A DNA stretch of 64,000 nt from an uncultured virus (IMG/VR IMGVR_UViG_3300044653_000122). Lineage: Duplodnaviria; Heunggongvirae; Uroviricota; Caudoviricetes. Below are positions 1 through 64,000 of this stretch, in pieces; within the stretch, counting starts at the first letter, position 1, and each line of letters opens with the position of its first letter. A model generated the notes under the pieces. The model saw nothing but the letters and a program-made list of their open reading frames with translations, ran no database searches and was not told the origin of the DNA. The stretch lies in IMG/VR virus record IMGVR_UViG_3300044653_000122. One strand, 5' to 3'. The position numbers and the translations under genes were made by a program.

Positions 1-298
1 GGTCCCATGATATAGGGCCACCGGGGGCTCCTTCTCCTCGTAGCCGAGGTTGACCTCCACGGAATGCCCCTGGCTTGCGCGGATCTTCCTACCGTCGGAG
101 GAGTACTCAAAGCGCTTCTTGTTGTTGTCCCGGACTACTTCGTCGAGTTGATCTTGTGTCATCTTCATCGCGGGGAGGAGCTTCTCGACCTCAACCCAGC
201 CCGCCGAGTCCAAGACGAGTCCCACGCTTCCTGGGTTATGCCGGAGGACGAGGCTGAGGTGCTTGCTGTGTCGAACGAGGTCTTTGCTCATGTCGCCA

Positions 299-631
299 TC
301 ATTCGTCGTCGAACAACTCTGGCGTCAAGATGCGCTCGATGTCCTCACACCCCGCGCACGTGCCCATGATGCTCCGCCCGTGTTCACAGAAATTGGGATC
401 CTCCAGCAGCGAGAATTTGCACGCCTTGACGGCCAGTTCCCTCCAGAGCTTTCGGTCGTCTCGGTCGGCGGCTTCCCTGGCTTGCTCGATAATATTGCCA
501 CGTTCGACCTTCTCGGCATCCCATCGCTGTACAATAGCGAGCTGCTGAGGGGAGAGTAGGGTCTTGCGCTCCTCCCGCTTCTTCGTCAGGTTGGCACGTT
601 CGGCCTCTGACAGGTCGTCCAGATCACGCAT
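299..631 (-). CDS. hypothetical protein
   Basis: ATG ORF co-oriented with neighbours; CxH..CxxC near the C-terminus. Confidence 0.55.
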   Translation of the reverse strand: MRDLDDLSEAERANLTKKREERKTLLSPQQLAIVQRWDAEKVERGNIIEQAREAADRDDRKLWRELAVKACKFSLLEDPNFCEHGRSIMGTCAGCEDIERILTPELFDDE

Positions 632-642
632 GGTCTGTTAGG

Positions 643-843
643 TCAGTCTTTCGGGCTTGCGGCCGGTTGGACGGGCTTGATCCACGGGAGGTCATCGACC
701 GAATCAAGCCACTCGACGTCCTTGGGAGCGCCGGTCCCGCGTCCGCCCATCTGGCCGACGTTGAGGTCCGTGCCCGGGAAGTAGCAGCCGTACGACTCCG
801 AGCCCTCGGAAACCTTCTTCCAGCGTCGCGGTGCGTGGTTCAT
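643..843 (-). CDS. hypothetical protein
   Basis: short ORF packed between co-oriented genes. Confidence 0.5.
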   Translation of the reverse strand: MNHAPRRWKKVSEGSESYGCYFPGTDLNVGQMGGRGTGAPKDVEWLDSVDDLPWIKPVQPAASPKD

Positions 844-892
844 CAGAACCCCCTATGTGCCATCACCCATGCGTGCCCTAAAGTACACCGCA

Positions 893-3373
893 TCAGTCAG
901 CCCCTTTCAGGTTGCAGACGGGGTACAAGCGGTGGGCGACCCGTGCGATGTTCTCAGACTCCAGAACCCCAAGAACGGAGTCCAAATCCTTGTAAACGTG
1001 CGCGCATTCGTCCAACGGAATGTGGCGGTGGTTGGAGACGATGCCCTCGATCTGGACGCCGTCGAACGTCCTCTTGACCGTGTTCATTTCCTCGTCGATG
1101 GCTTCCTGCCTGTGTTCCAGCTTCCGCTTGGCCTCCCCGCGGGCCATGATGCGCCCGCTCCCGTGGTTGACGGAGCACGCGGTCTTGTAGGCCCCCGCCT
1201 GACCGAAGAGGATGGCCGCACCCTCGTACATCGAGCCCGGGATGAGGCACGGATGGCCCGTCTTCTCCCACTGGGTACCAGCGAGGTCCGGGTGCCCGGC
1301 CGGGAACGCCCTCGTGGCGCCCTTCCTGTGGACGAAGCCCTTCTTGGTCGTCCCATCGGGTAGAACGAGAGTCTCCTCCTGGACGAGGTTGTGGCTGATC
1401 TCGTAGTAGACGTTGACATCCGCCTGGAAGATGTCCCGGGTCGCCGCCCGCACGCCGTCCACGATGATGTGACGGTTGGCCACGGCGAAGTTCGCCGCCG
1501 AGTTGTGGTGAGCCCAATACTCCTTGCCGAGGGGCTCGTCAGCACGGAGCCAGGAGTCGTCTCGGCGGTTCGAGGGCAGGCCACGGAGCTTAGCTCCGGC
1601 GTGGAAGAAGTAATCAGCCGTCTGCCAGCCATACCCACGAGAGCCACAGTGGACCATGATATAGACTTTGCCCGTGTCGCGGTCGACCTGCATCTCCACG
1701 AAATGATTGCCCCCGCCGACTGATCCAAGCTGGCCATTGACGCTCTTGTACGCCTTGTCGATCTTGGTGAGGTCGGTCGTCTCGGGGACGGGGATGTACT
1801 GGCGCTCACAGAGCTTCGCGTCGACCCCGAGGGCCTTGGCCCCATACCGAAGGATCTCGTCCGTCTTCGACTTGTTGAAAACGGGCATGAGTTCCGGTCG
1901 TGAGTGACCCTTCCCGGTCGCAATACGCTTCTCAACCTCGTTGACCCAGCGACGGCGCTCGTACTTGCTCTTCACGGAGCCTGCGTTGAGATCAGCTTCC
2001 ATGTAGAGGACCCCGCAGTTGTGGACAAATACACCTGCACTGAGTGCGAAGTTTGCGTACTTCTCGACAGTCAGGCAGTAGACATCAGCAGTGCGCTCGA
2101 TGGCGCGCACTGCAACAACCTTGTGGTTGTTGTGTCCAGTTACAATGTGGTGTGAGAGACCCTTCGCGCCAAAACACTCACGTCCACAGTGCGGGCAATT
2201 GAGGACCGTATGCTTCGCTCGAAGAGCTTCGAGTCGAAGCTGACGTTTGCTATTGGGCTTGACGCGGCCTCGATTTCTGATGCCGATGGCACGCGATGTC
2301 GCTCGACCCTTCTCACTCTGGTTGTATTTGACCAGACTGCCCTTGTTCCGCTGGCCGACTCCTGCACGATGATCCTTGTAGCCCCCTCGCGCGTTCACTT
2401 TTTTGTTCGTTTCTGCCATCGAGTTCCTACGGCGCTCGCGAAACGCAGGGTCGGCTTGAAGTCGGGTCATGTTTGCGGATCCCATGGCCGAGTACATCTC
2501 AGGATACAATTTGTGAGCCTTTGCGCCCCACGTCTCACCACGCATCAGCCGCTCTTTCGCCGTCCTTGAATGCAGGAGGAAGTGATCATGCTGATCCATC
2601 TCGACCAGGAAGCGGGGGTCGTCATTTCGCTTGTCCCGGTTCGGGTTGGCTGGGTTGAAGATGTCGTGGTGGACGACACGGGGCCAGATTGGCACGTATC
2701 CGTGAAATTCCCTGAATGAGACCCGGTACATTCTCTCGGTAGAGTTGTCTGCTGGATGCCGGACATTGCAATAACCGTCCTCATACGTTCTATAGAGGGG
2801 CATGAGGGAGGCGCCCTCCATAAGGGCACCAGCTTCACAGTAGGTGCCATCGCGCAACATGAATTCGTGATCTGGCGTAACGCAGATCGTCTTTCCGTTG
2901 TCCAGATCCACTTCCACGAGCTTGGCGTTAGTACGAATCTTGCGTGGACTGTGAGCTTTTCCGGCGGTCACTCGTCCGGCCGGCGTCATCGAATAGACGT
3001 AGAACTCACCCCCCTTGCCGTACTGCTTGACCAGCTCTGTAAAACTCATTTCACGCCCATCAACAAGGGGGACCTCGGTCTCCTCAGTGAAACAGGAGAT
3101 GTCGTAGCCGGACGCGCCCTGGATGATCGTGTCCTCGGTGACGATGACCGATCCGATGGGGACGCCGAAGCCGACATGTGCGTCCGGCATCAGATAGGCG
3201 CCGATCACGCCAGGAAACGAAGCGCCATCCACGATCTGCTTCCAAGCTTTCTCCTCAGAAGAAGCGTACAGGTCGTCTGAAAAGAAGGCGTGGACGTCCA
3301 CCTTCATCTCCCCCGTCTTCGGGAGGACGTAGTGGCCGTCGCTGATTCTCTGGACTGCGTACTTGAAGCTCAT
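893..3373 (-). CDS. rtcB: RtcB RNA 3'-phosphate/5'-OH ligase, intein-containing
   Basis: motifs MPDAHVGFG, GYDIS-C-G, GSVGGGNHFVE, VHCGSRG, HN, HRKGAT, PGSM, NHGSGR, DE..YKD. Confidence 0.95.
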   Translation of the reverse strand: MSFKYAVQRISDGHYVLPKTGEMKVDVHAFFSDDLYASSEEKAWKQIVDGASFPGVIGAYLMPDAHVGFGVPIGSVIVTEDTIIQGASGYDISCFTEETEVPLVDGREMSFTELVKQYGKGGEFYVYSMTPAGRVTAGKAHSPRKIRTNAKLVEVDLDNGKTICVTPDHEFMLRDGTYCEAGALMEGASLMPLYRTYEDGYCNVRHPADNSTERMYRVSFREFHGYVPIWPRVVHHDIFNPANPNRDKRNDDPRFLVEMDQHDHFLLHSRTAKERLMRGETWGAKAHKLYPEMYSAMGSANMTRLQADPAFRERRRNSMAETNKKVNARGGYKDHRAGVGQRNKGSLVKYNQSEKGRATSRAIGIRNRGRVKPNSKRQLRLEALRAKHTVLNCPHCGRECFGAKGLSHHIVTGHNNHKVVAVRAIERTADVYCLTVEKYANFALSAGVFVHNCGVLYMEADLNAGSVKSKYERRRWVNEVEKRIATGKGHSRPELMPVFNKSKTDEILRYGAKALGVDAKLCERQYIPVPETTDLTKIDKAYKSVNGQLGSVGGGNHFVEMQVDRDTGKVYIMVHCGSRGYGWQTADYFFHAGAKLRGLPSNRRDDSWLRADEPLGKEYWAHHNSAANFAVANRHIIVDGVRAATRDIFQADVNVYYEISHNLVQEETLVLPDGTTKKGFVHRKGATRAFPAGHPDLAGTQWEKTGHPCLIPGSMYEGAAILFGQAGAYKTACSVNHGSGRIMARGEAKRKLEHRQEAIDEEMNTVKRTFDGVQIEGIVSNHRHIPLDECAHVYKDLDSVLGVLESENIARVAHRLYPVCNLKGAD
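2018..3094 (-). mobile_element. intein (~359 aa) with internal endonuclease-like region
   Basis: begins CFTEET, block B VTPDHEF, ends VYCLTVEKYANFALSAGVFVHN followed by Cys(+1). Confidence 0.93.
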
Positions 3374-3801
3374 GGCGTTCTCACGAATCGTTCGAGGCGG
3401 CCGTCGTCGCGGAACTCGGCCGCGATGTAGCCTCTCTCGTCCTCGGCCCGGACCCCGACGATGCCGTTGAGAAGGCCGAGGAACCCGAGCGTAGAGTTCC
3501 TGTTGGCGTCGATGATCACCTGAATGGTAGGGTGGTTCAGGGCCTCTCCGGAGACCATGACACGCGTCTCAACGAGACGTTCGATGTCCGCCCGCACCGC
3601 TTCCGAGTCCTGGAGGATCGTATTCAGACGTTTGATCACGACATCGGCGAGGTCCGCGTCCGCGCGCGGAATGTCATAGTGATCACGACATGCCTGCATG
3701 TCAGCGAGCACCTTGAGCAGGTCTTCCTTGCTCATCTCGGCCGAGCACGTGGGACACGGATTGTAGAAGCCGTCCGCGCGAGTATGATTGAAGCTGGGCA
3801 C
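3370..3801 (-). CDS. hypothetical protein
   Basis: ORF with 4-nt overlap to the rtcB start. Confidence 0.65.
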   Translation of the reverse strand: MPSFNHTRADGFYNPCPTCSAEMSKEDLLKVLADMQACRDHYDIPRADADLADVVIKRLNTILQDSEAVRADIERLVETRVMVSGEALNHPTIQVIIDANRNSTLGFLGLLNGIVGVRAEDERGYIAAEFRDDGRLERFVRTP

Positions 3802-3802
3802 G

Positions 3803-4582
3803 TTACGCTTCCTTGGGCCGGTAGGTGAGGATGTTCATGAATAGCTCACCCTGTTCTTTGGCATCCTCGACAGCGACGTGAGTGTGCTTGCTCTCCGGGA
3901 ACCAGCTCTTCGGCATGTTCCGCTTCGTAGTCTCGCGATAGGGGAGCCTGAGGACGGCACTCGCATAGCTCTTGATGTCCAGGGCCGAGAAGCTGAACGG
4001 GCTTTGGAACCCAAACGCGATGATGTAATGGTATACGAACGTAAAGTCGAACCCAGCCGGGTAGCCCACGAAGACCGGCTTCCCAGGGATCGCGTTGACC
4101 CACTTGACGAACGCCCCAATGGCCTCTTTGGGGTCTCGGGGGTTCTTCGTGGCTGCGTCCCAAGCCTCTGGATTCTTGTCCCAGAACTCAGCCTTGGTGA
4201 CTGGGTCCATCTTGGCTCCTGGAAGGGGCTCCAAGTTGGCCGAGAACGTGTCCACCATTCGATACTTGAGGGGCCTGACGCCAAGGCCATCGGGAAGGTG
4301 GAGATCACTCACTGGAACCGCGAGTGCAAAGGCCGCAGCCCCTAGGCTCAGCATCGAGTGAGGTCCGGGGATCGGACCATCGGTCTCGATGTCGACGCTA
4401 ATATAGATGCTGTCGTCCATAGGTTTCTGATCCGGGTTGTGCAGGCGTTGCAAACGATGAAGGGCTGGGATGGCCTTCTGGAGGTCTCCACCGGACTGGT
4501 GCACCACGCGGCGGCACTGGCTCATGGAGGCCCCAGTCTTCTCGTGGGCCTCCCTGGCCTTGATTTCGTTCTCGCGACTCAT
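3803..4582 (-). CDS. DEDDh 3'-5' exoribonuclease (RNase AS/Rv2179c-like) with EF-Ts-N/UBA-like N-terminus
   Basis: SVDIETDG, AGFDF, ALDIKS, HTHVAVEDA; N-terminus EKTGASMSQCRR..GDLQKAI. Confidence 0.8.
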   Translation of the reverse strand: MSRENEIKAREAHEKTGASMSQCRRVVHQSGGDLQKAIPALHRLQRLHNPDQKPMDDSIYISVDIETDGPIPGPHSMLSLGAAAFALAVPVSDLHLPDGLGVRPLKYRMVDTFSANLEPLPGAKMDPVTKAEFWDKNPEAWDAATKNPRDPKEAIGAFVKWVNAIPGKPVFVGYPAGFDFTFVYHYIIAFGFQSPFSFSALDIKSYASAVLRLPYRETTKRNMPKSWFPESKHTHVAVEDAKEQGELFMNILTYRPKEA

Positions 4583-5148
4583 CTGCCGAAAGATGCGTAG
4601 CGGAAGGAGTCGAAGATAATGCGCTTAGCTTGAGGACTGAGCGGCCCGAGCTTGTGGTCTGCTTTGGGGGACCAGACGCCGTCCCACTTGGGGCCGGTGA
4701 CCATGATGCTGTAGCTCGTGCCTCCGAGGGGTCGGACAGAGTGCCACCCGTTGGGCCGGATCATCTCGTACGTAGACCCTTTCGTGAGCACAAGGGTAGC
4801 AGCACACGGTGGGGGCACTTGGAACGAATCCCCATCCCTGAGAACGTCCTGCATTCTCCCATACCCCATCTGCATCTTTCCATACCCTAGTGCCATCATG
4901 TAGCTCCCCGAGAGGATCTTGATGGCACTAGGCCACGGATGGGGGTGGTAGAGCGCCTTCTCACATGGGTGGATGCGATGGAGGTACAGACGACCGTCCT
5001 CAAACTCCCGCCAGAGCCGTTCGACCCGCGGGGGCTCGTAGTTCACGTCGAGGGTGCGCCAGCTATCGAAGCTGGAGTCGTCAAGCAGACCTTCCTCCAA
5101 GGCATGCTCCGCCCGAATCAGCATGTCCAACATCTCCCCGTCGCGCAT
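4579..5148 (-). CDS. cupin-like hypothetical protein
   Basis: HPHPW and WHSV motifs; GGTGTA motif upstream. Confidence 0.6.
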   Translation of the reverse strand: MRDGEMLDMLIRAEHALEEGLLDDSSFDSWRTLDVNYEPPRVERLWREFEDGRLYLHRIHPCEKALYHPHPWPSAIKILSGSYMMALGYGKMQMGYGRMQDVLRDGDSFQVPPPCAATLVLTKGSTYEMIRPNGWHSVRPLGGTSYSIMVTGPKWDGVWSPKADHKLGPLSPQAKRIIFDSFRYASFGR

Positions 5149-5156
5149 GATCTCTA

Positions 5157-5513
5157 CTACACCGGATACCCGGCTGTTTGGACGACTTCTTGGAGCCGGA
5201 GGAAGCGCTCCTTGGCCGTCTTGTAGGCGCGCTCGACGGTCCCAGCTACGTCGTCAACGAACTGACGCTCCAAGTGCCCCCGCGAGTGTCCAACGTAGAC
5301 GTACTGGTTGTACGTGACGACTCTCTCGACTCCTTCGTGGGTCCAGTAGAAGGTGAAGCGAAGGAGCGGATCGTTGGGATCTCGGTCAGGTGGTCTGACC
5401 TCCTCGCTCCGATACGACAGTTCTTCCGCTGGGTAGAGGGGCCCCTCGAAATCTTCGCCTCCAAGGGAGATGTAAATGAAGGCGCGAAGGGTTTCCTTGC
5501 GGATGGTAGGCAT
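5157..5513 (-). CDS. hypothetical protein
   Basis: ATG 11 nt after GGTGTA motif. Confidence 0.6.
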   Translation of the reverse strand: MPTIRKETLRAFIYISLGGEDFEGPLYPAEELSYRSEEVRPPDRDPNDPLLRFTFYWTHEGVERVVTYNQYVYVGHSRGHLERQFVDDVAGTVERAYKTAKERFLRLQEVVQTAGYPV

Positions 5514-5548
5514 GGGCCCACCACTACACCGAGTACATCAGCTCTTTG

Positions 5549-5635
5549 CGGAGAGTGAGGGGATCGAACCCCCGTGCGCTTTTGACGCAGCTTCCGATTT
5601 CAAGTCGGACGCCATTACCACTCGGCCAACTCTCC
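5549..5635 (-). tRNA. tRNA-Ser(TGA)
   Basis: cloverleaf, TCCGA-CTTGAAA-TCGGA, long variable arm. Confidence 0.9.
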
Positions 5636-5664
5636 AAGAGCCCCTTTCAGGGCTCACCAGAACC

Positions 5665-7338
5665 TTACCAGCTCTTGGACTTACGGGAAAGGCGATCTTT
5701 CCTCATGGCCTTGTGCTCGGCCTTGGCTTTGCTGTCCGTTCGTGGAGGGGGCGGGGGAGAGGGCGCGACACCAACCGGAGCAGGAGCGGGTTGGGCGCCC
5801 ATCAGGTTGAGGTTGACACCGTTGGAGGAGACGATCCCAAAAGTGTGGTCGAAGACCCTAGAGGAGTCAACGACACCGCCACCGACAGGCGCCACACCAC
5901 CCCACTGGAGGCTGCTGTCCCCGAGACTCGTGGTTGGCCAGACCTGGCCAACCACCGGGGCGACCGATGCCGCGTCCCCCGCGAAGGCGTTCGAGGTGCT
6001 GGTCTGGACCGAGTTCGACAGCGACACCCCGTACGAAGCGAGGGCCGCCGAAGCGCTCGTATCATAGGAGGCCCCGCCCATGGCGCGGGTGCCCCCCGTC
6101 GCCATGCTGCGGAGGTACCCTCCGTTGTCCTGGTACGCCTGGGCGCTGCACAGACGGATGCCCACCTGGCCGGCGAGATAAGCTGCTGCGGACTGGCCCC
6201 CAGCTCCGAAACGGCGTGCGGCCGTGGTCATGTGCTTGACGGCTCCCTGGTAGTCCCCGCGCTTGGCCAGCTCTTCGGCTTCGAGTTGTGCCTGAACGAC
6301 CTGAGCGAGGCTGATGATCTTGGCCAAATCGGTGGGCACCTCCTTGGACTCCTCGCCGGCCTTGACGAACTGGACCTTGGCCTTTGCCTCGTCTCCCTTG
6401 CGCTCCTTCTTGGAATTCGCATCGAGGATATCCCAGCCCGCCTTCACGTTGAAGACGTTGACCGCACGAGGCCCAACGTTGCCCTTCTGAGTCTTCAGCT
6501 TCACGGCGAGAACGATGTGGCGAGCCTCCTCGGCCAGAATGTCAGGGATCTTGATGCGGACCCCCTGTCCAACCTTCTCCTCTTCGGAGTCCACGTCGGA
6601 CACGACATCCGTGATCTCATGCTCCCCGCACGCCGAGATGTTGAGGAGCAGGTTCGTCGCGTACGTGCTGAGAAGACCGCCCAACTCCTTGCCGAACGCC
6701 GTGAGGGCGTCGTCCGGGTTCTGGACGAACGCGTAGTTGCCAGAGCCCTTCTTCGCCAGCTCAGCGAGGAGGTTCTGGTCCGCGTCGGCACCGTATCCGA
6801 AGGCGCTCGCCGTGCACGATCCCATGTTCGCTTCGAGGAGCTTCACGAGCCCAGCCAGGTCGCGAGCCGGACCCATGTTCGCCTGACCATCGGTGAAGAG
6901 AACGACGCGAACGATCACATCCCCGGGAAGGTCGAGCTTGTTCCCCAGTTCCAAACCCTTGAGAAGGGCGTCAGCGATGTTGGTGGCGTTCCCGCACGAG
7001 AGGCTCGCGACAGCGCGCTTGAGGGACGCCTTGTTCTCAGCCGTCACCTTCATCGGGCGTGCGACGACTTCTGCCGACCCGCTGAATTGGACAAGACCGC
7101 AGTAGTCGGTGGGCGCGAGATGGTCGAGGAGCTTGTCGACCGAGCGTTTGGCGTAGTTGATCTTCTGCCCACCCGACTCGTACATCGACGGCGACACATC
7201 GATGAGAGGGATGATGCAGAGCTTCGAGCGCGTGGCCTCCGCCTCGATGGGGGGTGCGGTCAGAGTGACGACCAGGTGCGCATCCGTGTCCTGGTCGTGA
7301 CGGATTTTTTCGAACGAGAGAGCGGCTTCTACCTTCAT
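5665..7338 (-). CDS. vWA domain protein
   Basis: DVSPSM, ATNI, LFTDGQAN, AFGYG MIDAS-type motifs. Confidence 0.85.
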   Translation of the reverse strand: MKVEAALSFEKIRHDQDTDAHLVVTLTAPPIEAEATRSKLCIIPLIDVSPSMYESGGQKINYAKRSVDKLLDHLAPTDYCGLVQFSGSAEVVARPMKVTAENKASLKRAVASLSCGNATNIADALLKGLELGNKLDLPGDVIVRVVLFTDGQANMGPARDLAGLVKLLEANMGSCTASAFGYGADADQNLLAELAKKGSGNYAFVQNPDDALTAFGKELGGLLSTYATNLLLNISACGEHEITDVVSDVDSEEEKVGQGVRIKIPDILAEEARHIVLAVKLKTQKGNVGPRAVNVFNVKAGWDILDANSKKERKGDEAKAKVQFVKAGEESKEVPTDLAKIISLAQVVQAQLEAEELAKRGDYQGAVKHMTTAARRFGAGGQSAAAYLAGQVGIRLCSAQAYQDNGGYLRSMATGGTRAMGGASYDTSASAALASYGVSLSNSVQTSTSNAFAGDAASVAPVVGQVWPTTSLGDSSLQWGGVAPVGGGVVDSSRVFDHTFGIVSSNGVNLNLMGAQPAPAPVGVAPSPPPPPRTDSKAKAEHKAMRKDRLSRKSKSW

Positions 7339-7597
7339 GGGACTCCTCCGTGCTTCGACGGGTCGGTCACACCCGGGATGCGGACCTGACGAAGGGTCCC
7401 AAATCCACGAGCTGCCTTAGCGATCGTCCAAACCGTCCCCCCAAACCCAAAGGTGCGGGGGCCGGCGACGGAGGCCCAAACCCAAAGGGTGCGGTCTCCG
7501 TGTGTGCCTCTACCCTTTACACCAGGAACCTGTTGCGCGCGAGCTTTTTCTTTGATCGACCGACCCTGCGGTGTAAGAGACGATCGAAGGAGCCCTG

Positions 7598-9967
7598 ATG
7601 GCACACACGACAAGTTCGTTCAAGGTGGCGACCAACCTGCACCTCGTCCGCCACACGATTTCGCAAGACAAGGCACCCCCGGCCAAGCCGGTGGAGATCC
7701 CCACCGATCACATCGCGATCTTCGACTGCTCTGGCTCGATGGCCTGGGATCTTCCCAAGATCCGCAGCCAGATGAAGAAGAAGCTCCCCAAGATGCTGAA
7801 GAAGGAGGACACCTTCTCGGCGATCTGGTTCAGCGGGCGCGGCCAGTGCGGCATCCTCCTGGAGAAGGAGCCCGTAGCGACCCTCACGGACCTCGCGACC
7901 GTGGAGAAGGCCATCGACCGCTGGCTGACCCCCAACGGTCTCACGGGCTTCAAGGACCCCCTGGAGAAGGCGGTGGGCTTGGCGGAGAAGCTCGGCGGCA
8001 AGGGTCGCGTCACCTCTCTCATGTTCCTGTCCGACGGCTGCGACAACCAGTGGCCGCGCGCCGACATCCTCAAGGTGATGGAGAAGCTCGGGCCCAAGGT
8101 CTCCTCGACCACGATCGTCGAGTACGGCTACTACGCCGATCGTCCCCTCCTGACCGCGATGGCGGAGAAGGCCGGCGGGTCGCTGATCTTCGCCGAGGAC
8201 TTCGACCGCTACGAGCCCGCCTTCGAGGGCATCCTCACGAAGAAGGTCTCGGGCGGCAAGCGTATCGAGGTCGCCGTCAAGGGGGATCCCGTCGGAGGGA
8301 TCGCCTACGCTCTCGTGGACGGAGACCTCGTGACCTTCGCGGCTTCCTCTGGCACCATCGCGGTCCCGGAGGATCTCAAGGAGGTCTTCTACCTGTCCCC
8401 ATCGTCCATCGGTGAGACCCGCTCGGACATCCACACGCTCTCGAAGAGCGAGGCGGATCCGAAGTCCGAGGTGATGGACTCCTTCGCAGTCGGCGCCACC
8501 TATGCTGCCGTCAGCCTTTTCGCCGTCCGCATGAAGCCGGACGTCGTCTTCCCGCTCCTCAAGGCGCTCGGCGATGTGAAGCTCATCGAACAGTTCGCCA
8601 ACTGTTTCGGCAAGCAGAAGTACTCCACGTTCATGGACGACGCCAAGAGCCTCGCGTTCGGGGCGGCCAAGCGCTTCGAGAAGGGCTGGGATCCGAACAA
8701 GGTCCCCCGCGACGACGCCTTCACCATCCTGCACGTGCTGGAGCTGCTCCAGACCGACTTCAAGGCCCGCGTCCTCCTCGACGACCCCAACTTCAAGTAC
8801 TCGAAGATCGGTCGTGGCCGCGTCGATGTGAGCGCCGACCTCACCGAGGCCGAGCTGGAGGAGCTACGCAAGCTCACCGACGCCCTCTCCAAGGAGAAGG
8901 ACGTCACGAAGATCAAGGAGCTGAACGGCAAGATCGCCGCCTTCACCGAGAACAAGAACGAGACGCTCAAGTTCGTCGGGACCCCCCAGCCCGACGGCTA
9001 TCCCATCCTCAAGCTGACGTTCAACGAGGACCGGCCCAACGTCTCGATCCTCACGAAGCGTCCAGGGACCATCGACCTCTCGAAACGCCTCAAGGACGCC
9101 CCCAACAAGAACATCCCGGCGACCTTCGAGACCTACGTCTACCGCAACTACGCCCTCATCAAGGACGGCCTCGTCAACGTCGAGCGACTCCCCGTGCGCG
9201 TGTCGGCCGAGACCTACACGAAACTCACCAAGGAGGGGGTCCACGACGCTCTCGGCCGCACGCCAGCCGCGGGAGGCGAGACGGTCGACCTCGTGATCGA
9301 CCTCAAGGCCCTGCCGGTCATCAACCGCCAGATGGTCAAGGCCGTGAGCGCCAAGGTCTTCTTCAACGTCCAGTACGAGCTGGTACGCGCCCAGTGCGCC
9401 CAGAAGGTCTTCAACTCCTACGCGAAGGAGTTGGGCCTGGAGAAGAAGGTTGCGGGCTTCGTCGAGAAGTACGGCGAGGACGGCACCAAGTGGCTCAAGG
9501 AGCAGGGCATCGGCGACGGCTACCAGCCGCCGCACACGAAGCAGACCGAGTCCACGGACTTCTACGTGGGCAAGGAGCTGACGGTCACCCTGGCCAAGCT
9601 GGGCAAGCTCCCGAGCCTCAAGGAAGCCAAGGAGCAGCTCAACAAGGGCAAGCTGAACGCCCCTGGCGCGCTCATGGCGGAGACCATCAAGGAGGTCGAG
9701 GCCTACATGGCGTCCTCGGCGTACACGGGCGCCGCCAACAAGGACCAGGCGATCCTCGCCTGGCTGGAGACCCACAAGAAGGCGGCGACCGAGAAGTGCC
9801 GCAAGCTCATCTTCGAGATCGCCCAGACCACCTTCGCGCTCATCGTCGGCCAGGTCTGGTTCACGGAGTTCTCCTCGATCGACGAGAACTCGATGGACCT
9901 CGACGTCGGCGGCGGTCAGAAGATCGCCTGCAAGGCCGAGATGCGCGACATCGAGATCAAAATCTGA
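7598..9967 (+). CDS. vWA domain protein
   Basis: DCSGSM, LTGF, FLSDG; strong SD and strong codon bias. Confidence 0.85.
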   Translation: MAHTTSSFKVATNLHLVRHTISQDKAPPAKPVEIPTDHIAIFDCSGSMAWDLPKIRSQMKKKLPKMLKKEDTFSAIWFSGRGQCGILLEKEPVATLTDLATVEKAIDRWLTPNGLTGFKDPLEKAVGLAEKLGGKGRVTSLMFLSDGCDNQWPRADILKVMEKLGPKVSSTTIVEYGYYADRPLLTAMAEKAGGSLIFAEDFDRYEPAFEGILTKKVSGGKRIEVAVKGDPVGGIAYALVDGDLVTFAASSGTIAVPEDLKEVFYLSPSSIGETRSDIHTLSKSEADPKSEVMDSFAVGATYAAVSLFAVRMKPDVVFPLLKALGDVKLIEQFANCFGKQKYSTFMDDAKSLAFGAAKRFEKGWDPNKVPRDDAFTILHVLELLQTDFKARVLLDDPNFKYSKIGRGRVDVSADLTEAELEELRKLTDALSKEKDVTKIKELNGKIAAFTENKNETLKFVGTPQPDGYPILKLTFNEDRPNVSILTKRPGTIDLSKRLKDAPNKNIPATFETYVYRNYALIKDGLVNVERLPVRVSAETYTKLTKEGVHDALGRTPAAGGETVDLVIDLKALPVINRQMVKAVSAKVFFNVQYELVRAQCAQKVFNSYAKELGLEKKVAGFVEKYGEDGTKWLKEQGIGDGYQPPHTKQTESTDFYVGKELTVTLAKLGKLPSLKEAKEQLNKGKLNAPGALMAETIKEVEAYMASSAYTGAANKDQAILAWLETHKKAATEKCRKLIFEIAQTTFALIVGQVWFTEFSSIDENSMDLDVGGGQKIACKAEMRDIEIKI

Positions 9968-10036
9968 TCAGGACGCCCCACAACAGAGCGCCCTGATCAG
10001 ATTCGGGGGTCATGGTAGCGCATGACCCCCGATCTT

Positions 10037-10128
10037 TGGCGGAGAGAGAGGGATTCGAACCCTCGGTACCCCTTTCGGAATACACACGCTTTCCAGGCGT
10101 GCGCCATCGCCCACTCGGCCACCTCTCC
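10037..10128 (-). tRNA. tRNA-Ser(GGA)
   Basis: cloverleaf, long variable arm, encoded CCA. Confidence 0.92.
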
Positions 10129-10135
10129 AAAAACT

Positions 10136-10792
10136 CTAGCTGCGGTCGTATGAATAAGCGACCACCGGCGGGGCGACGATCGGGCCGCCTGGATGGACGG
10201 TCTTGAACCGGCCCTCCACAACGTTCCAATCAACGTAACCCATGACCCTGCTCAAATAGGAACCCTTGTCGGTCCCGAAGTCCATCCAGTATGCGTGCTC
10301 GTATGTATCAATGACGAGCAACGGGCAGTACCCATAGACGGCGCCGAGGTCGTGGGCGTCCAGAGCAAAGATGCGGAGATCCGACACGTCGTTGTAGGCC
10401 ACAGCCAGGACAACCCAGCCTCGCGCCTCAAGCCCGGCCGCTACGAACTCCTTGCGGAAAGCTTCTTGCGACCCCCATCGAATCTCGCAGGCCTTGTCGA
10501 TGCCAAGAAGGATGAGCGGACGGATCGTGAGCCGGGTCAGGTTCTCGAAGTATAGCTCGTGGAGATGCGCCCCTGCGAGGGCAAAGCCTTGGCCCCAGAG
10601 AAGTCCGCTATAGGGCGACTCGTACTGGCTCTTGGTCGGCCGGGGCGCCGTCAGGAGCCCCTGGCCCACCCGCTGGACCTGCTCTCGGTACCCGAGGTAG
10701 AGCTTGTAGTGCTCAGCCAGCTCCCGCGCCGAGACGGCGCCGGGTAGCTCCTGGTAGGGCAGAACAACGGGCTGGGAAGCTAGAAGACCCAT
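10136..10792 (-). CDS. Fe/Mn superoxide dismutase family protein
   Basis: EHYKLY, HELYFENL, GWVVL, PLLVIDTYEHAY. Confidence 0.85.
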   Translation of the reverse strand: MGLLASQPVVLPYQELPGAVSARELAEHYKLYLGYREQVQRVGQGLLTAPRPTKSQYESPYSGLLWGQGFALAGAHLHELYFENLTRLTIRPLILLGIDKACEIRWGSQEAFRKEFVAAGLEARGWVVLAVAYNDVSDLRIFALDAHDLGAVYGYCPLLVIDTYEHAYWMDFGTDKGSYLSRVMGYVDWNVVEGRFKTVHPGGPIVAPPVVAYSYDRS

Positions 10793-10853
10793 CCCCCTAG
10801 CGGGGCCATCGAAGGACTACAGATGAGTGATCCTACCATCGTCCACAGGGACG

Positions 10854-11174
10854 CTACAGCGGAGGTCGCCGGATCAGCTCCCAGACGCTCGGGCCGATCA
10901 CTGGCTTTGGGCTGCGGTCCTTGGTGATGGTCCTCGATCCGTCTCCGTTGATCTTCACCAGTCGGATGGCGTGGAACTCGACAGCCTTGGGAAGCTGTAA
11001 CGCTGACGGAACCTCGACCACCAAACCCTGTTCCCAGGAAAACAGAGCAGCGGGGTAAAGTCTTGAGAGGAGCAGGAGGCGGCCCTCCCTCTGCTTTGAG
11101 GTCATGGAGGACCCGAGAAGAGCGACGATGGCCGTTGCCTTCTGTGCTTTCTCTGCGAGCAGGGGCGGGGGCAT
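10854..11174 (-). CDS. hypothetical protein
   Basis: ATG 11 nt after GGTGTA motif. Confidence 0.55.
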   Translation of the reverse strand: MPPPLLAEKAQKATAIVALLGSSMTSKQREGRLLLLSRLYPAALFSWEQGLVVEVPSALQLPKAVEFHAIRLVKINGDGSRTITKDRSPKPVIGPSVWELIRRPPL

Positions 11175-11206
11175 GTGCCCTTAATTACACCGACCAACTC
11201 GACCAG

Positions 11207-11749
11207 CTACTTCTTCGTTTCGGGAAGACGAGCGAGGATCTCTCCAAGCATCTCCTTGAGAGCTGGGACGGACTGGACGGCCTCCTTGACCTCTCGCATG
11301 TCATCTTTGAGCGTCTGGACATCCCTGCGAACCTCGTTCAACACTTTGTGTTGAGTCGCCAACTCGTCATCCACCTTGTGGGTATGCTTGCTGTTGATCT
11401 CGACCTTGGTCGTGAGCAGAGCGATTTGCTGTGTGCGTAGTTCTACCGATTTGACGATCTCATGAACGTCAGCAGCCATCTTGATGCCACCCTCAATGGC
11501 GGCTTCGGCGTACTCGCATGTGGCAATAAGCCCCGCATGGACCCGCTCCAATGTGATGGGCTCTCCACGATCCTTCCACGATGTAAGGGGATCTGTGGAG
11601 GGTGGCATGTCGTCATCCATGCCGGGGGCAGGATCGGTCGGTCGGACAGCGTACATTTCCCGCTCCGAGGCGGTACGATTGACGATTCGTTGCTCGATGT
11701 TTTGAAGAGGGGTGGATGGGCGCTCGCCGTTACCGTTGTGTTCACTCAT
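11207..11749 (-). CDS. coiled-coil hypothetical protein
   Basis: heptad-rich C-terminus; start placed downstream of tRNA-Pro. Confidence 0.6.
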   Translation of the reverse strand: MSEHNGNGERPSTPLQNIEQRIVNRTASEREMYAVRPTDPAPGMDDDMPPSTDPLTSWKDRGEPITLERVHAGLIATCEYAEAAIEGGIKMAADVHEIVKSVELRTQQIALLTTKVEINSKHTHKVDDELATQHKVLNEVRRDVQTLKDDMREVKEAVQSVPALKEMLGEILARLPETKK

Positions 11750-11796
11750 CTCAACAATGACGGCGCACAAATAGCCTTGTAGATGAGCTACTACGG

Positions 11797-11871
11797 TCGG
11801 GACGGCCGGATTCGAACCGGCAACCTTCTGTCCCCCAGACAGACGCGCTAACCAGATTGCGCTACGCCCCG
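11797..11871 (-). tRNA. tRNA-Pro(GGG)
   Basis: TCTGT-CTGGGGG-ACAGA. Confidence 0.92.
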
Positions 11872-11904
11872 TAGACCTCCCGTTCAGAGTCGGGAGCACA
11901 CTCT

Positions 11905-12696
11905 TCAGTTCAAGGTGCGTGGAACAGGGAGCCCGTCCCACGTCTTACCATCCAAGATGCGGCCCGCCTGCTTCTTGCCGAGCTTGATCCCATCGGGACC
12001 GAACTCGCCGAACTGCTTGAAGTTGACCGGGATGCCAGCCCTGTCGGCCTGGTCACGCAAGCTGCGGAACCAATCCGTGTTGCTAGGCCGTGCGCCGATG
12101 CCGGACTCACCTCCAAGGATGACCCAGTCGATGTCTTTGAGGTAGGGCCCCAAGTCCACACCACCGAGGAGCGGCTCCATCGAGAGGAACCTGACAACGG
12201 CTGAGGCACCATATCTCGCGAGGAGCGGGATACGGATGTCCGCGTACTTTTGGTTCTCGACCGTGGCACCCAGCCAGATGTTACCAGGCCAAGTGGTCCT
12301 GTCGGGCCACATGAGGCTGAGCAGCTCCCCCAAGTTTTCCGGCCTCTTCGTGAGGAAGAGCCAGTCGAGATTGGGGGTCTTGTCGACGAGCTGTGCGAGC
12401 TTGGCCTTCCAGACCTTGAGGTCGTCTCTGGATTCGCCAACATCTGCCATGCTGGCGCAGAAGACACGCGCCCTCACCCCCTCAGCCTTCGCATCCCTAT
12501 CCCACTTGAGGGGTTCATTCCAGTGTTTGTCGCCAAAAAACCTCCTGGGCGACTTCACCCCCCAGATGGGGAGCTTCTGGCGCACCGTTGCAAAGGTCTC
12601 GGCGTAGCAGTTTTCACATGCCGGGCTCACCCTCGCACACCCCCACCAGGGGTTGAAAGTATGGGTGGTCCAGGAAATGGTTGTGAATCTACCCAT
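11905..12696 (-). CDS. phage Gp37/Gp68 (DUF5131) family protein
   Basis: [50 protein letters not shown]. Confidence 0.9.
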
Positions 12697-13126
12697 GATT
12701 GCGCTCCAAATATTCGGCGGCCGACCTCAAAAGATTGGGATTATCCCCAAGAAGCCCCATACCCACATTACACGAGTTACAGAGCACCCCACGCACCCGC
12801 CCTGTTGCATGATCGTGATCCACGACGAGTTTTTTTGGCTCGCGTTGACACAGTTCACATCGACCCCCGCTGCGAATTAGAAGGGCCCGAAGAGCTTCCA
12901 GTGATAGGCCGTATCGACTAGCGGTGATCGCCAACGATACACAAGCCTTGCAACTCGCCGTACGCCCTTGAGAGCGGGATCGATCGACGGAGAACATGCT
13001 CAGAGGGTGCCAGCCTCGACAACGGAAACAATGTCGAAGACCTAACGACCGTCGGTGACGCCATTCCTCAAGCGAAAGTCCAGTCTTCTTTGCTGCTGAT
13101 TTTTCAACACTAAGGTAGCTGCCCAC
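12689..13126 (-). CDS. endonuclease VII domain protein
   Basis: [28 protein letters not shown]; start uncertain. Confidence 0.85.
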
Positions 13127-13482
13127 ACCAGGGGCTACACCGAACTACCTGAAACCAGCGAATGTGGTCGCCGGTGTTGTCTCGGTTGGTTCCGGCACAG
13201 TCCCGGTTAGCCTCATCCTCCGCGTAGGCGATGATCTCCTCCAGGGTCCTACCTGTGAAGCCGTAGTTGAGAACGTTGCTGGTTTGCCAACGGACCAGCT
13301 CCCCGGGAGGCAGGACGGACGGCGTGCCCGCTCGGGGCTCCCCGTTCTCGAAAGCGATGGCTATGTGTAGCTGGCCCCTGGTCTCGACCGCCGGGGGAAC
13401 TCGGCATCGACGATGTAGAGGTCGCACCAACCGCACCGTAGGGCCTTGCGGCCCCACAGCTCGGTGTCGGTCCAGGCGTGCC

Positions 13483-13869
13483 TCACTTCAGCTCGACTAC
13501 GGCACCAGCCGCTTCGAGTTGTGACTTGAGCATCTCAGCGGAGGTCTTGTCGAGCCCTTCCTTGACGGGCTTGGGCAAACCACTCTCGACCAAGTCCTTC
13601 GCTTCTCTGAGGCCGAGACCGATCGCCGTCCGGACGGCCCTGATAACGTCGAACCTCTTCTCCCCAATGGCGACGAGCAAAACCGAAAACTCGGTCTGCT
13701 CTTGCTGTCGAGCAGATTGGACGGGTTCGACCTCAAGACTGTGGATTCCTGGCAGTGGAACGGGCTCCAACTTGATGCCCCACCTGTCTTCCAGCTCTCG
13801 CGTCAGGGAGATGAGCTGCATGACGCTCATCTGTCCGAGCGCTTGAACGATCTCTTCTTGCGTGGGCAT
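13483..13869 (-). CDS. rplL: 50S ribosomal protein L7/L12
   Basis: [36 protein letters not shown]. Confidence 0.93.
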
Positions 13870-13882
13870 TGTGCGTCTCCTG

Positions 13883-13927
13883 CTTCGAAAAGAAAAAGGG
13901 CCCGGTGGTTTTACACCAGGCCCTTTT
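13883..13927 (-). terminator. intrinsic terminator
   Basis: AAAAGGGCCC..GGGCCCTTTTT hairpin followed by T-run. Confidence 0.7.
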
Positions 13928-13929
13928 GC

Positions 13930-14517
13930 TCAGCCCGTCGCCTCTGCGGGCACCCAGACCGAACCGGAGAGGTTCATGTACGGGAGCCAGAGCTTCGGGA
14001 CACGATCGAGCGGCCAGATCGGGACCGTCATCGGGAGAGTCTTCGGCCGGAACGGCTTCCGACGCAACTTCATCCCTGCCTGCTCCGGGGTCCTGCCGGC
14101 CTTACGGTCGTTACAGGGGTAGCAGGAGGTGACGATGTTCTCCCAGTCCGTCATCTGACGGACTGAACCCTTCCACTGAATCCGCGGGATCACGTGATCG
14201 TAGTTCAGATCCCTCATCGGGAGCTGACGCCCACAATACTGGCACGTGAAGTTGTCACGCGTGAAGACGTTCACGCGGGAGAACTTGACGCCCTTCTTGT
14301 AGTTGTTCACGCGGGTCGTCAGACGGGCCACGGCCGGGAGTTTGAACTCCATGCTGGGCGTCCTGATGACCTCGTCCCAGGATTCGAGCACGTCGATCTT
14401 CACGGGCTGCGTGTCACCCTTTTGGCGACCGTGCACGTAGAGGAAAGCGCTCTTTTCCCAGGGTACGATCCTGTGGACTGACATCCACGGTGTCAGAAGC
14501 AGTGTGTGGGTCTCCAT
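13930..14517 (-). CDS. HNH endonuclease
   Basis: RDNFTCQYCG, DHVIPR, WENIVTSCYPCNDRKA. Confidence 0.9.
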   Translation of the reverse strand: METHTLLLTPWMSVHRIVPWEKSAFLYVHGRQKGDTQPVKIDVLESWDEVIRTPSMEFKLPAVARLTTRVNNYKKGVKFSRVNVFTRDNFTCQYCGRQLPMRDLNYDHVIPRIQWKGSVRQMTDWENIVTSCYPCNDRKAGRTPEQAGMKLRRKPFRPKTLPMTVPIWPLDRVPKLWLPYMNLSGSVWVPAEATG

Positions 14518-14522
14518 GATGA

Positions 14523-14549
14523 CTATCGCCGCCTGCGTCTCCGCTTCAT
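14523..14549 (-). CDS. putative leader micro-ORF MKRRRRRR
   Basis: GGAG SD, ATG AAG CGG AGA CGC AGG CGG CGA TAG, ending 5 nt before the HNH start. Confidence 0.5.
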   Translation of the reverse strand: MKRRRRRR

Positions 14550-14595
14550 GGCGTCTCCAAGTGGTGGGTTAAGATGTTGCAGTGGGGTTACCTGT

Positions 14596-14672
14596 TGGTG
14601 CTCGCGGTGGGAGTCGAACCCACAACTTGTAGTTTTTGAAACTACCTCCTCTGCCAGTTGGGACACGCGAGC
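14596..14672 (-). tRNA. tRNA-Leu(CAA), short variable loop
   Basis: GTAGT-TTCAAAA-ACTAC, CCA. Confidence 0.85.
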
Positions 14673-14686
14673 AAGCTATTCAATAG

Positions 14687-14786
14687 TCCTGGGGATGGGG
14701 ATCGAACCCATATGCCTCCCGGCCACAGAGGCTCAGCGCGGGAGCACTGAGCCCGTGTGTGTGTCTTCCTGTTCCACCACCCCAGG
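14687..14786 (-). ncRNA. tRNA-like RNA with elongated anticodon arm
   Basis: acceptor CCTGGGG/CCCCAGG, Leu-like D arm, T arm, inserted GGCTCAG/CTGAGCC helix. Confidence 0.7.
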
Positions 14787-14787
14787 G

Positions 14788-14862
14788 TGTTCGCGGGGGG
14801 ATTCGAACCCCCATTCGACCGATTTTAAGGTGGTTGCCTTTTCCAATTTAGGCTACGCGAAC
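14788..14862 (-). tRNA. tRNA-Leu(TAA), short variable loop, weak anticodon stem
   Basis: loop CTTAAAA; two stem mismatches. Confidence 0.7.
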
Positions 14863-14876
14863 ATTGTCACCTTTTG

Positions 14877-14920
14877 GCCAAAAAACAAGGGAGCTAGCGA
14901 CTTTCGTCACCAGCTCCCTC
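14877..14920 (-). terminator. intrinsic terminator
   Basis: AGGGAGCT..AGCTCCCT followed by TGTTTTTT. Confidence 0.7.
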
Positions 14921-14989
14921 GGGGCCCGAACGGTTTCCCGATCTGCCTCCACCACTCCACAAACCCACACCAGCGTGGGCCGCGAAGAC

Positions 14990-15568
14990 TTACCGCGAGC
15001 GCATCTTGATGACTCGCGGAATCTTGTCGAGCGTGCCGAGGATGGCTTCGTTGGCCGCCCGCACCTCAGGGGTCAGGTTCTTCGACACCCGACGATAGAA
15101 CTCGCTCTTCAGCCAGTCGGCGTAGCTCATGTCGCCACGCGTCTTGTTGCACTTGCGGCACGCGGTCACGAGGTTCGCTTCGATCCAGGGCCCGCGCTCC
15201 TCCCAGCGGACCAGATGGTCCACCGTCAGCGGTACCTTGTCGTTGGCGCAGTACCGGCAGACGTACTTGTCGCGCCGGTAGACCGCCCACGAGACGGTGT
15301 TGTCCACCTCGCGGTTGGACTTGCGAAGGATGGCCTTCTGACCGCTGCCGTCGGGGTACGCCTCGACGGGGAGGGTGTCCGTCTGGTTGAGGAACTCCTT
15401 CCAGTCGTCGAGGGTCAGATCGAGCATCTCGACCGGAGCTTGCCTCGCATCGCCCTGGCCTTCGGGGAAGAGGACGCCGTAGACCTTTCCCTTGCCGGCG
15501 TACAGAGCGCCAACCATCGCGATCGAATGGCCTACGTCGAGCAAGTTGATGTCCTTCAGCGAACCCAT
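14990..15568 (-). CDS. HNH endonuclease domain protein
   Basis: RDKYVCRYC, TVDHL, NLVTACRKCNKTRG. Confidence 0.85.
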   Translation of the reverse strand: MGSLKDINLLDVGHSIAMVGALYAGKGKVYGVLFPEGQGDARQAPVEMLDLTLDDWKEFLNQTDTLPVEAYPDGSGQKAILRKSNREVDNTVSWAVYRRDKYVCRYCANDKVPLTVDHLVRWEERGPWIEANLVTACRKCNKTRGDMSYADWLKSEFYRRVSKNLTPEVRAANEAILGTLDKIPRVIKMRSR

Positions 15569-15674
15569 GTGATCCTCATCTTCATCTGGGGGTTGGTGCG
15601 AAGGCGAGGGGTGGGCCGTACAGCCCTCGCAGCCAGACTCCTGCATTGGTCGGCGCCTGAGCCTGTCTTCGCGG

Positions 15675-16014
15675 TGGAGATGCCGGGAATCGAACCCGGG
15701 TCCTAAGAGCATTCCGAACACCCTCATCCACATGCTTGGACGCCGTATCCCCGGCGACTGAGTTCGCGGATTCGGCCGCGACCTAGCCCTCCTGTTCCTC
15801 TCGTCGTAGAGCCCGGTGACCCAGCTCTACGACCAGCCCTGGTGGTTGACGACTCCTTCGCCGCTAGGACGACCCAGCGAGGAATCGGCTTTCAGGCCGC
15901 AGCCTGGAAAGCGTTGTCGTTGTCGTTGGCGACTATGACATACTCGGTTGAACGGGCCGAGCGCCGTTGCATGCGGGCAGTTCTTGTTTCTCCCAGTCGA
16001 AACCTGTCATCCCC
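15675..16014 (-). ncRNA. ssrA: tmRNA, tag peptide ANDNDNAFQAAA* (15892-15930)
   Basis: 5' GGGGATGAC..TTCGAC, 3' GGTTCGATTCCCGGCATCTCCA, G3:U70, resume context ATAGTC-GCC. Confidence 0.95.
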
Positions 16015-16048
16015 TTATTGTCAAACGGGCCGAAGTCCGGACCGTTAG

Positions 16049-16132
16049 TGCGAACGGAGGGATTTGAACCCTCACCCCCTTTCGGGGACAGGCACCTCAA
16101 GCCTGCGCGGCTGCCAATTACGCCACGTTCGC
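16049..16132 (-). tRNA. tRNA-Leu(GAG)
   Basis: CAGGC-TTGAGGT-GCCTG, long variable arm. Confidence 0.9.
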
Positions 16133-16184
16133 GAATTTTTCTTGCCAGACGAATAACCCGAAGATACCCGTCTGGCAAGTACCT

Positions 16185-16523
16185 TCACAGGATGAACCCG
16201 CACAAGTAGACGCGGGTGATGATCTTGTCGAGGACGGGCGGGAACTCCCCCTCCCGGCTGTAGTGGTCCTTCCACCGCTGCGCCCACTTCGAGCCGACAG
16301 GGTGCTCCTTGTCGAGGTGCTCCGCGTTCTGGCAGAGCGCGTTGTTGATGCAGTTCAGCGCCTTGTAGGACTCCGGGTCGTCCTCGTTGTTGATGTACTT
16401 GCCGTGAGCCTTCGTGAGCACCTTCAGGTCGCTCTCGTCGAGGGTGTTGTTGGGGATGACGACCAGCCGGGTGTTTTCCGGGATCTCCTCCCAAATGAGC
16501 AACGTGTACGTGGTATCGGGCAT
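16185..16523 (-). CDS. hypothetical protein
   Basis: GGAGG SD and GGTGTA motif upstream. Confidence 0.7.
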   Translation of the reverse strand: MPDTTYTLLIWEEIPENTRLVVIPNNTLDESDLKVLTKAHGKYINNEDDPESYKALNCINNALCQNAEHLDKEHPVGSKWAQRWKDHYSREGEFPPVLDKIITRVYLCGFIL

Positions 16524-16564
16524 CAGGAACCTCCGATCCCTAATACACCGTCAACTTGACCCGA

Positions 16565-16837
16565 TCAAACCTCATTCGCGATGCGTGCCAGGACATCCCC
16601 ATGGCACGCGAGAGGTTTGCACCAGCAGCCGAGCACCTTCCCCCTCAGCACGTCCTTCGCGAGCCGCACCATGTCGGGTCGAGCCTTGAACCATTCCTCG
16701 AACTTCGCGATGGCCTCCTCACGGGTAGCCACCTGGAACTGTGCTTTCGTCCCCACCTTGTGGGAGAATGGGTTTCCCCAAACCGAAGGCCTACCGATGT
16801 ATACATCGTAACAATCTTTCTTGCAGTGGACGACCAT
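16565..16837 (-). CDS. DUF4326 family protein
   Basis: VYIGRPSVWGNPF, LRGKVLGCWCKPLACHGDVL. Confidence 0.88.
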   Translation of the reverse strand: MVVHCKKDCYDVYIGRPSVWGNPFSHKVGTKAQFQVATREEAIAKFEEWFKARPDMVRLAKDVLRGKVLGCWCKPLACHGDVLARIANEV

Positions 16838-16839
16838 TC

Positions 16840-17073
16840 TCAGTTGGGGGCGACGGGGGTGCACCCGTCCTTGAGGGCCGTAACAAGGCCGGTCTTGGGA
16901 TCGATCACCAGGTCCACCTCGCGACACCGAACCGCGTGGGTACGGCAGGACGTGTCCCATCCAGAGTGAATCTTGTGGTCCCCGTTGCGATCCTTGCTGC
17001 GCCGTCCGCAGGCCGCGCAGACAAAAACCTCACCCGGGCCAGCTACCTGATTCGTAGGATCCAGAGCGATCAT
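16840..17073 (-). CDS. small Cys-containing hypothetical protein
   Basis: CAACG motif; GGTGTA upstream. Confidence 0.5.
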   Translation of the reverse strand: MIALDPTNQVAGPGEVFVCAACGRRSKDRNGDHKIHSGWDTSCRTHAVRCREVDLVIDPKTGLVTALKDGCTPVAPN

Positions 17074-17099
17074 GGTGAACATTGTACACCATCTACCCG

Positions 17100-17669
17100 T
17101 CAATCACCAATCGCTTCCCCCACCACGATCTGAAGCGCTTCAAGCGCCTTGATAGCTGCCGCGCACACCTGCCGATAAGCCTCGGGCAGAGTGTCGGCAT
17201 GGCACTCGATCTGGTGCTCGGGATCCATGAGGTCCGCATCAAAAAGATGGGCGTTGGCTTGGTCGATGGCATCTCGGAGCTTGGCCCATCTGTCGGGGGA
17301 CACCCAGCCCTGCGCCTGGGCTTCTGCTACCCAGCTCGGACTGCGGGGAGGGAGCCCCAACTCGGACCGCAGCTTGTCCTCGGTCTGCTCATCCTTTGCG
17401 ATAGCGACCAGCACATCCTGCACGACTCGACGAAGTGGGCCGCCATTGGCATCATCGAGCCAGCACTGGCCGGCGGCGTCAATTGTGTACCGGAAGGGAA
17501 CCTTCTGTCCCTCATGGAGAACTTCCCCGAACGACCGGAGGGGGATCGCTGGATACCCTGCACTGGTGTCGAACGTGTAGCCGACCCTCTGGACGACCTC
17601 GTGCCGCGCCAGGTTGGGGATGGGAACCGGAGACCCGGTGAGGTATGAGTGGACAGGTTGAAAACTCAT
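17100..17669 (-). CDS. hypothetical protein
   Basis: ORF directly after tRNA-Leu. Confidence 0.6.
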   Translation of the reverse strand: MSFQPVHSYLTGSPVPIPNLARHEVVQRVGYTFDTSAGYPAIPLRSFGEVLHEGQKVPFRYTIDAAGQCWLDDANGGPLRRVVQDVLVAIAKDEQTEDKLRSELGLPPRSPSWVAEAQAQGWVSPDRWAKLRDAIDQANAHLFDADLMDPEHQIECHADTLPEAYRQVCAAAIKALEALQIVVGEAIGD

Positions 17670-17680
17670 GTTTGCCTAAG

Positions 17681-17762
17681 TGCGCAGAGCGGGACTTGAA
17701 CCCGCACGGTGTTACCCATTCGCATCTGAAACGAACGCGTTTGCCAATTACGCCATCTGCGC
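17681..17762 (-). tRNA. tRNA-Leu(CAG)
   Basis: TTCGT-TTCAGAT-GCGAA, long variable arm. Confidence 0.88.
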
Positions 17763-17790
17763 AAACGAACGAGGAACAACAGGACAAGTA

Positions 17791-17963
17791 GGGCTTGTAG
17801 AGGCCAGGGCATTGGTTTTGGCTTACCCCTGGGTCGGTCTTCCCTACGGGGTACTTGACGCCTAAGTTCGCGCCCCAAACCTAATCTACAGGCGTTCCAG
17901 GCTATCTCTAACCTAACTTTTTTGGGTTCCTCGTTCAGCCGGAACTCACCTTGCGGCAAGCCC
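17791..17963 (-). ncRNA. candidate structured ncRNA
   Basis: terminal GGGCTTG/CAAGCCC helix enclosing several hairpins including a GAGA tetraloop. Confidence 0.45.
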
Positions 17964-17977
17964 CGGCTCTTGATCCC

Positions 17978-18493
17978 TCACTCGAAGAGAGAAGGATCCA
18001 AGTCCTCGATGTCGACCTCCTTGGTGTTGCCGACCGCGATGGCCGCCCGGAACGCCCCCGCCTGCTTGGCCTGCTGGGTCGCGAGCCTCATCGCCTCGAT
18101 CGTGCTGACCGTCGACTTCGCCACGATCGTCGTGGCGTCCCTGGTCGTCTCGGCGCGGTAGCCGTAGCGATCCTGCTTGGGGGCCGCTGCCGTCCGCCAG
18201 AACTTCTCGGCCCGTGCCGGTCCCCCGACGCGCTTGATGGCCTCTTCGAGGGTGATGACCTCACCCAGCACCTCAACCTTGACTGCCAGGTTATAGCGCT
18301 TCTGCGCCACCTGGAGCTTGGCGAGCGCCTTCTCCGCCCGGAGATACTCCTCCGCGAGCTTGTGCGGCGTGTCCTTCTCCTCGTCGGGGAACTTCATGAG
18401 GGTCCCGTTGAAGGCCCCCGCCGCCGTGTCGCTCCGAAGCTTCTGCATGGTGAGGCCCTCTTTGAGGACCGTTCCCGTGATCTTCATCTGCAT
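17978..18493 (-). CDS. helical hypothetical protein
   Basis: AGGAG SD, GGTGTA motif, strong codon bias. Confidence 0.75.
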   Translation of the reverse strand: MQMKITGTVLKEGLTMQKLRSDTAAGAFNGTLMKFPDEEKDTPHKLAEEYLRAEKALAKLQVAQKRYNLAVKVEVLGEVITLEEAIKRVGGPARAEKFWRTAAAPKQDRYGYRAETTRDATTIVAKSTVSTIEAMRLATQQAKQAGAFRAAIAVGNTKEVDIEDLDPSLFE

Positions 18494-18561
18494 CTCCTGT
18501 GAGTGTATACACCGATTCGGGGTCACTTCACGACGCGAAGATGCCCTCGATGCACCTTTTC

Positions 18562-18783
18562 TTACCTCTCCTCTTCCGGGTAGGGAAGAGAGGGCCTGGC
18601 AGCCTTCTCACGGCGCTCCTCATCAAGGAGGTTCGCCATCATGTGAGCCAGACGCTTGAGGGACGGGTCCAACCCGTTCAGGATCGCCCTGCGACCCTCT
18701 ACGTCCCGAGGATGGGCGCCCTTCATGATCTTGCGGTACCAGGCCTTCGCCGCGTTGATGGCGTTCAACTGGTTCGTCGTCAT
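18562..18783 (-). CDS. hypothetical protein
   Basis: ATG 11 nt after GGTGTA motif. Confidence 0.6.
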   Translation of the reverse strand: MTTNQLNAINAAKAWYRKIMKGAHPRDVEGRRAILNGLDPSLKRLAHMMANLLDEERREKAARPSLPYPEEER

Positions 18784-18858
18784 CCCTCAGGTACTACACC
18801 GAGAGGGTCTGGTTCGACGTAAGATTTGATCCGACACAGCCCTCGCTGTAGGAGCCCC

Positions 18859-19281
18859 ATGGACCCCCTTCTTGTCGTCTGCACCGCAATCGAAGAGGAG
18901 CTTATCGCGAGAGGTCTGGGTTTCTCGTGGGACCCTGGCATCGCAGCAGCTTCCGCCGAGGGCCTAACGTGTATTGGGGAGGGTCGTCATCGGATCGTCT
19001 ACAGACTGAACGACCAAAGCGTGATCAAGATCCCCAGAGGGGAGTGGGGTTTGGCCAGCAACAGTCGGGAGGCATCCATCAGCCAGACCACCGATGAAAA
19101 GGGCTGGCTCTTCGGCATCCGCTACGCAAAGTGCCATGAGAAGGGCCCCATCCTCGTAATGGAGTACGTCACACCCGTGCCATATACCAAAGCCATGCCA
19201 GCATGGGTCAACTTCGTTGACTGCCAGCAAGTGGGTTACGACCGTGAGGGGAACTTGAAGGCGTTCGACTTCGGGTATTAG
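18859..19281 (+). CDS. hypothetical protein, possibly kinase-fold-like
   Basis: IGEGRHRIVY..VIKIP..LVMEY..AFDFG pattern. Confidence 0.6.
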   Translation: MDPLLVVCTAIEEELIARGLGFSWDPGIAAASAEGLTCIGEGRHRIVYRLNDQSVIKIPRGEWGLASNSREASISQTTDEKGWLFGIRYAKCHEKGPILVMEYVTPVPYTKAMPAWVNFVDCQQVGYDREGNLKAFDFGY

Positions 19282-19362
19282 TGGGCCGCCGAGGAGTTGA
19301 ACCCCTACGCCGCCCGCTCATAAGACGGGTGCCGGCAGACCGTCCGACTTAGGCGACGGCCC
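19282..19362 (-). tRNA. tRNA-Ile(TAT), enlarged D arm
   Basis: CCCGT-CTTATGA-GCGGG. Confidence 0.7.
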
Positions 19363-19367
19363 GTTTG

Positions 19368-19441
19368 TGCTCATGAGAGGAGTTGAACCTCCAACCTTTC
19401 CCTTCTAAGGGGAACGCCTCTGCCAGTTGGGCTACATGAGC
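19368..19441 (-). tRNA. tRNA-Leu(TAG), short variable loop
   Basis: TTCCC-CTTAGAA-GGGAA. Confidence 0.85.
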
Positions 19442-19468
19442 GTACTTTTACTTGTGCCACATAAGGGC

Positions 19469-20251
19469 ATGACCATCAATCTACCCCCCAATGCGGGGCC
19501 TCAACGCGATGCAGCGGTCCTCCAACGGATCACGGACGGGGAATACGACCCCCTCCAGTTGGGCACAGTCACCGCTGACTACAACGGCCATCACGCGGAG
19601 TTCACCGTCCTCGCGGATGCCCTCAAGCTCGACGGCGTACGGGTTGGTGCCGGGGCGATGCTTGCCCAACAGGTCGCCGACGCCCTCAAATGCAGCCTCC
19701 TGACGCCCAAGCTGCTCGACATGATGTACGCCCAGGCGAGCGTCATCCTCCCGCCGTTCCCCCTCGGGACCGTCAACATGATGACCACTCAACGGTTTGT
19801 CGACCACTCAAAGATGATCGATGCCGCCCTCGCCAAGGCGGGATACAACGGGCAGGGCATCGTCCAGACGGTCGGGAAGCCCTGGATGCTCGACAACGAC
19901 CTCCTCGACGCGGCCCACGCTGGCCACTCCGAAAACTACGGCTGGCACGTCAACAGCTCGATGTGGGAGCCGGAGGACCCCAACCATTGGGACGGGGTCC
20001 ACATCCTCCCGTGTGTCACCTTGGCGCCCGGAGACGCCAAAGTCATCCAGCCCCCGAGCTGGGCCCACGGCCTCGACCAGGCCGATTACTCAGAGATCAT
20101 GCTGTTCGTCCTCTGGGCGTGCACCCTCGACGGTGCGCCCGCCGACGTCAGAGACATCCTCCAGAACCCCGACCTCGCCCCTTTGGCGAGCCACCAGGGT
20201 GTGTTGAAGCTCCTCCGCCAACCGGGGGTTCCCCTTGTGGTTGCAGCCTAG
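19469..20251 (+). CDS. hypothetical protein
   Basis: long ORF with codon bias; YGWH..IQP..H..DYS pattern. Confidence 0.7.
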   Translation: MTINLPPNAGPQRDAAVLQRITDGEYDPLQLGTVTADYNGHHAEFTVLADALKLDGVRVGAGAMLAQQVADALKCSLLTPKLLDMMYAQASVILPPFPLGTVNMMTTQRFVDHSKMIDAALAKAGYNGQGIVQTVGKPWMLDNDLLDAAHAGHSENYGWHVNSSMWEPEDPNHWDGVHILPCVTLAPGDAKVIQPPSWAHGLDQADYSEIMLFVLWACTLDGAPADVRDILQNPDLAPLASHQGVLKLLRQPGVPLVVAA

Positions 20252-20267
20252 GATACTTCCTCTTCGC

Positions 20268-20528
20268 CTAGAGCTTCCGCCCGCCCGCCTCTTGCTCCCA
20301 ACGGGAGAGCTTGTTGAGGATGCTCTTCACCGTGTCCACGAGCTGAGCATCCCTCCACGAGCGCTTGACCTTTAGATGACAGCAGAGGCACTCCGTCGAG
20401 CTGTCGTCGCAAACAGCCCGCAACCGCCGAAGGGACGCCTCGATGATGGGAACCTCGCGTCGAAGGGCTTCCTTCGCTGCCTCGGTCAGACCTGTACCCT
20501 TCTCCTCCGCCAGGATGCTTTCGTCCAC
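20268..20528 (-). CDS. hypothetical protein
   Basis: GGAGG SD before GTG. Confidence 0.5.
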   Translation of the reverse strand: MDESILAEEKGTGLTEAAKEALRREVPIIEASLRRLRAVCDDSSTECLCCHLKVKRSWRDAQLVDTVKSILNKLSRWEQEAGGRKL

Positions 20529-20589
20529 TTGGACCTCCTGGCTTCTTCTGTGCGCGAGACGGGCCGTTGTTGCGGAAAATCGACTGCGG

Positions 20590-20662
20590 CTGGGGCAGAG
20601 GGACTCGAACCCCCAACAACCAGCTTCAAAGGCTGGAGTCCTGCCGATTGGACGATGCCCCA
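20590..20662 (-). tRNA. tRNA-Gln(TTG)
   Basis: CCAGC-CTTTGAA-GCTGG. Confidence 0.88.
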
Positions 20663-20666
20663 AGGG

Positions 20667-20740
20667 TGCCGGCGGAGGGAATCGAACCCCCGACAAGGCG
20701 CGTATGAAACGCCCGCTTCTACCAACTGAGCTACGCCGGC
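20667..20740 (-). tRNA. tRNA-Met/Ile2(CAT)
   Basis: GGCGT-TTCATAC-GCGCC. Confidence 0.85.
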
Positions 20741-20760
20741 ATTATGTTGCGACCAACTAG

Positions 20761-21240
20761 ATGAAAGTCCTCGCGCTAACCCTCCTCGCCCTCTCTTGCA
20801 ATCCTACACCAAACCCCGTGCCTGAGCAGAAGGAATCAGCACCCGGATGCGTCATCGACGCCATCTACCACATGCCGAACCCGCAGTGGACCCCTGGGGC
20901 ACTCTGCACCGAAGGGGACACGGACTTCGACGGCTTTCGGTACAAGGCTCATGTCGCCCACTGCGGACGGAGCATCACGATGTCCGAAAAGGACAAGGTG
21001 GCGCAGCTCTACGGCATCCCGAAGACCGACTACTATAAATACGAATTTGACCACTTCTTCCCGCTCAACGCTGGGGGGAGCAACTCCGCCGAGAATCTAT
21101 GGCCCCAGCCACTCGACGAAGCCAAACTCAAGGATCGCGTCGAGGAAGAGGTTTACAATGGCCTCCGCCACGGGACGATGACTCAAGACGAAGCTGTAGC
21201 GAAGATTCGCTCCTGGCGGTCCCCCGCCTGTCCGAACTAG
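20761..21240 (+). CDS. putative lipoprotein with HNH-like motif
   Basis: lipobox LSC; YEFDHFFPLNAGGSNSAENLWPQ. Confidence 0.75.
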   Translation: MKVLALTLLALSCNPTPNPVPEQKESAPGCVIDAIYHMPNPQWTPGALCTEGDTDFDGFRYKAHVAHCGRSITMSEKDKVAQLYGIPKTDYYKYEFDHFFPLNAGGSNSAENLWPQPLDEAKLKDRVEEEVYNGLRHGTMTQDEAVAKIRSWRSPACPN

Positions 21241-21314
21241 CCTGCCCGGGCGGAGTCGAACCGCCAACCTCAGCCTTCGCAGGGCTGCGCTCTTTCCAGT
21301 TGAGCTACGGGCAG
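21241..21314 (-). tRNA. tRNA-Arg(GCG)
   Basis: CAGCC-CTGCGAA-GGCTG. Confidence 0.88.
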
Positions 21315-21316
21315 AT

Positions 21317-21390
21317 TGGTACCCCTGCTCAGACTCGAACTGAGACAAACGGCTTCGAAGGCCGTAGCTTGGATCCGCCAAGACAGGGGC
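21317..21390 (-). tRNA. tRNA-Arg(TCG)
   Basis: ACGGC-CTTCGAA-GCCGT, CCA; atypical D arm. Confidence 0.8.
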
Positions 21391-21408
21391 ATGGTGTACT
21401 AGGTGACG

Positions 21409-21795
21409 ATGGAGCCCGAAGAGAACGACCCGATGGTCCAGTACTTTGTCGTGAAGGAGTCCCTGGGGATGTCCCCTGGGAAGCTCGGCGCTCAGGTCGC
21501 CCACGCCGAGATGCTCTTCATGCTGGAGGTCTACACGTGGGCGGTCCCCGATGTGCAGCCCCCGAAGTACAAGACCGTCGAGGAATGGCTCAAGACAAGC
21601 TACACGAAGATCCTCCTGGGGGCCTCCGACAACGAATTCGAGAAGGCCAAGACGGACGAGATTCAGCACGTCGTGGTGGTCGACCTCGGGAGGACCGAGA
21701 TCGCCGCCGGCTCGGAGACCGTCATCGGGTTCTGGCCGATGAGGAAGAGCGCCCGGTCGCGTTCCAAGGCTTTGAAGCGGCTTCGGCTGCTCTGA
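21409..21795 (+). CDS. pth2: peptidyl-tRNA hydrolase, Pth2 family
   Basis: LGMSPGKLGAQVAHA, VVDLGRTEIAAGSETVIG. Confidence 0.9.
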   Translation: MEPEENDPMVQYFVVKESLGMSPGKLGAQVAHAEMLFMLEVYTWAVPDVQPPKYKTVEEWLKTSYTKILLGASDNEFEKAKTDEIQHVVVVDLGRTEIAAGSETVIGFWPMRKSARSRSKALKRLRLL

Positions 21796-21849
21796 CCTGA
21801 CTAAATTCGGCCGCCTGAGCCGTGGGACAGGAGGCCGAATTTAGTCAGG
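21796..21849. terminator. 17-bp inverted repeat between convergent units
   Basis: CCTGACTAAATTCGGCC / GGCCGAATTTAGTCAGG. Confidence 0.6.
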
Positions 21850-21852
21850 AAG

Positions 21853-21928
21853 TGGTACGCCCGGCAGGATTCGAACCTGCGAAAAACGGCTTCGTAGGCC
21901 GCTGCCTTGTCCACTAGACTACGGGCGC
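21853..21928 (-). tRNA. tRNA-Arg(ACG)
   Basis: GCGGC-CTACGAA-GCCGT, CCA. Confidence 0.9.
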
Positions 21929-22441
21929 ATGGGGGACGGGAAGACCCAGTTCAGCATGGGTTTCCCTGTGGCAGTTTGCACACAACAGGTCACATTTATC
22001 GAGTTCACGCTGGATCTCCTCAGTCCACGTGCAACTTCTACGACGGCTCAGGCCGAAGTCCTTCTTGGTGGGATCGCGATGGTGGAAATCCATCGCCCCG
22101 CTGTAGCGGTTGTACCCACATTTGAGACATGCCCCGCCCTTATACTGGATGCAGCGTTCCTTGAACGCGCGCTGCCTAGTGGCAGCGTCGTCCCTGTAAC
22201 ACTTGCGACACCACGGGCTTAGGTTGCCAATCCCCACCCTCTTACGCCGCGGGTAAAATTGGCTGGTCGGCTGCGGGTTATGGCACCGTGAGCACGTCTT
22301 GAGGCACCCTGTCTTGCTGTTTTTGGCACGCTCACCGTACGGTGAGCACACAAGACAATAGCGCCTGTTTGACAGGTTTACCGTGCGCTCTCCGACACGG
22401 GCCCAGTTCGGGATTTTGCTGCCGCACGCTTTACAGTCCAT
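21914..22441 (-). CDS. HNH (homing-type) endonuclease
   Basis: KGGACLKCGY, MDFHHRDP, KCDLLCANCHRETH. Confidence 0.85.
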   Translation of the reverse strand: MDCKACGSKIPNWARVGERTVNLSNRRYCLVCSPYGERAKNSKTGCLKTCSRCHNPQPTSQFYPRRKRVGIGNLSPWCRKCYRDDAATRQRAFKERCIQYKGGACLKCGYNRYSGAMDFHHRDPTKKDFGLSRRRSCTWTEEIQRELDKCDLLCANCHRETHAELGLPVPHAPVV

Positions 22442-22469
22442 AGTGTAGCCAAACGTAGAGGTGGCCTGG

Positions 22470-22496
22470 TTACGGCGGCATCTTGGTCTTCTCCAT
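22470..22496 (-). CDS. putative leader micro-[11 protein letters not shown]
   Basis: follows GGTGTA motif; ends CCG CCG TAA. Confidence 0.4.
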
Positions 22497-22529
22497 CGTG
22501 TGTACCCTACACCGGGCGATAAGGGAATT

Positions 22530-22589
22530 TGGTGGACCACCGGGGAATCGAACCCCGATCCAACGCTCTATCCATTGAGCTACAGACGC
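22530..22589 (-). pseudogene. chimeric tRNA remnant lacking the anticodon arm
   Basis: Arg-like 5' half joined to Ala-like T arm and CCA; acceptor strands do not pair. Confidence 0.7.
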
Positions 22590-22590
22590 A

Positions 22591-22667
22591 TGGCGTGCCC
22601 GGAGGGAGTCGAACCCACGACCTCTTCCTTCGGAGGGAAGCGCTCTATCCAACTGAGCTACGGGCAC
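22591..22667 (-). tRNA. tRNA-Arg(CCG)
   Basis: CTTCC-CTCCGAA-GGAAG, CCA. Confidence 0.92.
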
Positions 22668-22762
22668 ATTGTGCTGAAGTGTGTTCAAAGTTGTCTTTGT
22701 GGGCGCGGAGTGGTTGTTGGCATATTGTTTTGATCGGTGGGCCTCCCTGTTGTAGACGGGGC

Positions 22763-23791
22763 ATGAGACCTTCCAACCGACTGAACGCCATCCCCATTCT
22801 CTCTCTACTGGCCCTCTCTGCTTGTGGCCGGCCCTTCACCATCTCCTTCCCGGACGACGCAGGAGACTCAGGCAACGATTGTTGCGACACCCCTGATGCA
22901 GGGGGCGCCGCGTCGACGAGTTCGACCGCAACCAGTTCCTCCAGCTCTGGGACGAACCCTGCCAGCTCTTCGAGTTCCAGCGGCACCGGAGGATCGTGCT
23001 CCGCGTGCGATGGTGGGATCGGCGGCCAGACGGCCTCCTCTAGCACCTCGTCGAGTTCGAGCAGCTCTTCTGGGGGTGGGGGCGGAGCGAGCAGCTCTTC
23101 TTCAAGTTCATCGTCGAGCAACAGCTCTTCGAGTTCGAGCAGCTCTTCTGGGGGCGGGGCTGGTGGTTCGACCGGCACGAGCGGTTCAGGGGGGTCCTCG
23201 GTGGACGCTGGGCCGGACGGGCCGCCCCCTTGTACGGACCTGGAGACGACGTGCGCGGGGCTCCAGCCCCTCATCTGCCAGAACGGCGCGTGGACGACCA
23301 ACGGAGGCGTCTGCGGCTACGCGTGCAACGCCGGAGCTTGCACCTGCAACGACCCCTACATGGCTACGGCTGACGCTGGCCTGGTCGGAAGATTCCAGCC
23401 GGAGCCTGGCGGCGGACTCATGGATCATCTGACTGGGGCCACTTGGTACACTACTGCCGCGGTTGCTGATCACTACGTCGGCTTCGACGAGGCGCAGATG
23501 ATCTGCGAGGAGTACAACGCCCGACTCCCTCACCTCAGCGAGGTGCTGGCCGTCATCGCCCAGCAGTCGAGCGATGTCTTCTGCCCTGACTTCGACGCCG
23601 ACTCGCAGTTCCAGTCGTCGTTCGAGATGGTTCCGGGCTGGTACTGGACCGATACACCCCCCTCGGGTCACCCCCTCGACCAGCAGGCCGTCTGCTGGGC
23701 GAACGGCTCGGTGTGTGACATTTACAGCACTTGTCTCGGATGCCCTGCACCCCCGGTAGGGGAGTCGTACACGATCTGCATCTCCCCGTAA
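22763..23791 (+). CDS. myxobacterial-style lipoprotein with Ser/Gly linker and Cys-rich C-terminal domain
   Basis: lipobox LSAC, DAG motifs, poly-Ser/Gly, RLP..E..YWT pattern. Confidence 0.8.
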   Translation: MRPSNRLNAIPILSLLALSACGRPFTISFPDDAGDSGNDCCDTPDAGGAASTSSTATSSSSSGTNPASSSSSSGTGGSCSACDGGIGGQTASSSTSSSSSSSSGGGGGASSSSSSSSSSNSSSSSSSSSGGGAGGSTGTSGSGGSSVDAGPDGPPPCTDLETTCAGLQPLICQNGAWTTNGGVCGYACNAGACTCNDPYMATADAGLVGRFQPEPGGGLMDHLTGATWYTTAAVADHYVGFDEAQMICEEYNARLPHLSEVLAVIAQQSSDVFCPDFDADSQFQSSFEMVPGWYWTDTPPSGHPLDQQAVCWANGSVCDIYSTCLGCPAPPVGESYTICISP

Positions 23792-23793
23792 CT

Positions 23794-23870
23794 TGGTGCC
23801 CCTGGAGGGACTCGAACCCCCAACCCTCCGCTTAGAAGGCGGATGCTCTTTCCGGTTGAGCTACAGAGGC
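23794..23870 (-). tRNA. tRNA-Arg(TCT)
   Basis: TCCGC-CTTCTAA-GCGGA, CCA. Confidence 0.92.
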
Positions 23871-24020
23871 GTGAGTTAGTGAGGCGCTGTCAGGGACCAG
23901 TGGTTATCAACCCGGTCGACCCCCTACCGTTTGGTCCTGTCCGTGGCTGGCCGTGTCACAGCCCTTTGGACTCGAACAGGACGGCGAGGTTACTCCCAGA
24001 TGGGACCTCAGTCACCTCGG

Positions 24021-24100
24021 AGGCGAGATCGAGGATCGAACTCATAGCTCGCGGGTTTGCAATCCGCTCCCACCTCCCAGGTGAGTGAAGCTATCTCGCC
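24021..24100 (-). tRNA. tRNA-Cys(GCA), enlarged D arm
   Basis: loop TTGCAAA, U73 discriminator. Confidence 0.75.
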
Positions 24101-24301
24101 AAAATCTACCTAGGTCGTCGTCGAAGCTGTAACCGAGGTACGCGGTCATCTCGGGTTCCTCGGGGTAGAAAGATAAAGCCACCCACAACCCTCACAAGGG
24201 CGAGATGAGCACAGGACCCCACCTCCATGAGGACCGTAGCCGGAAAGCTGCACTCCCCGCAGCCCTGGAGGGGGCTTTGGGGGCATCTTTCACAACCTTA
24301 G

Positions 24302-24374
24302 AGCGGGCGATGGGATTCGAACCCACGACATCAACCTTGGGAAGGTTGCACTCTACCAACTGAGTTACGCCCGC
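24302..24374 (-). tRNA. tRNA-Gly(CCC)
   Basis: CAACC-TTCCCAA-GGTTG. Confidence 0.92.
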
Positions 24375-24412
24375 ATCTTGGGGGTCCGGAATGAGCCGGA
24401 CCCCCACATCTA

Positions 24413-24694
24413 TCAGACCATCTGCATCCGAGCGAGCTGCGTCGGGGTGTGGAGGTTCCTCCAGGTCGGGTTGCACTTCTTGCAACCGATATTCCCGCAG
24501 GGCCCACCCGCGTGATCCCCCGAACGACCGCTTTGCTTGCGCTGCTTCTTCGTCCTGAGTTTGACGCGCTTGCTCTTCGTGTTGCGCCCTTCGTCCCTCC
24601 ACTTCTCGTAGAGGGTCTTCTGAGCCAACTTTCTCGCCACCTTCTTTGCCCGACGCTTCTTACGTGCGGCGAGCCTCTTCGCTTTACCTGCCAT
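24413..24694 (-). CDS. small basic protein with Cys cluster
   Basis: Lys/Arg-rich; H..CGNIGCKKC. Confidence 0.65.
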   Translation of the reverse strand: MAGKAKRLAARKKRRAKKVARKLAQKTLYEKWRDEGRNTKSKRVKLRTKKQRKQSGRSGDHAGGPCGNIGCKKCNPTWRNLHTPTQLARMQMV

Positions 24695-24940
24695 GCTGAC
24701 CAACCCAGCCGCTAACCGGAGTCCGGCGGAGCGTGGGCGGTCGGAGATGAACTCCTACGGCTTGTCAGCGTTCATCCCCGAGTACGCCCACGGACGGGCC
24801 TACTCACGGAGCGCGTGATGTTGATCCTCCGCGTGAACAACGTCACGCGCAAAGGACGATGGTGTTCTTCATGGCGCACCTCCTATTTCGTCTCTACACC
24901 GGCCAGGGTGCGAAGGCGATCAATTTCGCTGAGCAATTTG

Positions 24941-25012
24941 AGCAGGCGAGGAGATTTGAACTCCCGACCACGTGCTTGGCAAGCACGGACTCTACCACTG
25001 AGCTACGCCTGC
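24941..25012 (-). tRNA. tRNA-Gly(GCC)
   Basis: CGTGC-TTGCCAA-GCACG. Confidence 0.9.
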
Positions 25013-25078
25013 ATGTCTACAACTGAAAATCTTTGGCCCAAAGAACCCCCTTCGCCTGGTTGTTTTTGGGGGGATCAA

Positions 25079-25153
25079 TGGAGCAGGTGACGAGAATCGA
25101 ACTCGCCTAAGCCTCGTTGGCAACGAGGGGCCTCACCAGTCGGCTTCACCTGC
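25079..25153 (-). tRNA. tRNA-Gly(GCC)
   Basis: CCTCG-TTGCCAA-CGAGG, CCA. Confidence 0.88.
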
Positions 25154-25209
25154 ATGGGTTCCGATCTCGGACTCGCTTCACCGGCTCGGAACTAGACCGG
25201 GATAGGCGG

Positions 25210-25281
25210 AGCGGATGACTGGATTCGAACCAGCGACGTACAGCTTGGAAGGCTGACACTCTACCACTGAGTTACACCCGC
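25210..25281 (-). tRNA. tRNA-Gly(TCC)
   Basis: CAGC-CTTCCAA-GCTG. Confidence 0.9.
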
Positions 25282-25298
25282 AAAACCGCAAAAACCAG

Positions 25299-25370
25299 AG
25301 CCGACCAGGGGACTTGAACCCCCAACCCCCTGCTTACAAGGCAGGTGCTCTACCATTGAGCTAGATCGGC
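25299..25370 (-). tRNA. tRNA-Thr(TGT)
   Basis: CCTGC-CTTGTAA-GCAGG. Confidence 0.92.
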
Positions 25371-25382
25371 ATAACACACCGG

Positions 25383-25454
25383 AGCCGAAGATGGGAATCG
25401 GACCCACGACCTTCTCCTTACCAAGGAGATGCTCTACCCCTGAGCTACTTCGGC
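25383..25454 (-). tRNA. tRNA-Thr(GGT)
   Basis: TCTCC-TTGGTAA-GGAGA. Confidence 0.9.
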
Positions 25455-25458
25455 AAAA

Positions 25459-26439
25459 CTAGTTGGAAGACGAGAGAACGGCCTTCTTAGCCACCTCGAA
25501 GTCTCCTGGGACGCCCCAAGTCTTCCAGTCCCCGTGGTGGCTGAATCCGTACGGAGCAGCAGCCTCCATCGTAGCCTTGCTGGCCTTCTCCATCACCCTC
25601 GCGAACTGCATGAGCGCATGGTCGGAGAACTTCTGGAAGTCGGAGCGGAACGATGTGATCACACTCCGTACATGATGGCGTAGGTCGTCCCACTCCATCG
25701 GCACACTCTCGCTCGTCACGATGAGCGACTGAAGGTTCCCGTCCATCTTCTCGAACTCGTAGTAGGCCTCGATGAACTTCTTCACCTCGAAGTAGATGCG
25801 GGTCACGAAGAGCCAGGTTAGGGGTTCCCCGCCAAACCCGAGCATAGCAGCGTGTGCCTCGCCACCCATCTTGAGGATCTTCATGAAACGCACCGAGAGT
25901 CGATGGGACATCCCAGTCAGCATGTGGGTGAGACCCATCGCCTTTTTCAGGTCTGGGTTCATCTCATGTGCTTCAATGCTCTCGTGGATCTTGTCGAGCA
26001 CCTCACGGTACTCGTGGTCCAAGAATGTGGCGAGATTAAGCCTCCAGCCAATCAAGTCGGTGCCCTTGATGGCCAACTCGGCCGCAGCGAGAGCCGCCGC
26101 GCTCCCTTCCGAGATAATCTTGAGTGCCACCTGTCGCTTGCGATCCTCCTCAGCGCGACGTGCTGCTTCTGGATCGGCCTTCCAGGAGACTGGGGGGTGC
26201 TGGTCTTCCCTTCGGTTGCCCAGCAGGATGTCCTTGGCGACGTTGAGATCCACCATGCGCTCGTGTGTGCCACCCTTGTCCGGGTGATTCTCGATCGCTT
26301 TGGTCCGGTAGGCCTTCTGAACGTCCGTCGGCGAGAACGCATGCGGCGGGAGGCCAAGCACCTGCTTGGCCTGGTCTACAGACATCGCCCGAAGGACACG
26401 GGCGTATCGGACGGCGTACCTGCGGTCGTAGTCGATCAT
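25459..26439 (-). CDS. J-domain (DnaJ-like) protein
   Basis: AKQVLGL..VQKAYR..NHPDKGG..LNVAKDIL. Confidence 0.85.
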   Translation of the reverse strand: MIDYDRRYAVRYARVLRAMSVDQAKQVLGLPPHAFSPTDVQKAYRTKAIENHPDKGGTHERMVDLNVAKDILLGNRREDQHPPVSWKADPEAARRAEEDRKRQVALKIISEGSAAALAAAELAIKGTDLIGWRLNLATFLDHEYREVLDKIHESIEAHEMNPDLKKAMGLTHMLTGMSHRLSVRFMKILKMGGEAHAAMLGFGGEPLTWLFVTRIYFEVKKFIEAYYEFEKMDGNLQSLIVTSESVPMEWDDLRHHVRSVITSFRSDFQKFSDHALMQFARVMEKASKATMEAAAPYGFSHHGDWKTWGVPGDFEVAKKAVLSSSN

Positions 26440-26466
26440 GTCGACCACAGCCGAGTTACAAGAGGA

Positions 26467-26871
26467 TCAGAAGAGCCGGGTCATCGTCGCGTCGGCTGCG
26501 AAGAGCTTGTTCAGCTCCGCTCCGAGGTTTCGCGCCACGACCTCCGGGCTGGAAAAGGAGTCGAAGTTGAGCTTGATGTTGCTCTTCAAGTCGCGCCCCA
26601 ACTCCAACGCGGCGAACCCAACGACGTGCATGTCCTTGCCGAGGTTCAAGGTCATGCGGATCTGATCAGAGCCATTGGCGAAGGTCGCGGACGAAGAGAG
26701 TTGGTTCATCGCCCCTCGGCCGATATCCTTGACCTCCCACCCGTGTGGGAGGTGCTTCACGAGATCGTACGCGATCGTGGCCACCCATTCGTGCATCGCA
26801 AACCCGATGGCTGCCCACAGGGATCCGTGCATCGACGTCTTGACCGAGGCGCTACGATCGTAGTCGTACAT
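26467..26871 (-). CDS. hypothetical protein
   Basis: CCTCTTGT motif upstream; starts MYDYDR. Confidence 0.65.
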   Translation of the reverse strand: MYDYDRSASVKTSMHGSLWAAIGFAMHEWVATIAYDLVKHLPHGWEVKDIGRGAMNQLSSSATFANGSDQIRMTLNLGKDMHVVGFAALELGRDLKSNIKLNFDSFSSPEVVARNLGAELNKLFAADATMTRLF

Positions 26872-26901
26872 GCCGTGGCTGATACACAAGAGGTTTAGCT
26901 A

Positions 26902-26990
26902 GGGTGTGCCGCCGAGTCGAACGGCTTCCTCCAAGGGCAAAGGGGAGTCGAACCCCACGTGGCGTCCCACGCACGACCAATCACACACCC
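26902..26990 (-). ncRNA. tRNA-like RNA with two T-arms
   Basis: GGGTGTG/CACACCC closing helix; two TTCGACT hairpins. Confidence 0.6.
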
Positions 26991-26993
26991 TAG

Positions 26994-27066
26994 TGGAACC
27001 GAAGGGGATCGAACCCTCAACCTCAGGCTTGCAAAGCCCGCGCTCTCCCAATTGAGCTACAGTCCC
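26994..27066 (-). tRNA. tRNA-Ala(TGC)
   Basis: loop TTTGCAA, G3:U70. Confidence 0.92.
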
Positions 27067-27069
27067 GTG

Positions 27070-27237
27070 TTAGTACTGCCCTCTCTTCATCCTTCGAGGG
27101 TCTTGTCGGTGTCGGCATTTTTGACACCGCCGACCAGCTCCAACAAGGTTGGCATCACAACCATCGCACCAGAAGCGACCCATCCGAGGCTTCAGCTTGA
27201 TATACCTGTTGGTTTGCCAAACATCATCGCGTTTCAT
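27070..27237 (-). CDS. small Zn-ribbon-like protein
   Basis: WCDGCD..CQKC. Confidence 0.55.
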   Translation of the reverse strand: MKRDDVWQTNRYIKLKPRMGRFWCDGCDANLVGAGRRCQKCRHRQDPRRMKRGQY

Positions 27238-27252
27238 TGGCCGAACCTGGGG

Positions 27253-27324
27253 CTGAGGGGTAGGGACTCGAACCCTAACAGCGGGTACCAAAAGCCCGCG
27301 TCCTGCCAATTAGACGACCCCTCA
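27253..27324 (-). tRNA. tRNA-Gln(TTG)
   Basis: loop TTTTGGT. Confidence 0.85.
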
Positions 27325-27392
27325 ATGCGCCAATCGATTCTGGGAACCTTCGCCGCCTTACGACGGACCCGCGTGATTGGCAATCGCGGTAG

Positions 27393-27463
27393 CTGGGGAG
27401 CAGGGATTCGAACCCCGATAGGCGGCACCAGAAACCGCCGTCCTGCCGTTAGACGACTCCCCA
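27393..27463 (-). tRNA. tRNA-Gln(CTG)
   Basis: GCGGT-TTCTGGT-GCCGC. Confidence 0.9.
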
Positions 27464-27528
27464 AAGCGAGTACCGTACTTCTTGCGCTTAACAAGTGAGC
27501 TAGTGGCCACAGTGACCACCCAAGTTAG

Positions 27529-27599
27529 TGGAGCCGAAGGGAATCGAACCCTTATTCACGCACTGCCAGCGCGTTGTCCTCCCGTTGAACGACGGCCCC
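27529..27599 (-). tRNA. tRNA-Ala(GGC)
   Basis: ACGCG-CTGGCAG-TGCGT, G3:U70. Confidence 0.88.
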
Positions 27600-28250
27600 A
27601 AATGTCAAAACCTTGTCCCAATCTTCTGCCACGTCCTCTCGGATCGTGATCACAGTCTTATTTTTGTCTGTCTCATCCCACGAAAACACATAGGCTGTGT
27701 CCGTGTACAGGCTGTACCCCACCAAGAAATCGAAGTCTTTCTTAGAGTAGCGTTGGCGACGACTATGACCCTCTGTTCGAGTCAAGCTCAGGTGCGGCAA
27801 TCCGTGACGACCTGCGGCCGAAGCCCATTTCACTTGGATTTTGGCTAGATCGCCTGATGGGACTTGAACGAGCCAATCAGTACGGCCGCCATCGAACACA
27901 GGCGCCATAACGTGCAAACCGTACAAGGTACATCGGAAAAGAATGGCCGCTTCGGCGATATTACCCTTCTCCGAAGGAGTGAGTTCTCGTTCAGTCAGCA
28001 TCTCGTGGTACTTGGACCGTTCCCCCCGATCCTTCCGGGCACCGACGCGAGGTTTCGTGACACCAGCTTGGTGCTTCGCGTGCAGCTCCTCTTCCGAGAG
28101 AGGATGGTTCAACAACCACCGGCTGAGGGAACTCTTCGAGATGCCAGTACGGTCTTGGATCTCTCGGAAAGAAAGCCTTTCCTCGACCCGCAGACGCACA
28201 GCCTCTAGCTGCCCTTTTTCGTTCGGAACACCGCGCATAGTACGAACCAT
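27552..28250 (-). CDS. HTH + PD-(D/E)XK homing-type endonuclease
   Basis: LSFREI..GISKSSLSRW; KGNIAE..D..KIQVK..Y..DFD. Confidence 0.8.
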   Translation of the reverse strand: MVRTMRGVPNEKGQLEAVRLRVEERLSFREIQDRTGISKSSLSRWLLNHPLSEEELHAKHQAGVTKPRVGARKDRGERSKYHEMLTERELTPSEKGNIAEAAILFRCTLYGLHVMAPVFDGGRTDWLVQVPSGDLAKIQVKWASAAGRHGLPHLSLTRTEGHSRRQRYSKKDFDFLVGYSLYTDTAYVFSWDETDKNKTVITIREDVAEDWDKVLTFGAVVQREDNALAVRE

Positions 28251-28340
28251 AACATATGGTTCGTACCGACTGCAAGAGTTATAGGGAGAGGATGAGGGGA
28301 AGTTTTTGACCTCCCCTCATCCGACTCACAACCCCAAGTC

Positions 28341-28439
28341 TTACCTCCGCCTACGGATCAGGTACGCCCTCCGCCAGCAGGGCCGACACATGTACGGCTT
28401 GCCTGCGAGCTGAGAGGCGATCTGGCACCATTTGCACAT
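28341..28439 (-). CDS. 32-aa CxxC..CxxC basic micro-protein
   Basis: GGAGG SD; MCKWCQIASQLAGKPYMCRPCWRRAYLIRRRR. Confidence 0.55.
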   Translation of the reverse strand: MCKWCQIASQLAGKPYMCRPCWRRAYLIRRRR

Positions 28440-28470
28440 GGGCCGCCTCCTTTCAAGATGAAAGGCGCGG

Positions 28471-28503
28471 CTACGGCGGATGCAAAGAGGTCTCCGTCTT
28501 CAT
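28471..28503 (-). CDS. putative leader micro-ORF MKTETSLHPP
   Basis: GGTGTA motif and AGGAG SD; ends CCG CCG TAG. Confidence 0.5.
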   Translation of the reverse strand: MKTETSLHPP

Positions 28504-28520
28504 GTGGCTCCTATACACCA

Positions 28521-29183
28521 TCACTTTCCGAGAGTCGAGGCGTATGCAGCGACAAGGCGCTGATAGTCTGCGTTCGGGGCCCCTGCCGAGGTGGAGCCGT
28601 TCGCCATGGTCGAGGCTTCGACCAGCGAGAGGCCCATCGTCTTCATGAGATACCCAATGTGGAACGCCCCCGTGCGGTCAGCCCCGAGCTGGCAGTGGAC
28701 GTAGATGGCCGAGTCGACCATCGTGTGCAGCAGGTCGACGACGTGATTGATGAAACCAGAGTAGTCCCAACCCGGCGAGAAGAGAAACGTCTTCGGCTCG
28801 GTGTTGGCTGGAAGACCCTCGAAGGGTCGCCATACGATCGAGCCCGTGTGCATCGAGCCCTCAGCGTAGACCTCCGTGCCGAGCATCTTGTTCGGCTCGT
28901 AGCCAGCCTGCATCCAGGGTGGCCAGTAGGTTTGGGGGTAGATGTTTGGATCGACCTTGAAGGCCTTGAAGATAGCCTCGAACTGCTTCCGCTCACCCAC
29001 GTTGTCGATGATGGGCATCTCGACGAGTTTCATCGCCGAGATGTCTACCCCAGAGGCCTCCTCGATCTCGTTGTAGGCGTAGTGTAGGTCGCCCCCGAGG
29101 AGCGGCATGTTTCCGCGGATGAGAACGTTGCTGCCCACGGTGTCGATGTGTGCGCATCGACTCGCGAGAAAGGTCGAGCCCAT
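28521..29183 (-). CDS. protein-tyrosine/dual-specificity phosphatase family protein
   Basis: IYVHCQLGADRTG (CX5R). Confidence 0.85.
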   Translation of the reverse strand: MGSTFLASRCAHIDTVGSNVLIRGNMPLLGGDLHYAYNEIEEASGVDISAMKLVEMPIIDNVGERKQFEAIFKAFKVDPNIYPQTYWPPWMQAGYEPNKMLGTEVYAEGSMHTGSIVWRPFEGLPANTEPKTFLFSPGWDYSGFINHVVDLLHTMVDSAIYVHCQLGADRTGAFHIGYLMKTMGLSLVEASTMANGSTSAGAPNADYQRLVAAYASTLGK

Positions 29184-29203
29184 GCCTTGCTTCTGTCTAT
29201 GAG

Positions 29204-29276
29204 TGGAATCGAAGGGAGTCGAACCCTCGGCCTCTCCGATGCGAACGGAGTGCTCTCCCAACTGAGCTACGATCCC
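29204..29276 (-). tRNA. tRNA-Ala(CGC)
   Basis: CTCCG-TTCGCAT-CGGAG. Confidence 0.9.
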
Positions 29277-29344
29277 ATGGCAGGGCTCTCCCAGCGGTCA
29301 CACCACTGTGGCAGGTGTCGCCCTCCGTTACCCTGGAGACGGAG

Positions 29345-29415
29345 TGGACCGCCGGGGAATCGAACCCCGATCTTTCCCGTGCGAGGGGAATGTACGCCCA
29401 TTGTACTAGCAGCCC
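29345..29415 (-). tRNA. tRNA-Ala(CGC)
   Basis: TTCCC-CTCGCAC-GGGAA. Confidence 0.85.
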
Positions 29416-29524
29416 ATGCGAAGGGCCCCCGCCGTCCCCTTGCCCCATGGAGCGTGGGGGCGGACAGAAGCCTTGGGAGGTCTCACCTCCCGTTCTCAGA
29501 CCTTCATTGGCCCATCCTCCATTT

Positions 29525-30076
29525 TCACACACGCCCCAGGACTTTTCGTCCCAAGCGCATGAGCGCCAAGCCCGCTAGCTCCGGGTCCTGCACGTCTTCT
29601 CGCAGCTCAACCGCCTTGCTGTAGTCTACATGCCCATGAAGGTCTACGGGCGCGTAGAGCACGCTGATAAAGGTGCGGTGATTATGGGCCCCCAAAGAGA
29701 CTGCGATGTTTTCTAGGGGGTGCTTCGGAGCGAAGTAGTAGTAGATGTGCGTTCCCGACATGCTGGCGTTCGCGTGGAACGTGTCCCGGAACTTCTGCTT
29801 CAACAGAGCCAGGAAGCTCGGTAGCATGGCGGCAATCGATTCACGAGCCTCGTCGAAAAGCTGCCTGTCGGTCTTGACGACCGGCATCGGCTGCGTCTTC
29901 TGGAACTGTAGGTCGTGGAGGTAGCCTTTATCAGCGTACGCCGTCTTGACGTTGCCAGCATGAACACGAATCGCCCACTCCGTCACCCATGTGGGGATCG
30001 TCGGGTTTGGGGCGACCATCGCGACGCTCCAGCCCCATCGGCCAGCTACCTTGCGTGCAAGAGGATCGAGCGCCAT
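29525..30076 (-). CDS. hypothetical protein with DPLAxKVAxRW N-terminus
   Basis: shares N-terminal motif with other ORFs in the window. Confidence 0.65.
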   Translation of the reverse strand: MALDPLARKVAGRWGWSVAMVAPNPTIPTWVTEWAIRVHAGNVKTAYADKGYLHDLQFQKTQPMPVVKTDRQLFDEARESIAAMLPSFLALLKQKFRDTFHANASMSGTHIYYYFAPKHPLENIAVSLGAHNHRTFISVLYAPVDLHGHVDYSKAVELREDVQDPELAGLALMRLGRKVLGRV

Positions 30077-30105
30077 CGCTTGGTGCACCCGATAGGTAGA
30101 GTTTT

Positions 30106-30177
30106 GACTGGTGTGCGCCTGGTTACACCATCGCGCCCAAGTGAGCGTCTGCGGGGGTCGAACCCGCTCCACCAATC
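30106..30177 (-). ncRNA. circularly permuted tRNA-like RNA
   Basis: order T arm, closed acceptor-like hairpin, D arm, inside GATTGGTG/CACCAGTC helix. Confidence 0.55.
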
Positions 30178-30181
30178 GTAG

Positions 30182-30252
30182 CAGGCCAGGAGCGAATCGA
30201 ACGCTCTCGCTAGGGTTTTGGAGGCCCTGCCGTCACCATGACTGTCTGACCT
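30182..30252 (-). tRNA. tRNA-Trp(CCA)
   Basis: loop CTCCAAA. Confidence 0.8.
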
Positions 30253-30330
30253 ATGGTAGAGATGAAGTTGACGGACCGAGAAGCCCCAACCCTGGGAACC
30301 GTGGGTCACAGCTCCCCAACCTCATCTCAG

Positions 30331-30403
30331 CGCCTCGTACGGGGAACGATCCCGTCTACTCTTGATTGACAATCAAGCGCCGTCTCCTGCTGGCTCACGA
30401 GGC
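30331..30403 (-). tRNA. tRNA-Asp(GTC)
   Basis: CTTGA-TTGTCAA-TCAAG; T loop ATCG variant. Confidence 0.8.
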
Positions 30404-30436
30404 AAACCGGGGGAAGCTTTCCGCTTCCCCCATCTT

Positions 30437-31603
30437 TCACTCGACGCTGACGATGACGCCCGCGCCGACCGTCTTGCTACCCTCGCGGACTGCGAACCGC
30501 ATGCCGGGCTCCAAGCCGATGGGCACCATCAACTCCAACGAGACCTGTGCGTGGTCCCCAGGGTTGATCATCTTGTTCTCGCCGAAGCCCGTCACCGTGC
30601 CGGTGACATCGGTCGTGCCGAAGAAGAACTGGGGCTTGTATCCCGGGAAGATTGGCGTGTGCCGACCACCCTCCTCCTTCGGAATCACGAACAGCTCGGC
30701 CAGGGCCTTGGCGTGAGGTTGCACGGAGCCAGGGGCGATGAGCACCTGACCACGAACCACCTCGTCCCGGGCGACGCCGCGGAGGAGCAGACCGCAGTTC
30801 TCACCCGCACGTGCCTCAGGCTGGTCCTTGTGGAACATCTGGATGCTCGTGCACACGACCTGACGGGGTTTGGAGTCCGCCTCCACGAGCCCGACGATCT
30901 CGACGGTGGACCCCGCCTTGAGGACCCCACGCTCGATACGCCCAGTGACGACGGTGCCACGACCAGGGATCGTGTGCACGCCCTCGATGGGCATCATGAA
31001 CGGCGCGTCGTAGTCCCGCTTCGGGTCGGGGAAGTGCCGGTCCATCGTGGCGACCAGCTCTGCGATGCAGGCCCCATCCTCTGCGGGGTTCTTGAGCGCC
31101 TTGAGCGCCGAACCCTTGACCACCGGGCAGTCCTTGTAACCGTGCAGCTCCAGGCGCTCGACCGTCTCCATGACGACCAGCTCCAACAGCTCGGGATCGG
31201 AGATGTCCACCTTGTTGATGAACACGACGATCCTCTGAACCCCGACCTGGCGAGCGAGCAGGATGTGTTCCTTCGTCTGGTACTGGGGTCCCTGGCTACC
31301 GTCGACCAAAAGCACGGCTCCGTCCATCTGGGCGGCCCCCGTGATCATGTTCTTGATGTAGTCAGCGTGCCCAGGGCAATCGATGTGGGCGTAGTGCCTC
31401 GTGGCACTCTCGTACTCGACGTGGGACACGTTGATGGTCACCGTCTTCGACTCGTCGCGGACCGTGCCACCCTTGGCGATGTCCGCATAGGACTTGACCT
31501 TCGCGAGCTTCGAGTACGCTTGTACGGCCAGGAGGGCTGCCGTCAGCGTGGTCTTGCCGTGGTCGACGTGCCCGATCGTGCCCACATTTACGTGCGTTTT
31601 CAC
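30437..31603 (-). CDS. tuf: elongation factor Tu
   Basis: [48 protein letters not shown]. Confidence 0.97.
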
Positions 31604-31678
31604 TGTTTCGTCTTTCGGGGGTGCCAGCCCCTTCTTTCTCCGTTGCGCCCCGTCGAGAGAGTCTCGACTCCAGGGACG

Positions 31679-31966
31679 TTAGAGCAGACCCTTCGTGTGA
31701 AGGATCCGCAACCTCTCGACGACCACATCCCGGAAGGACGGGTCGAAAACATCGGAAAGGGCTTCATCAAGCTTCGACAGAACCCTCTCGTGCTTCATCC
31801 CAGCGGCCAGGGCCTCCTTGTAGAAGGAGACCCAGCAGGGGATAGCGTTCTTCGTCAAGAGCATGCCGAGCAAGATGTCAAGCGGCATACCGTGCGTCTC
31901 GAAGAACCGATAGACATTTGCGAGGACGATCTTGCCGTCCGTCGTCTCACCCACAACCGTGAGCAT
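31679..31966 (-). CDS. small protein resembling an AlaRS helical segment
   Basis: VYRFFETHGMPLD resembles AlaRS F.LYDTYGFPLD. Confidence 0.55.
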   Translation of the reverse strand: MLTVVGETTDGKIVLANVYRFFETHGMPLDILLGMLLTKNAIPCWVSFYKEALAAGMKHERVLSKLDEALSDVFDPSFRDVVVERLRILHTKGLL

Positions 31967-31983
31967 GTTGTTCACTACACCGG

Positions 31984-32058
31984 CGGCCCCGAAGGGATTC
32001 GAACCCTCGTTCTCCTACGTGACAGGCAGGCGTCCACTCCTGGCTGGACCGCGGGGCC
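31984..32058 (-). tRNA. tRNA-Asp(GTC)
   Basis: CCTGC-CTGTCAC-GTAGG. Confidence 0.9.
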
Positions 32059-32078
32059 ATTCATCGTCACTATCTGGT

Positions 32079-32733
32079 CTATCCACGGTCTTCTCCTTTC
32101 TTTGGAGTGTTATGGCTAAGGGCGAGCACCACACGGTCGACCCCAATGGCCCACCCGATGCCCTCTTTGTAGCGGCCCCCACCAGCAATTTGCTTTTGGG
32201 CGCCGAGCGTTTCAACTTCGGCCTCGAACCCGTCCTCGACGTAGTACGTGAGGCCACGCTTGACCGCAGGGTTGAACTTGTAGGGAACCTGGAGACGATC
32301 GAGGCAAGCTCGGAGCGAGCCCTCAGCCTCCTCGGTGTCCCCCTTGCCCTGACCCCCTAGGATCTCGACGCCGAACTGCGTGAACTCCCGGTACCGGCCC
32401 GCCTGTGGGCGCTCGTAGCGGTAGCAGCGCTGGCAGTAGAAGATTTGGTAGGGCCGCTTGACGCTCCGGCTCCACTCGTCGTTCCAGAGGCGTTGGATGA
32501 GTGCGGTTGCCTCAGGGATGAAGACACACCGGACGATCACCCTTGTCCCGGAAGGCCCACATCTGGTTGACGATCTCAGGACCCGCCTTCTGTACGAAGG
32601 TCTCCTGATCCCACAGGGACGGGAGGATGACCTCCTCGAACCCACGGTCCGTGAGCGTCTCCCGAATCGTTGACGTGACCTTGGTGAAGAGCTTCGCTTC
32701 GGTGCCAGTGATGACGCGGGTGCCACGGATCAT
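32079..32733 (-). CDS. minimal HisRS-like catalytic domain, split by a +1 frameshift near 32515
   Basis: RGT..GFEEV..P; PEAT; YRYERPQAGRYREFTQFGVE; RGLTYY; GGGRY; GWAIGVDR. Confidence 0.85.
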
Positions 32734-32760
32734 GACGTGATCTCCAGTTGAGGTTTGCAG

Positions 32761-32850
32761 CGGAGAGAGGCGGAATCGAACCGCGTACCCCTTTCGAGGT
32801 ACACTCGCTTAGCAGGCGAGCGGTCCCTGCCAGTGGACCAGCTACTCTCC
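32761..32850 (-). tRNA. tRNA-Ser(GCT), atypical acceptor/D region
   Basis: CTCGC-CTGCTAA-GCGAG, long variable arm. Confidence 0.82.
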
Positions 32851-32851
32851 A

Positions 32852-32940
32852 TGGCGGAAGGTGGAAGAGTCGAACTTCTACGGCTCATCACCGCACTCTG
32901 GTGTTCGAAGCCAGTCGCCACCCACGTAGCAGCACCTTCC
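32852..32940 (-). tRNA. tRNA-Ser(CGA), 8/4-type fold
   Basis: GGAAGGTG/CACCTTCC, T stem GAAG/CTTC, loop TTCGAAC, CCA. Confidence 0.8.
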
Positions 32941-32945
32941 AAGAT

Positions 32946-33407
32946 TCAGTACTCGTAACTGATGGAGTCCTTCGACAGCTTGATGTTGTACATCTTGCAC
33001 CATTCCTCGTTGCGAGGAGTGAAGGCGTAGCTGGTGAACAAATCCCAGCAGTCTTGCCGGAAGCTGCCGCCCTTCCTCTCCCGAAACCTCGACGGGACGC
33101 CCCGGAGGTGCTCATAGACCGAGCGAACATCGAGGCGCGGGACCATCTGTTCAGAGATGTTTAGCAGCCTCTCTGGTCCGGTGCCCGGATACAGCTCGTG
33201 TTCGAAAAGCGTGATGCCCACGCCTCCGAACATCCCTGAGCAGTAGAGAGTGGTCACCAAAGGCGTCGGTTCGATGAGGGCGAGCGCTCGCTCAAGATCC
33301 TCTCGTGGGATCTTTTTCCACTCATCAGCAAGCTTGATACGCTCGTTTGTTGACCACAGCTCCGCGTTCAGAGCCTTGAGCCATGCACGGTCTTCGTCGC
33401 TCAGCAC
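32946..33407 (-). CDS. hypothetical protein
   Basis: GTG 10 nt after GGTGTA motif. Confidence 0.65.
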   Translation of the reverse strand: MLSDEDRAWLKALNAELWSTNERIKLADEWKKIPREDLERALALIEPTPLVTTLYCSGMFGGVGITLFEHELYPGTGPERLLNISEQMVPRLDVRSVYEHLRGVPSRFRERKGGSFRQDCWDLFTSYAFTPRNEEWCKMYNIKLSKDSISYEY

Positions 33408-33425
33408 AACGGGGTATTACACCGG

Positions 33426-33498
33426 CACCCCTGGCCCGACTCGAACGGGCGACATTTCGTTTAGGAAACGAACGCTCTATCCACTGAGCTACAGGGGC
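33426..33498 (-). tRNA. tRNA-Arg(CCT)
   Basis: TTCGT-TTCCTAA-ACGAA. Confidence 0.9.
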
Positions 33499-33499
33499 A

Positions 33500-33578
33500 T
33501 GGGGTGACCGAGGGGATTCGAACCCCCGAATGCGAGAATCACAATCTCGTGCCTTAACCAGACTTGGCTACGGCCACC
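33500..33578 (-). tRNA. tRNA-His(GTG)
   Basis: G-1:C73, loop TTGTGAT, CCA. Confidence 0.92.
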
Positions 33579-33721
33579 ATGGTCTCAGCGTACTGAGCCT
33601 TCTTTGAATGTTCCCACGTGGCACGGCCCGTATGGGGAAACTGCACCCGCCCGCGCGCCAGCCGGATGCTTGATTGTGTGAGGCCCCTGGAGCTAGTTGA
33701 GCGCGCGGAGGCCAGAAGATG

Positions 33722-33849
33722 GGGGAATGTGCCGGGGTTAGCCGGACGCTTGTGAGGACCGCAGAGGTTGCGGGGCGCCTCTCCTCCCCTCTTGCGAGGG
33801 TTCTTGAGACGCCCGAGATGCGATCCTGGTTGAGCTGCGTCACATCCCC
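33722..33849 (-). ncRNA. module RNA 1 (shared module, no tRNA arms)
   Basis: CTCGGG..CCCCGC..ACAAGC inside GGGGATGTG/CACATTCCCC helix. Confidence 0.65.
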
Positions 33850-33872
33850 GTAAGGTGCTCAACCCTGTAAAC

Positions 33873-34006
33873 TGGAGGCGGGTCTTGGAGTCGAACCAAG
33901 CAAGCTTGTAAGCACGCGGAGTTTGCGGGGCCCCCGTGGAGGCCCGAGTGATGCGCGCTGTCGATTTCTCTTATGAGGAGAAGCGGGACCCACGTCCCTA
34001 CCCGCC
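33873..34006 (-). ncRNA. module RNA 2: tRNA shell (CAT loop, CCA) with module in variable arm
   Basis: GGCGGGT/ACCCGCC-T-CCA; TTCTC-CTCATAA-GAGAA. Confidence 0.8.
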
Positions 34007-34015
34007 ATGATATTT

Positions 34016-34151
34016 GAAGACACCCGAGGTGCAACCCTGGTCACGCCTTACGGCGAGCAGTGGGGATCGAACCCACATCCTTCGGTTTCACGTACCAACG
34101 CTCATCCAGTTGAGCTATGCTTGTTAGGGCTACGAGGTGCGGGGTGCCTTC
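34016..34151 (-). ncRNA. module RNA 3: module encloses D/anticodon(GTG)/T arms
   Basis: GAAGGCACCCCGC...CTCGGGTGTCTTC terminal helix. Confidence 0.8.
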
Positions 34152-34153
34152 AG

Positions 34154-34282
34154 AGCCGGATCCAGGAGTCGAACCTGGCGAGCTTGTTAGCGCGCTTTGG
34201 GGCGGGGTCCCCGTGGAGACCCGAGTAGTGCACGCTGTGGTTTTACCTGGGAAAGGTAGCGGGACCCACGTCCCTATCCGGC
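34154..34282 (-). ncRNA. module RNA 4: tRNA shell (TCC-like loop) with module in variable arm
   Basis: GCCGGAT/ATCCGGC acceptor, T arm. Confidence 0.8.
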
Positions 34283-34323
34283 ATGATCTCGAACTTGTCC
34301 TACTTCGAAGGCGAGGACTTGCC

Positions 34324-34438
34324 TGGGGGCGGACTCTGGAGTCGAACCAGAGGCTTGTGTGCACGTTGGGGTGCGGGGCCCCCGTAGAGGCCCGAGGAAA
34401 ACGCGCAGTGAAAGTGGGACCCACGTCCCAAGTCCGCC
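34324..34438 (-). ncRNA. module RNA 5: tRNA shell with CCA, module replaces the anticodon arm
   Basis: GGCGGAC/GTCCGCC-C-CCA. Confidence 0.8.
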
Positions 34439-34447
34439 GAAATGTTA

Positions 34448-34573
34448 GGCGACGCCCGAGTTGCAACCCTGGTGTGTGGTAGCAGCAGGAATCGAACCTG
34501 CCCTGTCTCGTTATCAGCGAGATGCTCAACCAGTGAGCTTTGCTTGTGAGGGTAGCGGGGGCGGGGCGCCGCC
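34448..34573 (-). ncRNA. module RNA 6: module encloses D/anticodon(GAT)/T arms
   Basis: GGCGGCGCCCCGC...CTCGGGCGTCGCC. Confidence 0.8.
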
Positions 34574-34575
34574 AG

Positions 34576-34708
34576 CGCCGGATGAAGGAGTCGAACCTTC
34601 CTAGCTTGTAAGCACGCGTGGTTGCGGGGTCCCCTAAGAGACCCGAGTGGTGCGCGCTGGGAATGGCTTCCTTAACAGGGAAGTGACCTCCCCGAGGTCT
34701 AATCCGGC
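34576..34708 (-). ncRNA. module RNA 7: tRNA shell (GTT loop) with module in variable arm
   Basis: GCCGGAT/ATCCGGC; CTTCC-CTGTTAA-GGAAG. Confidence 0.8.
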
Positions 34709-34717
34709 ATGATGTTA

Positions 34718-34844
34718 GGAGACGCCCGAGATGCAACCCTGTTGTGTGTGCAGCGGGTGTCGAAACCCGCAACCCACGGCTTGAGAGGCCGTTGCTCTAC
34801 CATTGAGCTATGCTTGTGAGGGCTGCGAGGGGCGGGGCGCCTCC
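34718..34844 (-). ncRNA. module RNA 8: module encloses D/anticodon(CTC)/T arms
   Basis: GGAGGCGCCCCGC...CTCGGGCGTCTCC. Confidence 0.8.
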
Positions 34845-34846
34845 AG

Positions 34847-34980
34847 GGCCGACTGTGGGAATCGAACCCACTATGCTTGTATGCGCGTTGTGGGGCGGGG
34901 TCCCCGTGGAGACCCGAGATGTACGCGCAGGTGAATTGCTTCCTGTTCAGGGAAGTGCCCAACCGGAGGGCTTAGTCGGC
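34847..34980 (-). ncRNA. module RNA 9: tRNA shell (GAA loop) with module in variable arm
   Basis: GCCGACT/AGTCGGC; CTTCC-CTGAACA-GGAAG. Confidence 0.8.
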
Positions 34981-35017
34981 GAAACGTACGAGACTGGAAC
35001 TACTGAGAGAAGATTTC

Positions 35018-35163
35018 GGTCACGCCCGAGATTGACGCCTGTGTGCTGTATGTTCACTTTCGATGTGAATGCCTTACCGTTAGGCTACATCTCCCGAAGG
35101 AGGTGATGGGACTCGAACCCACATTTTGTGCTTGTAAGGCGTCGTGCTTGGCGGGGCGCGACC
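35018..35163 (-). ncRNA. module RNA 10: module encloses a permuted tRNA (T arm, TTCG-capped acceptor, D arm, anticodon arm)
   Basis: GGTCGCGCCCCGC...CTCGGGCGTGACC. Confidence 0.8.
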
Positions 35164-35166
35164 TAG

Positions 35167-35311
35167 CTGGGGGTCTAGGATTCGAACCTAGAAGAGCTTG
35201 TTTGAACCGCTTTTTGGCGGGGTCCCCGTGGAGACCCGAGATGCGATCCAGGGTTTTGCTTTCGCAACGTGGTTTGGAATCACGCTGGCCTGCCATCGGC
35301 CAATACCCCCA
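35167..35311 (-). ncRNA. module RNA 11: tRNA shell (CCA loop) with module in variable arm
   Basis: TGGGGGT/ACCCCCA acceptor, T arm. Confidence 0.8.
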
Positions 35312-35390
35312 ATGGGTTGTCGAGGAGTGACCCCGACGAGGAGGAGAGGTTACGTCTTGCCGGAACGACCGTCAAGATTTTTTGTGGGGG

Positions 35391-35972
35391 TCAGATTCGA
35401 ATCGTACCCCCGGGGCTGACCTGGTAGGACAGGCGCGCCCCCTTGCCGACGAACTCCTTGACGGAGTGTGCAACGTAAGCGGAAACGACCGCGAGGAAGG
35501 GGAGGTGCTCCCCGTTCTCACACGTCGGAGCGCCCTGGGCGTCCTCTTCGTCGATGACGAACGACTCGTCCCACGCTACGCGGCCGAAGTTGCCGTTGGC
35601 ATCCACAGCCGCATGAAGGCAGGGGATCTTGGCTTTGCGGACGAAGGTCTGGATGACACGCCGAGAGGCAGCGTTGTCCAGACAATCGACCACAAGGTCC
35701 GCTCCCCCGAGGAGCTGTTCAGCGTTGTCCGAAACGAGCTTGTTCGAGTTCGTCTGGAGCTTGACGCCGAAGAGGAGATCCATCGCTCCGGCGAGAGCCA
35801 GCACCTTCGGCTTACCTACGCCCGGCTTGCCGTGGAACTGGCTCTGGATGTTCTTCGCCTCCACACGGTCGAAGTCGATGACCTTGAGGGCCGCCTTGAC
35901 GTTGCGGAGGAGCATGACGGCCTGGGACCCGAGGGCACCCACGCCGACGAATACGATGGTCTTCATCTTCAT
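35391..35972 (-). CDS. ThiF/E1-like adenylyltransferase
   Basis: GVGALGS, IDFDRVEAKNIQSQ, GKPKV, VVDCLDN; candidate Cys in PTCE. Confidence 0.9.
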   Translation of the reverse strand: MKMKTIVFVGVGALGSQAVMLLRNVKAALKVIDFDRVEAKNIQSQFHGKPGVGKPKVLALAGAMDLLFGVKLQTNSNKLVSDNAEQLLGGADLVVDCLDNAASRRVIQTFVRKAKIPCLHAAVDANGNFGRVAWDESFVIDEEDAQGAPTCENGEHLPFLAVVSAYVAHSVKEFVGKGARLSYQVSPGGTIRI

Positions 35973-36033
35973 CTCCCTCGGGACATCACCAAGCCCCTCT
36001 GGTTACTACACCAGAGGGGCCAGCGAAATCCTC

Positions 36034-36306
36034 TCAACCATAGGCAGTCTTGGGTCTCACGAAAATGCGGTTGTGGTCCGCCTGCCCCGGCGCCGGATTG
36101 GCCGGCGCGTCGAAGCGGTCGACCATGAAGTTCGTGAGGTCGACGTTGGGATCCGCCACCACACCGGGAACGGATCCCGTGCGGATGGCCTCGGCCGCCC
36201 ACCCCTTGATGTCACCGTCCCCCGCCTGGTAGTGCACGGGGTCCGGCAGCTCGAAGTTCTGCCCGTTGTAGGTGATGTTCACCCGGGCCTCGTGAGGCTG
36301 GATCAT
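36034..36306 (-). CDS. putative ubiquitin-like protein
   Basis: 90 aa, beta-grasp-like pattern, ends RIFVRPKTAYG; lies between JAB and E1. Confidence 0.65.
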   Translation of the reverse strand: MIQPHEARVNITYNGQNFELPDPVHYQAGDGDIKGWAAEAIRTGSVPGVVADPNVDLTNFMVDRFDAPANPAPGQADHNRIFVRPKTAYG

Positions 36307-36710
36307 GGCTGCATCTCCTTCTGATCTGTTACCGGCTGCGAGTGCCGGCGAAGTTCCTCGACCCAAGGCGGCTCGTCGTAGACCTTCGAGACGCTGTAGT
36401 CGTACCGATTGGGACCGACCCACCGGACCACCACAAGACGGTCCATGCTGGCGATCCACCACTTGTATCGTCGCCCGAGCCCGCTCTCGCAGGCCTCGTA
36501 CGTCGTGATGTCTTCCCAAGAAGGGCCCGGCCAACCGAGGCCAGGGTGGCTGTGCGCCTGCCCCGACATGGTGAGCCGGTTCTCCCAGTAGACATCCCAG
36601 AGCTTGGGGCTGTCAGGGAGCGCGACGACATTTCGGTTGGTTGGCAGGTGCCAGTAAACAACCTGCGTCTCATCGGACCCGATGACAACCCCTGCTTCGC
36701 GCATGTTCAT
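36303..36710 (-). CDS. JAB/JAMM metallo-isopeptidase
   Basis: N-terminal E (REAG), HSHP....PSWED. Confidence 0.85.
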   Translation of the reverse strand: MNMREAGVVIGSDETQVVYWHLPTNRNVVALPDSPKLWDVYWENRLTMSGQAHSHPGLGWPGPSWEDITTYEACESGLGRRYKWWIASMDRLVVVRWVGPNRYDYSVSKVYDEPPWVEELRRHSQPVTDQKEMQP

Positions 36711-36719
36711 GTCGACCCC

Positions 36720-37697
36720 CTAATCCTCGAAGTCATCATGGTCCTCGAAGTCATCGTCTCCCGCGTGACGGTTGACGACGAGCACGCGATCCCGATCGGC
36801 TGCGAGGATGACGGCCGGCAGAGATTCCAGGGTGAACTTGGTGTCACCCACCTCTCCAGTCGCGTGATTGACGAGACAGATGCCTGCGTTGATGATCCGA
36901 AGAGTCGTCGAATCGCAGGTGGAAACGTACTGGCGACGTGCGAGACGGTAGGTCACGACCATCTCGTTGCGTTGGTACCCCTTCTTGTGGTCGAGGTACT
37001 CGGCCCCGCCGAGCGCCAGAGCAGCGCGAGCCGCTTGGGCGAAGTCGAGTTGGGCCATGGCACGACGACCCTCCCCCGTGCCAAGCTGCTGAGCGATCTG
37101 TTGTCTTCGCTCTTCAGCCAGCCGCTTGGCCTCTTCCTCCTGACGCCTGCGCTCCTCTACGGCACGCCGACGCTCGGTCTCCGTCCGCATGAACGACTCC
37201 ATGCGGAAGGCTGCATCGAGAGCAGGGAGGACGTTGGGAATGCCTCCAACGTCAGCCTTGCGGTCGAAATAGGCCTGGAGAACATCCGTTTCCGGACCCA
37301 AAGGAAAGTCCTGCGTCTTGTAGACGAGGGGACCATCCTCGAAGGGGCGACCCGCCACGACCCGCACAAAGCGATCGAGGCTGGGGTCGAGAAGAGCAAC
37401 CGGCTCGGAGTAGCCGATGATCTTTGCAGGGTCGGGATCCACGTGCACAGCGTCGGGAACGATGCGGTCCCCCACGAGGTACCCACGGATCTCATGACCG
37501 AGAATATCGGTTTGGGGGTCCGAAGCCTTGTCCAGGAACGCCTTGCGCCCGTTGAGCTTGAAGTTGTACCAGCCGACCTCCTTCGGAAGTCGACCGTCAA
37601 TGTTCCAGGTACGAGCACCCGACCGGAGATCCCTCCCTCCCAGCCAGGGCGAGACCAAGGCCTCATTGCCCGTCTGTAGAAGGTCTCTCCACGACAT
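36720..37697 (-). CDS. hypothetical protein with possible C-terminal E2-like domain
   Basis: coiled coil then beta-rich domain with AGICL..D.KFTLESL; operon context. Confidence 0.6.
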   Translation of the reverse strand: MSWRDLLQTGNEALVSPWLGGRDLRSGARTWNIDGRLPKEVGWYNFKLNGRKAFLDKASDPQTDILGHEIRGYLVGDRIVPDAVHVDPDPAKIIGYSEPVALLDPSLDRFVRVVAGRPFEDGPLVYKTQDFPLGPETDVLQAYFDRKADVGGIPNVLPALDAAFRMESFMRTETERRRAVEERRRQEEEAKRLAEERRQQIAQQLGTGEGRRAMAQLDFAQAARAALALGGAEYLDHKKGYQRNEMVVTYRLARRQYVSTCDSTTLRIINAGICLVNHATGEVGDTKFTLESLPAVILAADRDRVLVVNRHAGDDDFEDHDDFED

Positions 37698-37757
37698 GCT
37701 CATCTCCATCTGGTGGAGGAAAAACCCCACCACCTTCACAGATGGTGGGGTTCCCTG

Positions 37758-39683
37758 TTACGCCGCCTTCGACGACACGGGCACGGAAGCCCAGGCCGGC
37801 TTCTTGAGCAGGTCCGTCTTGAGGATCGTGTCCACGAGGGTCACGCGCGGAACTGCCACCTGCCCGGTGGCCTTGCCGACCGGAGTCGCCGCGATCAGGG
37901 CGCGGATCGTACGCGGGATGGCGTACGGGTCCGCTGCACCTCCGGTTGCGACCTGACCGAAGATACGCTGATCGACCGAGAAGCACGGGATGCCGAGGAC
38001 AGCAGCCGCGTTGGGGACGCACTTGTAGTTCTCGCCCTGGAGTTCGAGGAACCCGAACGCCACGGGGTTGAGCTTCGAGTCGCGGATGGCCGCCACGAGA
38101 CCGTGAGTCTCGCGCTGACCACCGTCACCAACCCAGACCATGATGCAGTCCTCGTCCGGTGCCGGCTTACGCCGGTCCGTGAGCGCCGAACGAACACCCG
38201 CGCTGTGGTCGGTCCCACCCCCTGCGGCGATACCGCGGAAGGCGTTCTCGACGCCAGCCTTGCTCGCGTGCTTGATCTCAACGACACGGCCCGCCGTGTT
38301 GAAGACCACCGTCACCGTCTTGTCCAGGGGGAAGCCCTGGAGGAACTGCGCGATGTAGGTCATCGACGCCTGGATCGACGCGCTCATCGAGCCCGAGATG
38401 TCGATGATGAAGTACACGAAAAGGCCCTTGATGACCTCCGCCACCTGCTTCTGGAGCGCGGTGTCGGCAGCCTGCTGGAGCTTATCCTTGCCCTCCTTCG
38501 ACTTCATGCGGAGCGCGATGTTGGCCGCCCGCATGTTCTCGGCTTCCCGAAGAGCCTTGTCGAGGCGCTCACGGTAGGTCTGGACCTGGAGCAGACCCAG
38601 CTCTTCGATCGTCGGAGCCAGGTTGATCATCTCCGCGTTGGAGATGCACCCCGACTCGATCGCGGCACCCATGATCGCCCTCGTGAGGCCGACACCCTTC
38701 GGCAACATGGCCGAGAGGCGGTTCCACTTCGGGCGGTCCTTGACGACACGTTCGCAGACCTGCTCCTCGGTCAGGCCGTCCCACGTCTCCGCGGCAGCGA
38801 CCTTCTCGTTGAGAGCGAGCTTGCGACGGCCGTCGCTGGACTGCACCTGCTTCCACCGAAGCGTCTGGTAGAACTTCGGCGTGAGCGGGACATACCGAGC
38901 CTGGCAGGCGAGGGAGATGACACTCCAACGCGCACCCGACTTGATGAGCCCTTCGAGCAGCTTGGGGTTACGCTCGCGGTAGGCGAGCCAGCGGTTCACC
39001 GCCTTGGGCCAGCGACCCAGCTCCGGGCGCCGAGCGGACTTGCCAAAGCCCAGCTCGTGGTTGATCTTGGCGATCTGCGGCAGCGAGAGCAGCTCGCGAG
39101 CGCGGACCAGGAGCTTGGCGTTGAAGCCGCCCTTCTCCTTGTCGAGAAGGAACATGGCCTCGCCGACCTCACGGAAGTCGTCGTCGAAGAACGCAAGCTT
39201 GCCGTTCTCCACGACCTCCTGCCCGCAGCGGCTCTGCACGAGCATGAACGCAGCGAGCACGACCTTGAGGTCCCGGTGCTCCTGCCCGAATGCGAACGAA
39301 GCCCAACGGGCCGCGAACTCGTTGTCCAGCTTCCAGACCTCGGCGACCTGCTGGTAGAGCCAGACCGCGACCTCCGTGAAGAAGCCGGGCTTGCGATACT
39401 CGCCGACGCGAGTCGTACCGTTCATGATCGTCTTCTTGTCCGCCGCGAACTCGCCGGCCTTGACCCAGGCCGTCTTCTTGCCGACCTTGCTTCCGAGGTA
39501 AAGGACACGCTTACGCGCGTCTCCCTCGCCCTCGTACTTGGCCTTCGCGAAGGCCCACTTGACGCCGACCACCGAGGTCGGGTCCGGCGTGACCATGCCG
39601 GGGCGGTTGTGAACGCAGTGGTCCACGTAAGGCGTGAGCGACGCGATGATGCGCTCCGCCGGTCCAAGATTCTCGTTCGCCAT
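37758..39683 (-). CDS. Ro60/TROVE-like helical domain + vWA protein
   Basis: long helical region then IIDISGSM, GGTD, VGDG; start placed at MANENL after GGTGTA motif. Confidence 0.65.
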   Translation of the reverse strand: MANENLGPAERIIASLTPYVDHCVHNRPGMVTPDPTSVVGVKWAFAKAKYEGEGDARKRVLYLGSKVGKKTAWVKAGEFAADKKTIMNGTTRVGEYRKPGFFTEVAVWLYQQVAEVWKLDNEFAARWASFAFGQEHRDLKVVLAAFMLVQSRCGQEVVENGKLAFFDDDFREVGEAMFLLDKEKGGFNAKLLVRARELLSLPQIAKINHELGFGKSARRPELGRWPKAVNRWLAYRERNPKLLEGLIKSGARWSVISLACQARYVPLTPKFYQTLRWKQVQSSDGRRKLALNEKVAAAETWDGLTEEQVCERVVKDRPKWNRLSAMLPKGVGLTRAIMGAAIESGCISNAEMINLAPTIEELGLLQVQTYRERLDKALREAENMRAANIALRMKSKEGKDKLQQAADTALQKQVAEVIKGLFVYFIIDISGSMSASIQASMTYIAQFLQGFPLDKTVTVVFNTAGRVVEIKHASKAGVENAFRGIAAGGGTDHSAGVRSALTDRRKPAPDEDCIMVWVGDGGQRETHGLVAAIRDSKLNPVAFGFLELQGENYKCVPNAAAVLGIPCFSVDQRIFGQVATGGAADPYAIPRTIRALIAATPVGKATGQVAVPRVTLVDTILKTDLLKKPAWASVPVSSKAA

Positions 39684-39801
39684 GTTCTGATCCGATCTCG
39701 GCGACACACCTTCGCCGTTTCCTAGTAATACACCGCCGTGGTGCGGGATCCCCGAAGAGATCCGAGATGGCGATGCAGAGGTCCCGAGGAAGCCGGGAAC
39801 C

Positions 39802-39878
39802 TGGTCGGGGAGGGGGGATTCGAACCCCCAACAACGAGCACCCAAAGCTCGTGCACTACCGGGTTGTGCTACCCCCCG
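39802..39878 (-). tRNA. tRNA-Pro(TGG)
   Basis: CGAGC-TTTGGGT-GCTCG, CCA. Confidence 0.92.
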
Positions 39879-39905
39879 AAGTTCTTCTTGTGGACCGAGC
39901 AGGAC

Positions 39906-40175
39906 ATGGATCCGCTCACGCCCCGCGTCGTCCGCCGCTACCTTGCCTTCAAACACCAGCCGAAGGAAACCAAGGAACACAAAGTGGAACGGGTACGGGA
40001 CCTCATCCGCCAGCACACCGGCCTCTCGAAGGGTCAGGCGGAAGCCATCGCCGACGCCCATGTCCGAGGACGTGAGGTCGAGCGGTTGGCCATCCAGAAG
40101 TCCTGGCCCATCGAGCACGGGGCCATCAAAGGCCCGTCCGGTACGCTGGAGCTGTCGAAGCTACCGAAAGATTGA
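39906..40175 (+). CDS. hypothetical protein (MDPLTPRVVRRY N-terminus)
   Basis: shared N-terminal motif; TCTTGT upstream. Confidence 0.65.
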   Translation: MDPLTPRVVRRYLAFKHQPKETKEHKVERVRDLIRQHTGLSKGQAEAIADAHVRGREVERLAIQKSWPIEHGAIKGPSGTLELSKLPKD

Positions 40176-40176
40176 A

Positions 40177-40362
40177 GGATCGCGCCCGAGGTTGTGCAGC
40201 AGTTGTGCCTTTTCAGGACAGCTTCCATTTGCTGTTGCGTCTTCCATTCCGCCACTGGCCCATTTTGGGGGTCCGAAGACCCTTGTGGGCCAGCCTGGAC
40301 TCGAACCAGGAATCCCCTTGCGGGGTTGCTTGTGTGCTTCACAGGATTGCGGGGCGCGATCC
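40177..40362 (-). ncRNA. module RNA 12: module encloses a permuted tRNA
   Basis: GGATCGCGCCCCGC..ACAAGC..T arm..CTGGCCC/GGGCCAG..D arm..CTCGGGCGCGATCC. Confidence 0.8.
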
Positions 40363-40364
40363 AG

Positions 40365-40438
40365 TAGGCATGGGGGGAGTTGAACCCACGACCTCAGCCT
40401 TATCAGGGCTGCGCTCTAACCAACTGAGCTACATGCCT
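40365..40438 (-). tRNA. tRNA-Ile(GAT)
   Basis: CAGCC-CTGATAA-GGCTG. Confidence 0.92.
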
Positions 40439-40460
40439 GTGTAAACAACCTTTCGGCCAG

Positions 40461-40532
40461 TTGGCGCGAGAGGGATTGAACCTCCGACCTTCCCCGTGTC
40501 AGGGGGATGCTCTACCACTGAGCTACGCGCCA
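40461..40532 (-). tRNA. tRNA-Val(GAC)
   Basis: TCCCC-CTGACAC-GGGGA. Confidence 0.92.
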
Positions 40533-40545
40533 ATGAATATCCGAG

Positions 40546-40618
40546 TGGGCCACGTCGGGCTCGAACCGACGACAACCGCCTTGTAAGGGCAGTGCTCTAC
40601 CAACTGAGCTAGCGGCCC
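40546..40618 (-). tRNA. tRNA-Val(TAC)
   Basis: CTGCC-CTTACAA-GGCGG. Confidence 0.92.
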
Positions 40619-40625
40619 GTTCTTG

Positions 40626-40890
40626 TGGGGTCGGCGGGATTCGAACCCGCGTGGATCTCGCAAAGCTGTCGTTTAGGAAACGCGCTTCCCTCACTTGGCA
40701 GTATCGGCCAGACCCCCATGAGTTACCCCATGGGGCAAGTTCCGGTGCATCCGCAACCTTTAACAGCAATTCGACGAGGTAGAGGTCCACCCGAGCAACA
40801 CCCTGTGGACGTGTGCCTCGTCTACTCCGAGAACCCCCTTGCGGGGTACCGTTCCGTTTTACGATCGCCTATCCGCTAGACTACGACCCC
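40626..40890 (-). ncRNA. 265-nt tRNA-shell RNA with large structured insert
   Basis: GGGGTCG/CGACCCC-A, D arm and T arm; about 190 nt replace the anticodon loop. Confidence 0.75.
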
Positions 40891-40918
40891 AAGATTAAGA
40901 TGCGTCAAGACAACCCGC

Positions 40919-41338
40919 TCAACGCGCATCAGTAGGCCCGAGAGGGTTTGAACCTCCGACTTCCTCCGTGTGAAGGAGGCGCTCTACCGCTGAGCTACAG
41001 GCCTGTGTTTCGAGTTCTTCAGGGACTTCAATTGGAGGGGGTTCCTCCTTTTTCCTCAGAAAGATAAGTCCCTCTCCGTCCACCCAGGTCATTGGGGCGA
41101 TGAAAGCCCCATCAAGGGAGGCCCGGTACGTCGCGCAATTCGCCAAGAACTCGGGAACGCGTGGTACCCTGGGCAGGGGGTCCATTTTGTCCGGCAGGAG
41201 CCCCCACAGCTCGGGAACGAACCAGCAGAGATTATGCCCCTCAGCATCCCGGTGCTTGCGGATGCCCGTACGGAGCTTCACCACCTCCGCGATGAGTGCC
41301 TCACGGTCCATGGCCTCTAGGTCGAGATCCAGCTCCAT
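40919..41338 (-). CDS. hypothetical protein (3' end reads through tRNA-Val)
   Basis: ATG 12 nt after GGTGTA motif. Confidence 0.6.
   Translation of the reverse strand: MELDLDLEAMDREALIAEVVKLRTGIRKHRDAEGHNLCWFVPELWGLLPDKMDPLPRVPRVPEFLANCATYRASLDGAFIAPMTWVDGEGLIFLRKKEEPPPIEVPEELETQACSSAVERLLHTEEVGGSNPLGPTDAR
40933..41004 (-). tRNA. tRNA-Val(CAC)
   Basis: CCTCC-TTCACAC-GGAGG. Confidence 0.9.
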
Positions 41339-41363
41339 GGGTTCTCTTTTTACACCGTGGCGA

Positions 41364-41440
41364 TGGTGCCAACGGCGGGATTCGAACCCGCACTGCCCCG
41401 TGTCTGAAACGGGTTACTCTGCCAGTTGGATTACGTTGGC
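41364..41440 (-). tRNA. tRNA-Leu(CAG), short variable loop
   Basis: CCCGT-TTCAGAC-ACGGG, CCA. Confidence 0.85.
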
Positions 41441-41443
41441 GTT

Positions 41444-41520
41444 TGGTCGGCGTGAGAGGATTCGAACCTCCGACCTTCTGCTCCCGAAGCAGACGCGCTA
41501 CCAGACTGCGCTACACGCCG
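41444..41520 (-). tRNA. tRNA-Pro(CGG)
   Basis: TCTGC-TTCGGGA-GCAGA, CCA. Confidence 0.93.
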
Positions 41521-41570
41521 ATGACGACCGGATGAGACAGCGGGGCCGGTCTTCCCTTCTTTGCTGTCTT

Positions 41571-41647
41571 TGGGGTCAGGGGTAGGATTTGAACCTACGG
41601 CCTTGAGCTTATGAGGCTCACGAGCTACCAGACTGCTCCACCCTGAC
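41571..41647 (-). tRNA. tRNA-Met(CAT)
   Basis: TGAGC-CTCATAA-GCTCA, fMet-like D arm, CCA. Confidence 0.88.
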
Positions 41648-41649
41648 AT

Positions 41650-41725
41650 TGGTAGCGGGCACAGGGAGTCGAACCCTGCCGTCCCAAGGTTATGAGCCTT
41701 GGATGAACCGCGTCACTCGCCCGCA
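41650..41725 (-). tRNA. tRNA-Met(CAT), 1:72 mismatch (initiator-like)
   Basis: CAAGG-CTCATAA-CCTTG, CCA. Confidence 0.82.
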
Positions 41726-41726
41726 G

Positions 41727-41799
41727 TGGTCAGGGTCGGAATCGGACCGACGACACCCCGCTCTTCAGGCGGGTGCTCTACCATCTGAGCTACCTGACC
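41727..41799 (-). tRNA. tRNA-Phe(GAA)
   Basis: CCCGC-CTGAAGA-GCGGG. Confidence 0.9.
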
Positions 41800-41815
41800 G
41801 TTGTACATCTAGTAG

Positions 41816-41889
41816 TCGAGGTGACAGGATTTGAACCTGCGATCTTCGGTCCCCCAGACCGACGCTTTACCAGGCTAAGCTACACCTCG
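41816..41889 (-). tRNA. tRNA-Pro(GGG)
   Basis: TCGGT-CTGGGGG-ACCGA. Confidence 0.9.
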
Positions 41890-41941
41890 ATGTTGTTTGC
41901 CGCAAGGGGAACTTGTATCCGGTGTACTAAAGAGAGCGAAC

Positions 41942-42487
41942 ATGGACCCGGAAGACCTGCCCGCCGAAGAGGAAGACTTTCTCGAAGAGGCTCTCCCGTC
42001 CGAGGACAACCTTTCCCAGGACGACGAGGAAGACCCGTCGGAAGAGCTTTCCGATGAAGACCATGAGTCTGAGGCCGACGTTGCGCAACCCCTCGATGAG
42101 GAGTCCCTGGCCAAAGCTGTTGAGGCTTGGGCGGAGGTCATCCATCTCCCCATCCTTCAGCCCGAGGGACCACCTCCTCAGACCCGAGCCGACTGTCTTG
42201 AGGATGGCCCAAACAGCGCCCGCCCGTGCAGGTGGATCACCTGCAAGTGGTACCTGCCTCGGGTGGTTCTTGGCCAACCCCATTCCTGCGCTCTCGACGT
42301 CGCCGACCAGGGAGGGACAACTCTCGAAGTGGTCGGTGAGCTGATGGGCCTGACCCGAGAGAGGGTCCGGCAAATCGAGGCGAAAGCCTTCCGCCGCCTC
42401 AGGGTTAGGGACGGTATGTACGAGAGGAGCATCCTTCAGTCCTTCATCGAAGACACAAGCCACCATCGACGTGGCTTCGTCTATTAG
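41942..42487 (+). CDS. sigma-70 region 4 domain protein with acidic N-terminus
   Basis: TLEVVGELMGLTRERVRQIEAKAFRRLR; upstream Cys cluster. Confidence 0.85.
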   Translation: MDPEDLPAEEEDFLEEALPSEDNLSQDDEEDPSEELSDEDHESEADVAQPLDEESLAKAVEAWAEVIHLPILQPEGPPPQTRADCLEDGPNSARPCRWITCKWYLPRVVLGQPHSCALDVADQGGTTLEVVGELMGLTRERVRQIEAKAFRRLRVRDGMYERSILQSFIEDTSHHRRGFVY

Positions 42488-42498
42488 TGTCATCGGTT

Positions 42499-42573
42499 TG
42501 GTGACCCCTACGGGAATTGAACCCGTTTTCAGTGTTTGAAAGACACTGGTCCTACCATTAGATCGAAGGGGCC
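42499..42573 (-). tRNA. tRNA-Glu(TTC)
   Basis: AGTGT-CTTTCAA-ACACT, CCA. Confidence 0.9.
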
Positions 42574-42574
42574 T

Positions 42575-42650
42575 TGGCGTCCCGTGGGGGATTTGAACCC
42601 CCGTTGCTGCCGTGAGAGGGCAGCGTCCTTGGCCACTAGACGAACGGGAC
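42575..42650 (-). tRNA. tRNA-Glu(CTC)
   Basis: CTGCC-CTCTCAC-GGCAG, CCA. Confidence 0.92.
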
Positions 42651-42659
42651 GTGTCTCAG

Positions 42660-42731
42660 TGATCCCAACGGGATTCGAACCCGTGTCTCCAGGTTGAGAA
42701 CCTAGCTATCCTTCCAGTAGACGATGGGACC
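42660..42731 (-). tRNA. tRNA-Glu(CTC)
   Basis: CTAGG-TTCTCAA-CCTGG. Confidence 0.88.
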
Positions 42732-42860
42732 TTGGCAACTGTGCTGAGCGCTCAGCTTCACACGGATGAGAAGGTCCCCTTCGCACCCGTCAAGGGCTAC
42801 ACACCCAGGGCACGTTCCCCCGAGCGTCCAGTCGCTTCCCTTTGCTCCTCGCGAGAGCAG

Positions 42861-42933
42861 AGCCGGTGAGGAGAGTCGAACTCCTTTAGTCCTCGTTACG
42901 AGTGAGGCGCTCGTCCACACGAGCATCACCGGC
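42861..42933 (-). tRNA. tRNA-Thr(CGT)
   Basis: loop CTCGTAA. Confidence 0.85.
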
Positions 42934-42962
42934 ATTGATTGATGGACCATGTTGGCCCACAG

Positions 42963-43034
42963 CGTCCCGCCAAGGAGTCGAACCTTGCCCTTTCGGTTAA
43001 CAGCCGATTGCTCCGCCTCTTGAGCTTGCGAGAC
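42963..43034 (-). tRNA. tRNA-Asn(GTT)
   Basis: TCGG-CTGTTAA-CCGA. Confidence 0.87.
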
Positions 43035-43039
43035 ATTCG

Positions 43040-43120
43040 CTCCAGGGGCAGGACTCGAACCCACATAAGCTCCGGTAACAGCGGAGTGCACTACCTTGCT
43101 TGCGCTTGTGCTACCCTGGA
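43040..43120 (-). tRNA. tRNA-Asn(GTT), enlarged D loop
   Basis: CTCCG-CTGTTAC-CGGAG. Confidence 0.82.
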
Positions 43121-43433
43121 AAAAAATGAAAGGGCGGAGAGCTTTTCCCGTGAGGGAGTCCAGCCCCCCGCCCCTTCCACGAACTTACAGGAAGGGTGGC
43201 CACGTCTGCGCGAGTCGGTTTGGTCGTCCGACTTTTTGGGCTCCTCGTCTGATCACCCTCCCTCGCGGGCGATGTCAGGCTTGCCCCCGAGGGCTACCGG
43301 GGAGCGCGCGTTTCCGCTTAGGTTCCCCGAAGAGAGTTTGGGCGGCGACGATGGGGGGCGTACCGGCGCTACCCGGTGCCTTTCCACCTGTCCTGCTAGG
43401 TTGTCAAGGATCAGAGACCCGAGGGTCTCTGGG

Positions 43434-43505
43434 TTGGGGGAGGGGGATTTGAACCCCCATTGCCGGTTTCAGAAGCCGGAGTCCTGCCAGTTGGACGATC
43501 CCCCA
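43434..43505 (-). tRNA. tRNA-Gln(CTG)
   Basis: loop TTCTGAA. Confidence 0.85.
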
Positions 43506-43524
43506 GCGTACGAGCTGAGTTATG

Positions 43525-43600
43525 TGGTGAGCCCGGCAGGAATTGAACCTGCTCTGTCGGAGGGTAAGAACCTCCCGCTCTTCCGGTGAGCTACGGGCCC
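43525..43600 (-). tRNA. tRNA-Lys(CTT)
   Basis: GGAGG-TTCTTAC-CCTCC, CCA. Confidence 0.88.
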
Positions 43601-43624
43601 GAGAACCTTCTCTCGAAGGCTTCG

Positions 43625-43696
43625 TGGACCCGGGGGGACTTGAACCCCCAACCATCTGGTTAAAAGCCAGCAGCTCTGCCGTTGAGCTACGGGTCC
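43625..43696 (-). tRNA. tRNA-Lys(TTT)
   Basis: CTGG-CTTTTAA-CCAG. Confidence 0.9.
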
Positions 43697-43762
43697 TCCT
43701 TTCGTTTTGGTGCCCGCTTTCCGGGCTTGCTCTTGCGTTTCATGTCTTCCTCTTTCTCTTGG

Positions 43763-43849
43763 TGGTGCCGCCGTAGGGAATCGAACCCTCTAGCCATAAG
43801 GCCCCGCGTTTACAGCGCGAGTCTGAATCCCAGTCAGAACCCCGTCGGC
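43763..43849 (-). tRNA. tRNA-Tyr(GTA), atypical D arm
   Basis: CGCG-CTGTAAA-CGCG, long variable arm, CCA. Confidence 0.8.
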
Positions 43850-44085
43850 ATGCTTCAAGCCCGGGGTATCGGTTTTCCGACACCTCCCGGGCGACGCTTG
43901 CCAGTTTCTTCGTCCCCTTCTTTTGGATCCTTTCGACTCCCCCGTCAACTCCTAATTTGGGGTTCGTGTTCTTTTTTCTTTGGGGTCTACTATGTAGCTA
44001 CAGACACTTTTCGCGATCTTCCAAGTCACACGCAGGGCGGATCCCTAGCGCGGGAGTTGGGGGTCATGATTGACATTCCGAGGCC

Positions 44086-44170
44086 AGAAACGCCGAAGGC
44101 CGCTTACCCGGGGGAGGGAAGCGGCCTTCTTGGTGCCCTAGTTGGGCTTCCTAAAGAACCGCTTCCCTAC
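44086..44170 (-). promoter_or_regulatory. putative attenuator (terminator/antiterminator pair)
   Basis: GAAGGCCGCTT/AAGCGGCCTTC + GGCGTTTCT; upstream AGGGAAGCGGTT can pair with GGCCGCTTCCCT. Confidence 0.6.
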
Positions 44171-44349
44171 GTACCGACCTCCGGGCGCTCGAAGCGAATT
44201 TCGCGTACGGAGGTATTGGCAGGGGTCGACGTAGCGAGAAGGCTCGAATCCAATCCGAAATACCGCTTCATGGGCTGGGCGCACCACGCCGCTGGCAGGC
44301 TTTTCGCCTGCTGCTGCGTTGCTTGATGCTGGTGCGCCCTGAGTCTCAT
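44167..44349 (-). CDS. putative 60-aa leader peptide containing all 20 amino acids
   Basis: stop codon overlaps the antiterminator segment. Confidence 0.5.
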   Translation of the reverse strand: MRLRAHQHQATQQQAKSLPAAWCAQPMKRYFGLDSSLLATSTPANTSVREIRFERPEVGT

Positions 44350-44421
44350 GTCTGTGCGATTTCCGTTTGGAGTGCGCTCGGTCGTAGGGCCCAGAGGACA
44401 GGTCTGGGTACCTTCATGTGC

Positions 44422-44448
44422 AGTATATCGTCTTGGACGCGATTGCAA
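44422..44448 (-). promoter_or_regulatory. sigma70-like promoter heading the tRNA array
   Basis: TTGCAA-15 nt-TATACT (short spacer), A/T tracts upstream. Confidence 0.45.
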
Positions 44449-44503
44449 GAGAAAAAGTTCACCACCCCTCACTTTTTTTGAGGGGCCCCCATTTCCCGAA
44501 GAA

Positions 44504-45265
44504 TCACGGAGGGGTTTGCGAGACGGCCGGCTGGATCTGCGAGGAAGTAGGGTTAGGCGAATTGCCCGCCTGCACCTTGTGGAGTGCCCCTACGAAGGAG
44601 GTGTAGGTGGAGAAGACGGCCCCCCGTCCATAAAGAACGGAGGTCGGCTGAAACGCGCCCCAAGGACCCGTCACCGCCCCGACCACCTGTACTACACCAT
44701 TCACAAGGAAGGCGACGAAGCTCGGAAGCACCGTCCCGGTCGAATCCCAAAACAGCCGTAGCTGGAGGGGGACCCCAGCCGGGAGAGCCGATCCACTCGG
44801 AGCCCCGACGGCCTTCGTGATGCCGTTGACATCCGTCACGGTAAAGGAGGGCCGGTTGGAGGCATCGAGCCAGACGCCGATGTACGAGGTCGGCGTCCCC
44901 CCCGTTGGCGATGTAAGGAAACCGAGACCTTGAACCGTCCCTGCCACCCCCGTCGTCAAATCGACCTGGATCGCACCCATCGTCCCACCGAGCTGGGGAG
45001 ATGACCCGTTGCCGATGCCCAGCATCGGGCTCCGCGCGGTTGAGAGAAGGTCGTACTCCCCCCCACCTCGGACCTGCACGATCGCCCCAGGTAGGAGTTG
45101 GGTGACACGCCAGGGTCCGGGGGATGCCGCTTGCCCGAAGTTCGGACTCTCGCCAGGCCCGATGTTGGGTTGCACGCCCACCGTCGCGTACCCCGGGCCG
45201 TAGCCGTTGAAGCTCGCGTCGATGATGAGCCCGTTGGCTCCGATCATGAAAGGTCCGTCGGACAT
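44504..45265 (-). CDS. Gly/Thr-rich beta-type hypothetical protein (possible virion protein)
   Basis: amino-acid composition; AGGAG SD. Confidence 0.65.
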   Translation of the reverse strand: MSDGPFMIGANGLIIDASFNGYGPGYATVGVQPNIGPGESPNFGQAASPGPWRVTQLLPGAIVQVRGGGEYDLLSTARSPMLGIGNGSSPQLGGTMGAIQVDLTTGVAGTVQGLGFLTSPTGGTPTSYIGVWLDASNRPSFTVTDVNGITKAVGAPSGSALPAGVPLQLRLFWDSTGTVLPSFVAFLVNGVVQVVGAVTGPWGAFQPTSVLYGRGAVFSTYTSFVGALHKVQAGNSPNPTSSQIQPAVSQTPP

Positions 45266-45324
45266 GGGTTATGATCTCCTACGAGAGCAACCGCAAAAGC
45301 TCTTTTGCGGTTGCTCTTGACGGA

Positions 45325-45951
45325 ATGTATCCCTCGCGCGAAACGATCGACCCGCAAGTCAAGGCTATGTTGAAGACGGCCTCGGACGCGACGGGACCCT
45401 CCAAACTGTTCCAGTGCCAAATCTTCAACTCGCAGTGGGATCAGTTCGTCATGCACTGGGCCCCCATCATCTACGACTTTGTGGGTCACGCCCTCGGACC
45501 GTACGGGATGGAGCCGCTCCCAGAGATTCTTCCCATGTCCGATGGGGAACACTCTGCGGGTGCCACCGCCTCTTTCAGCCCGGGTACGGGTCAGGTTCGA
45601 CTGTCCGGCTCGGTCCACAACAAGGCCGGCCAGACGTTGGAGAAGCTCACCCACGAGTTTACCCACGGATCATTGGCCAAATTCCCCGAAGGCGATCCGT
45701 TCTACGAAGAGGGCTTCGTGGACTACTCGGTCTGGGTCATGGCGCACGCACCCATCTGGGAGCCTTTTCGCGATGAGATGATCGAGGCGGCTGCCTTCAA
45801 CATCAAGATTCGTCGCGAACGAGCCATGCTCGACTTGGCAGACTGGGACCGAAAGCGCTGGGCGGGGGGTCTCTACGCGAGTTTCTCCCGTGGCCCCTTC
45901 ATCATCGCCAGCTTGCGCCACCGCAAGAGCGAGAACAACTTTACCTGGTGA
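45325..45951 (+). CDS. HEXXH zincin-like protein
   Basis: LTHEFTH..FYEEG. Confidence 0.7.
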   Translation: MYPSRETIDPQVKAMLKTASDATGPSKLFQCQIFNSQWDQFVMHWAPIIYDFVGHALGPYGMEPLPEILPMSDGEHSAGATASFSPGTGQVRLSGSVHNKAGQTLEKLTHEFTHGSLAKFPEGDPFYEEGFVDYSVWVMAHAPIWEPFRDEMIEAAAFNIKIRRERAMLDLADWDRKRWAGGLYASFSRGPFIIASLRHRKSENNFTW

Positions 45952-45980
45952 CCCACCAGGAGTAAGAAAGAGAGGATCAG

Positions 45981-46187
45981 ATGCGTGTCCAGAAGGACTA
46001 CACGAAGCGCGGCCAGAGGACTCCGGGTGCCTCGGTCGTCCCGAGCGTGCTCGTGGATGAGGCCAAGATGGGCGTCGGGAGCGGTGCCTCTCAGGGTAAC
46101 ATCGAGACGATGATCGCCCATGAGCAGGCGATGCATACCCGCGTTCGTCGCAGCTACGTGCCGAACAAGAGCCTCAACAAGAAGTGA
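45981..46187 (+). CDS. hypothetical protein
   Basis: GAGG SD. Confidence 0.55.
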   Translation: MRVQKDYTKRGQRTPGASVVPSVLVDEAKMGVGSGASQGNIETMIAHEQAMHTRVRRSYVPNKSLNKK

Positions 46188-46194
46188 TGTAGAC

Positions 46195-46446
46195 GTGCCC
46201 GTGTGGTACGTTTACATCCTCGCCAACGATGCGGCTGATCGGCTCTATACAGGTGTCTCCCCGGACCCCGTACACCGCCTCGACCAGCACAACGGCAAGT
46301 GTGCGGGAGGGGCAAAAGCTACTCGGGCTGGACGTCCATGGCGGATCGTCTTCACCGAAGAACACCGCTCAAGGGGTCTCGCGCTCAAGCGAGAACGGGC
46401 CATCAAGAAAATGACCCGTTCCAAGAAACTCGCGCTCGTGTCCTAG
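46195..46446 (+). CDS. GIY-YIG nuclease (YhbQ/SLX1-like)
   Basis: WYVYIL..LYTGVS..RLDQHNG..GAKATR. Confidence 0.88.
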   Translation: MPVWYVYILANDAADRLYTGVSPDPVHRLDQHNGKCAGGAKATRAGRPWRIVFTEEHRSRGLALKRERAIKKMTRSKKLALVS

Positions 46447-48017
46447 TCGTCCTCGCCCGAGCCGTCGATGTTGGCGAGCATATCATCCACCATGCTCTTC
46501 GTGTTGCGCTTCGAGATGGTCTGTTCGGTCAGGAAGATGAGCCGACGCTCGGCGATCTTGAGGTACATACGGTCCCGCTCGATCGCGAGATAGTTGCAAC
46601 CCTTCTCCAAGGCCCCCACACACGTCGTCCCGGACCCACAGTAGGGGTCTAGCACCAGCCCCCCAACCGGAGTCACGAGAGCGACCAACCAGGCCATGAG
46701 GCTCACCGGCTTGACCGTCGGGTGGTCGTTGTCCTCCGCCTTGGCCATGACGAAGAGGTCTCGGATCTCCGCTGGGATGTTGTACTCAGCTTGGGGCTGT
46801 TTTGGATCCCACCCACTCATGGGCCAGTGGTCCGTCAGACGTTCCAGATCCTCCTCGGTGAGCTTCTCGTCCTTGAGTTTGAGTCGTCGTTCACCCTTCT
46901 TGGTAGAAGCCTTGCCCTGGAGGAGGCCATCGTTCTTCTCAGCCTTCGAGGCCTTGCCCGTGTAGAAAAAGGGCGCGTCAGGGACAAACTGGGGGAAGAA
47001 GCGAGAAGCCCCCCCAGTGTCTCCGAAAGTACCGCCGATCGTGGCGCGCGGCCCGAACCCATCGTGATAGCCGCCCAGACCATCAGATCGTTGGCGCTGT
47101 TGGTCGGCATGCATCATCCCACTCGTGAGTGTCCCGCTCTGGACATCCATCATCTTAACCGGGCACCCATCAACACAGGCAGAAACAGGGGGGTCTCCCG
47201 TGCCGACTTGTACACACTCCGGGCTGTGCGACATCACCACGTTCGGGGGCCATCTTCCAGCGATCGTGACCTCGCTCGCGCCCGAGAGGTCAGAGGAGTT
47301 CTTCCAGGAGCCCTCCCACGAACCTCCTTCGGAACGGATACGCTCCACTTGCTCCTTGTGCTTCTCGAAATCCTCGGCGTTCGCATGCTTGATGCGACTT
47401 GCGTTGATGTTGAGGCCCCCGGTCCCCGTCGCTTCCACCTGGTCCGCCAAGGACTCGTGTTCGAGCGGCTTGCGGAAGCAGAGGATGGGTTCCCAGGCGG
47501 GCTTGAGCGCAGTCCCATACCCCTCGAAGAGATCAGCGAGCTTGTTGAGCCGCTCGGCTTCCTCCTTCTTGGCCTTCTTGGCCTTCTCGCGGAGCTTCTT
47601 CGAGATGTTCGTGCTCTTTGGGAAACCTTGACCATGAAGCCACTGGAGGCACGGGGAGCCAAAAAGGCTGGAGATGGTGTCCCGGTTGTCAAACCCCGCA
47701 GCACGTAGACCGATGCTCATGATGTCCCAGGTCCGTGTGCCGGCAAAGCTAAGAACATACCCCCCAGGCTTGAGCACGCGGAAGCACTCCTTCCACGTGG
47801 GGACCGTGGGGATCTCCCACGGTTTCCCCATGAAGTCCCCTCCAGTATCGAGCGACTTGCCCTGGAGATATAGTTCGATGTCCCGTGCTGTGGGTTCCTT
47901 GGTGCCGAGACCGTACGGCGGATCGGTAATGACCGAATCCACGCAAGCATCGGGGAGCGTACGAAGGACTTCCTCACATGCTCCGAAGAGGATCTTGTTG
48001 GTCGGGAGTTCAGTCAT
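46443..48017 (-). CDS. N4/N6 DNA methyltransferase (beta class)
   Basis: ITDPPY, RVLKPGG, HPTVKP, VLDPYCGSGTT. Confidence 0.92.
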   Translation of the reverse strand: MTELPTNKILFGACEEVLRTLPDACVDSVITDPPYGLGTKEPTARDIELYLQGKSLDTGGDFMGKPWEIPTVPTWKECFRVLKPGGYVLSFAGTRTWDIMSIGLRAAGFDNRDTISSLFGSPCLQWLHGQGFPKSTNISKKLREKAKKAKKEEAERLNKLADLFEGYGTALKPAWEPILCFRKPLEHESLADQVEATGTGGLNINASRIKHANAEDFEKHKEQVERIRSEGGSWEGSWKNSSDLSGASEVTIAGRWPPNVVMSHSPECVQVGTGDPPVSACVDGCPVKMMDVQSGTLTSGMMHADQQRQRSDGLGGYHDGFGPRATIGGTFGDTGGASRFFPQFVPDAPFFYTGKASKAEKNDGLLQGKASTKKGERRLKLKDEKLTEEDLERLTDHWPMSGWDPKQPQAEYNIPAEIRDLFVMAKAEDNDHPTVKPVSLMAWLVALVTPVGGLVLDPYCGSGTTCVGALEKGCNYLAIERDRMYLKIAERRLIFLTEQTISKRNTKSMVDDMLANIDGSGEDD

Positions 48018-48030
48018 CACAGGCGCCCTT

Positions 48031-48624
48031 CTACACCGAAATGAAGCATTCTCGCTCGGGCGGGGTGATGAGCTTTCGCATCCATTCGACCATCCCGCCG
48101 ATGCTCTCAAACTGCCAGAAAAACCGCGAATCTTCGAGATGTCTTACCGGGCAGCGTGTGGTGCATTCCCACGTCTGGATGTCGTCGATGACTCCCAGGT
48201 TCTTGCAGCTCTTGTCATGGATAAAGAGAACATTGACTGGCCAACGGCCGAGGGGGTTTGCGGGAGGGGCTTCCGTGTCGGCCTCGCTGTCGAGAGCCTG
48301 ATTGTCGAAGACCCGGTAGCTACGAATCCTACCCCAAGGGACCTGTGCTTTGCCAGGGACACGGCAACCGTCGATGTTCAGGCATCCGACTCCATCCGCC
48401 ATGATGCCTTCGAGGAGACCCTGTTCTGCAAGCGGCTTGCGAAGCAAAAACGCCGAGGAGGCTTTCGGGCCTGGGAGGAAGAGCGCGAACGAGTCTTGGA
48501 TCTGGAGCCCGCTCAGACGAAACTGGACGGCGAGGTCGGGGCCTCCGAGAGCCATGAGGTAGGCACCAGCCTTCAGGCTGGCCACGAGATCCGTGTCCAG
48601 ACCTCGCACGATGGCGGCATCCAC
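48031..48624 (-). CDS. degenerate methyltransferase-related protein
   Basis: RKPL..G.LNI..R..GRWP.NV..H..C..CPV shared with the adjacent MTase; no DPPY. Confidence 0.65.
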   Translation of the reverse strand: MDAAIVRGLDTDLVASLKAGAYLMALGGPDLAVQFRLSGLQIQDSFALFLPGPKASSAFLLRKPLAEQGLLEGIMADGVGCLNIDGCRVPGKAQVPWGRIRSYRVFDNQALDSEADTEAPPANPLGRWPVNVLFIHDKSCKNLGVIDDIQTWECTTRCPVRHLEDSRFFWQFESIGGMVEWMRKLITPPERECFISV

Positions 48625-48652
48625 GACCTGCGGCCTACACCGCTGAGCGCGC

Positions 48653-49564
48653 TCAGCGCTCGTAGTATCGCTTCACGACCTGATAAATGGTCGGCTTGAT
48701 AAACGCCTGCCAGTTCTCGGGGGTCATGCCCGTTGACCTGCTGCTCTGATCAATGTGAGGGAGCATCGACGGGGCCCCGGTGCGATAGTCCCCGATGATC
48801 TCCTTCGCATCGTATCCCTGAGCCAACAGTTGAAGGAACTTCACGGCGTCTCCCCGAGCCTTGGAGATCCCCTCCAGTTCCTTTCGGAGACCCGGATCCT
48901 CGTGAATGTCCTTGAGCACTTTCTCCGCGAAGTTGGCGTCATCATCGTGGGGGGAGATGAGTTCCGGGCCCCCGTTCTCCGAGTCGTCGATGGTAACGTG
49001 GTGCTTCTGCGACTTCTGCTCGTTGAGGAAAGTGTTCTTGATGGCCACCTTGATGTACTTGATAGCCGAGGCAAATGGCTCGCCCTTGATGTGGGAACCC
49101 CCGCCTTTCCAGATGGTCTCAAAGACCTTGGAGACGATGTTGTCCGCCTTCGCAGGGTTCTTGGCGAGGGCGAGAGCCTCCTTGTGCATGCCATCGGAAA
49201 TCTGACGCCCATAGCCGCCTGGCAACATCTTGATGAGTTGGTTGACCTGTTCGTGCCAACCCTTCTTACCGAACTTCTCGGAGAACTCCGACATGAACGC
49301 GGCGGTATCCTTTCCATGAACTGGGGGCATCCCGTGGACCCCCGCCAGCAGGAAGACAGCGGCGAGGGCCTGACCGTAGTGGTCGTAGCTCTCCCGGGCA
49401 AGAACGAGCCAAACGGCCGCCAGTCGCTCGAACGCCGACTGGGAGGCCCAGATCCTCCGTCGGACTTCGCTCGCCTGCTTCCGCAGCTCAATGTGGCCGA
49501 TGCTCGCCTGAAGGCGACGACAAAGGGTTGCAGCCTCTTGGGCGACGTCCTGTACGATGCTCAT
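48653..49564 (-). CDS. hypothetical protein with ECF-sigma region-2-like segment
   Basis: ADNIVSKVFETIW..F..YIKVAIKNTFLNE. Confidence 0.6.
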   Translation of the reverse strand: MSIVQDVAQEAATLCRRLQASIGHIELRKQASEVRRRIWASQSAFERLAAVWLVLARESYDHYGQALAAVFLLAGVHGMPPVHGKDTAAFMSEFSEKFGKKGWHEQVNQLIKMLPGGYGRQISDGMHKEALALAKNPAKADNIVSKVFETIWKGGGSHIKGEPFASAIKYIKVAIKNTFLNEQKSQKHHVTIDDSENGGPELISPHDDDANFAEKVLKDIHEDPGLRKELEGISKARGDAVKFLQLLAQGYDAKEIIGDYRTGAPSMLPHIDQSSRSTGMTPENWQAFIKPTIYQVVKRYYER

Positions 49565-49594
49565 CCTGTCGGTATCATCCGACAAGAGGAATAC

Positions 49595-49936
49595 TCAGCT
49601 CGATTCTACGAACAACACCTTACGGATACCCTCTTCACCGTCGGGCCAGCCGAGTATCCGAGCCAGCCTGAGTTGTTCTTGAGTGAGAGGCTGGGCGGGA
49701 AGGTCGTTGCGAACGAAGCCATCGAAGCCGTCAGGGTGCAGGTAGTTGAACGAACGCGTCCAGTAGTACCCCTCCTTCGGTTCTTCGGTTTGGAGGATCG
49801 TGCTGTAGAAAGTCAGCTTGTTCTTGTCAAACCAGATGAAGTTCTGTCCGGGTTCGAGTGCTTTCGTCCAGCTTCGATCGATTGTAATGTGAGGGGCCAT
49901 TTCATTCTCGCCCTCTGTACTTCCCTCTTCACCCAT
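49595..49936 (-). CDS. hypothetical protein
   Basis: packed co-oriented ORF. Confidence 0.55.
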   Translation of the reverse strand: MGEEGSTEGENEMAPHITIDRSWTKALEPGQNFIWFDKNKLTFYSTILQTEEPKEGYYWTRSFNYLHPDGFDGFVRNDLPAQPLTQEQLRLARILGWPDGEEGIRKVLFVESS

Positions 49937-49938
49937 GA

Positions 49939-50949
49939 TCAAACCTGCGCGGCCCGGGTGCGGAAGTCGGCAATCGACTTCAGCAGAGAGCGCCGGACCC
50001 GATCCGGAATGTCCAACTTGCGGACGGTCTCCGACAAGGGAACCCCTCGCTCCAGAAGCGCGTACATCTGGATTTCGGTTTGCTCGACAGGTTTGCACTG
50101 AACGACATCCGTGCCCTGCATGCTCTCGTGAAGAGTCTTCGAGAGCCGCGTCACGCACTCCTTGGCCAGGGCTCGCGTCTCCTGAAACGTACCCGTGGGG
50201 TCGACCAGCTCGTTCTCCCAGTTGGCCTCTGACTCGTCAGCACCGTCCCGAATGTACATCGGCCGGTCCTGTGACCACTTGCGCGCGTAGGTACGACACC
50301 AGTTAGAAAAGTCCGAGAAAACGGATTTGCTGAGGTACGCCTGGAAATGGGCCTTCGTCGGCTTCACTTCGGGGAGCTTGGATTCCGCAGGGTTCTCAAA
50401 GAACCCCATCTTCGAAAGACGAACGATCTCGTCCGACAGGTACATCGCATCGGGTCGGTGACACCCGTAGCTCACCAAACGGGGCGCATAACCTTTCTCG
50501 ATGAGCAAACCGTTCGTCCTTCTCGCACGACTTTCGCACTCCTTCCAGTCATTCGGCAAGGGCATCCAGTGCCCCAGCCGGTACCCGATGATCCTGTTGG
50601 GATCGCGGTGGCTCTTGATCGCCTCACCGCAGTGGTATGCCCACTGCGCTTTCCGCCACGTATCCCACGAGATCCCGAGGTAGTCGCAGGCCTGGAGCGC
50701 GCTCACGTTCCGCGGGAGCTTGTTCGTGAGCGACTCGCGAAACAGCTTGAGAATGTCCTTCTCGATCAGGCGCTTCCAGATGTAGGAGTTCAACTCCTCG
50801 AAGTTCCGTCCGACTTTGTTGTGCTTCCGCAGCGCTGATGCCACGAAGCCGGCATACTTCGTGTGTAGTTCCTTGTAGGTGGTAGGGATCTCATCGTCGA
50901 CAGCCGTCGTCGTCGTTCCCGCCGCGTTCGATACCGTCATCTGGTCCAC
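49939..50949 (-). CDS. sigma-factor-like protein with insertion
   Basis: YKELHTKY..FEEL..IWKRL; FQAYLSKSV..NWCR; C-terminal HTH. Confidence 0.6.
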   Translation of the reverse strand: MDQMTVSNAAGTTTTAVDDEIPTTYKELHTKYAGFVASALRKHNKVGRNFEELNSYIWKRLIEKDILKLFRESLTNKLPRNVSALQACDYLGISWDTWRKAQWAYHCGEAIKSHRDPNRIIGYRLGHWMPLPNDWKECESRARRTNGLLIEKGYAPRLVSYGCHRPDAMYLSDEIVRLSKMGFFENPAESKLPEVKPTKAHFQAYLSKSVFSDFSNWCRTYARKWSQDRPMYIRDGADESEANWENELVDPTGTFQETRALAKECVTRLSKTLHESMQGTDVVQCKPVEQTEIQMYALLERGVPLSETVRKLDIPDRVRRSLLKSIADFRTRAAQV

Positions 50950-51316
50950 CCCTCATCTACGCGGATGGGGCCCCCCGATCAAAGGGTGCCCGGTTCGTTC
51001 TTTGCAGCGTGCCCGTGCACCACCACCGAAAGGGCCCGAGTCCTAGCCCAAACCCCGCCCTCCCGTCCAGGCAAAAACTGCCACGGTGTGGCGGGAGAGT
51101 GGTCAAAATGAGAACCCCACCGCTTCTCCACAACTTTCCCCACAAAACGGAGCGCCCGGTGTATAGAGCGATCGTGAGTTTTGACGCGCGAGGCCATTCG
51201 TGAGTACCAGCCGGTGTACTGACAGGCCGTCCGCCCCTGGGAAGCATCCCGTACGCGGGGAGGTATTCGATACTACTGGGACAAGTGCTCCCTCGGTCGC
51301 CAGAATCTTCCACGAG

Positions 51317-51820
51317 ATGGATGCCCTCCAGGCCACCCTCCAGGTCGTTGACAGGGGAGGGAGTCGGGACAGAGCCCGGCTCCTCGGTCGTACTTTTCTG
51401 GCACGACTCGAACCGAAGGCTGTCGATGAGCTGATCACGGAGGCCGCCCTGCAACGGATCCTCGGTCGCCCCATCCCTTCGCCCACCTTCACCCCGTGCC
51501 CCGGCCCCTGGGAAAGGCACGTCGCCGAGACTGCTGCTATCGCATGGCTCCTCTGGGCGAGCGGAAAGGGACCCCAGGCTTGCGAGGTCGTGCATCTCCT
51601 GCGCTCCCGCCAGAAGGAGAAGGAGACCTTCTCCGGGCAAGGGGGTGCACTCCACCTGCTGACGCTCTCGTTCTGGACCGAGGCGACCACCCACCTTGTG
51701 GGTGGAGATCCCATCGGGGCTCGCCGCTTCTTCAAACGGGCCCTCTCGATGGGTTCGCAATTCGGCACCGACAGTCATCCCATGATCTCCTGGGCGTACG
51801 TCGCCTCGTTTTTCGTGTAA
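51317..51820 (+). CDS. hypothetical protein
   Basis: ORF, start uncertain. Confidence 0.5.
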   Translation: MDALQATLQVVDRGGSRDRARLLGRTFLARLEPKAVDELITEAALQRILGRPIPSPTFTPCPGPWERHVAETAAIAWLLWASGKGPQACEVVHLLRSRQKEKETFSGQGGALHLLTLSFWTEATTHLVGGDPIGARRFFKRALSMGSQFGTDSHPMISWAYVASFFV

Positions 51821-51822
51821 CC

Positions 51823-52260
51823 TTACTTCGGCCAGGTCACACGAGGGGTCGCTGTCTGTACCTCGATCAGTTCGAGGATCATCTCCCGATCTTCAGCATC
51901 GAGGCGAGCCAGCTTGTCGAAGAAGCCCTCCGCGAGATCCACCACGACCCGCTTGCGAAAGAGCAGCCGGAAGACATCTCCTGGGATGCCTGCTTCAGAA
52001 GCCAAGAGGTCAACCCCCGATCGTACCCGAGGAGATGCGGAAGGGAAGGTCACCATGACGCTTCCCAGGTGCCCTTCGAGCCGAACGGATTTTTCGTTTC
52101 GACGATCGATGATGCCCGTCTCTCCCAATTGCCGGAGAGCCCTCTTGATTTCTTCCAGCTCCACCGACTGTGCCTTGATGGATCGATCAAGTTCGATCCC
52201 GTAGTCCACGATCGTCGGTACATCGCCAGAGGCCATGACCTCCTGCGCGGTCTTGAGCAT
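51823..52260 (-). CDS. hypothetical protein
   Basis: AGGAG SD. Confidence 0.65.
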   Translation of the reverse strand: MLKTAQEVMASGDVPTIVDYGIELDRSIKAQSVELEEIKRALRQLGETGIIDRRNEKSVRLEGHLGSVMVTFPSASPRVRSGVDLLASEAGIPGDVFRLLFRKRVVVDLAEGFFDKLARLDAEDREMILELIEVQTATPRVTWPK

Positions 52261-52946
52261 CGATTATCTCCTGCAAGGGGACAACCTGCTCGAAAGTCGA
52301 GCTAGGAGGTCCACGAGCTTCGGCCCATGTCTACCGTCGGGGTTAGAGCCCGTCAACAAAAAACGTCGCCATCTCGGTCACCTGTGTTTTCCTCCTGCCG
52401 ATACTCTGTTCGCCGATGCTTCTACTACTACCTGCTCTGTCGTTTCTGTCGCTGCTGCTGCCGTCTGTATCGTCGCTGCGCTGTTGCTTGCTTCCGGTCT
52501 TTTTTTGGAGTCCTCAACTTCACCACCTCAGAGAGAGTAAATTTGATCTCTTAGAGGAGAGGTCTTTGTGGCCCAAAAAGGCCTCGTCGGGATGACCTCA
52601 GCGGTTACTTTGGCCGGAACAGAGCATAGAGCCCCGAAGCCCTGCTCTCTGTTCGCGTCACCATCCTCGGAGTGCTCGCTCTTCACCGGATGGTGAGACC
52701 ATCTCCCGGGCGTACGGCTGGCTTTGACCCGGGTTGAGGCAGTTGGTTTTTTCAGAGTGTTGGTCCGCCGAGCAGCGGCACCCTGACCTCACGAGGAGGC
52801 ACGGAACCTGGTAACCGATAGTCGCAAAGCCCTGCGACCGGCCCCGCTCTACACCTCGCGATCACGCTTGACCGCTCCATGATCGCGTTTCTTTGCTTAT
52901 GGGCCGTCAGGAAAGGGAGCGCCTCGCACGGTGTAGGGGCTCGATC

Positions 52947-53273
52947 ATGATACCGGCGACGATCGTTGAACTGGGAGACGTAGCAGGAAAGCCAAGGGCA
53001 AAGGTGGATCTTCCCTCACCTCTTCGAAACGGCGATCGAATCGCCCTGCGCTTCCGACTCACACGTCAGCACAACGGGCGCTCTGAGGTGCTCGATGTAG
53101 ACGGGGAGTTCGCTGTCAGGTCTGTCAGTTTCGATGCCACCTCGGGTCCCCCTCGCCAGAAGATCACGGTCGAGGCTACAACCGTTTCTCCCGTGTGGAG
53201 AGCGGTGAAAAAGCTGCATCCTCCACGCCGACCTTTCGGGCCGGCCCGAGCCAAACGAACGGTCATCGAGTGA
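52947..53273 (+). CDS. hypothetical protein
   Basis: ATG 11 nt after GGTGTA motif. Confidence 0.6.
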   Translation: MIPATIVELGDVAGKPRAKVDLPSPLRNGDRIALRFRLTRQHNGRSEVLDVDGEFAVRSVSFDATSGPPRQKITVEATTVSPVWRAVKKLHPPRRPFGPARAKRTVIE

Positions 53274-53575
53274 GCGACACACGAACTACCATTCCCGACC
53301 TCTTCACACAGATCCCGAACGCGATCTGGTCCCCTGCTGCACCCTTCCCCCTCGTTTACAGGGGGACCCCTGTCGAGATGGTCCAGCAGATGGCGAACGA
53401 AATGGGTCCCGGTGTAACCGTCTCGCAAGCGATGAACACCCTCTTGGAGGCTCTCGCGAAGGAGGGTCGGCTGCGGATTCAGATTACAGGAGACCCTCCT
53501 GAGGAGGTACTGGCGGGCATCTTCGTCTTCTCTCTGCTTCGCCACGGGGTCCTTCACCCGATGGCCCAGGCGTGA
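53270..53575 (+). CDS. hypothetical protein
   Basis: GTGA overlap with previous ORF. Confidence 0.55.
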   Translation: MSDTRTTIPDLFTQIPNAIWSPAAPFPLVYRGTPVEMVQQMANEMGPGVTVSQAMNTLLEALAKEGRLRIQITGDPPEEVLAGIFVFSLLRHGVLHPMAQA

Positions 53576-53576
53576 C

Positions 53577-53930
53577 TCAGGAGGCGTTTTCCTCGATGCC
53601 CAGCGCTCGCTTAGAAGCTGCGTCGCAGGCAGCCAGGACGGTGGCTCGAAAGCCCTCCCAGAGGGCTCGATAGAACTCGGCCTGGGCGTCGTGGTCGCAG
53701 AAGGTGTTGAGATCGGCGTTAATTCGCATTGCCTCCTCCCAATCACCCTCGATGACGGCCTCGATGGCTTGCTCGTGGAACGCTGTCGCGAAGATCGAGA
53801 CCTTCTTAATGCGCTCCAGCTCGACAGCGAGTTCGATGACGGTGCTCAGCCTGGCTTTCCTTTCAGGTCGCTCGGCCAGGCAGTAGGAACTGAGAAGAGC
53901 CTTCACCTGACGGTCCTCGACGGACGCCAT
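53577..53930 (-). CDS. hypothetical protein
   Basis: packed ORF, start uncertain. Confidence 0.5.
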   Translation of the reverse strand: MASVEDRQVKALLSSYCLAERPERKARLSTVIELAVELERIKKVSIFATAFHEQAIEAVIEGDWEEAMRINADLNTFCDHDAQAEFYRALWEGFRATVLAACDAASKRALGIEENAS

Positions 53931-53977
53931 GGCCCGGTGGAGAGCAGCCCGGAAGGGATTCTTGAAGGGCGGGTCAC

Positions 53978-54262
53978 TCACGGTTTGCGCCCGAAGTTTG
54001 GGAAGCCCCAGTCCCGCATCTTCTGGGCGAACGCCCGTTTCTTCCAGGGCAGGTTTGCCCACAGACGCCAGAGGCCAGGACTTACGGCGAAAACAGCGCC
54101 GCCCACACGGTGCCGCCAGTGGTTGACCCACCCACCTTTTGCACAGAGGTCACACTTCGAGTTGAACCGCTGGTGCCTTGAGCAGATCGAGTACCAGTCG
54201 CGCCGAGTGGGGCCCCAGCCTCGACGTGTATCAGTCTCGTCCTTTGGGTTGCTGTCCTTCAC
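53978..54262 (-). CDS. hypothetical protein
   Basis: 4-nt overlap; CxxH..CxxC. Confidence 0.5.
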   Translation of the reverse strand: MKDSNPKDETDTRRGWGPTRRDWYSICSRHQRFNSKCDLCAKGGWVNHWRHRVGGAVFAVSPGLWRLWANLPWKKRAFAQKMRDWGFPNFGRKP

Positions 54263-54660
54263 GGATCCTTTTTCTCCCCCATCTTGGCCTTGATCGCTTT
54301 GAAGTGGGTGGTGTTGAGCCGGCGATGCTCCTCTCCAGCCTCCCGCAACAGCCCCAAGAAGGCCTCAAAAAATTCAGGCATGCCGGCGCGATCGACCCAG
54401 GCAGACTGGACACTTTCGGTGGCCTTGGCAAGAGTATCAAGCTGGCGGAGGGTGACCTCGATGTCGGCGTACTCCTTGCCATTAGGATCCTTCTCGAACG
54501 AGAACCTGGCGGCGTTAAGAATGGCGTTGGGCCCCGGGATGATGAGACCCTGGACCGCACGGTCGTAATGGCTCTCGCAGGCTTTGGCGAGAGCTTCGAC
54601 CTCCTCCCGTGAGAGACGGAGCATCGTGAGAACCTGGTACTTGAAGTAGACACGCTCCAT
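54259..54660 (-). CDS. hypothetical protein
   Basis: AGGAG SD, stop/start overlap. Confidence 0.6.
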   Translation of the reverse strand: MERVYFKYQVLTMLRLSREEVEALAKACESHYDRAVQGLIIPGPNAILNAARFSFEKDPNGKEYADIEVTLRQLDTLAKATESVQSAWVDRAGMPEFFEAFLGLLREAGEEHRRLNTTHFKAIKAKMGEKKDP

Positions 54661-55001
54661 CACGACTCCTGCGGCAAGGTATCTTCGAAGGTCTCGTGCT
54701 GCTCGCCGACCAGCTCGATGTTGGCGTCGATTCTCCCGGTCGCTACGGCGAGTCGGAGGGTGATGTTGTTTCCAGGACCAAGCTGGTTTGCCAACCAACC
54801 GACGCAGGGTTGCTCCGCATCGACAGCGAACTCGTGACAGGCCATGATGCGGAAAACGCCGGTTTTGGGGCGTAGCGAACCAGGTTTGGCGATCGTTCGC
54901 TGGAGCGCGACGTGCTTCTCCGGATCGTAATCATTGGGGATGTCATAGGGGTTGACATCCTTGCGCCAAGGGCACTTCTTACACTGCTTGCGGGACATCA
55001 C
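54660..55001 (-). CDS. CxxCP..CH..C.G protein (DUF6283-like)
   Basis: QCKKCPWRKD, MACHE, CVGWL. Confidence 0.7.
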   Translation of the reverse strand: MMSRKQCKKCPWRKDVNPYDIPNDYDPEKHVALQRTIAKPGSLRPKTGVFRIMACHEFAVDAEQPCVGWLANQLGPGNNITLRLAVATGRIDANIELVGEQHETFEDTLPQES

Positions 55002-55387
55002 ACCCTCTTCTTTCTCCGAGGAGATTCATCCCCCAGCATGGCCTCGTACATCTCGTCGAAGGACTCGAAGATGGGGGCCCCCATGTCGAGTTTCTCTGGA
55101 TCGTACAACCCAAGGCGCTGGGCGATGCGCATCATCTGACTCGACCGCCCCTCCTTCTCCAGAAGGATGAGGGCTCCAGCACAATGGATGGAGTCCTTGG
55201 TCACGATGCGCTCCGGGTTCCCCTCTTCATCCTCGTGGTCCTCGGTGGTCTTGTGGCAAGGGAACTCGGCGCGGATCAGAGACCTCTCGATCTCTCGAAC
55301 CCTCTCAGCACGGAGGAAGGGTCGGATATCCTTGCGGAAAGGGCAATTCGCACAAGGGGTCGTCATGCTATAGGGCTTGGTCGACAT
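54998..55387 (-). CDS. CxxCP..CH..C.G protein (DUF6283-like), tandem paralog
   Basis: PCANCPFRKD, FPCHKT, CAGAL. Confidence 0.7.
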   Translation of the reverse strand: MSTKPYSMTTPCANCPFRKDIRPFLRAERVREIERSLIRAEFPCHKTTEDHEDEEGNPERIVTKDSIHCAGALILLEKEGRSSQMMRIAQRLGLYDPEKLDMGAPIFESFDEMYEAMLGDESPRRKKRV

Positions 55388-55388
55388 C

Positions 55389-55895
55389 TCAGTAGACCCC
55401 CAGAGCCTTGGCGAGCTTGTCCGCGATGAGGCCGGCGCCCGCCGCCCCATTGAAGGTCTTGACCATGAAAAGGCACATGTGCAGCATGGCGGACCCGTCG
55501 CCGCCGGGCTCACCGTGCTTCGGTTGGAGGATCAGCTCGATGCACACAATGTGACCCTCGGAGCCGCCGTGGCGCGCGTAGACGCAGACGCCACTGTGCT
55601 CCGGGCACTCGGTCTCGGGGGTGAGCTTTCCGACGCCGTACTTGAAGGCCTGCCCGAGAGTCGCCCACTCGTAGTCCATCCCCGCGATGATCGCGTGAAG
55701 ATCCGCCGCGATGGCGTTGACCGGACGACCTTTTTCTCGTTTGATGTAGGTCGTCTGGCGACCAGAGGTGTCCTTGAGGTAGCGGTAGATGTCGAGCGGG
55801 ACTTCCGCTGCGGAGGGACATAGGGAGCCAAAGAGGGCTGGCCCCTGGTTGTCGACGCCGGGGATTGGGAACCGGATTTCGATCTGCTGCTCCAT
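55389..55895 (-). CDS. hypothetical protein
   Basis: packed ORF with GAGG SD. Confidence 0.6.
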   Translation of the reverse strand: MEQQIEIRFPIPGVDNQGPALFGSLCPSAAEVPLDIYRYLKDTSGRQTTYIKREKGRPVNAIAADLHAIIAGMDYEWATLGQAFKYGVGKLTPETECPEHSGVCVYARHGGSEGHIVCIELILQPKHGEPGGDGSAMLHMCLFMVKTFNGAAGAGLIADKLAKALGVY

Positions 55896-55924
55896 GCAGC
55901 CTCTACAGCCCGAGAGGGCCCCGA

Positions 55925-56284
55925 TCAAAGATGGTCTTTCACCCAGTTGCGGAGGGTCATCGGGTCGGATCCTTTCTCGAAAAACCGGACCCCCAATCGC
56001 TGAGCATCCTCGCGGAGGTTGAGGTTGCCCGAGCATAGCAACACGGGGATGTTCGCCAGCGTCGCGTCCAGCTTCATGGCTTCGATCAGCTCGGGCCCTT
56101 GCATGAGGGGCATCTCGCCGTCCGTGACGACCACGGCAGGACGAAGATCCGCTTGAAGCAGATCGAGGGCCTCTCTACCCGTCCAGGCTTCGTAGACCTC
56201 AGCCAGATCCCGGAGGATCCGCTTCGTGGTGGAGCGCATGATCGCATCGTCGTCGACGAGGAGAATGATTTTTCGATCGGTCAT
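55925..56284 (-). CDS. single-domain response regulator receiver
   Basis: ILLVDDD, VVTDGEMPLMQG, IPVLLCSG, FEK. Confidence 0.9.
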   Translation of the reverse strand: MTDRKIILLVDDDAIMRSTTKRILRDLAEVYEAWTGREALDLLQADLRPAVVVTDGEMPLMQGPELIEAMKLDATLANIPVLLCSGNLNLREDAQRLGVRFFEKGSDPMTLRNWVKDHL

Positions 56285-56381
56285 GGTGTTTCTACTCGGC
56301 GGGCGGGGATCGATCAAGATCCCCCAGGTAGATACACCGAAGACCTGCGGAAACCACAGGTCTTCACAAGCTGTGGAAAAC

Positions 56382-57005
56382 CTACTTGATGAACTGACGC
56401 CAGGCCTGAGAGACGACAGCGCCTTCGGCAAATTCCCCGCGGTAGTGGCCGACCTTGTTGTAAGGGTTTTCGATGGGGCCGACGACCGTGTGGAAGCGGA
56501 CCTGACCGATGCGCATCCCGGGGAAGATTCGGATCGGGTGCGCCGCCTTGACCTCCAGCGTGAACTGGCCGTCGAAGAAGGGATCTCCATAGCCCGCCGT
56601 TACGTGAACGGTGATGAATAGCCTCCCAGTGGAGGACTTTCCGTCCAGGACGGGTACGAACCCGTTGGCGCGAATACGTTCCTTGGTGTGCATCAGGTAG
56701 CCGATGCCCGGTTTCACCACCCAGCCATGCTCGGGGCTCATCTTGAACCGCCTGAGCTGGGGTTCCTTGCGAATGTCGTGGATCCGGTTGGTGGGCGTGA
56801 AGTGGCGGCCGTCAAGATCGGGGAGATCCCTGTGCTCCGACGGGTACGTTTCAACCCAGTGGTCGTAGACGGCAACCTCCTCCCCCAGGAGGACATCGTA
56901 ACTTGAACCGTTGAGCTGCTCGGGGGTGAACGGGTCGATCAGGATGTCGCCGCTCTCTTGGGCCGCTTTGATGCTACTGTCGGAGAGAATGCCGCCGTTT
57001 TCCAC
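56382..57005 (-). CDS. dcd: dCTP deaminase
   Basis: QLNGSSYDV, DGKSSTGRL, HVTAGYGDPFFDGQFTLE. Confidence 0.92.
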   Translation of the reverse strand: MENGGILSDSSIKAAQESGDILIDPFTPEQLNGSSYDVLLGEEVAVYDHWVETYPSEHRDLPDLDGRHFTPTNRIHDIRKEPQLRRFKMSPEHGWVVKPGIGYLMHTKERIRANGFVPVLDGKSSTGRLFITVHVTAGYGDPFFDGQFTLEVKAAHPIRIFPGMRIGQVRFHTVVGPIENPYNKVGHYRGEFAEGAVVSQAWRQFIK

Positions 57006-57038
57006 GGCAACGTCCTTACACCGAATTGATCGAATCGA

Positions 57039-57344
57039 TTAGCCAACGCGGCCCGCAAAGCCAGCAACCTGCTCCCAGCCCGAACCTCCGTGAGATCGGG
57101 ACGATCCTGGCCCGAACCAGCGGTCGTGAGAGGACGAAGAGATGGTCCTGATGCGTCTCTCGGACGGGCGCTCGACCATCGCGAAGCCGTACTCCTTGAG
57201 GCCACGGATGGCGGGTGTAGGAAGGGAGAAGCCAAGTGCCTGGGCCAGCTCGCACGCCTCCTCAAATGTGAAGGTCGTCCGCCCCTCCTCCAACAAGAAC
57301 TCCCCGAAACTTTCGATGGATTGCATTTCAGGGGTGGTCGACAT
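57039..57344 (-). CDS. hypothetical protein
   Basis: packed ORF. Confidence 0.55.
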   Translation of the reverse strand: MSTTPEMQSIESFGEFLLEEGRTTFTFEEACELAQALGFSLPTPAIRGLKEYGFAMVERPSERRIRTISSSSHDRWFGPGSSRSHGGSGWEQVAGFAGRVG

Positions 57345-57378
57345 GGACTCTCTACAGCCCAAGGACTAGCCGATCAAA

Positions 57379-57936
57379 ATGTCTCTACTCCAAGTGCGCC
57401 ACTTTCCGGACCCGATCCTTAAGAAGGTCTGCGAGCCCGTGCATGAGATCGACGACGGCCTGCGCATGTTCCTCGTGGACATGGCCGAGACGATGATCGC
57501 CCAGAAGGGGGTAGGTCTCGCGGCCCCTCAAGTTGGCCGCTCGCAGCGGTTCTTCGTGGTCGACATCTGGTGGCCCTCCGACCAGGACGACAAGACCCTG
57601 ATTTTCATCAATCCGAAGATCACAGCGTACGAAGGCTCACAGCGTGGGCTGGAGGGGTGTCTTTCGATCCCCGGCGTCTTCGAGCACGTCACCCGGGCAC
57701 AGAAGATTCGTGTGGTGGCGCAGGATATCAACAGCCAGGTCTTCGAGCTGGACGCAGAGGGATTTCTTGCGGTCGCCATTCAACACGAGTTCGACCACCT
57801 GAACGGCGTGCTGACGTTTGACCGTCTCGGCCCCCTCGCGAGAAAGATGGCCACGAAGAAGTACGATCAGGCCAGCGAGGCACGTGCCCGGGACCGTAAG
57901 GGTGGTCCTCAGCTCTCGGTTGCGAAGAGACCCTAG
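57379..57936 (+). CDS. def: peptide deformylase
   Basis: GVGLAAPQVG, EGCLSIP, QHEFDHLNG. Confidence 0.96.
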   Translation: MSLLQVRHFPDPILKKVCEPVHEIDDGLRMFLVDMAETMIAQKGVGLAAPQVGRSQRFFVVDIWWPSDQDDKTLIFINPKITAYEGSQRGLEGCLSIPGVFEHVTRAQKIRVVAQDINSQVFELDAEGFLAVAIQHEFDHLNGVLTFDRLGPLARKMATKKYDQASEARARDRKGGPQLSVAKRP

Positions 57937-58559
57937 CCCGGCAGGTGATGCTTGCGGACGACCTCTTGGTATGAGGGCGTCACCGTAAGTGTCGTGAGCG
58001 GGCCGTTTTGCTTGACGTGCATCTTGGCCCTCTCCATTTCGTGGGCGGCCCTCAAGTACCGTCCCTCCAGATCCCGGTTTTGATCGCGTCGGACCGGATC
58101 ATCCTCGTCCGCGTTGTTCTCCGCGTACCGCTCGGCCGCACCGTAGAAGTGGCCGGCGAGTTGGTGGATGATGTGCTCCTGGAGCTTGTGATTTGGGGCT
58201 ACCAACCCGCGGGGGTCGGAGACTGTGATTGGGTTTTTCTTCCCAAAGGTCTGAACCATGAGGGCGGCCCAGGAAGGCTCGAACCACTGTTTGCGGGGGT
58301 CAAAGACAACGTCGGCATGGCTGGCGGGAACCTGCGGCGCTCTGCCCCCTTGTTCTCTTTCGATCTTGTCCAGGACAGCGAGCTGTTTGTCTGAGAGGGG
58401 GGAGCGCCCGGCCTGGCGATGGAGCGACACGAGGAAGTTGGAGCGTTGCCAACCAGGGATGGCCTCAATGCGCTTCAGGATTTCCTCTTTGTTGACGATC
58501 TGCTCGGCGACCTTGTGGTCGAGGAACCGCTGGGCGACCCTCTGGGCAAGAATGTCCAT
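57933..58559 (-). CDS. hypothetical protein (MDILAQRVAQRF N-terminus)
   Basis: shared N-terminal motif; FL.SL..Q...LS.KQ pattern. Confidence 0.7.
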   Translation of the reverse strand: MDILAQRVAQRFLDHKVAEQIVNKEEILKRIEAIPGWQRSNFLVSLHRQAGRSPLSDKQLAVLDKIEREQGGRAPQVPASHADVVFDPRKQWFEPSWAALMVQTFGKKNPITVSDPRGLVAPNHKLQEHIIHQLAGHFYGAAERYAENNADEDDPVRRDQNRDLEGRYLRAAHEMERAKMHVKQNGPLTTLTVTPSYQEVVRKHHLPG

Positions 58560-58567
58560 GTTCGACC

Positions 58568-59278
58568 TCAGTGGGAGTTCCAGCGAACGCCGAGCTGTTC
58601 CCAGACCTTGCGAAGATCCATGCCGGTCATGTGTCCGGCCACGCTCATGTTGGACTTCAGCCAGGTGTAGAAGACAGTCCCGTCTTGTTTCTTCGCGGGC
58701 CAGTAACTCGTGTCCTGGTGCATCCCGTGAGCTGGCTTGGGCCGTCCTTCAGCGTCCAAGGCGCTCATGACCTGGCTGTCCGTGACATGGAAGTCCTGCG
58801 GGGACGCCGTGATTCGCAGCCAGGACCCGTCCGGGAACTTGTTGTGCAGCTCGATTTTCGTCCCCATCGGCTCGACGTCCACGCCACGGTAGCTCGTCTC
58901 GGTGAGGTTGTAGATCGGGCGCCCGTTGGCTCCTGCATGCTCCTGCATGACCTTCTCCAGGTACGCTTTCGCCTGGTCGTAGGTCATGGACAGCGTCGTC
59001 TTGACGGCGTGCTGGATGATACGGATCGCGATGTCGTCGTCATGGGTGTCCGGGATCACGCGCAGCTCGCGTACCTTCTTCCCCCGCTTGCCCGCGTTGG
59101 CCATCTCGGTGATGGACAGGCTGCCGTGCCAGTGGTGGTACTTGAGGCCGTGTGGACTGAAGGTCTCCTTGCCAAGTTCGAGGGCTTCCCGATAACGGGT
59201 CGCGACCTTCTCAGCGATGGCGAGGTCTCGGCCCTTCTGGCAGGGGCAAGAGGCTGAGCAAGCGTGCTTGTCGATCAT
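58568..59278 (-). CDS. hypothetical protein (IAEKVATRY motif)
   Basis: GGAG SD; shared motif. Confidence 0.7.
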   Translation of the reverse strand: MIDKHACSASCPCQKGRDLAIAEKVATRYREALELGKETFSPHGLKYHHWHGSLSITEMANAGKRGKKVRELRVIPDTHDDDIAIRIIQHAVKTTLSMTYDQAKAYLEKVMQEHAGANGRPIYNLTETSYRGVDVEPMGTKIELHNKFPDGSWLRITASPQDFHVTDSQVMSALDAEGRPKPAHGMHQDTSYWPAKKQDGTVFYTWLKSNMSVAGHMTGMDLRKVWEQLGVRWNSH

Positions 59279-59290
59279 CGATGGTCTCCG

Positions 59291-60079
59291 TCAGAAGGTC
59301 GGTCCGAGGGTTGGCACCCAAAGGTCTTGGGTGAAACTCCAGGTGAGATAGGCGGGCGTGAAGAGGCAAAAACCCTCAGAGCCCCAGTCCGTACCCCAGG
59401 AGTTCTTGACGAGAAAGTTGGTGCCGTCCCAACCGACAACGACCATGCAATGACCTCCCGCGATGGTGTCGGTCGGGCTTGGGACATCCATGGGGCCGCT
59501 GCCCACGAGGTTTTCGAAGGCAGTAGATACGTTGGTACCGAAAACGACGGGGTGCTGAGTGCTCAGGGCTGTGATGATGTCGTTGAGCCGATCCTGTCCG
59601 AGTGTGTCGATCCGGTAAGCACCCGAAATAGTGTGACCGAGGGCTTCTTGCTGAGCGGCCAACGAGGGGCTCGTTGTCGCGAGACTGTCCTCATATGGCC
59701 AGGTGGCTTCTTGGCAGACCCCCAACGACGCGATGACGTTGAAGGCATCGCGAACGTAGCAGCCGGTGTTCTGATCGAGAAGACCTTCCTGGGTCCGCGC
59801 CATAGCCCAGACGAACATGCGGGAGAGGACGGTTGGCTGGTAGCCAGCAGCGCCGAGATGGGTAATGTTCTCCAGGATTTCCAGCGCCTCGCAGGTGGCG
59901 TTCCCTACACACGAGGGTAGATCGTACTGGTTCATGGCCACGCAAAACGGCGCAAGACTCACGGACGCGGAGGCCCCTGTCTTGAGCTTCTTCTTGAGGT
60001 GCACCGCAAGCTCGGAGAACTTCTTGTCTTGACCGTGGAGATCGGTCGGATCCGGCTTCCAGGCAAACGTTCGGCCCAT
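59291..60079 (-). CDS. papain-like (C1) cysteine peptidase
   Basis: Q....SC, GGHCMVVVGW, VKNSWG. Confidence 0.9.
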   Translation of the reverse strand: MGRTFAWKPDPTDLHGQDKKFSELAVHLKKKLKTGASASVSLAPFCVAMNQYDLPSCVGNATCEALEILENITHLGAAGYQPTVLSRMFVWAMARTQEGLLDQNTGCYVRDAFNVIASLGVCQEATWPYEDSLATTSPSLAAQQEALGHTISGAYRIDTLGQDRLNDIITALSTQHPVVFGTNVSTAFENLVGSGPMDVPSPTDTIAGGHCMVVVGWDGTNFLVKNSWGTDWGSEGFCLFTPAYLTWSFTQDLWVPTLGPTF

Positions 60080-60123
60080 GCTCGGGCCGCTCGATAAGTT
60101 CCCTATGAGGCCTTAGTCTCTGA

Positions 60124-61599
60124 ATGGATCCGCTCGCGCACCGAGTCGTCGCCCGGTTTCTCTCAGCCGATGCGCATCTCTGGACACAGGCTCAGGCTGA
60201 CCTTCGGGTCTTCAACGAGAGATACGCTGAAGCACAACACCTGAAAGAGCCTCTCGACAACACAGGAGAGAAACTCCTTAACGACTTTGCGTTCCGCAAG
60301 AACGGGACAGCCCCTTCCTTTGTCGACACAGGGTTCCAAAAATGGGCATCTTATGCCTTTGGGGTCGCGGATATTGACGACCCCGATGCCTACCGTCCGA
60401 TGGGCGTGGACATTCTGAAGGTTGTCGATGGGAAGCGTCCCCTACGAGAGTTCCTCCACGATCTCGATCGATACAAGGATGCGCTCCAGGCCGTTCTTCA
60501 CGCCACAGCGCCAACTAACTTCGAGTACCAGGGGTTCAAGATCACGAACCCGGAACATATCGGGGATACCCAAGCCCGACGGATGCTGGAAGGCGTGGAC
60601 TACGTTGCCGCGCTCTTTAAGACACGCGGACTGGACCATCTTCTCCGTCAAGGTCTGACCTCGATCGACCTGGCTCTCGATCTCGGAGGAAACACCCACG
60701 GGCTCTATCACTCGAACACGCGGCACATCTCTCTTTCAGCTAAGGCTATTGCGGGGTCGGGCAGGACAAGCCTCAAGTGGATCAACGAGGTATTCCTTCA
60801 CGAATTCGGGCATTTCGTACACCTTCACTACCTCTCGAAGGACGCCAAAGAGGTCTGGGACCACGGATGGGCAGAAGTTCACCAGAAGAGGCAGGAAGTG
60901 GACACCCTCTTCAAAAACATCTCCCAAGGGGAACGCCAGAGGTTTTTCGACCTCGTCAAGGCGTCCAACTGGGACGTGGGCTCAGCGTCGAAGAAGCTCA
61001 AGGGGGTTGACAAGGTGAAGTTTGGGGTGTGGTTGCGGACTCCAATGGTGGGCGACCCTCTCATCACCGACAAGCAATTTAGGCTCACAATGCAGGGAAA
61101 AATCACATTTACCTTTCTCAAGGACCCGGACAAGTTCATTGCAGACAACTACCAGATGGAGCCGGGCACTGAGAAGCACAAGAGGCAAGCACAGCTTCTT
61201 CAAAAGCGTGCACTAGACAAGCTTGGACTCCTCTGGGGCGGCAACTACCATGTCCCCACAGCGGTCGTGGATGAGATGGCGAAGGCGGATCCTGAGATGA
61301 ACAAGGCCGTCGAAGAAGCGATGGCAAAGCTGGAGATCGTTACCGACTACGGCAAAACGAACGAGAAGGAAGACTTCGCGGAGTCGTTCGTAGCTTTCGT
61401 CGGAGCGCCGAGCCAGCTCACCCCCACTGCCAAGTTCCGCATGCAGCAGGCCCTCGCACTATCGGGCCTTTACGGTAAGCACGTGATGCATCTCGCGAGC
61501 ACAGGAGATTTTCTCCTTATGGCCGAAGCTCTTCGAGAAGACCTATGCGCCGTGCCCTACTCCTACCAGCGCTCCTCGTCCTCGGCTGCAACGCCGTAA
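60124..61599 (+). CDS. zincin-like metallopeptidase domain protein (MDPLAHRVVARF N-terminus)
   Basis: FLHEFGH, YGKTNEKEDFAESF. Confidence 0.8.
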   Translation: MDPLAHRVVARFLSADAHLWTQAQADLRVFNERYAEAQHLKEPLDNTGEKLLNDFAFRKNGTAPSFVDTGFQKWASYAFGVADIDDPDAYRPMGVDILKVVDGKRPLREFLHDLDRYKDALQAVLHATAPTNFEYQGFKITNPEHIGDTQARRMLEGVDYVAALFKTRGLDHLLRQGLTSIDLALDLGGNTHGLYHSNTRHISLSAKAIAGSGRTSLKWINEVFLHEFGHFVHLHYLSKDAKEVWDHGWAEVHQKRQEVDTLFKNISQGERQRFFDLVKASNWDVGSASKKLKGVDKVKFGVWLRTPMVGDPLITDKQFRLTMQGKITFTFLKDPDKFIADNYQMEPGTEKHKRQAQLLQKRALDKLGLLWGGNYHVPTAVVDEMAKADPEMNKAVEEAMAKLEIVTDYGKTNEKEDFAESFVAFVGAPSQLTPTAKFRMQQALALSGLYGKHVMHLASTGDFLLMAEALREDLCAVPYSYQRSSSSAATP

Positions 61600-61868
61600 G
61601 CCCAAACCCCACCCCACCACCGGATACGGATCTCTGCCCGGCGATGTGTCAACACATCGGCCCTGTGGGCGGAGGGGGTCTGGGGTGCACACAAGGGAAC
61701 CCCATCTACTCGTCATCACTTCCGGGTGACGCGGGGGCCCCAAACATGAGCTGCACCCAGTTCTGCCAGCACCAGCAGGCGAACGGTGTCTTCGTCAACC
61801 CTCGGTGCGTGATGCAGGTCTCCGAGTGTGATCAGATCGAGGCTGCTCGGGCAAAGACCTGCAACTGA
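61545..61868 (+). CDS. Cys-rich lipoprotein
   Basis: lipobox LGC, DAG motif. Confidence 0.7.
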   Translation: MRRALLLPALLVLGCNAVSPNPTPPPDTDLCPAMCQHIGPVGGGGLGCTQGNPIYSSSLPGDAGAPNMSCTQFCQHQQANGVFVNPRCVMQVSECDQIEAARAKTCN

Positions 61869-61879
61869 CGGAGTGATCG

Positions 61880-64000
61880 ATGCCGCTTTCGCCGCTCTGT
61901 GTCGTCTCTGACAACGGTGGCCCGTTCGCTCCTACCACGAACGGGGTCAACGTCTCACCGAGCGACCCGATTCAGATCCAACTGGCCACCCCCACAGGGG
62001 TTGGAAGCTGGTACCTGACCGTTTATGGGACGGATGAGCTGACGACCCCACCAACGCTCTCAAACGTTAACCCAGGGACCGGGCAGGTCATCAGCCCGAC
62101 GGCGGTCGTAAGCTTCACCTACCCAGGACTCCCGTCTGGCCGCTCGATTGTCTTCCAGAGCACAGTCGTCTCTGGATCCAGCACAGCCCAAACGACCTTC
62201 GCTGTCTATACCCTGTCTCCGAACGATCGCCGGGTGGCGGCGGTCGGCGAGAGCCGTGAGGGGAATGTCAGCTATGGCTGGGCGGCTGTGCTCAACCCCA
62301 TCATGCGGCAAGGGGCTGCGTATCTTTACTATAACGATGGGCTCGCTTCGCCTGCCACAGGTTCGAACAACATCCAGGGAGCCCTTGATTACCTGAAGAG
62401 TCACGCCGGAGGTTCTTCGACCCCACCCCCTGTCTTCGTCTACCAAGAAGGGGGCTCCCCAGGACCCAACGTATTCACGAGCTTCGCTGCTGCGTACGCG
62501 GCGGCCTCTGCGGTCCAGCTTCTCGGGCCCGTCATCATCATCGATTCGTCTTTGGGGGCTCCTGTCATCCCATCGAATGCGTGGAATATCGACGGGATGA
62601 CTCTCCGGGGAAGAGCCAAGAGCGCCGATGATCTTCTTGACTCCGTGACCATCGAAAACGGGGCGACGTTCACAGCGACGTTTGGTTTCACCCTGGATTC
62701 CTTGGACGTTACATGGACGACGGTAACGTCCCCTGTCTTCACCTCGACGACGACTGGGTGCACCGTCTACCTTCGGAACTTCACGCAGGTTAGCCAGTCC
62801 GGGGCCTCTCAACCATTTATCTCGGTTACTGGCGGGTTTTTGCATGTTGTGGGGGGACAGTTGTCGGGGGGTATCGGAACCCCCTTCCTCAATGTCGGCG
62901 GTGGCGGACAGGCCAAGGTTTGGGTCGTTGATCCCCGCGACTCTATCGGTGCCAACTCGCTTGCTGGGACGGGGCCGATCCTGGTCCAAGTTGGAGAGCT
63001 GGCAGCCAACGTTAGTCAGACCCAAACGGGCACTGCGGTCACCTACTCGTTCCCGCTCGGGAGCGATCTCACCTACGAGGGGCCGTCTCAACAACTCGTT
63101 ACGGCTATCCAAGGGCTTCCGACCACGGTTTGGGCAAATGTGGAAGCCCCCTCAAACCCAGTTGTGCTGCCCTGCTCACCACTCGGTCAGTGTGACTGCG
63201 TATGCAGTGACGGGTCGAACATCTGGGTCGGGGACGGAGACCCGAGTGGCACCACCTCTGGTATTACCAGAGTATACAAGACCGACGGAAACAGCCTCCT
63301 CGGAGTGTTCCCGTTGCCGGCGGATGCTAGTGGTACGCAGGCGATCACATCGGATGGGACCCATGTTTTCGTACTGGTGGACTCCATCGCCACTACAGAC
63401 TGCCTTTACGTCCTCAACCTCAGCGGCAATGTTGTAGGTGTTGGACAATTCCCCGTTGCCCAAAATGGGGGAGAGGTTGTTGTCCAAGGCGGTTACTGCT
63501 GGTGCCAGGACGCAGTCAACGGTCTTACTGGCTACAGCATTGCGACCATGTTGGCGAATGGTCCCAACACGCCCACCCCGGCAGGAAAAACGTTGTCTGC
63601 CACGAGTGGTGGATCGAACAACGGCATCACCACCGACGGCACGAATCTTTACGCTACTGGTGGGAGCACAGTGTGGAAGATCGCGCCCGCCGGGCCATCA
63701 ATCACCACCTCGGTGACTCCTCCGTTCGGACAGGTTAACGGCGTATTTTACGCATCGATCGGACCAGGGCCGCGCATTTACTGTGGCGTTCATACAAACC
63801 CGAGCACCAATCAGGCACTCGTCCTCACAACCGCGCTCGCGACAGTGACGTCGTTCACCCCGACTTTCGCAGGTGGTGCAAACGGCTTCGTACAGGTAAC
63901 CGCACAGGATGGTAGCTACCTGTATCTCTCCGCAGGCAACGGCGTGTCGATCGTAAATCCGTCGACATTTGCTACGCTTCGAGCAGATTTCGCACCCAAT
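61880..64000 (+). CDS. large tail-fibre/virion-like protein, runs off the window end
   Basis: GGAG SD + ATG (MPLSPLCVV..); frame open at spot checks; NIQGALDYL motif, Thr/Gly/Ser-rich. Confidence 0.7.
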   Translation, partial: MPLSPLCVVSDNGGPFAPTTNGVNVSPSDPIQIQLATPTGVGSWYLTVYGTDELTTPPTLSNVNPGTGQVISPTAVVSFTYPGLPSGRSIVFQSTVVSGSSTAQTTFAVYTLSPNDRRVAAVGESREGNVSYGWAAVLNPIMRQGAAYLYYNDGLASPATGSNNIQGALDYLKSHAGGSSTPPPVFVYQEGGSPGPNVFTSFAAAYAAASAVQLLGPVIIIDSSLGAPVIPSNAWNIDGMTLRGRAKSADDLLDSVTIENGATFTATFGFTLDSLDVTWTTVTSPVFTSTTTGCTVYLRNFTQVSQSGASQPFISVTGGFLHVVGGQLSGGIGTPFLNVGGGGQAKVWVVDPRDSIGANSLAGTGPILVQVGELAANVSQTQTGTAVTYSFPLGSDLTYEGPSQQLVTAIQGLPTTVWANVEAPSNPVVLPCSPLGQCDCVCSDGSNIWVGDGDPSGTTSGITRVYKTDGNSLLGVFPLPADASGTQAITSDGTHVFVLVDSIATTDCLYVLNLSGNVVGVGQFPVAQNGGEVVVQGGYCWCQDAVNGLTGYSIATMLANGPNTPTPAGKTLSATSGGSNNGITTDGTNLYATGGSTVWKIAPAGPSITTSVTPPFGQVNGVFYASIGPGPRIYCGVHTNPSTNQALVLTTALATVTSFTPTFAGGANGFVQVTAQDGSYLYLSAGNGVSIVNPSTFATLRADFAPN

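Follow-up and report, generated by a model that had tools for sequence, protein, structure and literature searches.

A 265-nt gene on the minus strand of a phage genome begins and ends as a tRNA and carries a long folded sequence in between, which raises the question of what RNA is made from it. The preliminary description of this locus called its architecture tmRNA-like, held that nested helices had replaced the anticodon loop, and left the choice between an unknown ncRNA class and an unusual intron. The DNA analysed here (the window, 64,000 nt) looks like part of a huge phage; its source is soil and its GC content is roughly 58%. Between 5.5 and 43.7 kb, the minus strand holds 54-55 tRNA genes and one tmRNA (ARAGORN; confirmed by Rfam). 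Interspersed with the tRNAs are genes for an RtcB with an intein, EF-Tu, ribosomal protein L7/L12 and peptide deformylase, together with a HisRS-like fragment, VWA-domain proteins, and HNH, endonuclease VII and PD-(D/E)XK nucleases. Two distant relatives were found in IMG/VR by way of the neighbouring VWA protein (55-57% identity): G001, a complete 398-kb genome with terminal repeats, and G002, a 78-kb fragment. RNA position p corresponds to window position 40891-p, the RNA running from 40890 to 40626.

The tRNA body and its two inserts

The ends of the gene are those of a tRNA, as the preliminary description had recognised and as both the minus-strand sequence and ARAGORN bear out. The acceptor stem is perfect over 7 bp (GGGGTCG/CGACCCC, 40884-40890 with 40627-40633) and is followed by the discriminator A at 40626. 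The D arm (40867-40881) has A14, G18G19 and A20, T8 and G26 are present, and the T arm, GCGGG-TTCGAAT-CCCGC at 40634-40650, is preceded by C48; CCA is not encoded in the gene. By arithmetic, any one T arm should have about 0.02 perfect 7-nt complements by chance in the stretch lying 30-420 nt upstream of it.

The anticodon hairpin is flanked by two inserts, and its loop has not been replaced by helices. TTCCTAA stands intact at 40673-40679, near the 3′ end of the insert region, with T33, the anticodon CCT (40675-40677) and a purine at position 37. Together with the adjoining stem nucleotides it forms a 14-nt anticodon-arm core, or ‘mini-exon’ (CGTTTCCTAAACGA), that is shared with the resident tRNA-Arg(CCT) and occurs twice in the 64-kb window versus never in 100 shuffles (Table 1). 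The gene also contains A20, C35 and T36, which are identity elements of ArgRS. Arg tRNAs in this clade have a D arm of the same type, and an unrelated phage tRNA-Arg(TCT) has one of identical sequence.

Run at its default threshold with introns allowed, ARAGORN calls a tRNA-Arg(CCT) that is interrupted by 181 nt. Rfam gives no RF00005 match across 40626-40890, where a contiguous anticodon arm is absent; taken with the ARAGORN reading, this means that the gene yields a tRNA only once the 181 nt are removed. It is thus nearly certain that this is a tRNA-Arg(CCU) gene and that a folded sequence of 181 nt, outside the described classes, splits it precisely. Of the two options first offered, the unusual intron is the better, given the 181-nt insert and the shared 14-mer. 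Two other readings were discarded. In batch mode, ARAGORN proposes a tRNA-Gly(tcc) with a 179-nt intron, in a poorer register whose position 37 is a pyrimidine. A tRNA-like fold of 91 nt inside the gene (RNA 175-265) emerges solely when the ARAGORN threshold is lowered; its acceptor is mismatched and it lacks T33.

Table 1 Features of the split gene and related genes of the window (RNA numbering runs along the minus strand)
Feature	Window position	Strand	RNA position	Basis or value
RtcB RNA ligase gene, interrupted by an intein	893..3373	-		Pfam RtcB 1.3e-81; Intein_splicing 6.5e-16
True tmRNA	15673-16014			ARAGORN, Rfam
Ordinary, uninterrupted tRNA-Arg(CCT) of the same array	33424..33498	-		ARAGORN
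Whole tRNA-shaped gene, 265 nt	40626..40890	-	1-265	ARAGORN with introns, sequence reading
5′ exon: acceptor 5′ strand, T8, Arg-type D arm with A20, G26, first two anticodon-stem nucleotides	40864..40890	-	1-27	
Border hairpin ATCGT-AAAACGGA-ACGGT, spans the 5′ border and contains T27.G42	40848..40865	-	26-43	Pair probability ~0.8
Insert I1, 181 nt	40683..40863	-	28-208	ARAGORN; no Rfam family at E<=10
CCCC-GCAA-GGGG hairpin, GNRA loop	40835..40846	-	45-56	Pair probability only 0.29-0.46
Extended hairpin, helices 69-75/112-118 and 81-86/101-106	40773..40822	-	69-118	Pair probability 0.99-1.0
9-bp hairpin CCCCATGGG/CTCATGGGG (156-164/169-177)	40714..40735	-	156-177	Pair probability 0.93-1.0
‘Mini-exon’: loop TTCCTAA with 3 and 4 flanking stem nucleotides	40669..40682	-	209-222	Identical to 33457-33470
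Insert I2, 13 nt, between anticodon-stem positions 42/43 (stem/variable-loop border)	40656..40668	-	223-235	
3′ exon remainder: last stem nucleotide, variable loop, T arm, acceptor 3′ strand, discriminator A	40626..40655	-	236-265	

The larger insert, I1, follows the 5′ strand of the anticodon stem (RNA 26-30). Its borders are ambiguous across a CGT repeat, RNA 28-208 and RNA 31-211 being equally valid, and it is placed in that strand between 28/29 and 31/32, a position in the stem that would be uncommon whatever the intron class. The insertion is exact and spared all flanking tRNA nucleotides. Terminal inverted repeats are absent from I1, and neither the window nor G001 or G002 contains another copy of it.

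Removing I1 in silico gives an 84-85-nt tRNA-Arg that passes ARAGORN at 110% stringency but still has a mismatched A.C pair at 27:43 and 17 nt in its variable region. When the second, 13-nt insert (I2) is removed as well, the product is a canonical 71-72-nt tRNA-Arg cloverleaf, which passes at 120%; its anticodon stem is perfect over 5-6 bp and its variable loop is short. I2 can pair almost completely with I1. Co-adaptation of the two was considered and rejected, with 146 of 500 I2 shuffles folding at least as stably.

Fold of the RNA and the other tRNA-like genes of the island

The whole 265-nt RNA folds at -115.0 kcal/mol (z = -2.94; 1 of 200 shuffles as good). I1 folded alone is also more structured than most shuffles (z = -2.15; 4/200 as good), and RNA 59-235 forms a closed domain that none of 200 shuffles matches (z = -3.10). 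The most robust part of I1 is the extended hairpin at RNA 69-118. Three of the helices initially drawn, GTCCAC/GTGGAC, CCCCATG/CATGGGG and GCTGT/ACAGC, are indeed part of the minimum-energy fold, with pair probabilities of 0.99-1.0, 0.93-1.0 and 0.84-0.94, respectively, the last of them at RNA 124-129/221-226. The fourth, GTAGA..TCTAC, can be drawn at RNA 66-70/107-111 but is an alternative register at the base of the 7-bp helix GACGAGG/CCTCGTC (69-75/112-118).

As modelled, the RNA has two global folds that lie close in energy. The minimum-energy structure combines the border hairpin (26-30/39-43) and the GCAA-capped hairpin with a domain that the helix 59-63/231-235 closes. A rival fold, 1.6 kcal/mol worse at -113.4 kcal/mol, has a 7-bp stem (27-33/227-233) in the anticodon-stem position, and each of the two retains a cloverleaf-like core. 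The true anticodon stem costs 6.4 kcal/mol when forced and has an ensemble probability of 0.03 in the precursor. The rival fold with stem 27-33/227-233 is the classic cloverleaf that the preliminary description had reported. Two drawings of the border hairpin are possible: a P1/guide in group I style, and a mock anticodon arm whose loop has 8 nt.

The split gene is one of several odd genes in its surroundings. The window has at least nine further non-canonical tRNA-like genes, among them a ~130-nt family supported by covariation in 18 of 29 pairs and permuted Y-RNA-like elements (T-arm/acceptor-hairpin/D-arm) at about 40175-40365 and 35000-35160; long-variable-arm tRNA-like genes lie in the same island. 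Permuted tRNA genes are known in a red alga, and the permuted tRNA-like genes found here would need cutting and rejoining to become tRNAs. Short identities between the split gene and its neighbours, namely ACCCCGCAAGGGG (40314-40326), GGTAACTCA (in an element of G002) and GGGGGT..GGCCGAT (in the element at 35311), were dismissed as being at chance level (E 0.2-1.7).

Company of this kind is one argument for an RNA that is never spliced, in which the tRNA body would serve as a scaffold for processing and stability, possibly also as a handle for tRNA-binding proteins, while the ~200-nt middle does the work, for example by binding a protein or acting as a decoy. The closed domain of RNA 59-235 and the two near-isoenergetic folds, with a cloverleaf-like core in both, agree with such a role. 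However, the split gene has no significant sequence or covariance-model similarity to the other tRNA-like families of the island, and no homologue of it was found, whereas the other families are conserved in G001 and G002. The exact anticodon hairpin of a tRNA-Arg would also go unexplained unless it is read or recognised. We regard an unspliced, tRNA-shaped ncRNA as unlikely.

Comparison with known RNA classes and introns

Rfam 15, the search scope of which includes group I and group II introns and self-cleaving ribozymes, gave no family over I1 at gathering scores, nor any at E<=10 on a 401-nt or a 212-nt query. The outcome that the preliminary description named as refuting, a hit to an established intron or tmRNA model, did not arise in these searches.

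In the prevailing view, the tRNA introns of bacteria and phages belong to the group I ribozymes. They occur in the anticodon loop of bacterial tRNA-Leu(UAA), tRNA-Ile(CAU) and tRNA-Arg(CCU) genes, and a canonical, very small self-splicing intron of this group would account for several features of I1. Like those introns, I1 is a structured insert of ~200 nt in the anticodon region, even in the same isoacceptor, and group-I-style borders can be drawn for it: T27 at the end of the 5′ exon pairs with G42 as the U.G border pair, I1 ends with G208, and RNA 36-41 pairs with the first six nucleotides of the 3′ exon (RNA 209-214), giving a continuous guide of 8 bp. GAATT and TAAAG junctions surround the GCTGT helix, and a GNRA hairpin follows the border hairpin. 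The guide geometry is, however, common among shuffles: a guide of at least 8 bp was found within the first 40 nt of 2254 of 20000 shuffled inserts, and anywhere in 9008 of 20000, and we rejected it as evidence for group I. RF00028 has no match at E<=10 on the 401-nt or 212-nt query, although the same search detects its control genomes; it reports no group I introns in G001 or G002. Unlike group I introns, I1 sits in the stem rather than the loop and its strong helices are all nested, and neither the pseudoknotted P3-P7 core nor a G-binding helix can be drawn. At 181 nt, it is also shorter than the smallest group I introns that we know of (~200 nt). A canonical group I intron is therefore very improbable.

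Protein-spliced tRNA introns of archaea and eukaryotes offer a different comparison. Archaea have tRNA introns at non-canonical positions and several introns per tRNA, and the phage, for its part, encodes an RtcB ligase nearby. Unlike such introns, I1 has no bulge-helix-bulge: the borders, drawn by hand, form a 1x5 internal loop between two helices in place of the 3-4-3 arrangement. No splicing endonuclease or tRNA-intron endonuclease family was found in the ~75 of 200 window ORFs of at least 100 aa that were scanned. The PDDEXK_5 family has been linked to a tRNA-intron homing endonuclease. We know of no bulge-helix-bulge/endonuclease pathway of tRNA splicing in bacterial hosts.

A second tmRNA-like molecule, or a Y-RNA-like one, was suggested by the tRNA-like ends around a long structured middle and by two weak local matches. 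The tmRNA match (RF00023) reaches 21.3 bits against a cut-off of 47, with only the two ends aligned. Unlike tmRNA, the RNA has G-C at position 3:70 (G3-C70), as had been noted from the start, along with a true D arm and an anticodon hairpin. The earlier remarks that no tag ORF is evident and that a true tmRNA exists elsewhere in the window both hold, ARAGORN in tmRNA mode at a lowered threshold reporting ‘Tag not identified’ for the split gene; the tmRNA-like architecture proposed alongside them is not supported. The YrlA Y RNA match (RF02553; 30.9 bits versus 69) runs from the T arm of the gene into the D arm of the next tRNA and, spanning two adjacent tRNAs, is an artefact. There is a likeness to YrlA Y RNAs in the phage context, with RtcB and VWA proteins, and in a tRNA mimic fused to other RNA. 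Unlike these RNAs, the split gene is not permuted and its acceptor ends are open, and no TROVE/Ro domain was found in the adjacent VWA protein by Pfam, PHROGs and PDB sequence searches. The likelihood of a tmRNA-like or Y-RNA-like molecule is negligible, and this reading is refuted as far as sequence allows.

Relatives, genomic setting and fate of the split gene

Homologues of the insert were sought at several depths. A blastn search with the 401-nt query matched 52 of 50,697 phage records, and all listed matches lie at query 312-401, that is, in the T-arm end and the next tRNA-Val, outside I1. BLAST in G001 and G002 found 10 places, nine restricted to the T arm and one a 14-nt match, and the insert in none of them. 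A single-sequence covariance model of RNA 59-235 scored 222 bits on the window itself and 9.6 bits (E 0.5) on the next match, with nothing in G001 or G002. Five exact or degenerate patterns gave no insert homologue among IMG/VR viral contigs: two returned 0 matches, one an unrelated tRNA-Arg(TCT) and one a single match without a tRNA. The remaining pattern returned at least 119 stretches; a T-loop-like motif lay downstream in 20 of the 120 listed matches, and the actual tRNAs were uninterrupted. Among metagenome contigs, a protein scan found 0 relatives in 49 pattern matches, and a 19-mer had five matches, all in unrelated sequence without a tRNA. In a set of one genome per prokaryote species, an 18-mer gave 15 matches, about the chance expectation, none of which extends meaningfully; no Rfam family was present in the 8 of these 15 that were checked. 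These searches turned up no homologue of the insert, and hence neither covariation nor any sign of selection. The gene as a whole is absent from G001 and G002, and identical copies come solely from the same phage in other samples. In the syntenic relative L002, tRNA-Val(cac) and tRNA-Val(tac) stand 8 nt apart, and the entire split gene is missing.

The neighbours of the gene in the window are tRNA-Val(cac), 41 nt upstream, and tRNA-Val(tac), 7 nt downstream. A scan of 40300-41400 found no promoter-like sites and no minus-strand terminator-like sites which, with the tight spacing, is consistent with co-transcription. The array also has an ordinary tRNA-Arg(CCT), so the split copy is redundant.

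This redundancy opens the possibility of a dead spare copy, a superfluous tRNA-Arg(CCU) gene hit by 181 bp and later by 13 bp, whose relic is still processed from the array or is simply tolerated. The absence of the gene at the syntenic place in L002 fits this account, as do two separate lesions flanking the anticodon hairpin, of which the 13-nt one could be decay, and an insert that belongs to no known intron class. I1-I2 pairing is at chance, the guide alignment is not rare, and the 3-nt CGT border repeat could be microhomology or a target duplication. Yet the acceptor, T arm and D arm of this supposed relic are perfect, all nucleotides for tertiary interactions are kept, and its anticodon core matches that of the working copy. 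The insertion is exact, I1 is more structured than its shuffles, and it has neither terminal inverted repeats nor a second copy in the window, G001 or G002. Death of a spare copy is nearly as good an account as a live intron, and we consider it a serious, if not the likeliest, explanation.

The reading that we lean towards, with less than even confidence, is that I1 is an intron of an undescribed type, probably cleaved out and sealed by the phage RtcB. The split gene would be transcribed along with the surrounding tRNA array, and RNase P and 3′ processing would release it by way of the intact acceptor, D and T body. I1 would then be removed as an undescribed kind of intron. Along the likelier route, a protein nuclease would cut at both borders and leave 2′,3′-cyclic phosphate and 5′-OH ends, which the phage’s own RtcB, a candidate sealing enzyme should a nuclease excise the insert, would then join. 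We prefer this route because no self-splicing core is detectable; in a less likely variant, an undescribed self-splicing reaction would use the border hairpin as its guide. Splicing would thus supply another tRNA-Arg(CCU) besides the resident one, its variable region either retaining the 13 extra nucleotides or free of them.

A live intron is favoured by the exact insertion, the otherwise pristine tRNA features, the structured insert, the packed array, the presence of RtcB and the nearby tRNA-like genes that call for cutting and rejoining. Against it stand the lack of a homologue, the absence of the gene from L002, the resident tRNA-Arg(CCT), and the failure to find a splicing endonuclease among the scanned ORFs or a bulge-helix-bulge at the borders. 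The position in the stem, the A.C mismatch and 17-nt variable region left by single excision, the commonness of the guide geometry and the low probability (0.03) of the anticodon stem in the precursor point the same way. In a more specific form of the proposal, I1 would be a live intron of a kind undescribed in bacteria or their viruses: either a tiny self-splicing RNA with a guide hairpin and a non-group-I core, or one substrate of a phage cut-and-rejoin pathway, composed of a nuclease and the intein-bearing RtcB, that also matures the permuted and long-variable-arm genes. This more specific form we hold to be decidedly doubtful.

Our literature search found no description of a non-group-I intron in a phage tRNA-Arg gene. 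We know of a single published report of unclassifiable inserts in the tRNA genes of huge phages, and of no explanation for them. In the parts of that report considered here, over-long tRNA genes of Lak megaphages become normal tRNAs upon removal of an internal stretch, and the inserts, tested against Rfam, are called ‘enigmatic’ without being assigned to a class (Devoto et al. 2019, PMC6784885). That huge phages elsewhere carry tRNA genes with unclassifiable inserts, on the evidence of these parts, speaks for a live intron (PMC6784885). The resemblance, judged from the same parts, extends to a huge phage with a large tRNA set, an over-long tRNA gene, an insert without an Rfam class and a splicing route that is likewise undescribed (PMC6784885). 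The first entry of Table S6 is a 93-nt insert predicted after position 36 (37-129), in a gut genome that is AT-rich at ~26% GC; one Lak insert may itself fold into a tRNA-like shape (PMC6784885). Compared by description only with what those parts report of this example, the present insert differs in its 181 nt, its place in the 5′ strand of the anticodon stem, the second, 13-nt insert and its ~58% GC soil phage.

What the split gene adds is a clean case, with unambiguous exons, a large folded insert, RtcB nearby and rearranged tRNA-like genes adjoining. If spliced, it would reveal either a new ribozyme or protein-based tRNA splicing in a bacterial virus, and a role of phage RtcB beyond repair. 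If not spliced, it would illustrate the decay of spare tRNA genes in phage arrays, or their reuse as scaffolds.

The single RNA run examined (X5) has a contig over 40441-40594, which covers the neighbouring Val tRNAs, and nothing clean over the 265-nt gene; with coverage limited to the neighbours, it is silent on transcription or splicing of the split gene. Contigs from two further DNA runs, X2 and X4, which belong to separate studies, carry the identical gene. This identity confirms the sequence yet supplies no variation for covariation. In one of the two runs, a 16-nt tandem duplication lies directly upstream of the first base of the RNA.

A family of 112–145-nt tRNA-like elements

Six copies of a tRNA-like element of 112–145 nt lie on the minus strand at 33876–35311, none of which was detected by ARAGORN or Rfam. 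The acceptor stem is perfect in every copy, and in all six the D arm is replaced by a short GC hairpin. The anticodon arm is canonical in most copies, with loops carrying GAA, GTT and CAT, and is accompanied by a conserved ‘variable arm’ of ~60 nt with the motifs CTCGG and ACAAGC. Members of the family also occur in two distant relatives, the complete 398-kb genome G001 and the 78-kb fragment G002. Across nine sequences, compensatory changes were found at 18 of the 29 predicted pairs.

Features among and around the tRNA genes, with positions in the window
Feature	Position	Strand	Remarks
tRNA-like family, copy	35167–35311	−	
tRNA-like family, copy	34847–34980	−	
tRNA-like family, copy	34576–34708	−	
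tRNA-like family, copy	34327–34438	−	
tRNA-like family, copy	34154–34282	−	
tRNA-like family, copy	33876–34006	−	
Permuted tRNA-like element	~40175–40365	−	circularly permuted
Permuted tRNA-like element	~35000–35160	−	circularly permuted
Partial tRNA match	34750–34813	−	D, anticodon, T arms
Partial tRNA match	34481–34544	−	D, anticodon, T arms
81-nt tRNA-like gene	43040–43120	−	perfect acceptor stem
tRNA-like stub	22530–22589	−	immediately after tRNA-Arg(ccg)
tRNA, 8-nt anticodon loop	14785–14863	−	ARAGORN
100-nt tRNA-like gene	14687–14786	−	perfect acceptor stem, long internal hairpin
Peptide deformylase	57379–57936	+	
786-aa ORF	37758–40118	−	
HisRS-like fragment	32079–32726	−	215 aa
EF-Tu	30437–31603	−	
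PD-(D/E)XK (PDDEXK_5) nuclease	27552–28250	−	HTH domain; overlaps end of tRNA-Ala(ggc)
HNH nuclease	14990–15733	−	
HNH nuclease	13930–14517	−	
Ribosomal protein L7/L12	13483–13869	−	
Endonuclease VII	12689–13126	−	
RtcB RNA ligase with intein	893–3373	−	Pfam RtcB 1.3e-81, Intein_splicing 6.5e-16

Permuted and partial tRNA-like elements

In the two permuted elements the T arm comes first, followed by the acceptor stem, which ends in a closing loop or hairpin, and then by the D arm together with an anticodon-like arm; all arms are carried by a long basal stem, GGNCGCGCCC.../...GGGCGNGNCC. One possibility is that these elements represent the ~130-nt (112–145-nt) family in permuted form. Their layout also resembles that of the Y RNA YrlA, which contains a tRNA-like module, although the score against that model was only 25.8 bits, whereas the cut-off is 69. 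The partial tRNA matches at 34481–34544 and 34750–34813 score 44.8 and 45.4 bits, respectively, with an acceptor stem of only ~3 bp; they are set between repeated strands of the long stem, alternating with the 130-nt elements.

Other tRNA-like genes and interspersed protein genes

The 100-nt tRNA-like gene has a counterpart retained in G002 (73548–73647). To the tRNA with the enlarged anticodon loop, ARAGORN assigns a four-base ‘anticodon’, aaaa, and no amino acid. The stub has both D and T arms and ends in CCA; it lacks an anticodon arm and a complementary acceptor strand. The 81-nt gene, for which ARAGORN makes no call, is unusual in its long D region and contains the loop CTGTTAC.

The PD-(D/E)XK, two HNH and endonuclease VII genes are free-standing, scattered among the tRNA genes, and are possible homing elements. 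Besides the RtcB ligase, the phage encodes translation proteins, namely EF-Tu, ribosomal protein L7/L12, the HisRS-like fragment and peptide deformylase. The 786-aa ORF crosses tRNA-Pro(tgg) (39802–39878) and a permuted tRNA-like element, so its true start must lie below 39800. Its protein carries a C-terminal VWA domain, preceded by an N-terminal 450 aa matching no known family, and has no TROVE match.

Leader duplication in a second data set

In a 4430-nt contig from X2, a DNA run of another study carrying the identical split tRNA-Arg(CCU) gene, 16 nt of the leader are tandemly duplicated directly upstream of the first base of the 265-nt RNA (40889/40890). The contig is otherwise identical to the window over 40440–41060 (0 differences).

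Follow-up and report, generated by a model that had tools for sequence, protein, structure and literature searches.

A candidate transcription attenuator with an all-amino-acid leader ORF at the head of a phage tRNA gene block

Why phages carry tRNA genes and how the expression of these genes is timed are long-standing questions. A 64,000-nucleotide stretch of DNA from an uncultured member of the Caudoviricetes (IMG/VR record IMGVR_UViG_3300044653_000122; here called the window) poses them in a particular form. ARAGORN identified 54 tRNA genes and a tmRNA gene in the window, all on the minus strand, and a short open reading frame (ORF) that uses every one of the 20 amino acids precedes tRNA genes on this strand. 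What is the role of such an ORF? We propose, with a probability of roughly 60%, that the element is a ribosome-mediated transcription attenuator whose all-20 leader measures the overall speed of decoding. An attenuator geometry with an all-amino-acid leader had been suggested in a preliminary description made from the sequence alone. The placement of the ORF, the mutually exclusive pairings, and the position of one pairing strand at the stop codon all recur in relatives, which favors this suggestion, but the weak Shine-Dalgarno sequence and the poor U-tract speak against it.

The leader ORF (44349..44167, minus strand) has 60 sense codons followed by a TAG stop codon at 44169..44167. Its conceptual translation confirmed the reported use of all 20 amino acids and 41 distinct codons, with AGA and AGG among the first four (ATG AGA CTC AGG). 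Among 5832 gene windows (mean, 30.5; standard deviation, 4.1), 41 distinct codons in 60 is the maximum. Seven amino acids are present only once, no residue forms a run of codons, and Gln (6 of 60) is the sole amino acid that is somewhat raised. An excess or run of codons for the amino acids served by the tRNAs is absent from this leader, as is any enrichment of rare codons, and its codon adaptation is ordinary (23rd percentile). Because no amino acid is missing and the set of codons is unusually wide, we consider the leader a likely timer of overall decoding and not a sensor of a single amino acid.

Three complementary segments, which we call R1, R2, and R3, lie at and behind the end of the ORF on the same strand. 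R1 (AGGGAAGCGGUUCUUUA, 44152..44168), the presumed 5′ strand of the antiterminator, covers the last two bases of the stop codon. R2 (GAAGGCCGCUUCCC, 44129..44116) is the 5′ arm of a 35-nt terminator-like hairpin (44095..44129; ΔG, −25.4), in which it pairs with the 3′ arm, R3 (44109..44095). The stop codon thus overlaps a segment complementary to the 5′ arm of the hairpin (44168..44152 versus 44129..44116), just as previously noted, and no other segment of the 260-nt leader pairs with R2 as well as R1 does (14 pairs; ΔG, −21.9), a value equaled in 1 of 200 shuffles. A small hairpin, GCCC-AACUA-GGGC (44135..44147), is predicted to form the tip of the antiterminator. The 581-nt region as a whole folds far better than shuffled sequences (z, −5.05). 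The terminator-like hairpin of the earlier account is strong, but the tail directly behind it (GGCGUUUCU, 44086..44094) is a poor U-tract, with only UUU-C-U, and the terminator scan made no call.

The geometry of ORF stop codon and hairpin, whose conservation in related phages was to be looked for, recurs in 10 further loci (L001 to L004, L034, L038, L041, L046, L047, and L049) on large phage contigs, the source contigs ranging from 4.6 to 407 kb. They share the order of a promoter-like box, an ORF of 43 to 60 codons, R1 at the stop codon, a small hairpin, the R2:R3 hairpin, a tail, and a tRNA block. The ORF ends 37 nt before the terminator-like hairpin in the window and 25 to 38 nt before it across all 11 leaders, and the hairpin is strong in each of them (ΔG, −17 to −28). 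By eye, the tip hairpin has counterparts of different sequence in L003 (CGCG/CGCG), L002 (GCGC/GCGC), L004 (GAGUC/GACUC), and L038 (CAUCU/AGAUG). U-rich tails directly follow the hairpin in L049 (UUUUUAGUUU), L034 (UUUUGUUUUUU), and L046 (UUUUUCGUU); the consensus terminator scan made no call for the hairpins of L034 and L049, as for that of the window. The gene upstream of the leader differs in L038, L041, L046, and L047, and hence the leader appears to travel with the tRNAs. The leader peptides are mostly 12 to 44% identical (83% and 50% in the closest pairs) and have in common a central aromatic-x-Cys motif, which indicates that the lineages are not fully independent.

Other routes to relatives yielded little. 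The window has no match in the GenBank phage collection; initial scans of viral_contigs by protein pattern and by DNA motif gave no result, and an alignment-based protein-pattern scan of genome_contigs found no relative. Hairpin-pattern scans returned 16 loci, comprising only the L038 and L046 contigs again and unrelated terminators, with no new leader. Searches of a set of 5.8 billion proteins returned two proteins with the leader as query and four with a profile of the 11 leaders; these were four proteins in all, each already known or identical to L047 or L049.

Folding supports two mutually exclusive states. When hairpins were delineated by folding, the terminator 5′ arm had its best partner within the upstream 75 to 100 nt at the stop codon, overlapping or abutting it, in 9 of 9 leaders. 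With hairpins picked fully automatically, R1 fell there in 7 of 11; the picker took the antiterminator for the terminator in L041, and in L038, L046, and L034 its best partner was a different one. In folds of the nascent transcript, with R3 not yet made, 7 to 14 bases of R2 were paired with the stop-codon window in all 11 leaders, and masking the RNA through 12 nt past the stop codon gave the terminator fold in 9 of 9. The alternative structures that the preliminary description had left to be folded, R1:R2 and R2:R3, were in this way recovered as exclusive pairings. Without a ribosome, 8 of the 11 full-length leaders have the terminator as their minimum-energy fold; read-through must therefore rest on the order of folding, that is, on kinetics, as in classical attenuators.

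The pairings also appear to co-vary, since the sequences of R1, R2, and R3 change from lineage to lineage with their complementarity kept. In an alignment of the 11 sequences, 8 of the 11 predicted pairs of the terminator hairpin have at least one compensatory double change. MAFFT set R1:R2 out of register across lineages, and the RNAalifold structure on that alignment was uninformative; antiterminator co-variation was therefore judged by the energies of own versus foreign duplexes in place of a column-wise count. The R1 window pairs better with its own R2 than with the R2 of every foreign lineage in 7 of 11 leaders (the window, L001, L002, L003, L041, L047, and L049), for example with −26.3 versus −17.2 for the best foreign duplex in L002 and −23.9 versus −16.0 in L049. 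In L004, L038, L046, and L034, the complementarity of R1 and R2 is weak or ambiguous. We interpret the three-way complementarity with lineage-specific co-variation as the probable signature of mutually exclusive structures.

How surprising is the completeness of the leader peptide? Ten of the 958 start-to-stop ORFs of 38 to 70 codons in the window contain all 20 amino acids, in agreement with the earlier caution that codon diversity alone is not decisive. All 20 also occur in 2.8% of 60-residue windows from 11 long ORFs versus 7.5% by an independent-draw model, for which the expectation was calculated by an exact formula. The chance of completeness for one ORF is not negligible, and therefore the single observation is only suggestive; it is the recurrence in relatives that makes the leader more than chance. 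Ten of the 11 leaders are complete, or 9 of 10 (43 to 59 codons) when the relatives are taken alone. The incomplete leader, in L047, has 19 amino acids and lacks Lys, and its record is the only one without a detected tRNA-Lys, a single case in a record estimated to be 55% complete. Trp, Tyr, and Asp are each present exactly once in all 11 leaders, with Trp at different positions in different lineages. The expected all-20 frequency per leader is 0.9 to 7.5% from window composition and 0.13 to 2.8% from windows of real genes. We restricted the test to six lineages found by synteny, leaving out the window, the 83%-identical L001, and two leaders that came from an all-20 screen. Five of the six are complete, with P values of 3.3e−8 (window composition), 2.9e−4 (uniform composition), and 5.9e−11 (empirical), and of 1.4e−6 under neutral drift from a complete ancestor. 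The retention of all 20 amino acids despite low peptide identity is far beyond chance even with inheritance allowed for. Two further all-20 ORFs, one of 69 residues in L053 and one of 66 residues at 32946..33146 of the window, stand without the hairpin layout and were set aside.

Is the ORF translated at all? The Shine-Dalgarno sequence before the window leader is weak, as previously stated, and it is weak in most of the 11 leaders. The start codon is ATG in 10 and GTG in L004, and L004 alone has a clear GGAG at good spacing; as a comparison, 12 of 39 crudely defined long ORFs in the window have a GGAG-type site ahead of them. Gene callers rarely predicted the leader ORF, as the four proteins found among 5.8 billion illustrate, and in four relatives the reading frame is open far upstream of the ATG, which suggests that frames easily stay open here. 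The window and L001 are about 88% identical in nucleotide sequence over 44410..44081 and about 68% in the flanking protein gene, and the identity drops after the tail. Long stretches of the leader ORF are identical at every codon position, third positions included, which points to a constraint on the RNA itself beyond the peptide alone. These features, like the strong folding of the region, would suit a structured noncoding leader or small RNA that is regulated by a bound protein, tRNA, or RNA, with the frame being incidental in GC-rich DNA. We consider this quite improbable. An incidental frame would not stay complete in 10 of 11 leaders that have diverged, nor would it end beside R1 in every lineage; the length of the ORF is kept through an in-frame one-codon indel between the window and L001; and no Rfam family, T-box included, matched the leader at E values up to 1.

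If the ORF is translated, it might simply be the gene of a small protein, with a terminator of its own, that precedes the tRNA genes by chance. Its conserved position with a hairpin behind it would agree with this, as would the fairly conserved central Cys and C-terminal P-E-x-G of the peptides. The codons of P-E-x-G, though, coincide with a conserved GGAGG and a hairpin. This hairpin (ACCUCCG..CGGAGGU, 44177..44214, minus strand) occupies the last third of the ORF, and its GGAGG (44182..44178) lies 8 nt ahead of the stop codon; a GGAGG is found 5 to 8 nt ahead of the stop in 6 of the 11 leaders and a GGAG 4 to 12 nt ahead in 8. The peptide has no Pfam match, its identity between lineages is low while the nucleotide-level switch is kept, and only 0.13 to 0.2% of 43- to 44-residue windows of real genes contain all 20 amino acids. 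A plain protein gene would also leave the antiterminator without a role, and we give this explanation very little weight.

For the attenuator, we infer that the ORF is translated, that the hairpin terminates transcription, and that the switch runs in the following direction and is closed by a feedback loop. Transcription would start at the promoter-like site near 44448..44422, and a ribosome would enter the 60-codon leader while RNA polymerase proceeds through R1, R2, and R3. With fast decoding, the ribosome would reach the stop codon in time to cover R1, which starts inside this codon; R2 would then pair with R3, and the terminator-like hairpin would end transcription before tRNA-Tyr. If the ribosome were delayed at any codon, or if none had loaded, R1 would pair with R2 the moment the latter emerges, R3 would be left partnerless, and the polymerase would continue into the tRNA genes. 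The new phage tRNAs would speed up decoding and so close the gate again.

The logic could also be reversed, with efficient translation opening the gate and stalling closing it, if an upstream segment sequesters untranslated R1. Such a segment, acting like segment 1 of the trp attenuator, may be seen in the terminator-state fold, which pairs R1 with codons 36 to 43 of the ORF in the window, L001, and L004 and with codons 34 to 35 in L049. The partner of R1 is not conserved, however: it lies in the 5′ untranslated region in L002, L038, and L041 and is absent in L034, and a ribosome at the stop codon would still cover R1 in every leader. These points make the reversed switch a long shot.

The classical attenuators of amino acid operons (trpL, hisL, leuL, thrL, pheL, and the multivalent ilv leaders) work by stalling that favors read-through, and their terminator is more stable than the antiterminator. 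The phage element resembles them in its promoter-proximal short ORF, in one strand common to antiterminator and terminator, and in a stop codon placed such that a terminating ribosome would mask the antiterminator. It differs in having no run of codons for a single amino acid, every amino acid being present and most of the rare ones exactly once, and in its length (43 to 60 codons versus about 14 to 32). We also found no conserved protector (1:2) hairpin among the leaders; the genes under control would be tRNA genes, and the element resides in phages. In the pyrBI attenuator of E. coli, a ribosome on the leader pyrL, of about 44 codons, translates into the terminator and blocks it, the signal being UTP-dependent pausing of the polymerase. 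The phage leader would similarly report the distance between ribosome and polymerase on a long ORF and not the supply of one amino acid, but in each of the 11 leaders the ORF stops 25 to 38 nt short of the hairpin and is followed by an explicit antiterminator. T-box riboswitches work without an ORF, by direct binding of one uncharged tRNA; sensing of tRNA status and leader antitermination would be the common ground, and an Rfam scan of 43000..45500 gave no T-box match at E values up to 1. In leader-ORF attenuators of the ermC and vmlR types, drug-bound ribosomes stall at particular peptide motifs. The likeness is that a stall on the leader ORF, from any cause, would remodel the leader and open the downstream genes; in contrast to the drug response, the composition of the phage leader points to the supply of aminoacyl-tRNA.

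Upstream of the leader, a hairpin (CCCCUCA..UGAGGGG, followed by UGAACUUUUU; 44465..44485, minus strand) lies 3′ of a gene for 253 amino acids (stop at 44504) and probably ends its transcript. By eye, L001 has UCUCGA..UCGAGA at the equivalent position; the terminator scan made no call at 44465..44485. Of the sigma70-like promoter proposed in the preliminary description, the boxes TTGCAA and TATACT are present (44422..44448, minus strand), but their spacer is 15 nt, because of which the consensus scan made no call. The relatives have, by eye, a box like TTGACA or TTGCAC at the equivalent position, and about 40 nt upstream of the L034 leader ORF the consensus scan identified TTGACA-17-TATACT (11 of 12 matches). 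The 5′ untranslated region of the window leader contains a predicted hairpin (CCAGA-CCUGUCC-UCUGG, 44391..44407, minus strand) that is identical in all 17 letters in L001 and L003. This 17-letter motif had 0 matches in viral_contigs and occurred at 23 loci in genome_contigs, which look like chance matches.

Which genes might such a gate control? tRNA genes do follow on the same strand, as described; the first is a tRNA-Tyr(GUA) at 43767..43849 (minus strand) that ARAGORN missed. It was recognized by a match to the Rfam tRNA clan (31.2 bits, below the cutoff) and by homology, since it aligns with the first-placed tRNA-Tyr of L001 to L004 with invariant CUGUAAA and T-loop, a tRNA-Tyr being the leading tRNA in every relative; its acceptor stem has, by eye, one A-G mismatch. 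tRNA-Lys(UUU), tRNA-Lys(CUU), and tRNA-Gln(CUG) (43432..43696, minus strand) form a block with tRNA-Tyr right behind the leader. The order Tyr-Lys-Lys-Gln is kept in L001 to L004, L041, and L046, and Asn and Thr come next in the array of the window and its relatives. tRNA-Gln is followed by a hairpin as well as by a promoter-like box that is conserved and by a second leader, whose end is formed by a strong terminator-like hairpin (43173..43132, minus strand) directly before the next tRNA block. The idea that the leader switches on the phage tRNAs hence fits the Tyr/Lys/Lys/Gln block, whereas control of the whole array looks unlikely. The regulated set would comprise at least Tyr, Lys(UUU), Lys(CUU), and Gln(CUG), and, in view of the second promoter-like box and terminator, the gate may serve these four tRNAs, which is a poor fit with a sensor of all 20. 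The whole array of the window covers 19 types, with no Cys tRNA seen. No further leader-ORF unit was found at the other 26 tRNA block heads of the window, and among 29 tRNA-Gln loci the leader is present at only 7 of 44 block heads and is thus not universal. The genes for tRNA-Lys and tRNA-Asn were too variable for the design of further retrieval patterns.

A wider and more tentative hypothesis, to which we give somewhat less than even odds, is that the leader is a "pangram" sensor: a single ORF would poll 20 aminoacyl-tRNA pools through the timing of ribosome versus polymerase, and large soil phages would use it to replace tRNAs when host decoding comes under attack, as from anticodon nucleases or through host shutoff, and to turn the tRNAs off again once decoding recovers. 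The replacement tRNAs would start with Tyr, Lys, and Gln, and Tyr and Lys are isotypes hit by known antiphage tRNases. Phage tRNAs rescue infection from tRNA-cleaving host defenses in the accounts given in two sources (PMC11555353, PMC12409363). In the former, the tRNA-Tyr of T5, expressed from a strong promoter, counters retron-Eco7 and tRNA-Lys counters PrrC (PMC11555353); in the latter, the tRNAs for Lys, Thr, and Asn of T5 counter AriB of PARIS (PMC12409363). The isotypes named in these accounts (Tyr, Lys, Asn, and Thr) are among those that open the array described here, but the counterdefense tRNAs are there presented as constitutively and strongly expressed, and a sensing leader does not figure in the passages concerned (PMC11555353, PMC12409363). 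Our full-text literature searches found no published account of an all-amino-acid leader gating phage tRNAs. If the pangram hypothesis holds, the leader would have no known precedent, either as a gene switch that responds to the global supply of tRNA or as an attenuator in control of tRNA genes. It would extend leader-peptide attenuation from amino acid synthesis to tRNA supply and from one amino acid to all. As a design principle, an obligate all-amino-acid leader is simple and open to computational detection, it makes the measurement of host decoding capacity by a phage directly testable, and a compact natural sensor of translation capacity could become a part for synthetic biology.

The leader is found in RNA libraries. 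Three soil metatranscriptome runs, which belong to three studies, contain contigs with at least 99% identity that span 44159..44384, 44165..44365, and 44215..44387; such contigs carry no information on strand, ends, or level, and the libraries can hold DNA. Cover in the three libraries is confined to 44076..44387, which is no evidence of absence outside this range. A relative with 10 differences is the source of a fourth RNA-library contig, which spans the end of the ORF and the hairpins and extends 59 nt beyond. In two studies, the RNA contigs stop just beyond the stop codon, at 44159 and 44165, while a DNA run continues. Such ends may hint, weakly, that the leader is translated and its completeness selected but that its output is Rho-type polarity, cleavage, or the stability of a leader-tRNA precursor, with the hairpins serving in processing or stabilization. 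The poor U-tract of window-type leaders would suit this alternative as well, and a CAUUUC-like motif, which stands a few bases past the hairpin in L003, L004, and L041 and reads CGUUUC in L001 and the window, might serve as a processing site. We regard it as unlikely, since the three-way complementarity and the lineage-specific co-variation signal mutually exclusive structures and since U-rich tails directly follow the hairpin in L049, L034, and L046; attenuation remains our preferred reading. The RNA contigs have nearly coincident ends on both sides of the leader, at 44384 and 44387 and at 44159 and 44165, which is at most a weak hint.

The intergenic stretch of about 650 nt ahead of the window's tRNA genes carries a leader on the minus strand that, in our estimate (roughly 0.6), works as a ribosome-mediated attenuator timed by a race between ribosome and polymerase. 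It follows a gene for a 253-residue protein without a Pfam match (44504..45265) and a hairpin 3' of that gene (44485..44465, minus). Next come promoter-like TTGCAA and TATACT elements 15 nt apart (44448..44422), a 17-nt hairpin, CCAGACCUGUCCUCUGG, in the 5' untranslated region (44407..44391), and an ATG ORF of 60 codons (44349..44167). As the preliminary description had claimed, this ORF uses all 20 amino acids and 41 distinct codons, with AGA and AGG among the first four, behind a weak Shine-Dalgarno sequence. The last two bases of its stop codon, TAG, begin R1, the antiterminator 5' strand (AGGGAAGCGGUUCUUUA; 44168..44152), and the reported complementarity between this overlapping strand and the 5' arm of the following hairpin is correct on the minus strand. 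After a small hairpin (44147..44135) comes the terminator-like hairpin, 35 nt long with a dG of -25.4 kcal/mol, in which R2 (GAAGGCCGCUUCCC; 44129..44116) and R3 (44109..44095) pair around a loop; its tail is GGCGUUUCU. The downstream tRNA genes do lie on the same strand: tRNA-Tyr(GUA) (43849..43767, minus; missed by ARAGORN) starts the series about 240 nt beyond the tail, Lys(UUU), Lys(CUU) and Gln(CUG) follow, and ARAGORN places 54 tRNA genes and a tmRNA between 5548 and 43696, all minus. Two earlier claims held in part. The hexamers of the proposed sigma70-like promoter are present, but with their 15-nt spacer they were not called by a consensus scan of the window; the terminator-like hairpin is stable, but its U-tract is poor and the consensus scan called no terminator.

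Apart from the window's own product, the 253-residue protein has 22 relatives, which lie on contigs reaching 530 kb. Pattern scans with alignment A1 of these relatives gave four loci for which DNA was available: L001, L002, L003 and L004 (72%, 43%, 35% and 44% protein identity to the window; the viral contig of L004 is 407 kb long). Each has a tRNA array opening Tyr-Lys-Lys-Gln-Asn 3' of the gene, and the parts between gene and tRNA-Tyr are the same and stand in identical order. A tRNA-Gln pattern scan yielded 29 more loci, among them four new ones with a tRNA-Tyr block head and the leader behind different upstream genes (L038, L041, L046 and L047). A blind screen of these 29 loci for small ORFs containing every amino acid returned 27 among 1361 candidates, the majority across or antisense to tRNA genes; it found the known leaders again and added two, L049, which heads a Thr-Gly-Tyr-Lys-Lys block, and L034, inside the tRNA array of an AT-richer phage, with the promoter TTGACA-17-TATACT (11/12 by the scan tool). 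The arrangement of ORF stop and hairpin, which the preliminary description had wished to see compared among related phages, is thus kept at ten further loci, giving 11 DNA instances with the window. The leader is a trait of some lineages and not of every tRNA-rich phage, being present at 7 of the 44 tRNA block heads of the 29 tRNA-Gln loci. The hairpin of the 5' untranslated region is identical, loop included, in the window, L001 and L003, whose flanking proteins are just 35 to 72% identical, and the conserved loop (44391..44407) suggests a specific binding or pausing site. Another ORF of the window with all 20 amino acids (32946..33146, minus; 66 codons) ends 6 nt before tRNA-Ser(CGA) with no hairpin between, which is not the leader layout.

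R1 and R3 would compete for R2, and the sequences of all three change between lineages while their complementarity is kept: GGGAAGCGG, CCGCUUCCC and GGGUAAGCGG in the window, CCCGAGGC, GCCGCCUCGGG and CCCGAAGGCGGC in L002, GGGACGGCGC, GCGCCGUCCC and GACCGGCGC in L041, CCGGGUCCUG, GGGCCCGG and CCGGGCC in L049, and GGCCCGGUCUCU, GAGGCCGGGCG and CCCAGGCC in L047. When folds were used to delineate the hairpins, the terminator 5' arm had its best partner within the upstream 75 to 100 nt at a site overlapping or adjoining the stop codon in 9/9 leaders. A fully automatic hairpin picker found the stop-codon partner in 7/11, choosing the antiterminator itself in L041 and favoring other partners in L038, L046 and L034. 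In 7/11 leaders the own R2 pairs with the stop-codon window better than that of any other lineage, and it is equal or worse in L004, L038, L046 and L034. Double compensatory changes occur at 8 of the 11 predicted pairs of the terminator hairpin in a plain alignment of the 11 sequences.

Folding of the alternative structures, also proposed earlier, agrees with such a switch. When the nascent transcript is folded up to the loop, before R3, 7 to 14 bases of R2 pair with the stop-codon window in 11/11 leaders; the complete leader folds into the terminator in 8/11 and the antiterminator in 3/11, and with the RNA made inaccessible to 12 nt beyond the stop, to mimic a ribosome terminating there, the terminator forms in 9/9. 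Classical attenuators likewise form the antiterminator first, and their more stable terminator wins only when the antiterminator 5' strand is occupied. Since no conserved upstream protector sequestering R1 was found in the leaders, the ribosome-free default should be read-through. GGAGG stands 5 to 8 nt before the stop in 6/11 leaders (GGAG within 4 to 12 nt in 8/11), frequently paired with an upstream CCUCC, and at that spacing it could hold the terminating ribosome on R1.

How unusual is a leader with all 20 amino acids? A single such ORF is only mildly surprising: the window has 10 among 958 start-to-stop ORFs of 38 to 70 codons, the property is found in 2.8% of 60-residue windows from 11 long ORFs, and independent draws from the window composition give 7.5% at 60 residues. 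Its codon count is more unusual, 41 being equal to the maximum among 5832 gene windows (mean, 30.5; standard deviation, 4.1); rare codons are not enriched in the leader. By script, 10 of the 11 leaders (43 to 60 codons) are complete, at peptide identities of 12 to 44% between lineages (83% for window/L001 and 50% for L038/L046). All 11 contain exactly one Trp, one Tyr and one Asp, 10 exactly one internal Met, and the position of the Trp varies between lineages. The exception, L047, has 19 amino acids and no Lys, and its record is also the only one without a tRNA-Lys hit, an anecdote from a record estimated to be 55% complete. The exact probability of completeness rises from 0.9% at 43 residues to 7.5% at 60 for the window composition; it is 6 to 36% for a uniform composition and 0.13 to 2.8% in real-gene windows. 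A set chosen to avoid selection bias excludes the window itself, the closely related L001, and L049 and L034, which were found by their completeness; among its six synteny-found lineages (L003, L002, L004, L041, L038/L046 and L047) five are complete (P = 3.3e-8 for the window composition, 2.9e-4 for a uniform one and 5.9e-11 empirically). Since the peptides repeatedly show a central aromatic-x-Cys and, at the C terminus, P-E-x-G, the leaders are probably homologous, and we therefore also simulated neutral redrawing of diverged positions from a complete peptide: 1 to 6% per lineage stay complete, and five of six do so with a probability of 1.4e-6. Selection appears to keep completeness itself rather than one particular peptide, which would be sensible only if the ORF is translated.

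The RNA itself is constrained as well, because long stretches of the ORF are identical between the window and L001 at all codon positions. Identity between the two is about 88% across 44410..44081 and about 68% in the flanking gene, and it falls directly after the tail; the fold of the 581-nt leader is much more stable than those of shuffles (z score, -5.05). The runs holding the stretch are soil metagenomes. Three soil RNA libraries, from three studies, gave contigs at least 99% identical to the window over 44159..44384, 44165..44365 and 44215..44387, and a relative's contig with 10 differences spans the ORF end, the hairpins and 59 nt beyond; such contigs indicate presence alone and carry no strand, ends or level, and the libraries can contain DNA.

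The structures and their conservation are observed; that the ORF is translated, that transcription stops at the hairpin and which way the switch turns are inferred. An undelayed ribosome would pass all 43 to 60 codons and reach the stop while the polymerase makes R3, covering R1 and letting the terminator form. If decoding were held up at a codon for any one of the 20 amino acids, R1 would stay free, the antiterminator would form, and the polymerase would run on into the tRNA genes. The leader is probably a switch of a known kind with a new, complete composition: it shares with leader-peptide attenuators a short ORF ahead of the genes, an antiterminator and a terminator-like hairpin with one strand in common, and a stop codon next to the antiterminator 5' strand. 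It lacks a series of regulatory codons, and neither its terminator nor its ribosome-binding site is canonical. It is not a T-box, an Rfam scan of 43000..45500 giving no such match at E up to 1, nor a pyrBI-type leader, since the ORF stops before the hairpin. Full-text literature searches turned up neither attenuators on tRNA genes nor leaders containing every amino acid. According to two papers, host defenses that cleave tRNAs are overcome by phage tRNA-Tyr, Lys, Thr and Asn (PMC11555353, PMC12409363); these are among the tRNAs opening the array in this phage family.

The preliminary observation is confirmed, and its attenuation reading is supported at its core but uncertain in scope. Behind the first four tRNAs stands another conserved unit (window 43132..43431, minus; L001 1983..2328; between tRNA-Gln and tRNA-Asn in L002 to L004). 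In the window and four relatives it comprises a hairpin, the box TTGACAA-YYTAG-AGGAC and a leader of some 230 to 270 nt; box and leader are both conserved, but the leader has no conserved frame and is apparently noncoding. Its RNA shows a compensatory change (GUCGG/CCGAC versus GCCGG/CCGGC) and the conserved motif CUCUCCUGG..UUCGUGGAAGGGGC, and has no Rfam match. At its 3' end, immediately ahead of an Asn-like tRNA and tRNA-Asn, is a strong hairpin that resembles a terminator and has a U-run (43173..43132; dG -29.6). Control by the leader with all 20 amino acids may hence extend to four tRNAs only, and the Asn-Thr-Glu block may be under a second gate of another type, possibly riboswitch-like.

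The array itself has further features. It covers 19 amino-acid types, with no tRNA-Cys seen in the window, and its genes are grouped by isotype in 27 loose blocks that extend over 38 kb and leave ORF-sized gaps (5548..43849, minus), for example five consecutive Arg genes, four Gly and pairs of Ala; it includes the tmRNA (15673..16014, minus) and a tRNA whose anticodon was called as four bases (14785..14863, minus). The Tyr-Lys spacer (43686..43742, minus) is highly conserved with L001 (about 1621..1677) and contains a very basic mini-ORF, MKRKSKPGKRAPKRKEDP, whose stop falls within the beginning of tRNA-Lys, as well as the hairpin GCCCGG-AAAG-CGGGC. Three minus-strand tRNA-like elements absent from the ARAGORN list have truncated or odd acceptor ends: 34750..34813 (Rfam tRNA, 45.4 bits; anticodon loop CUC by eye), 34481..34544 (44.8 bits; GAU) and 43046..43115 (27.4 bits; GUU), the first two with a common repeated flank, ..GCCCCGCCCC..CCCUCACAAGCA.. 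On the opposite strand within the array, a 196-residue ORF (41897..42487, plus) matches Sigma-70 region 4 (E = 2e-9), and a phage sigma-like factor could explain the poor sigma-70 consensus fit of the window's promoters. On a 481-kb viral contig (L045, oriented), ARAGORN calls a suppressor-type tRNA with anticodon UUA at about 663, beside Ala and Gln tRNAs.
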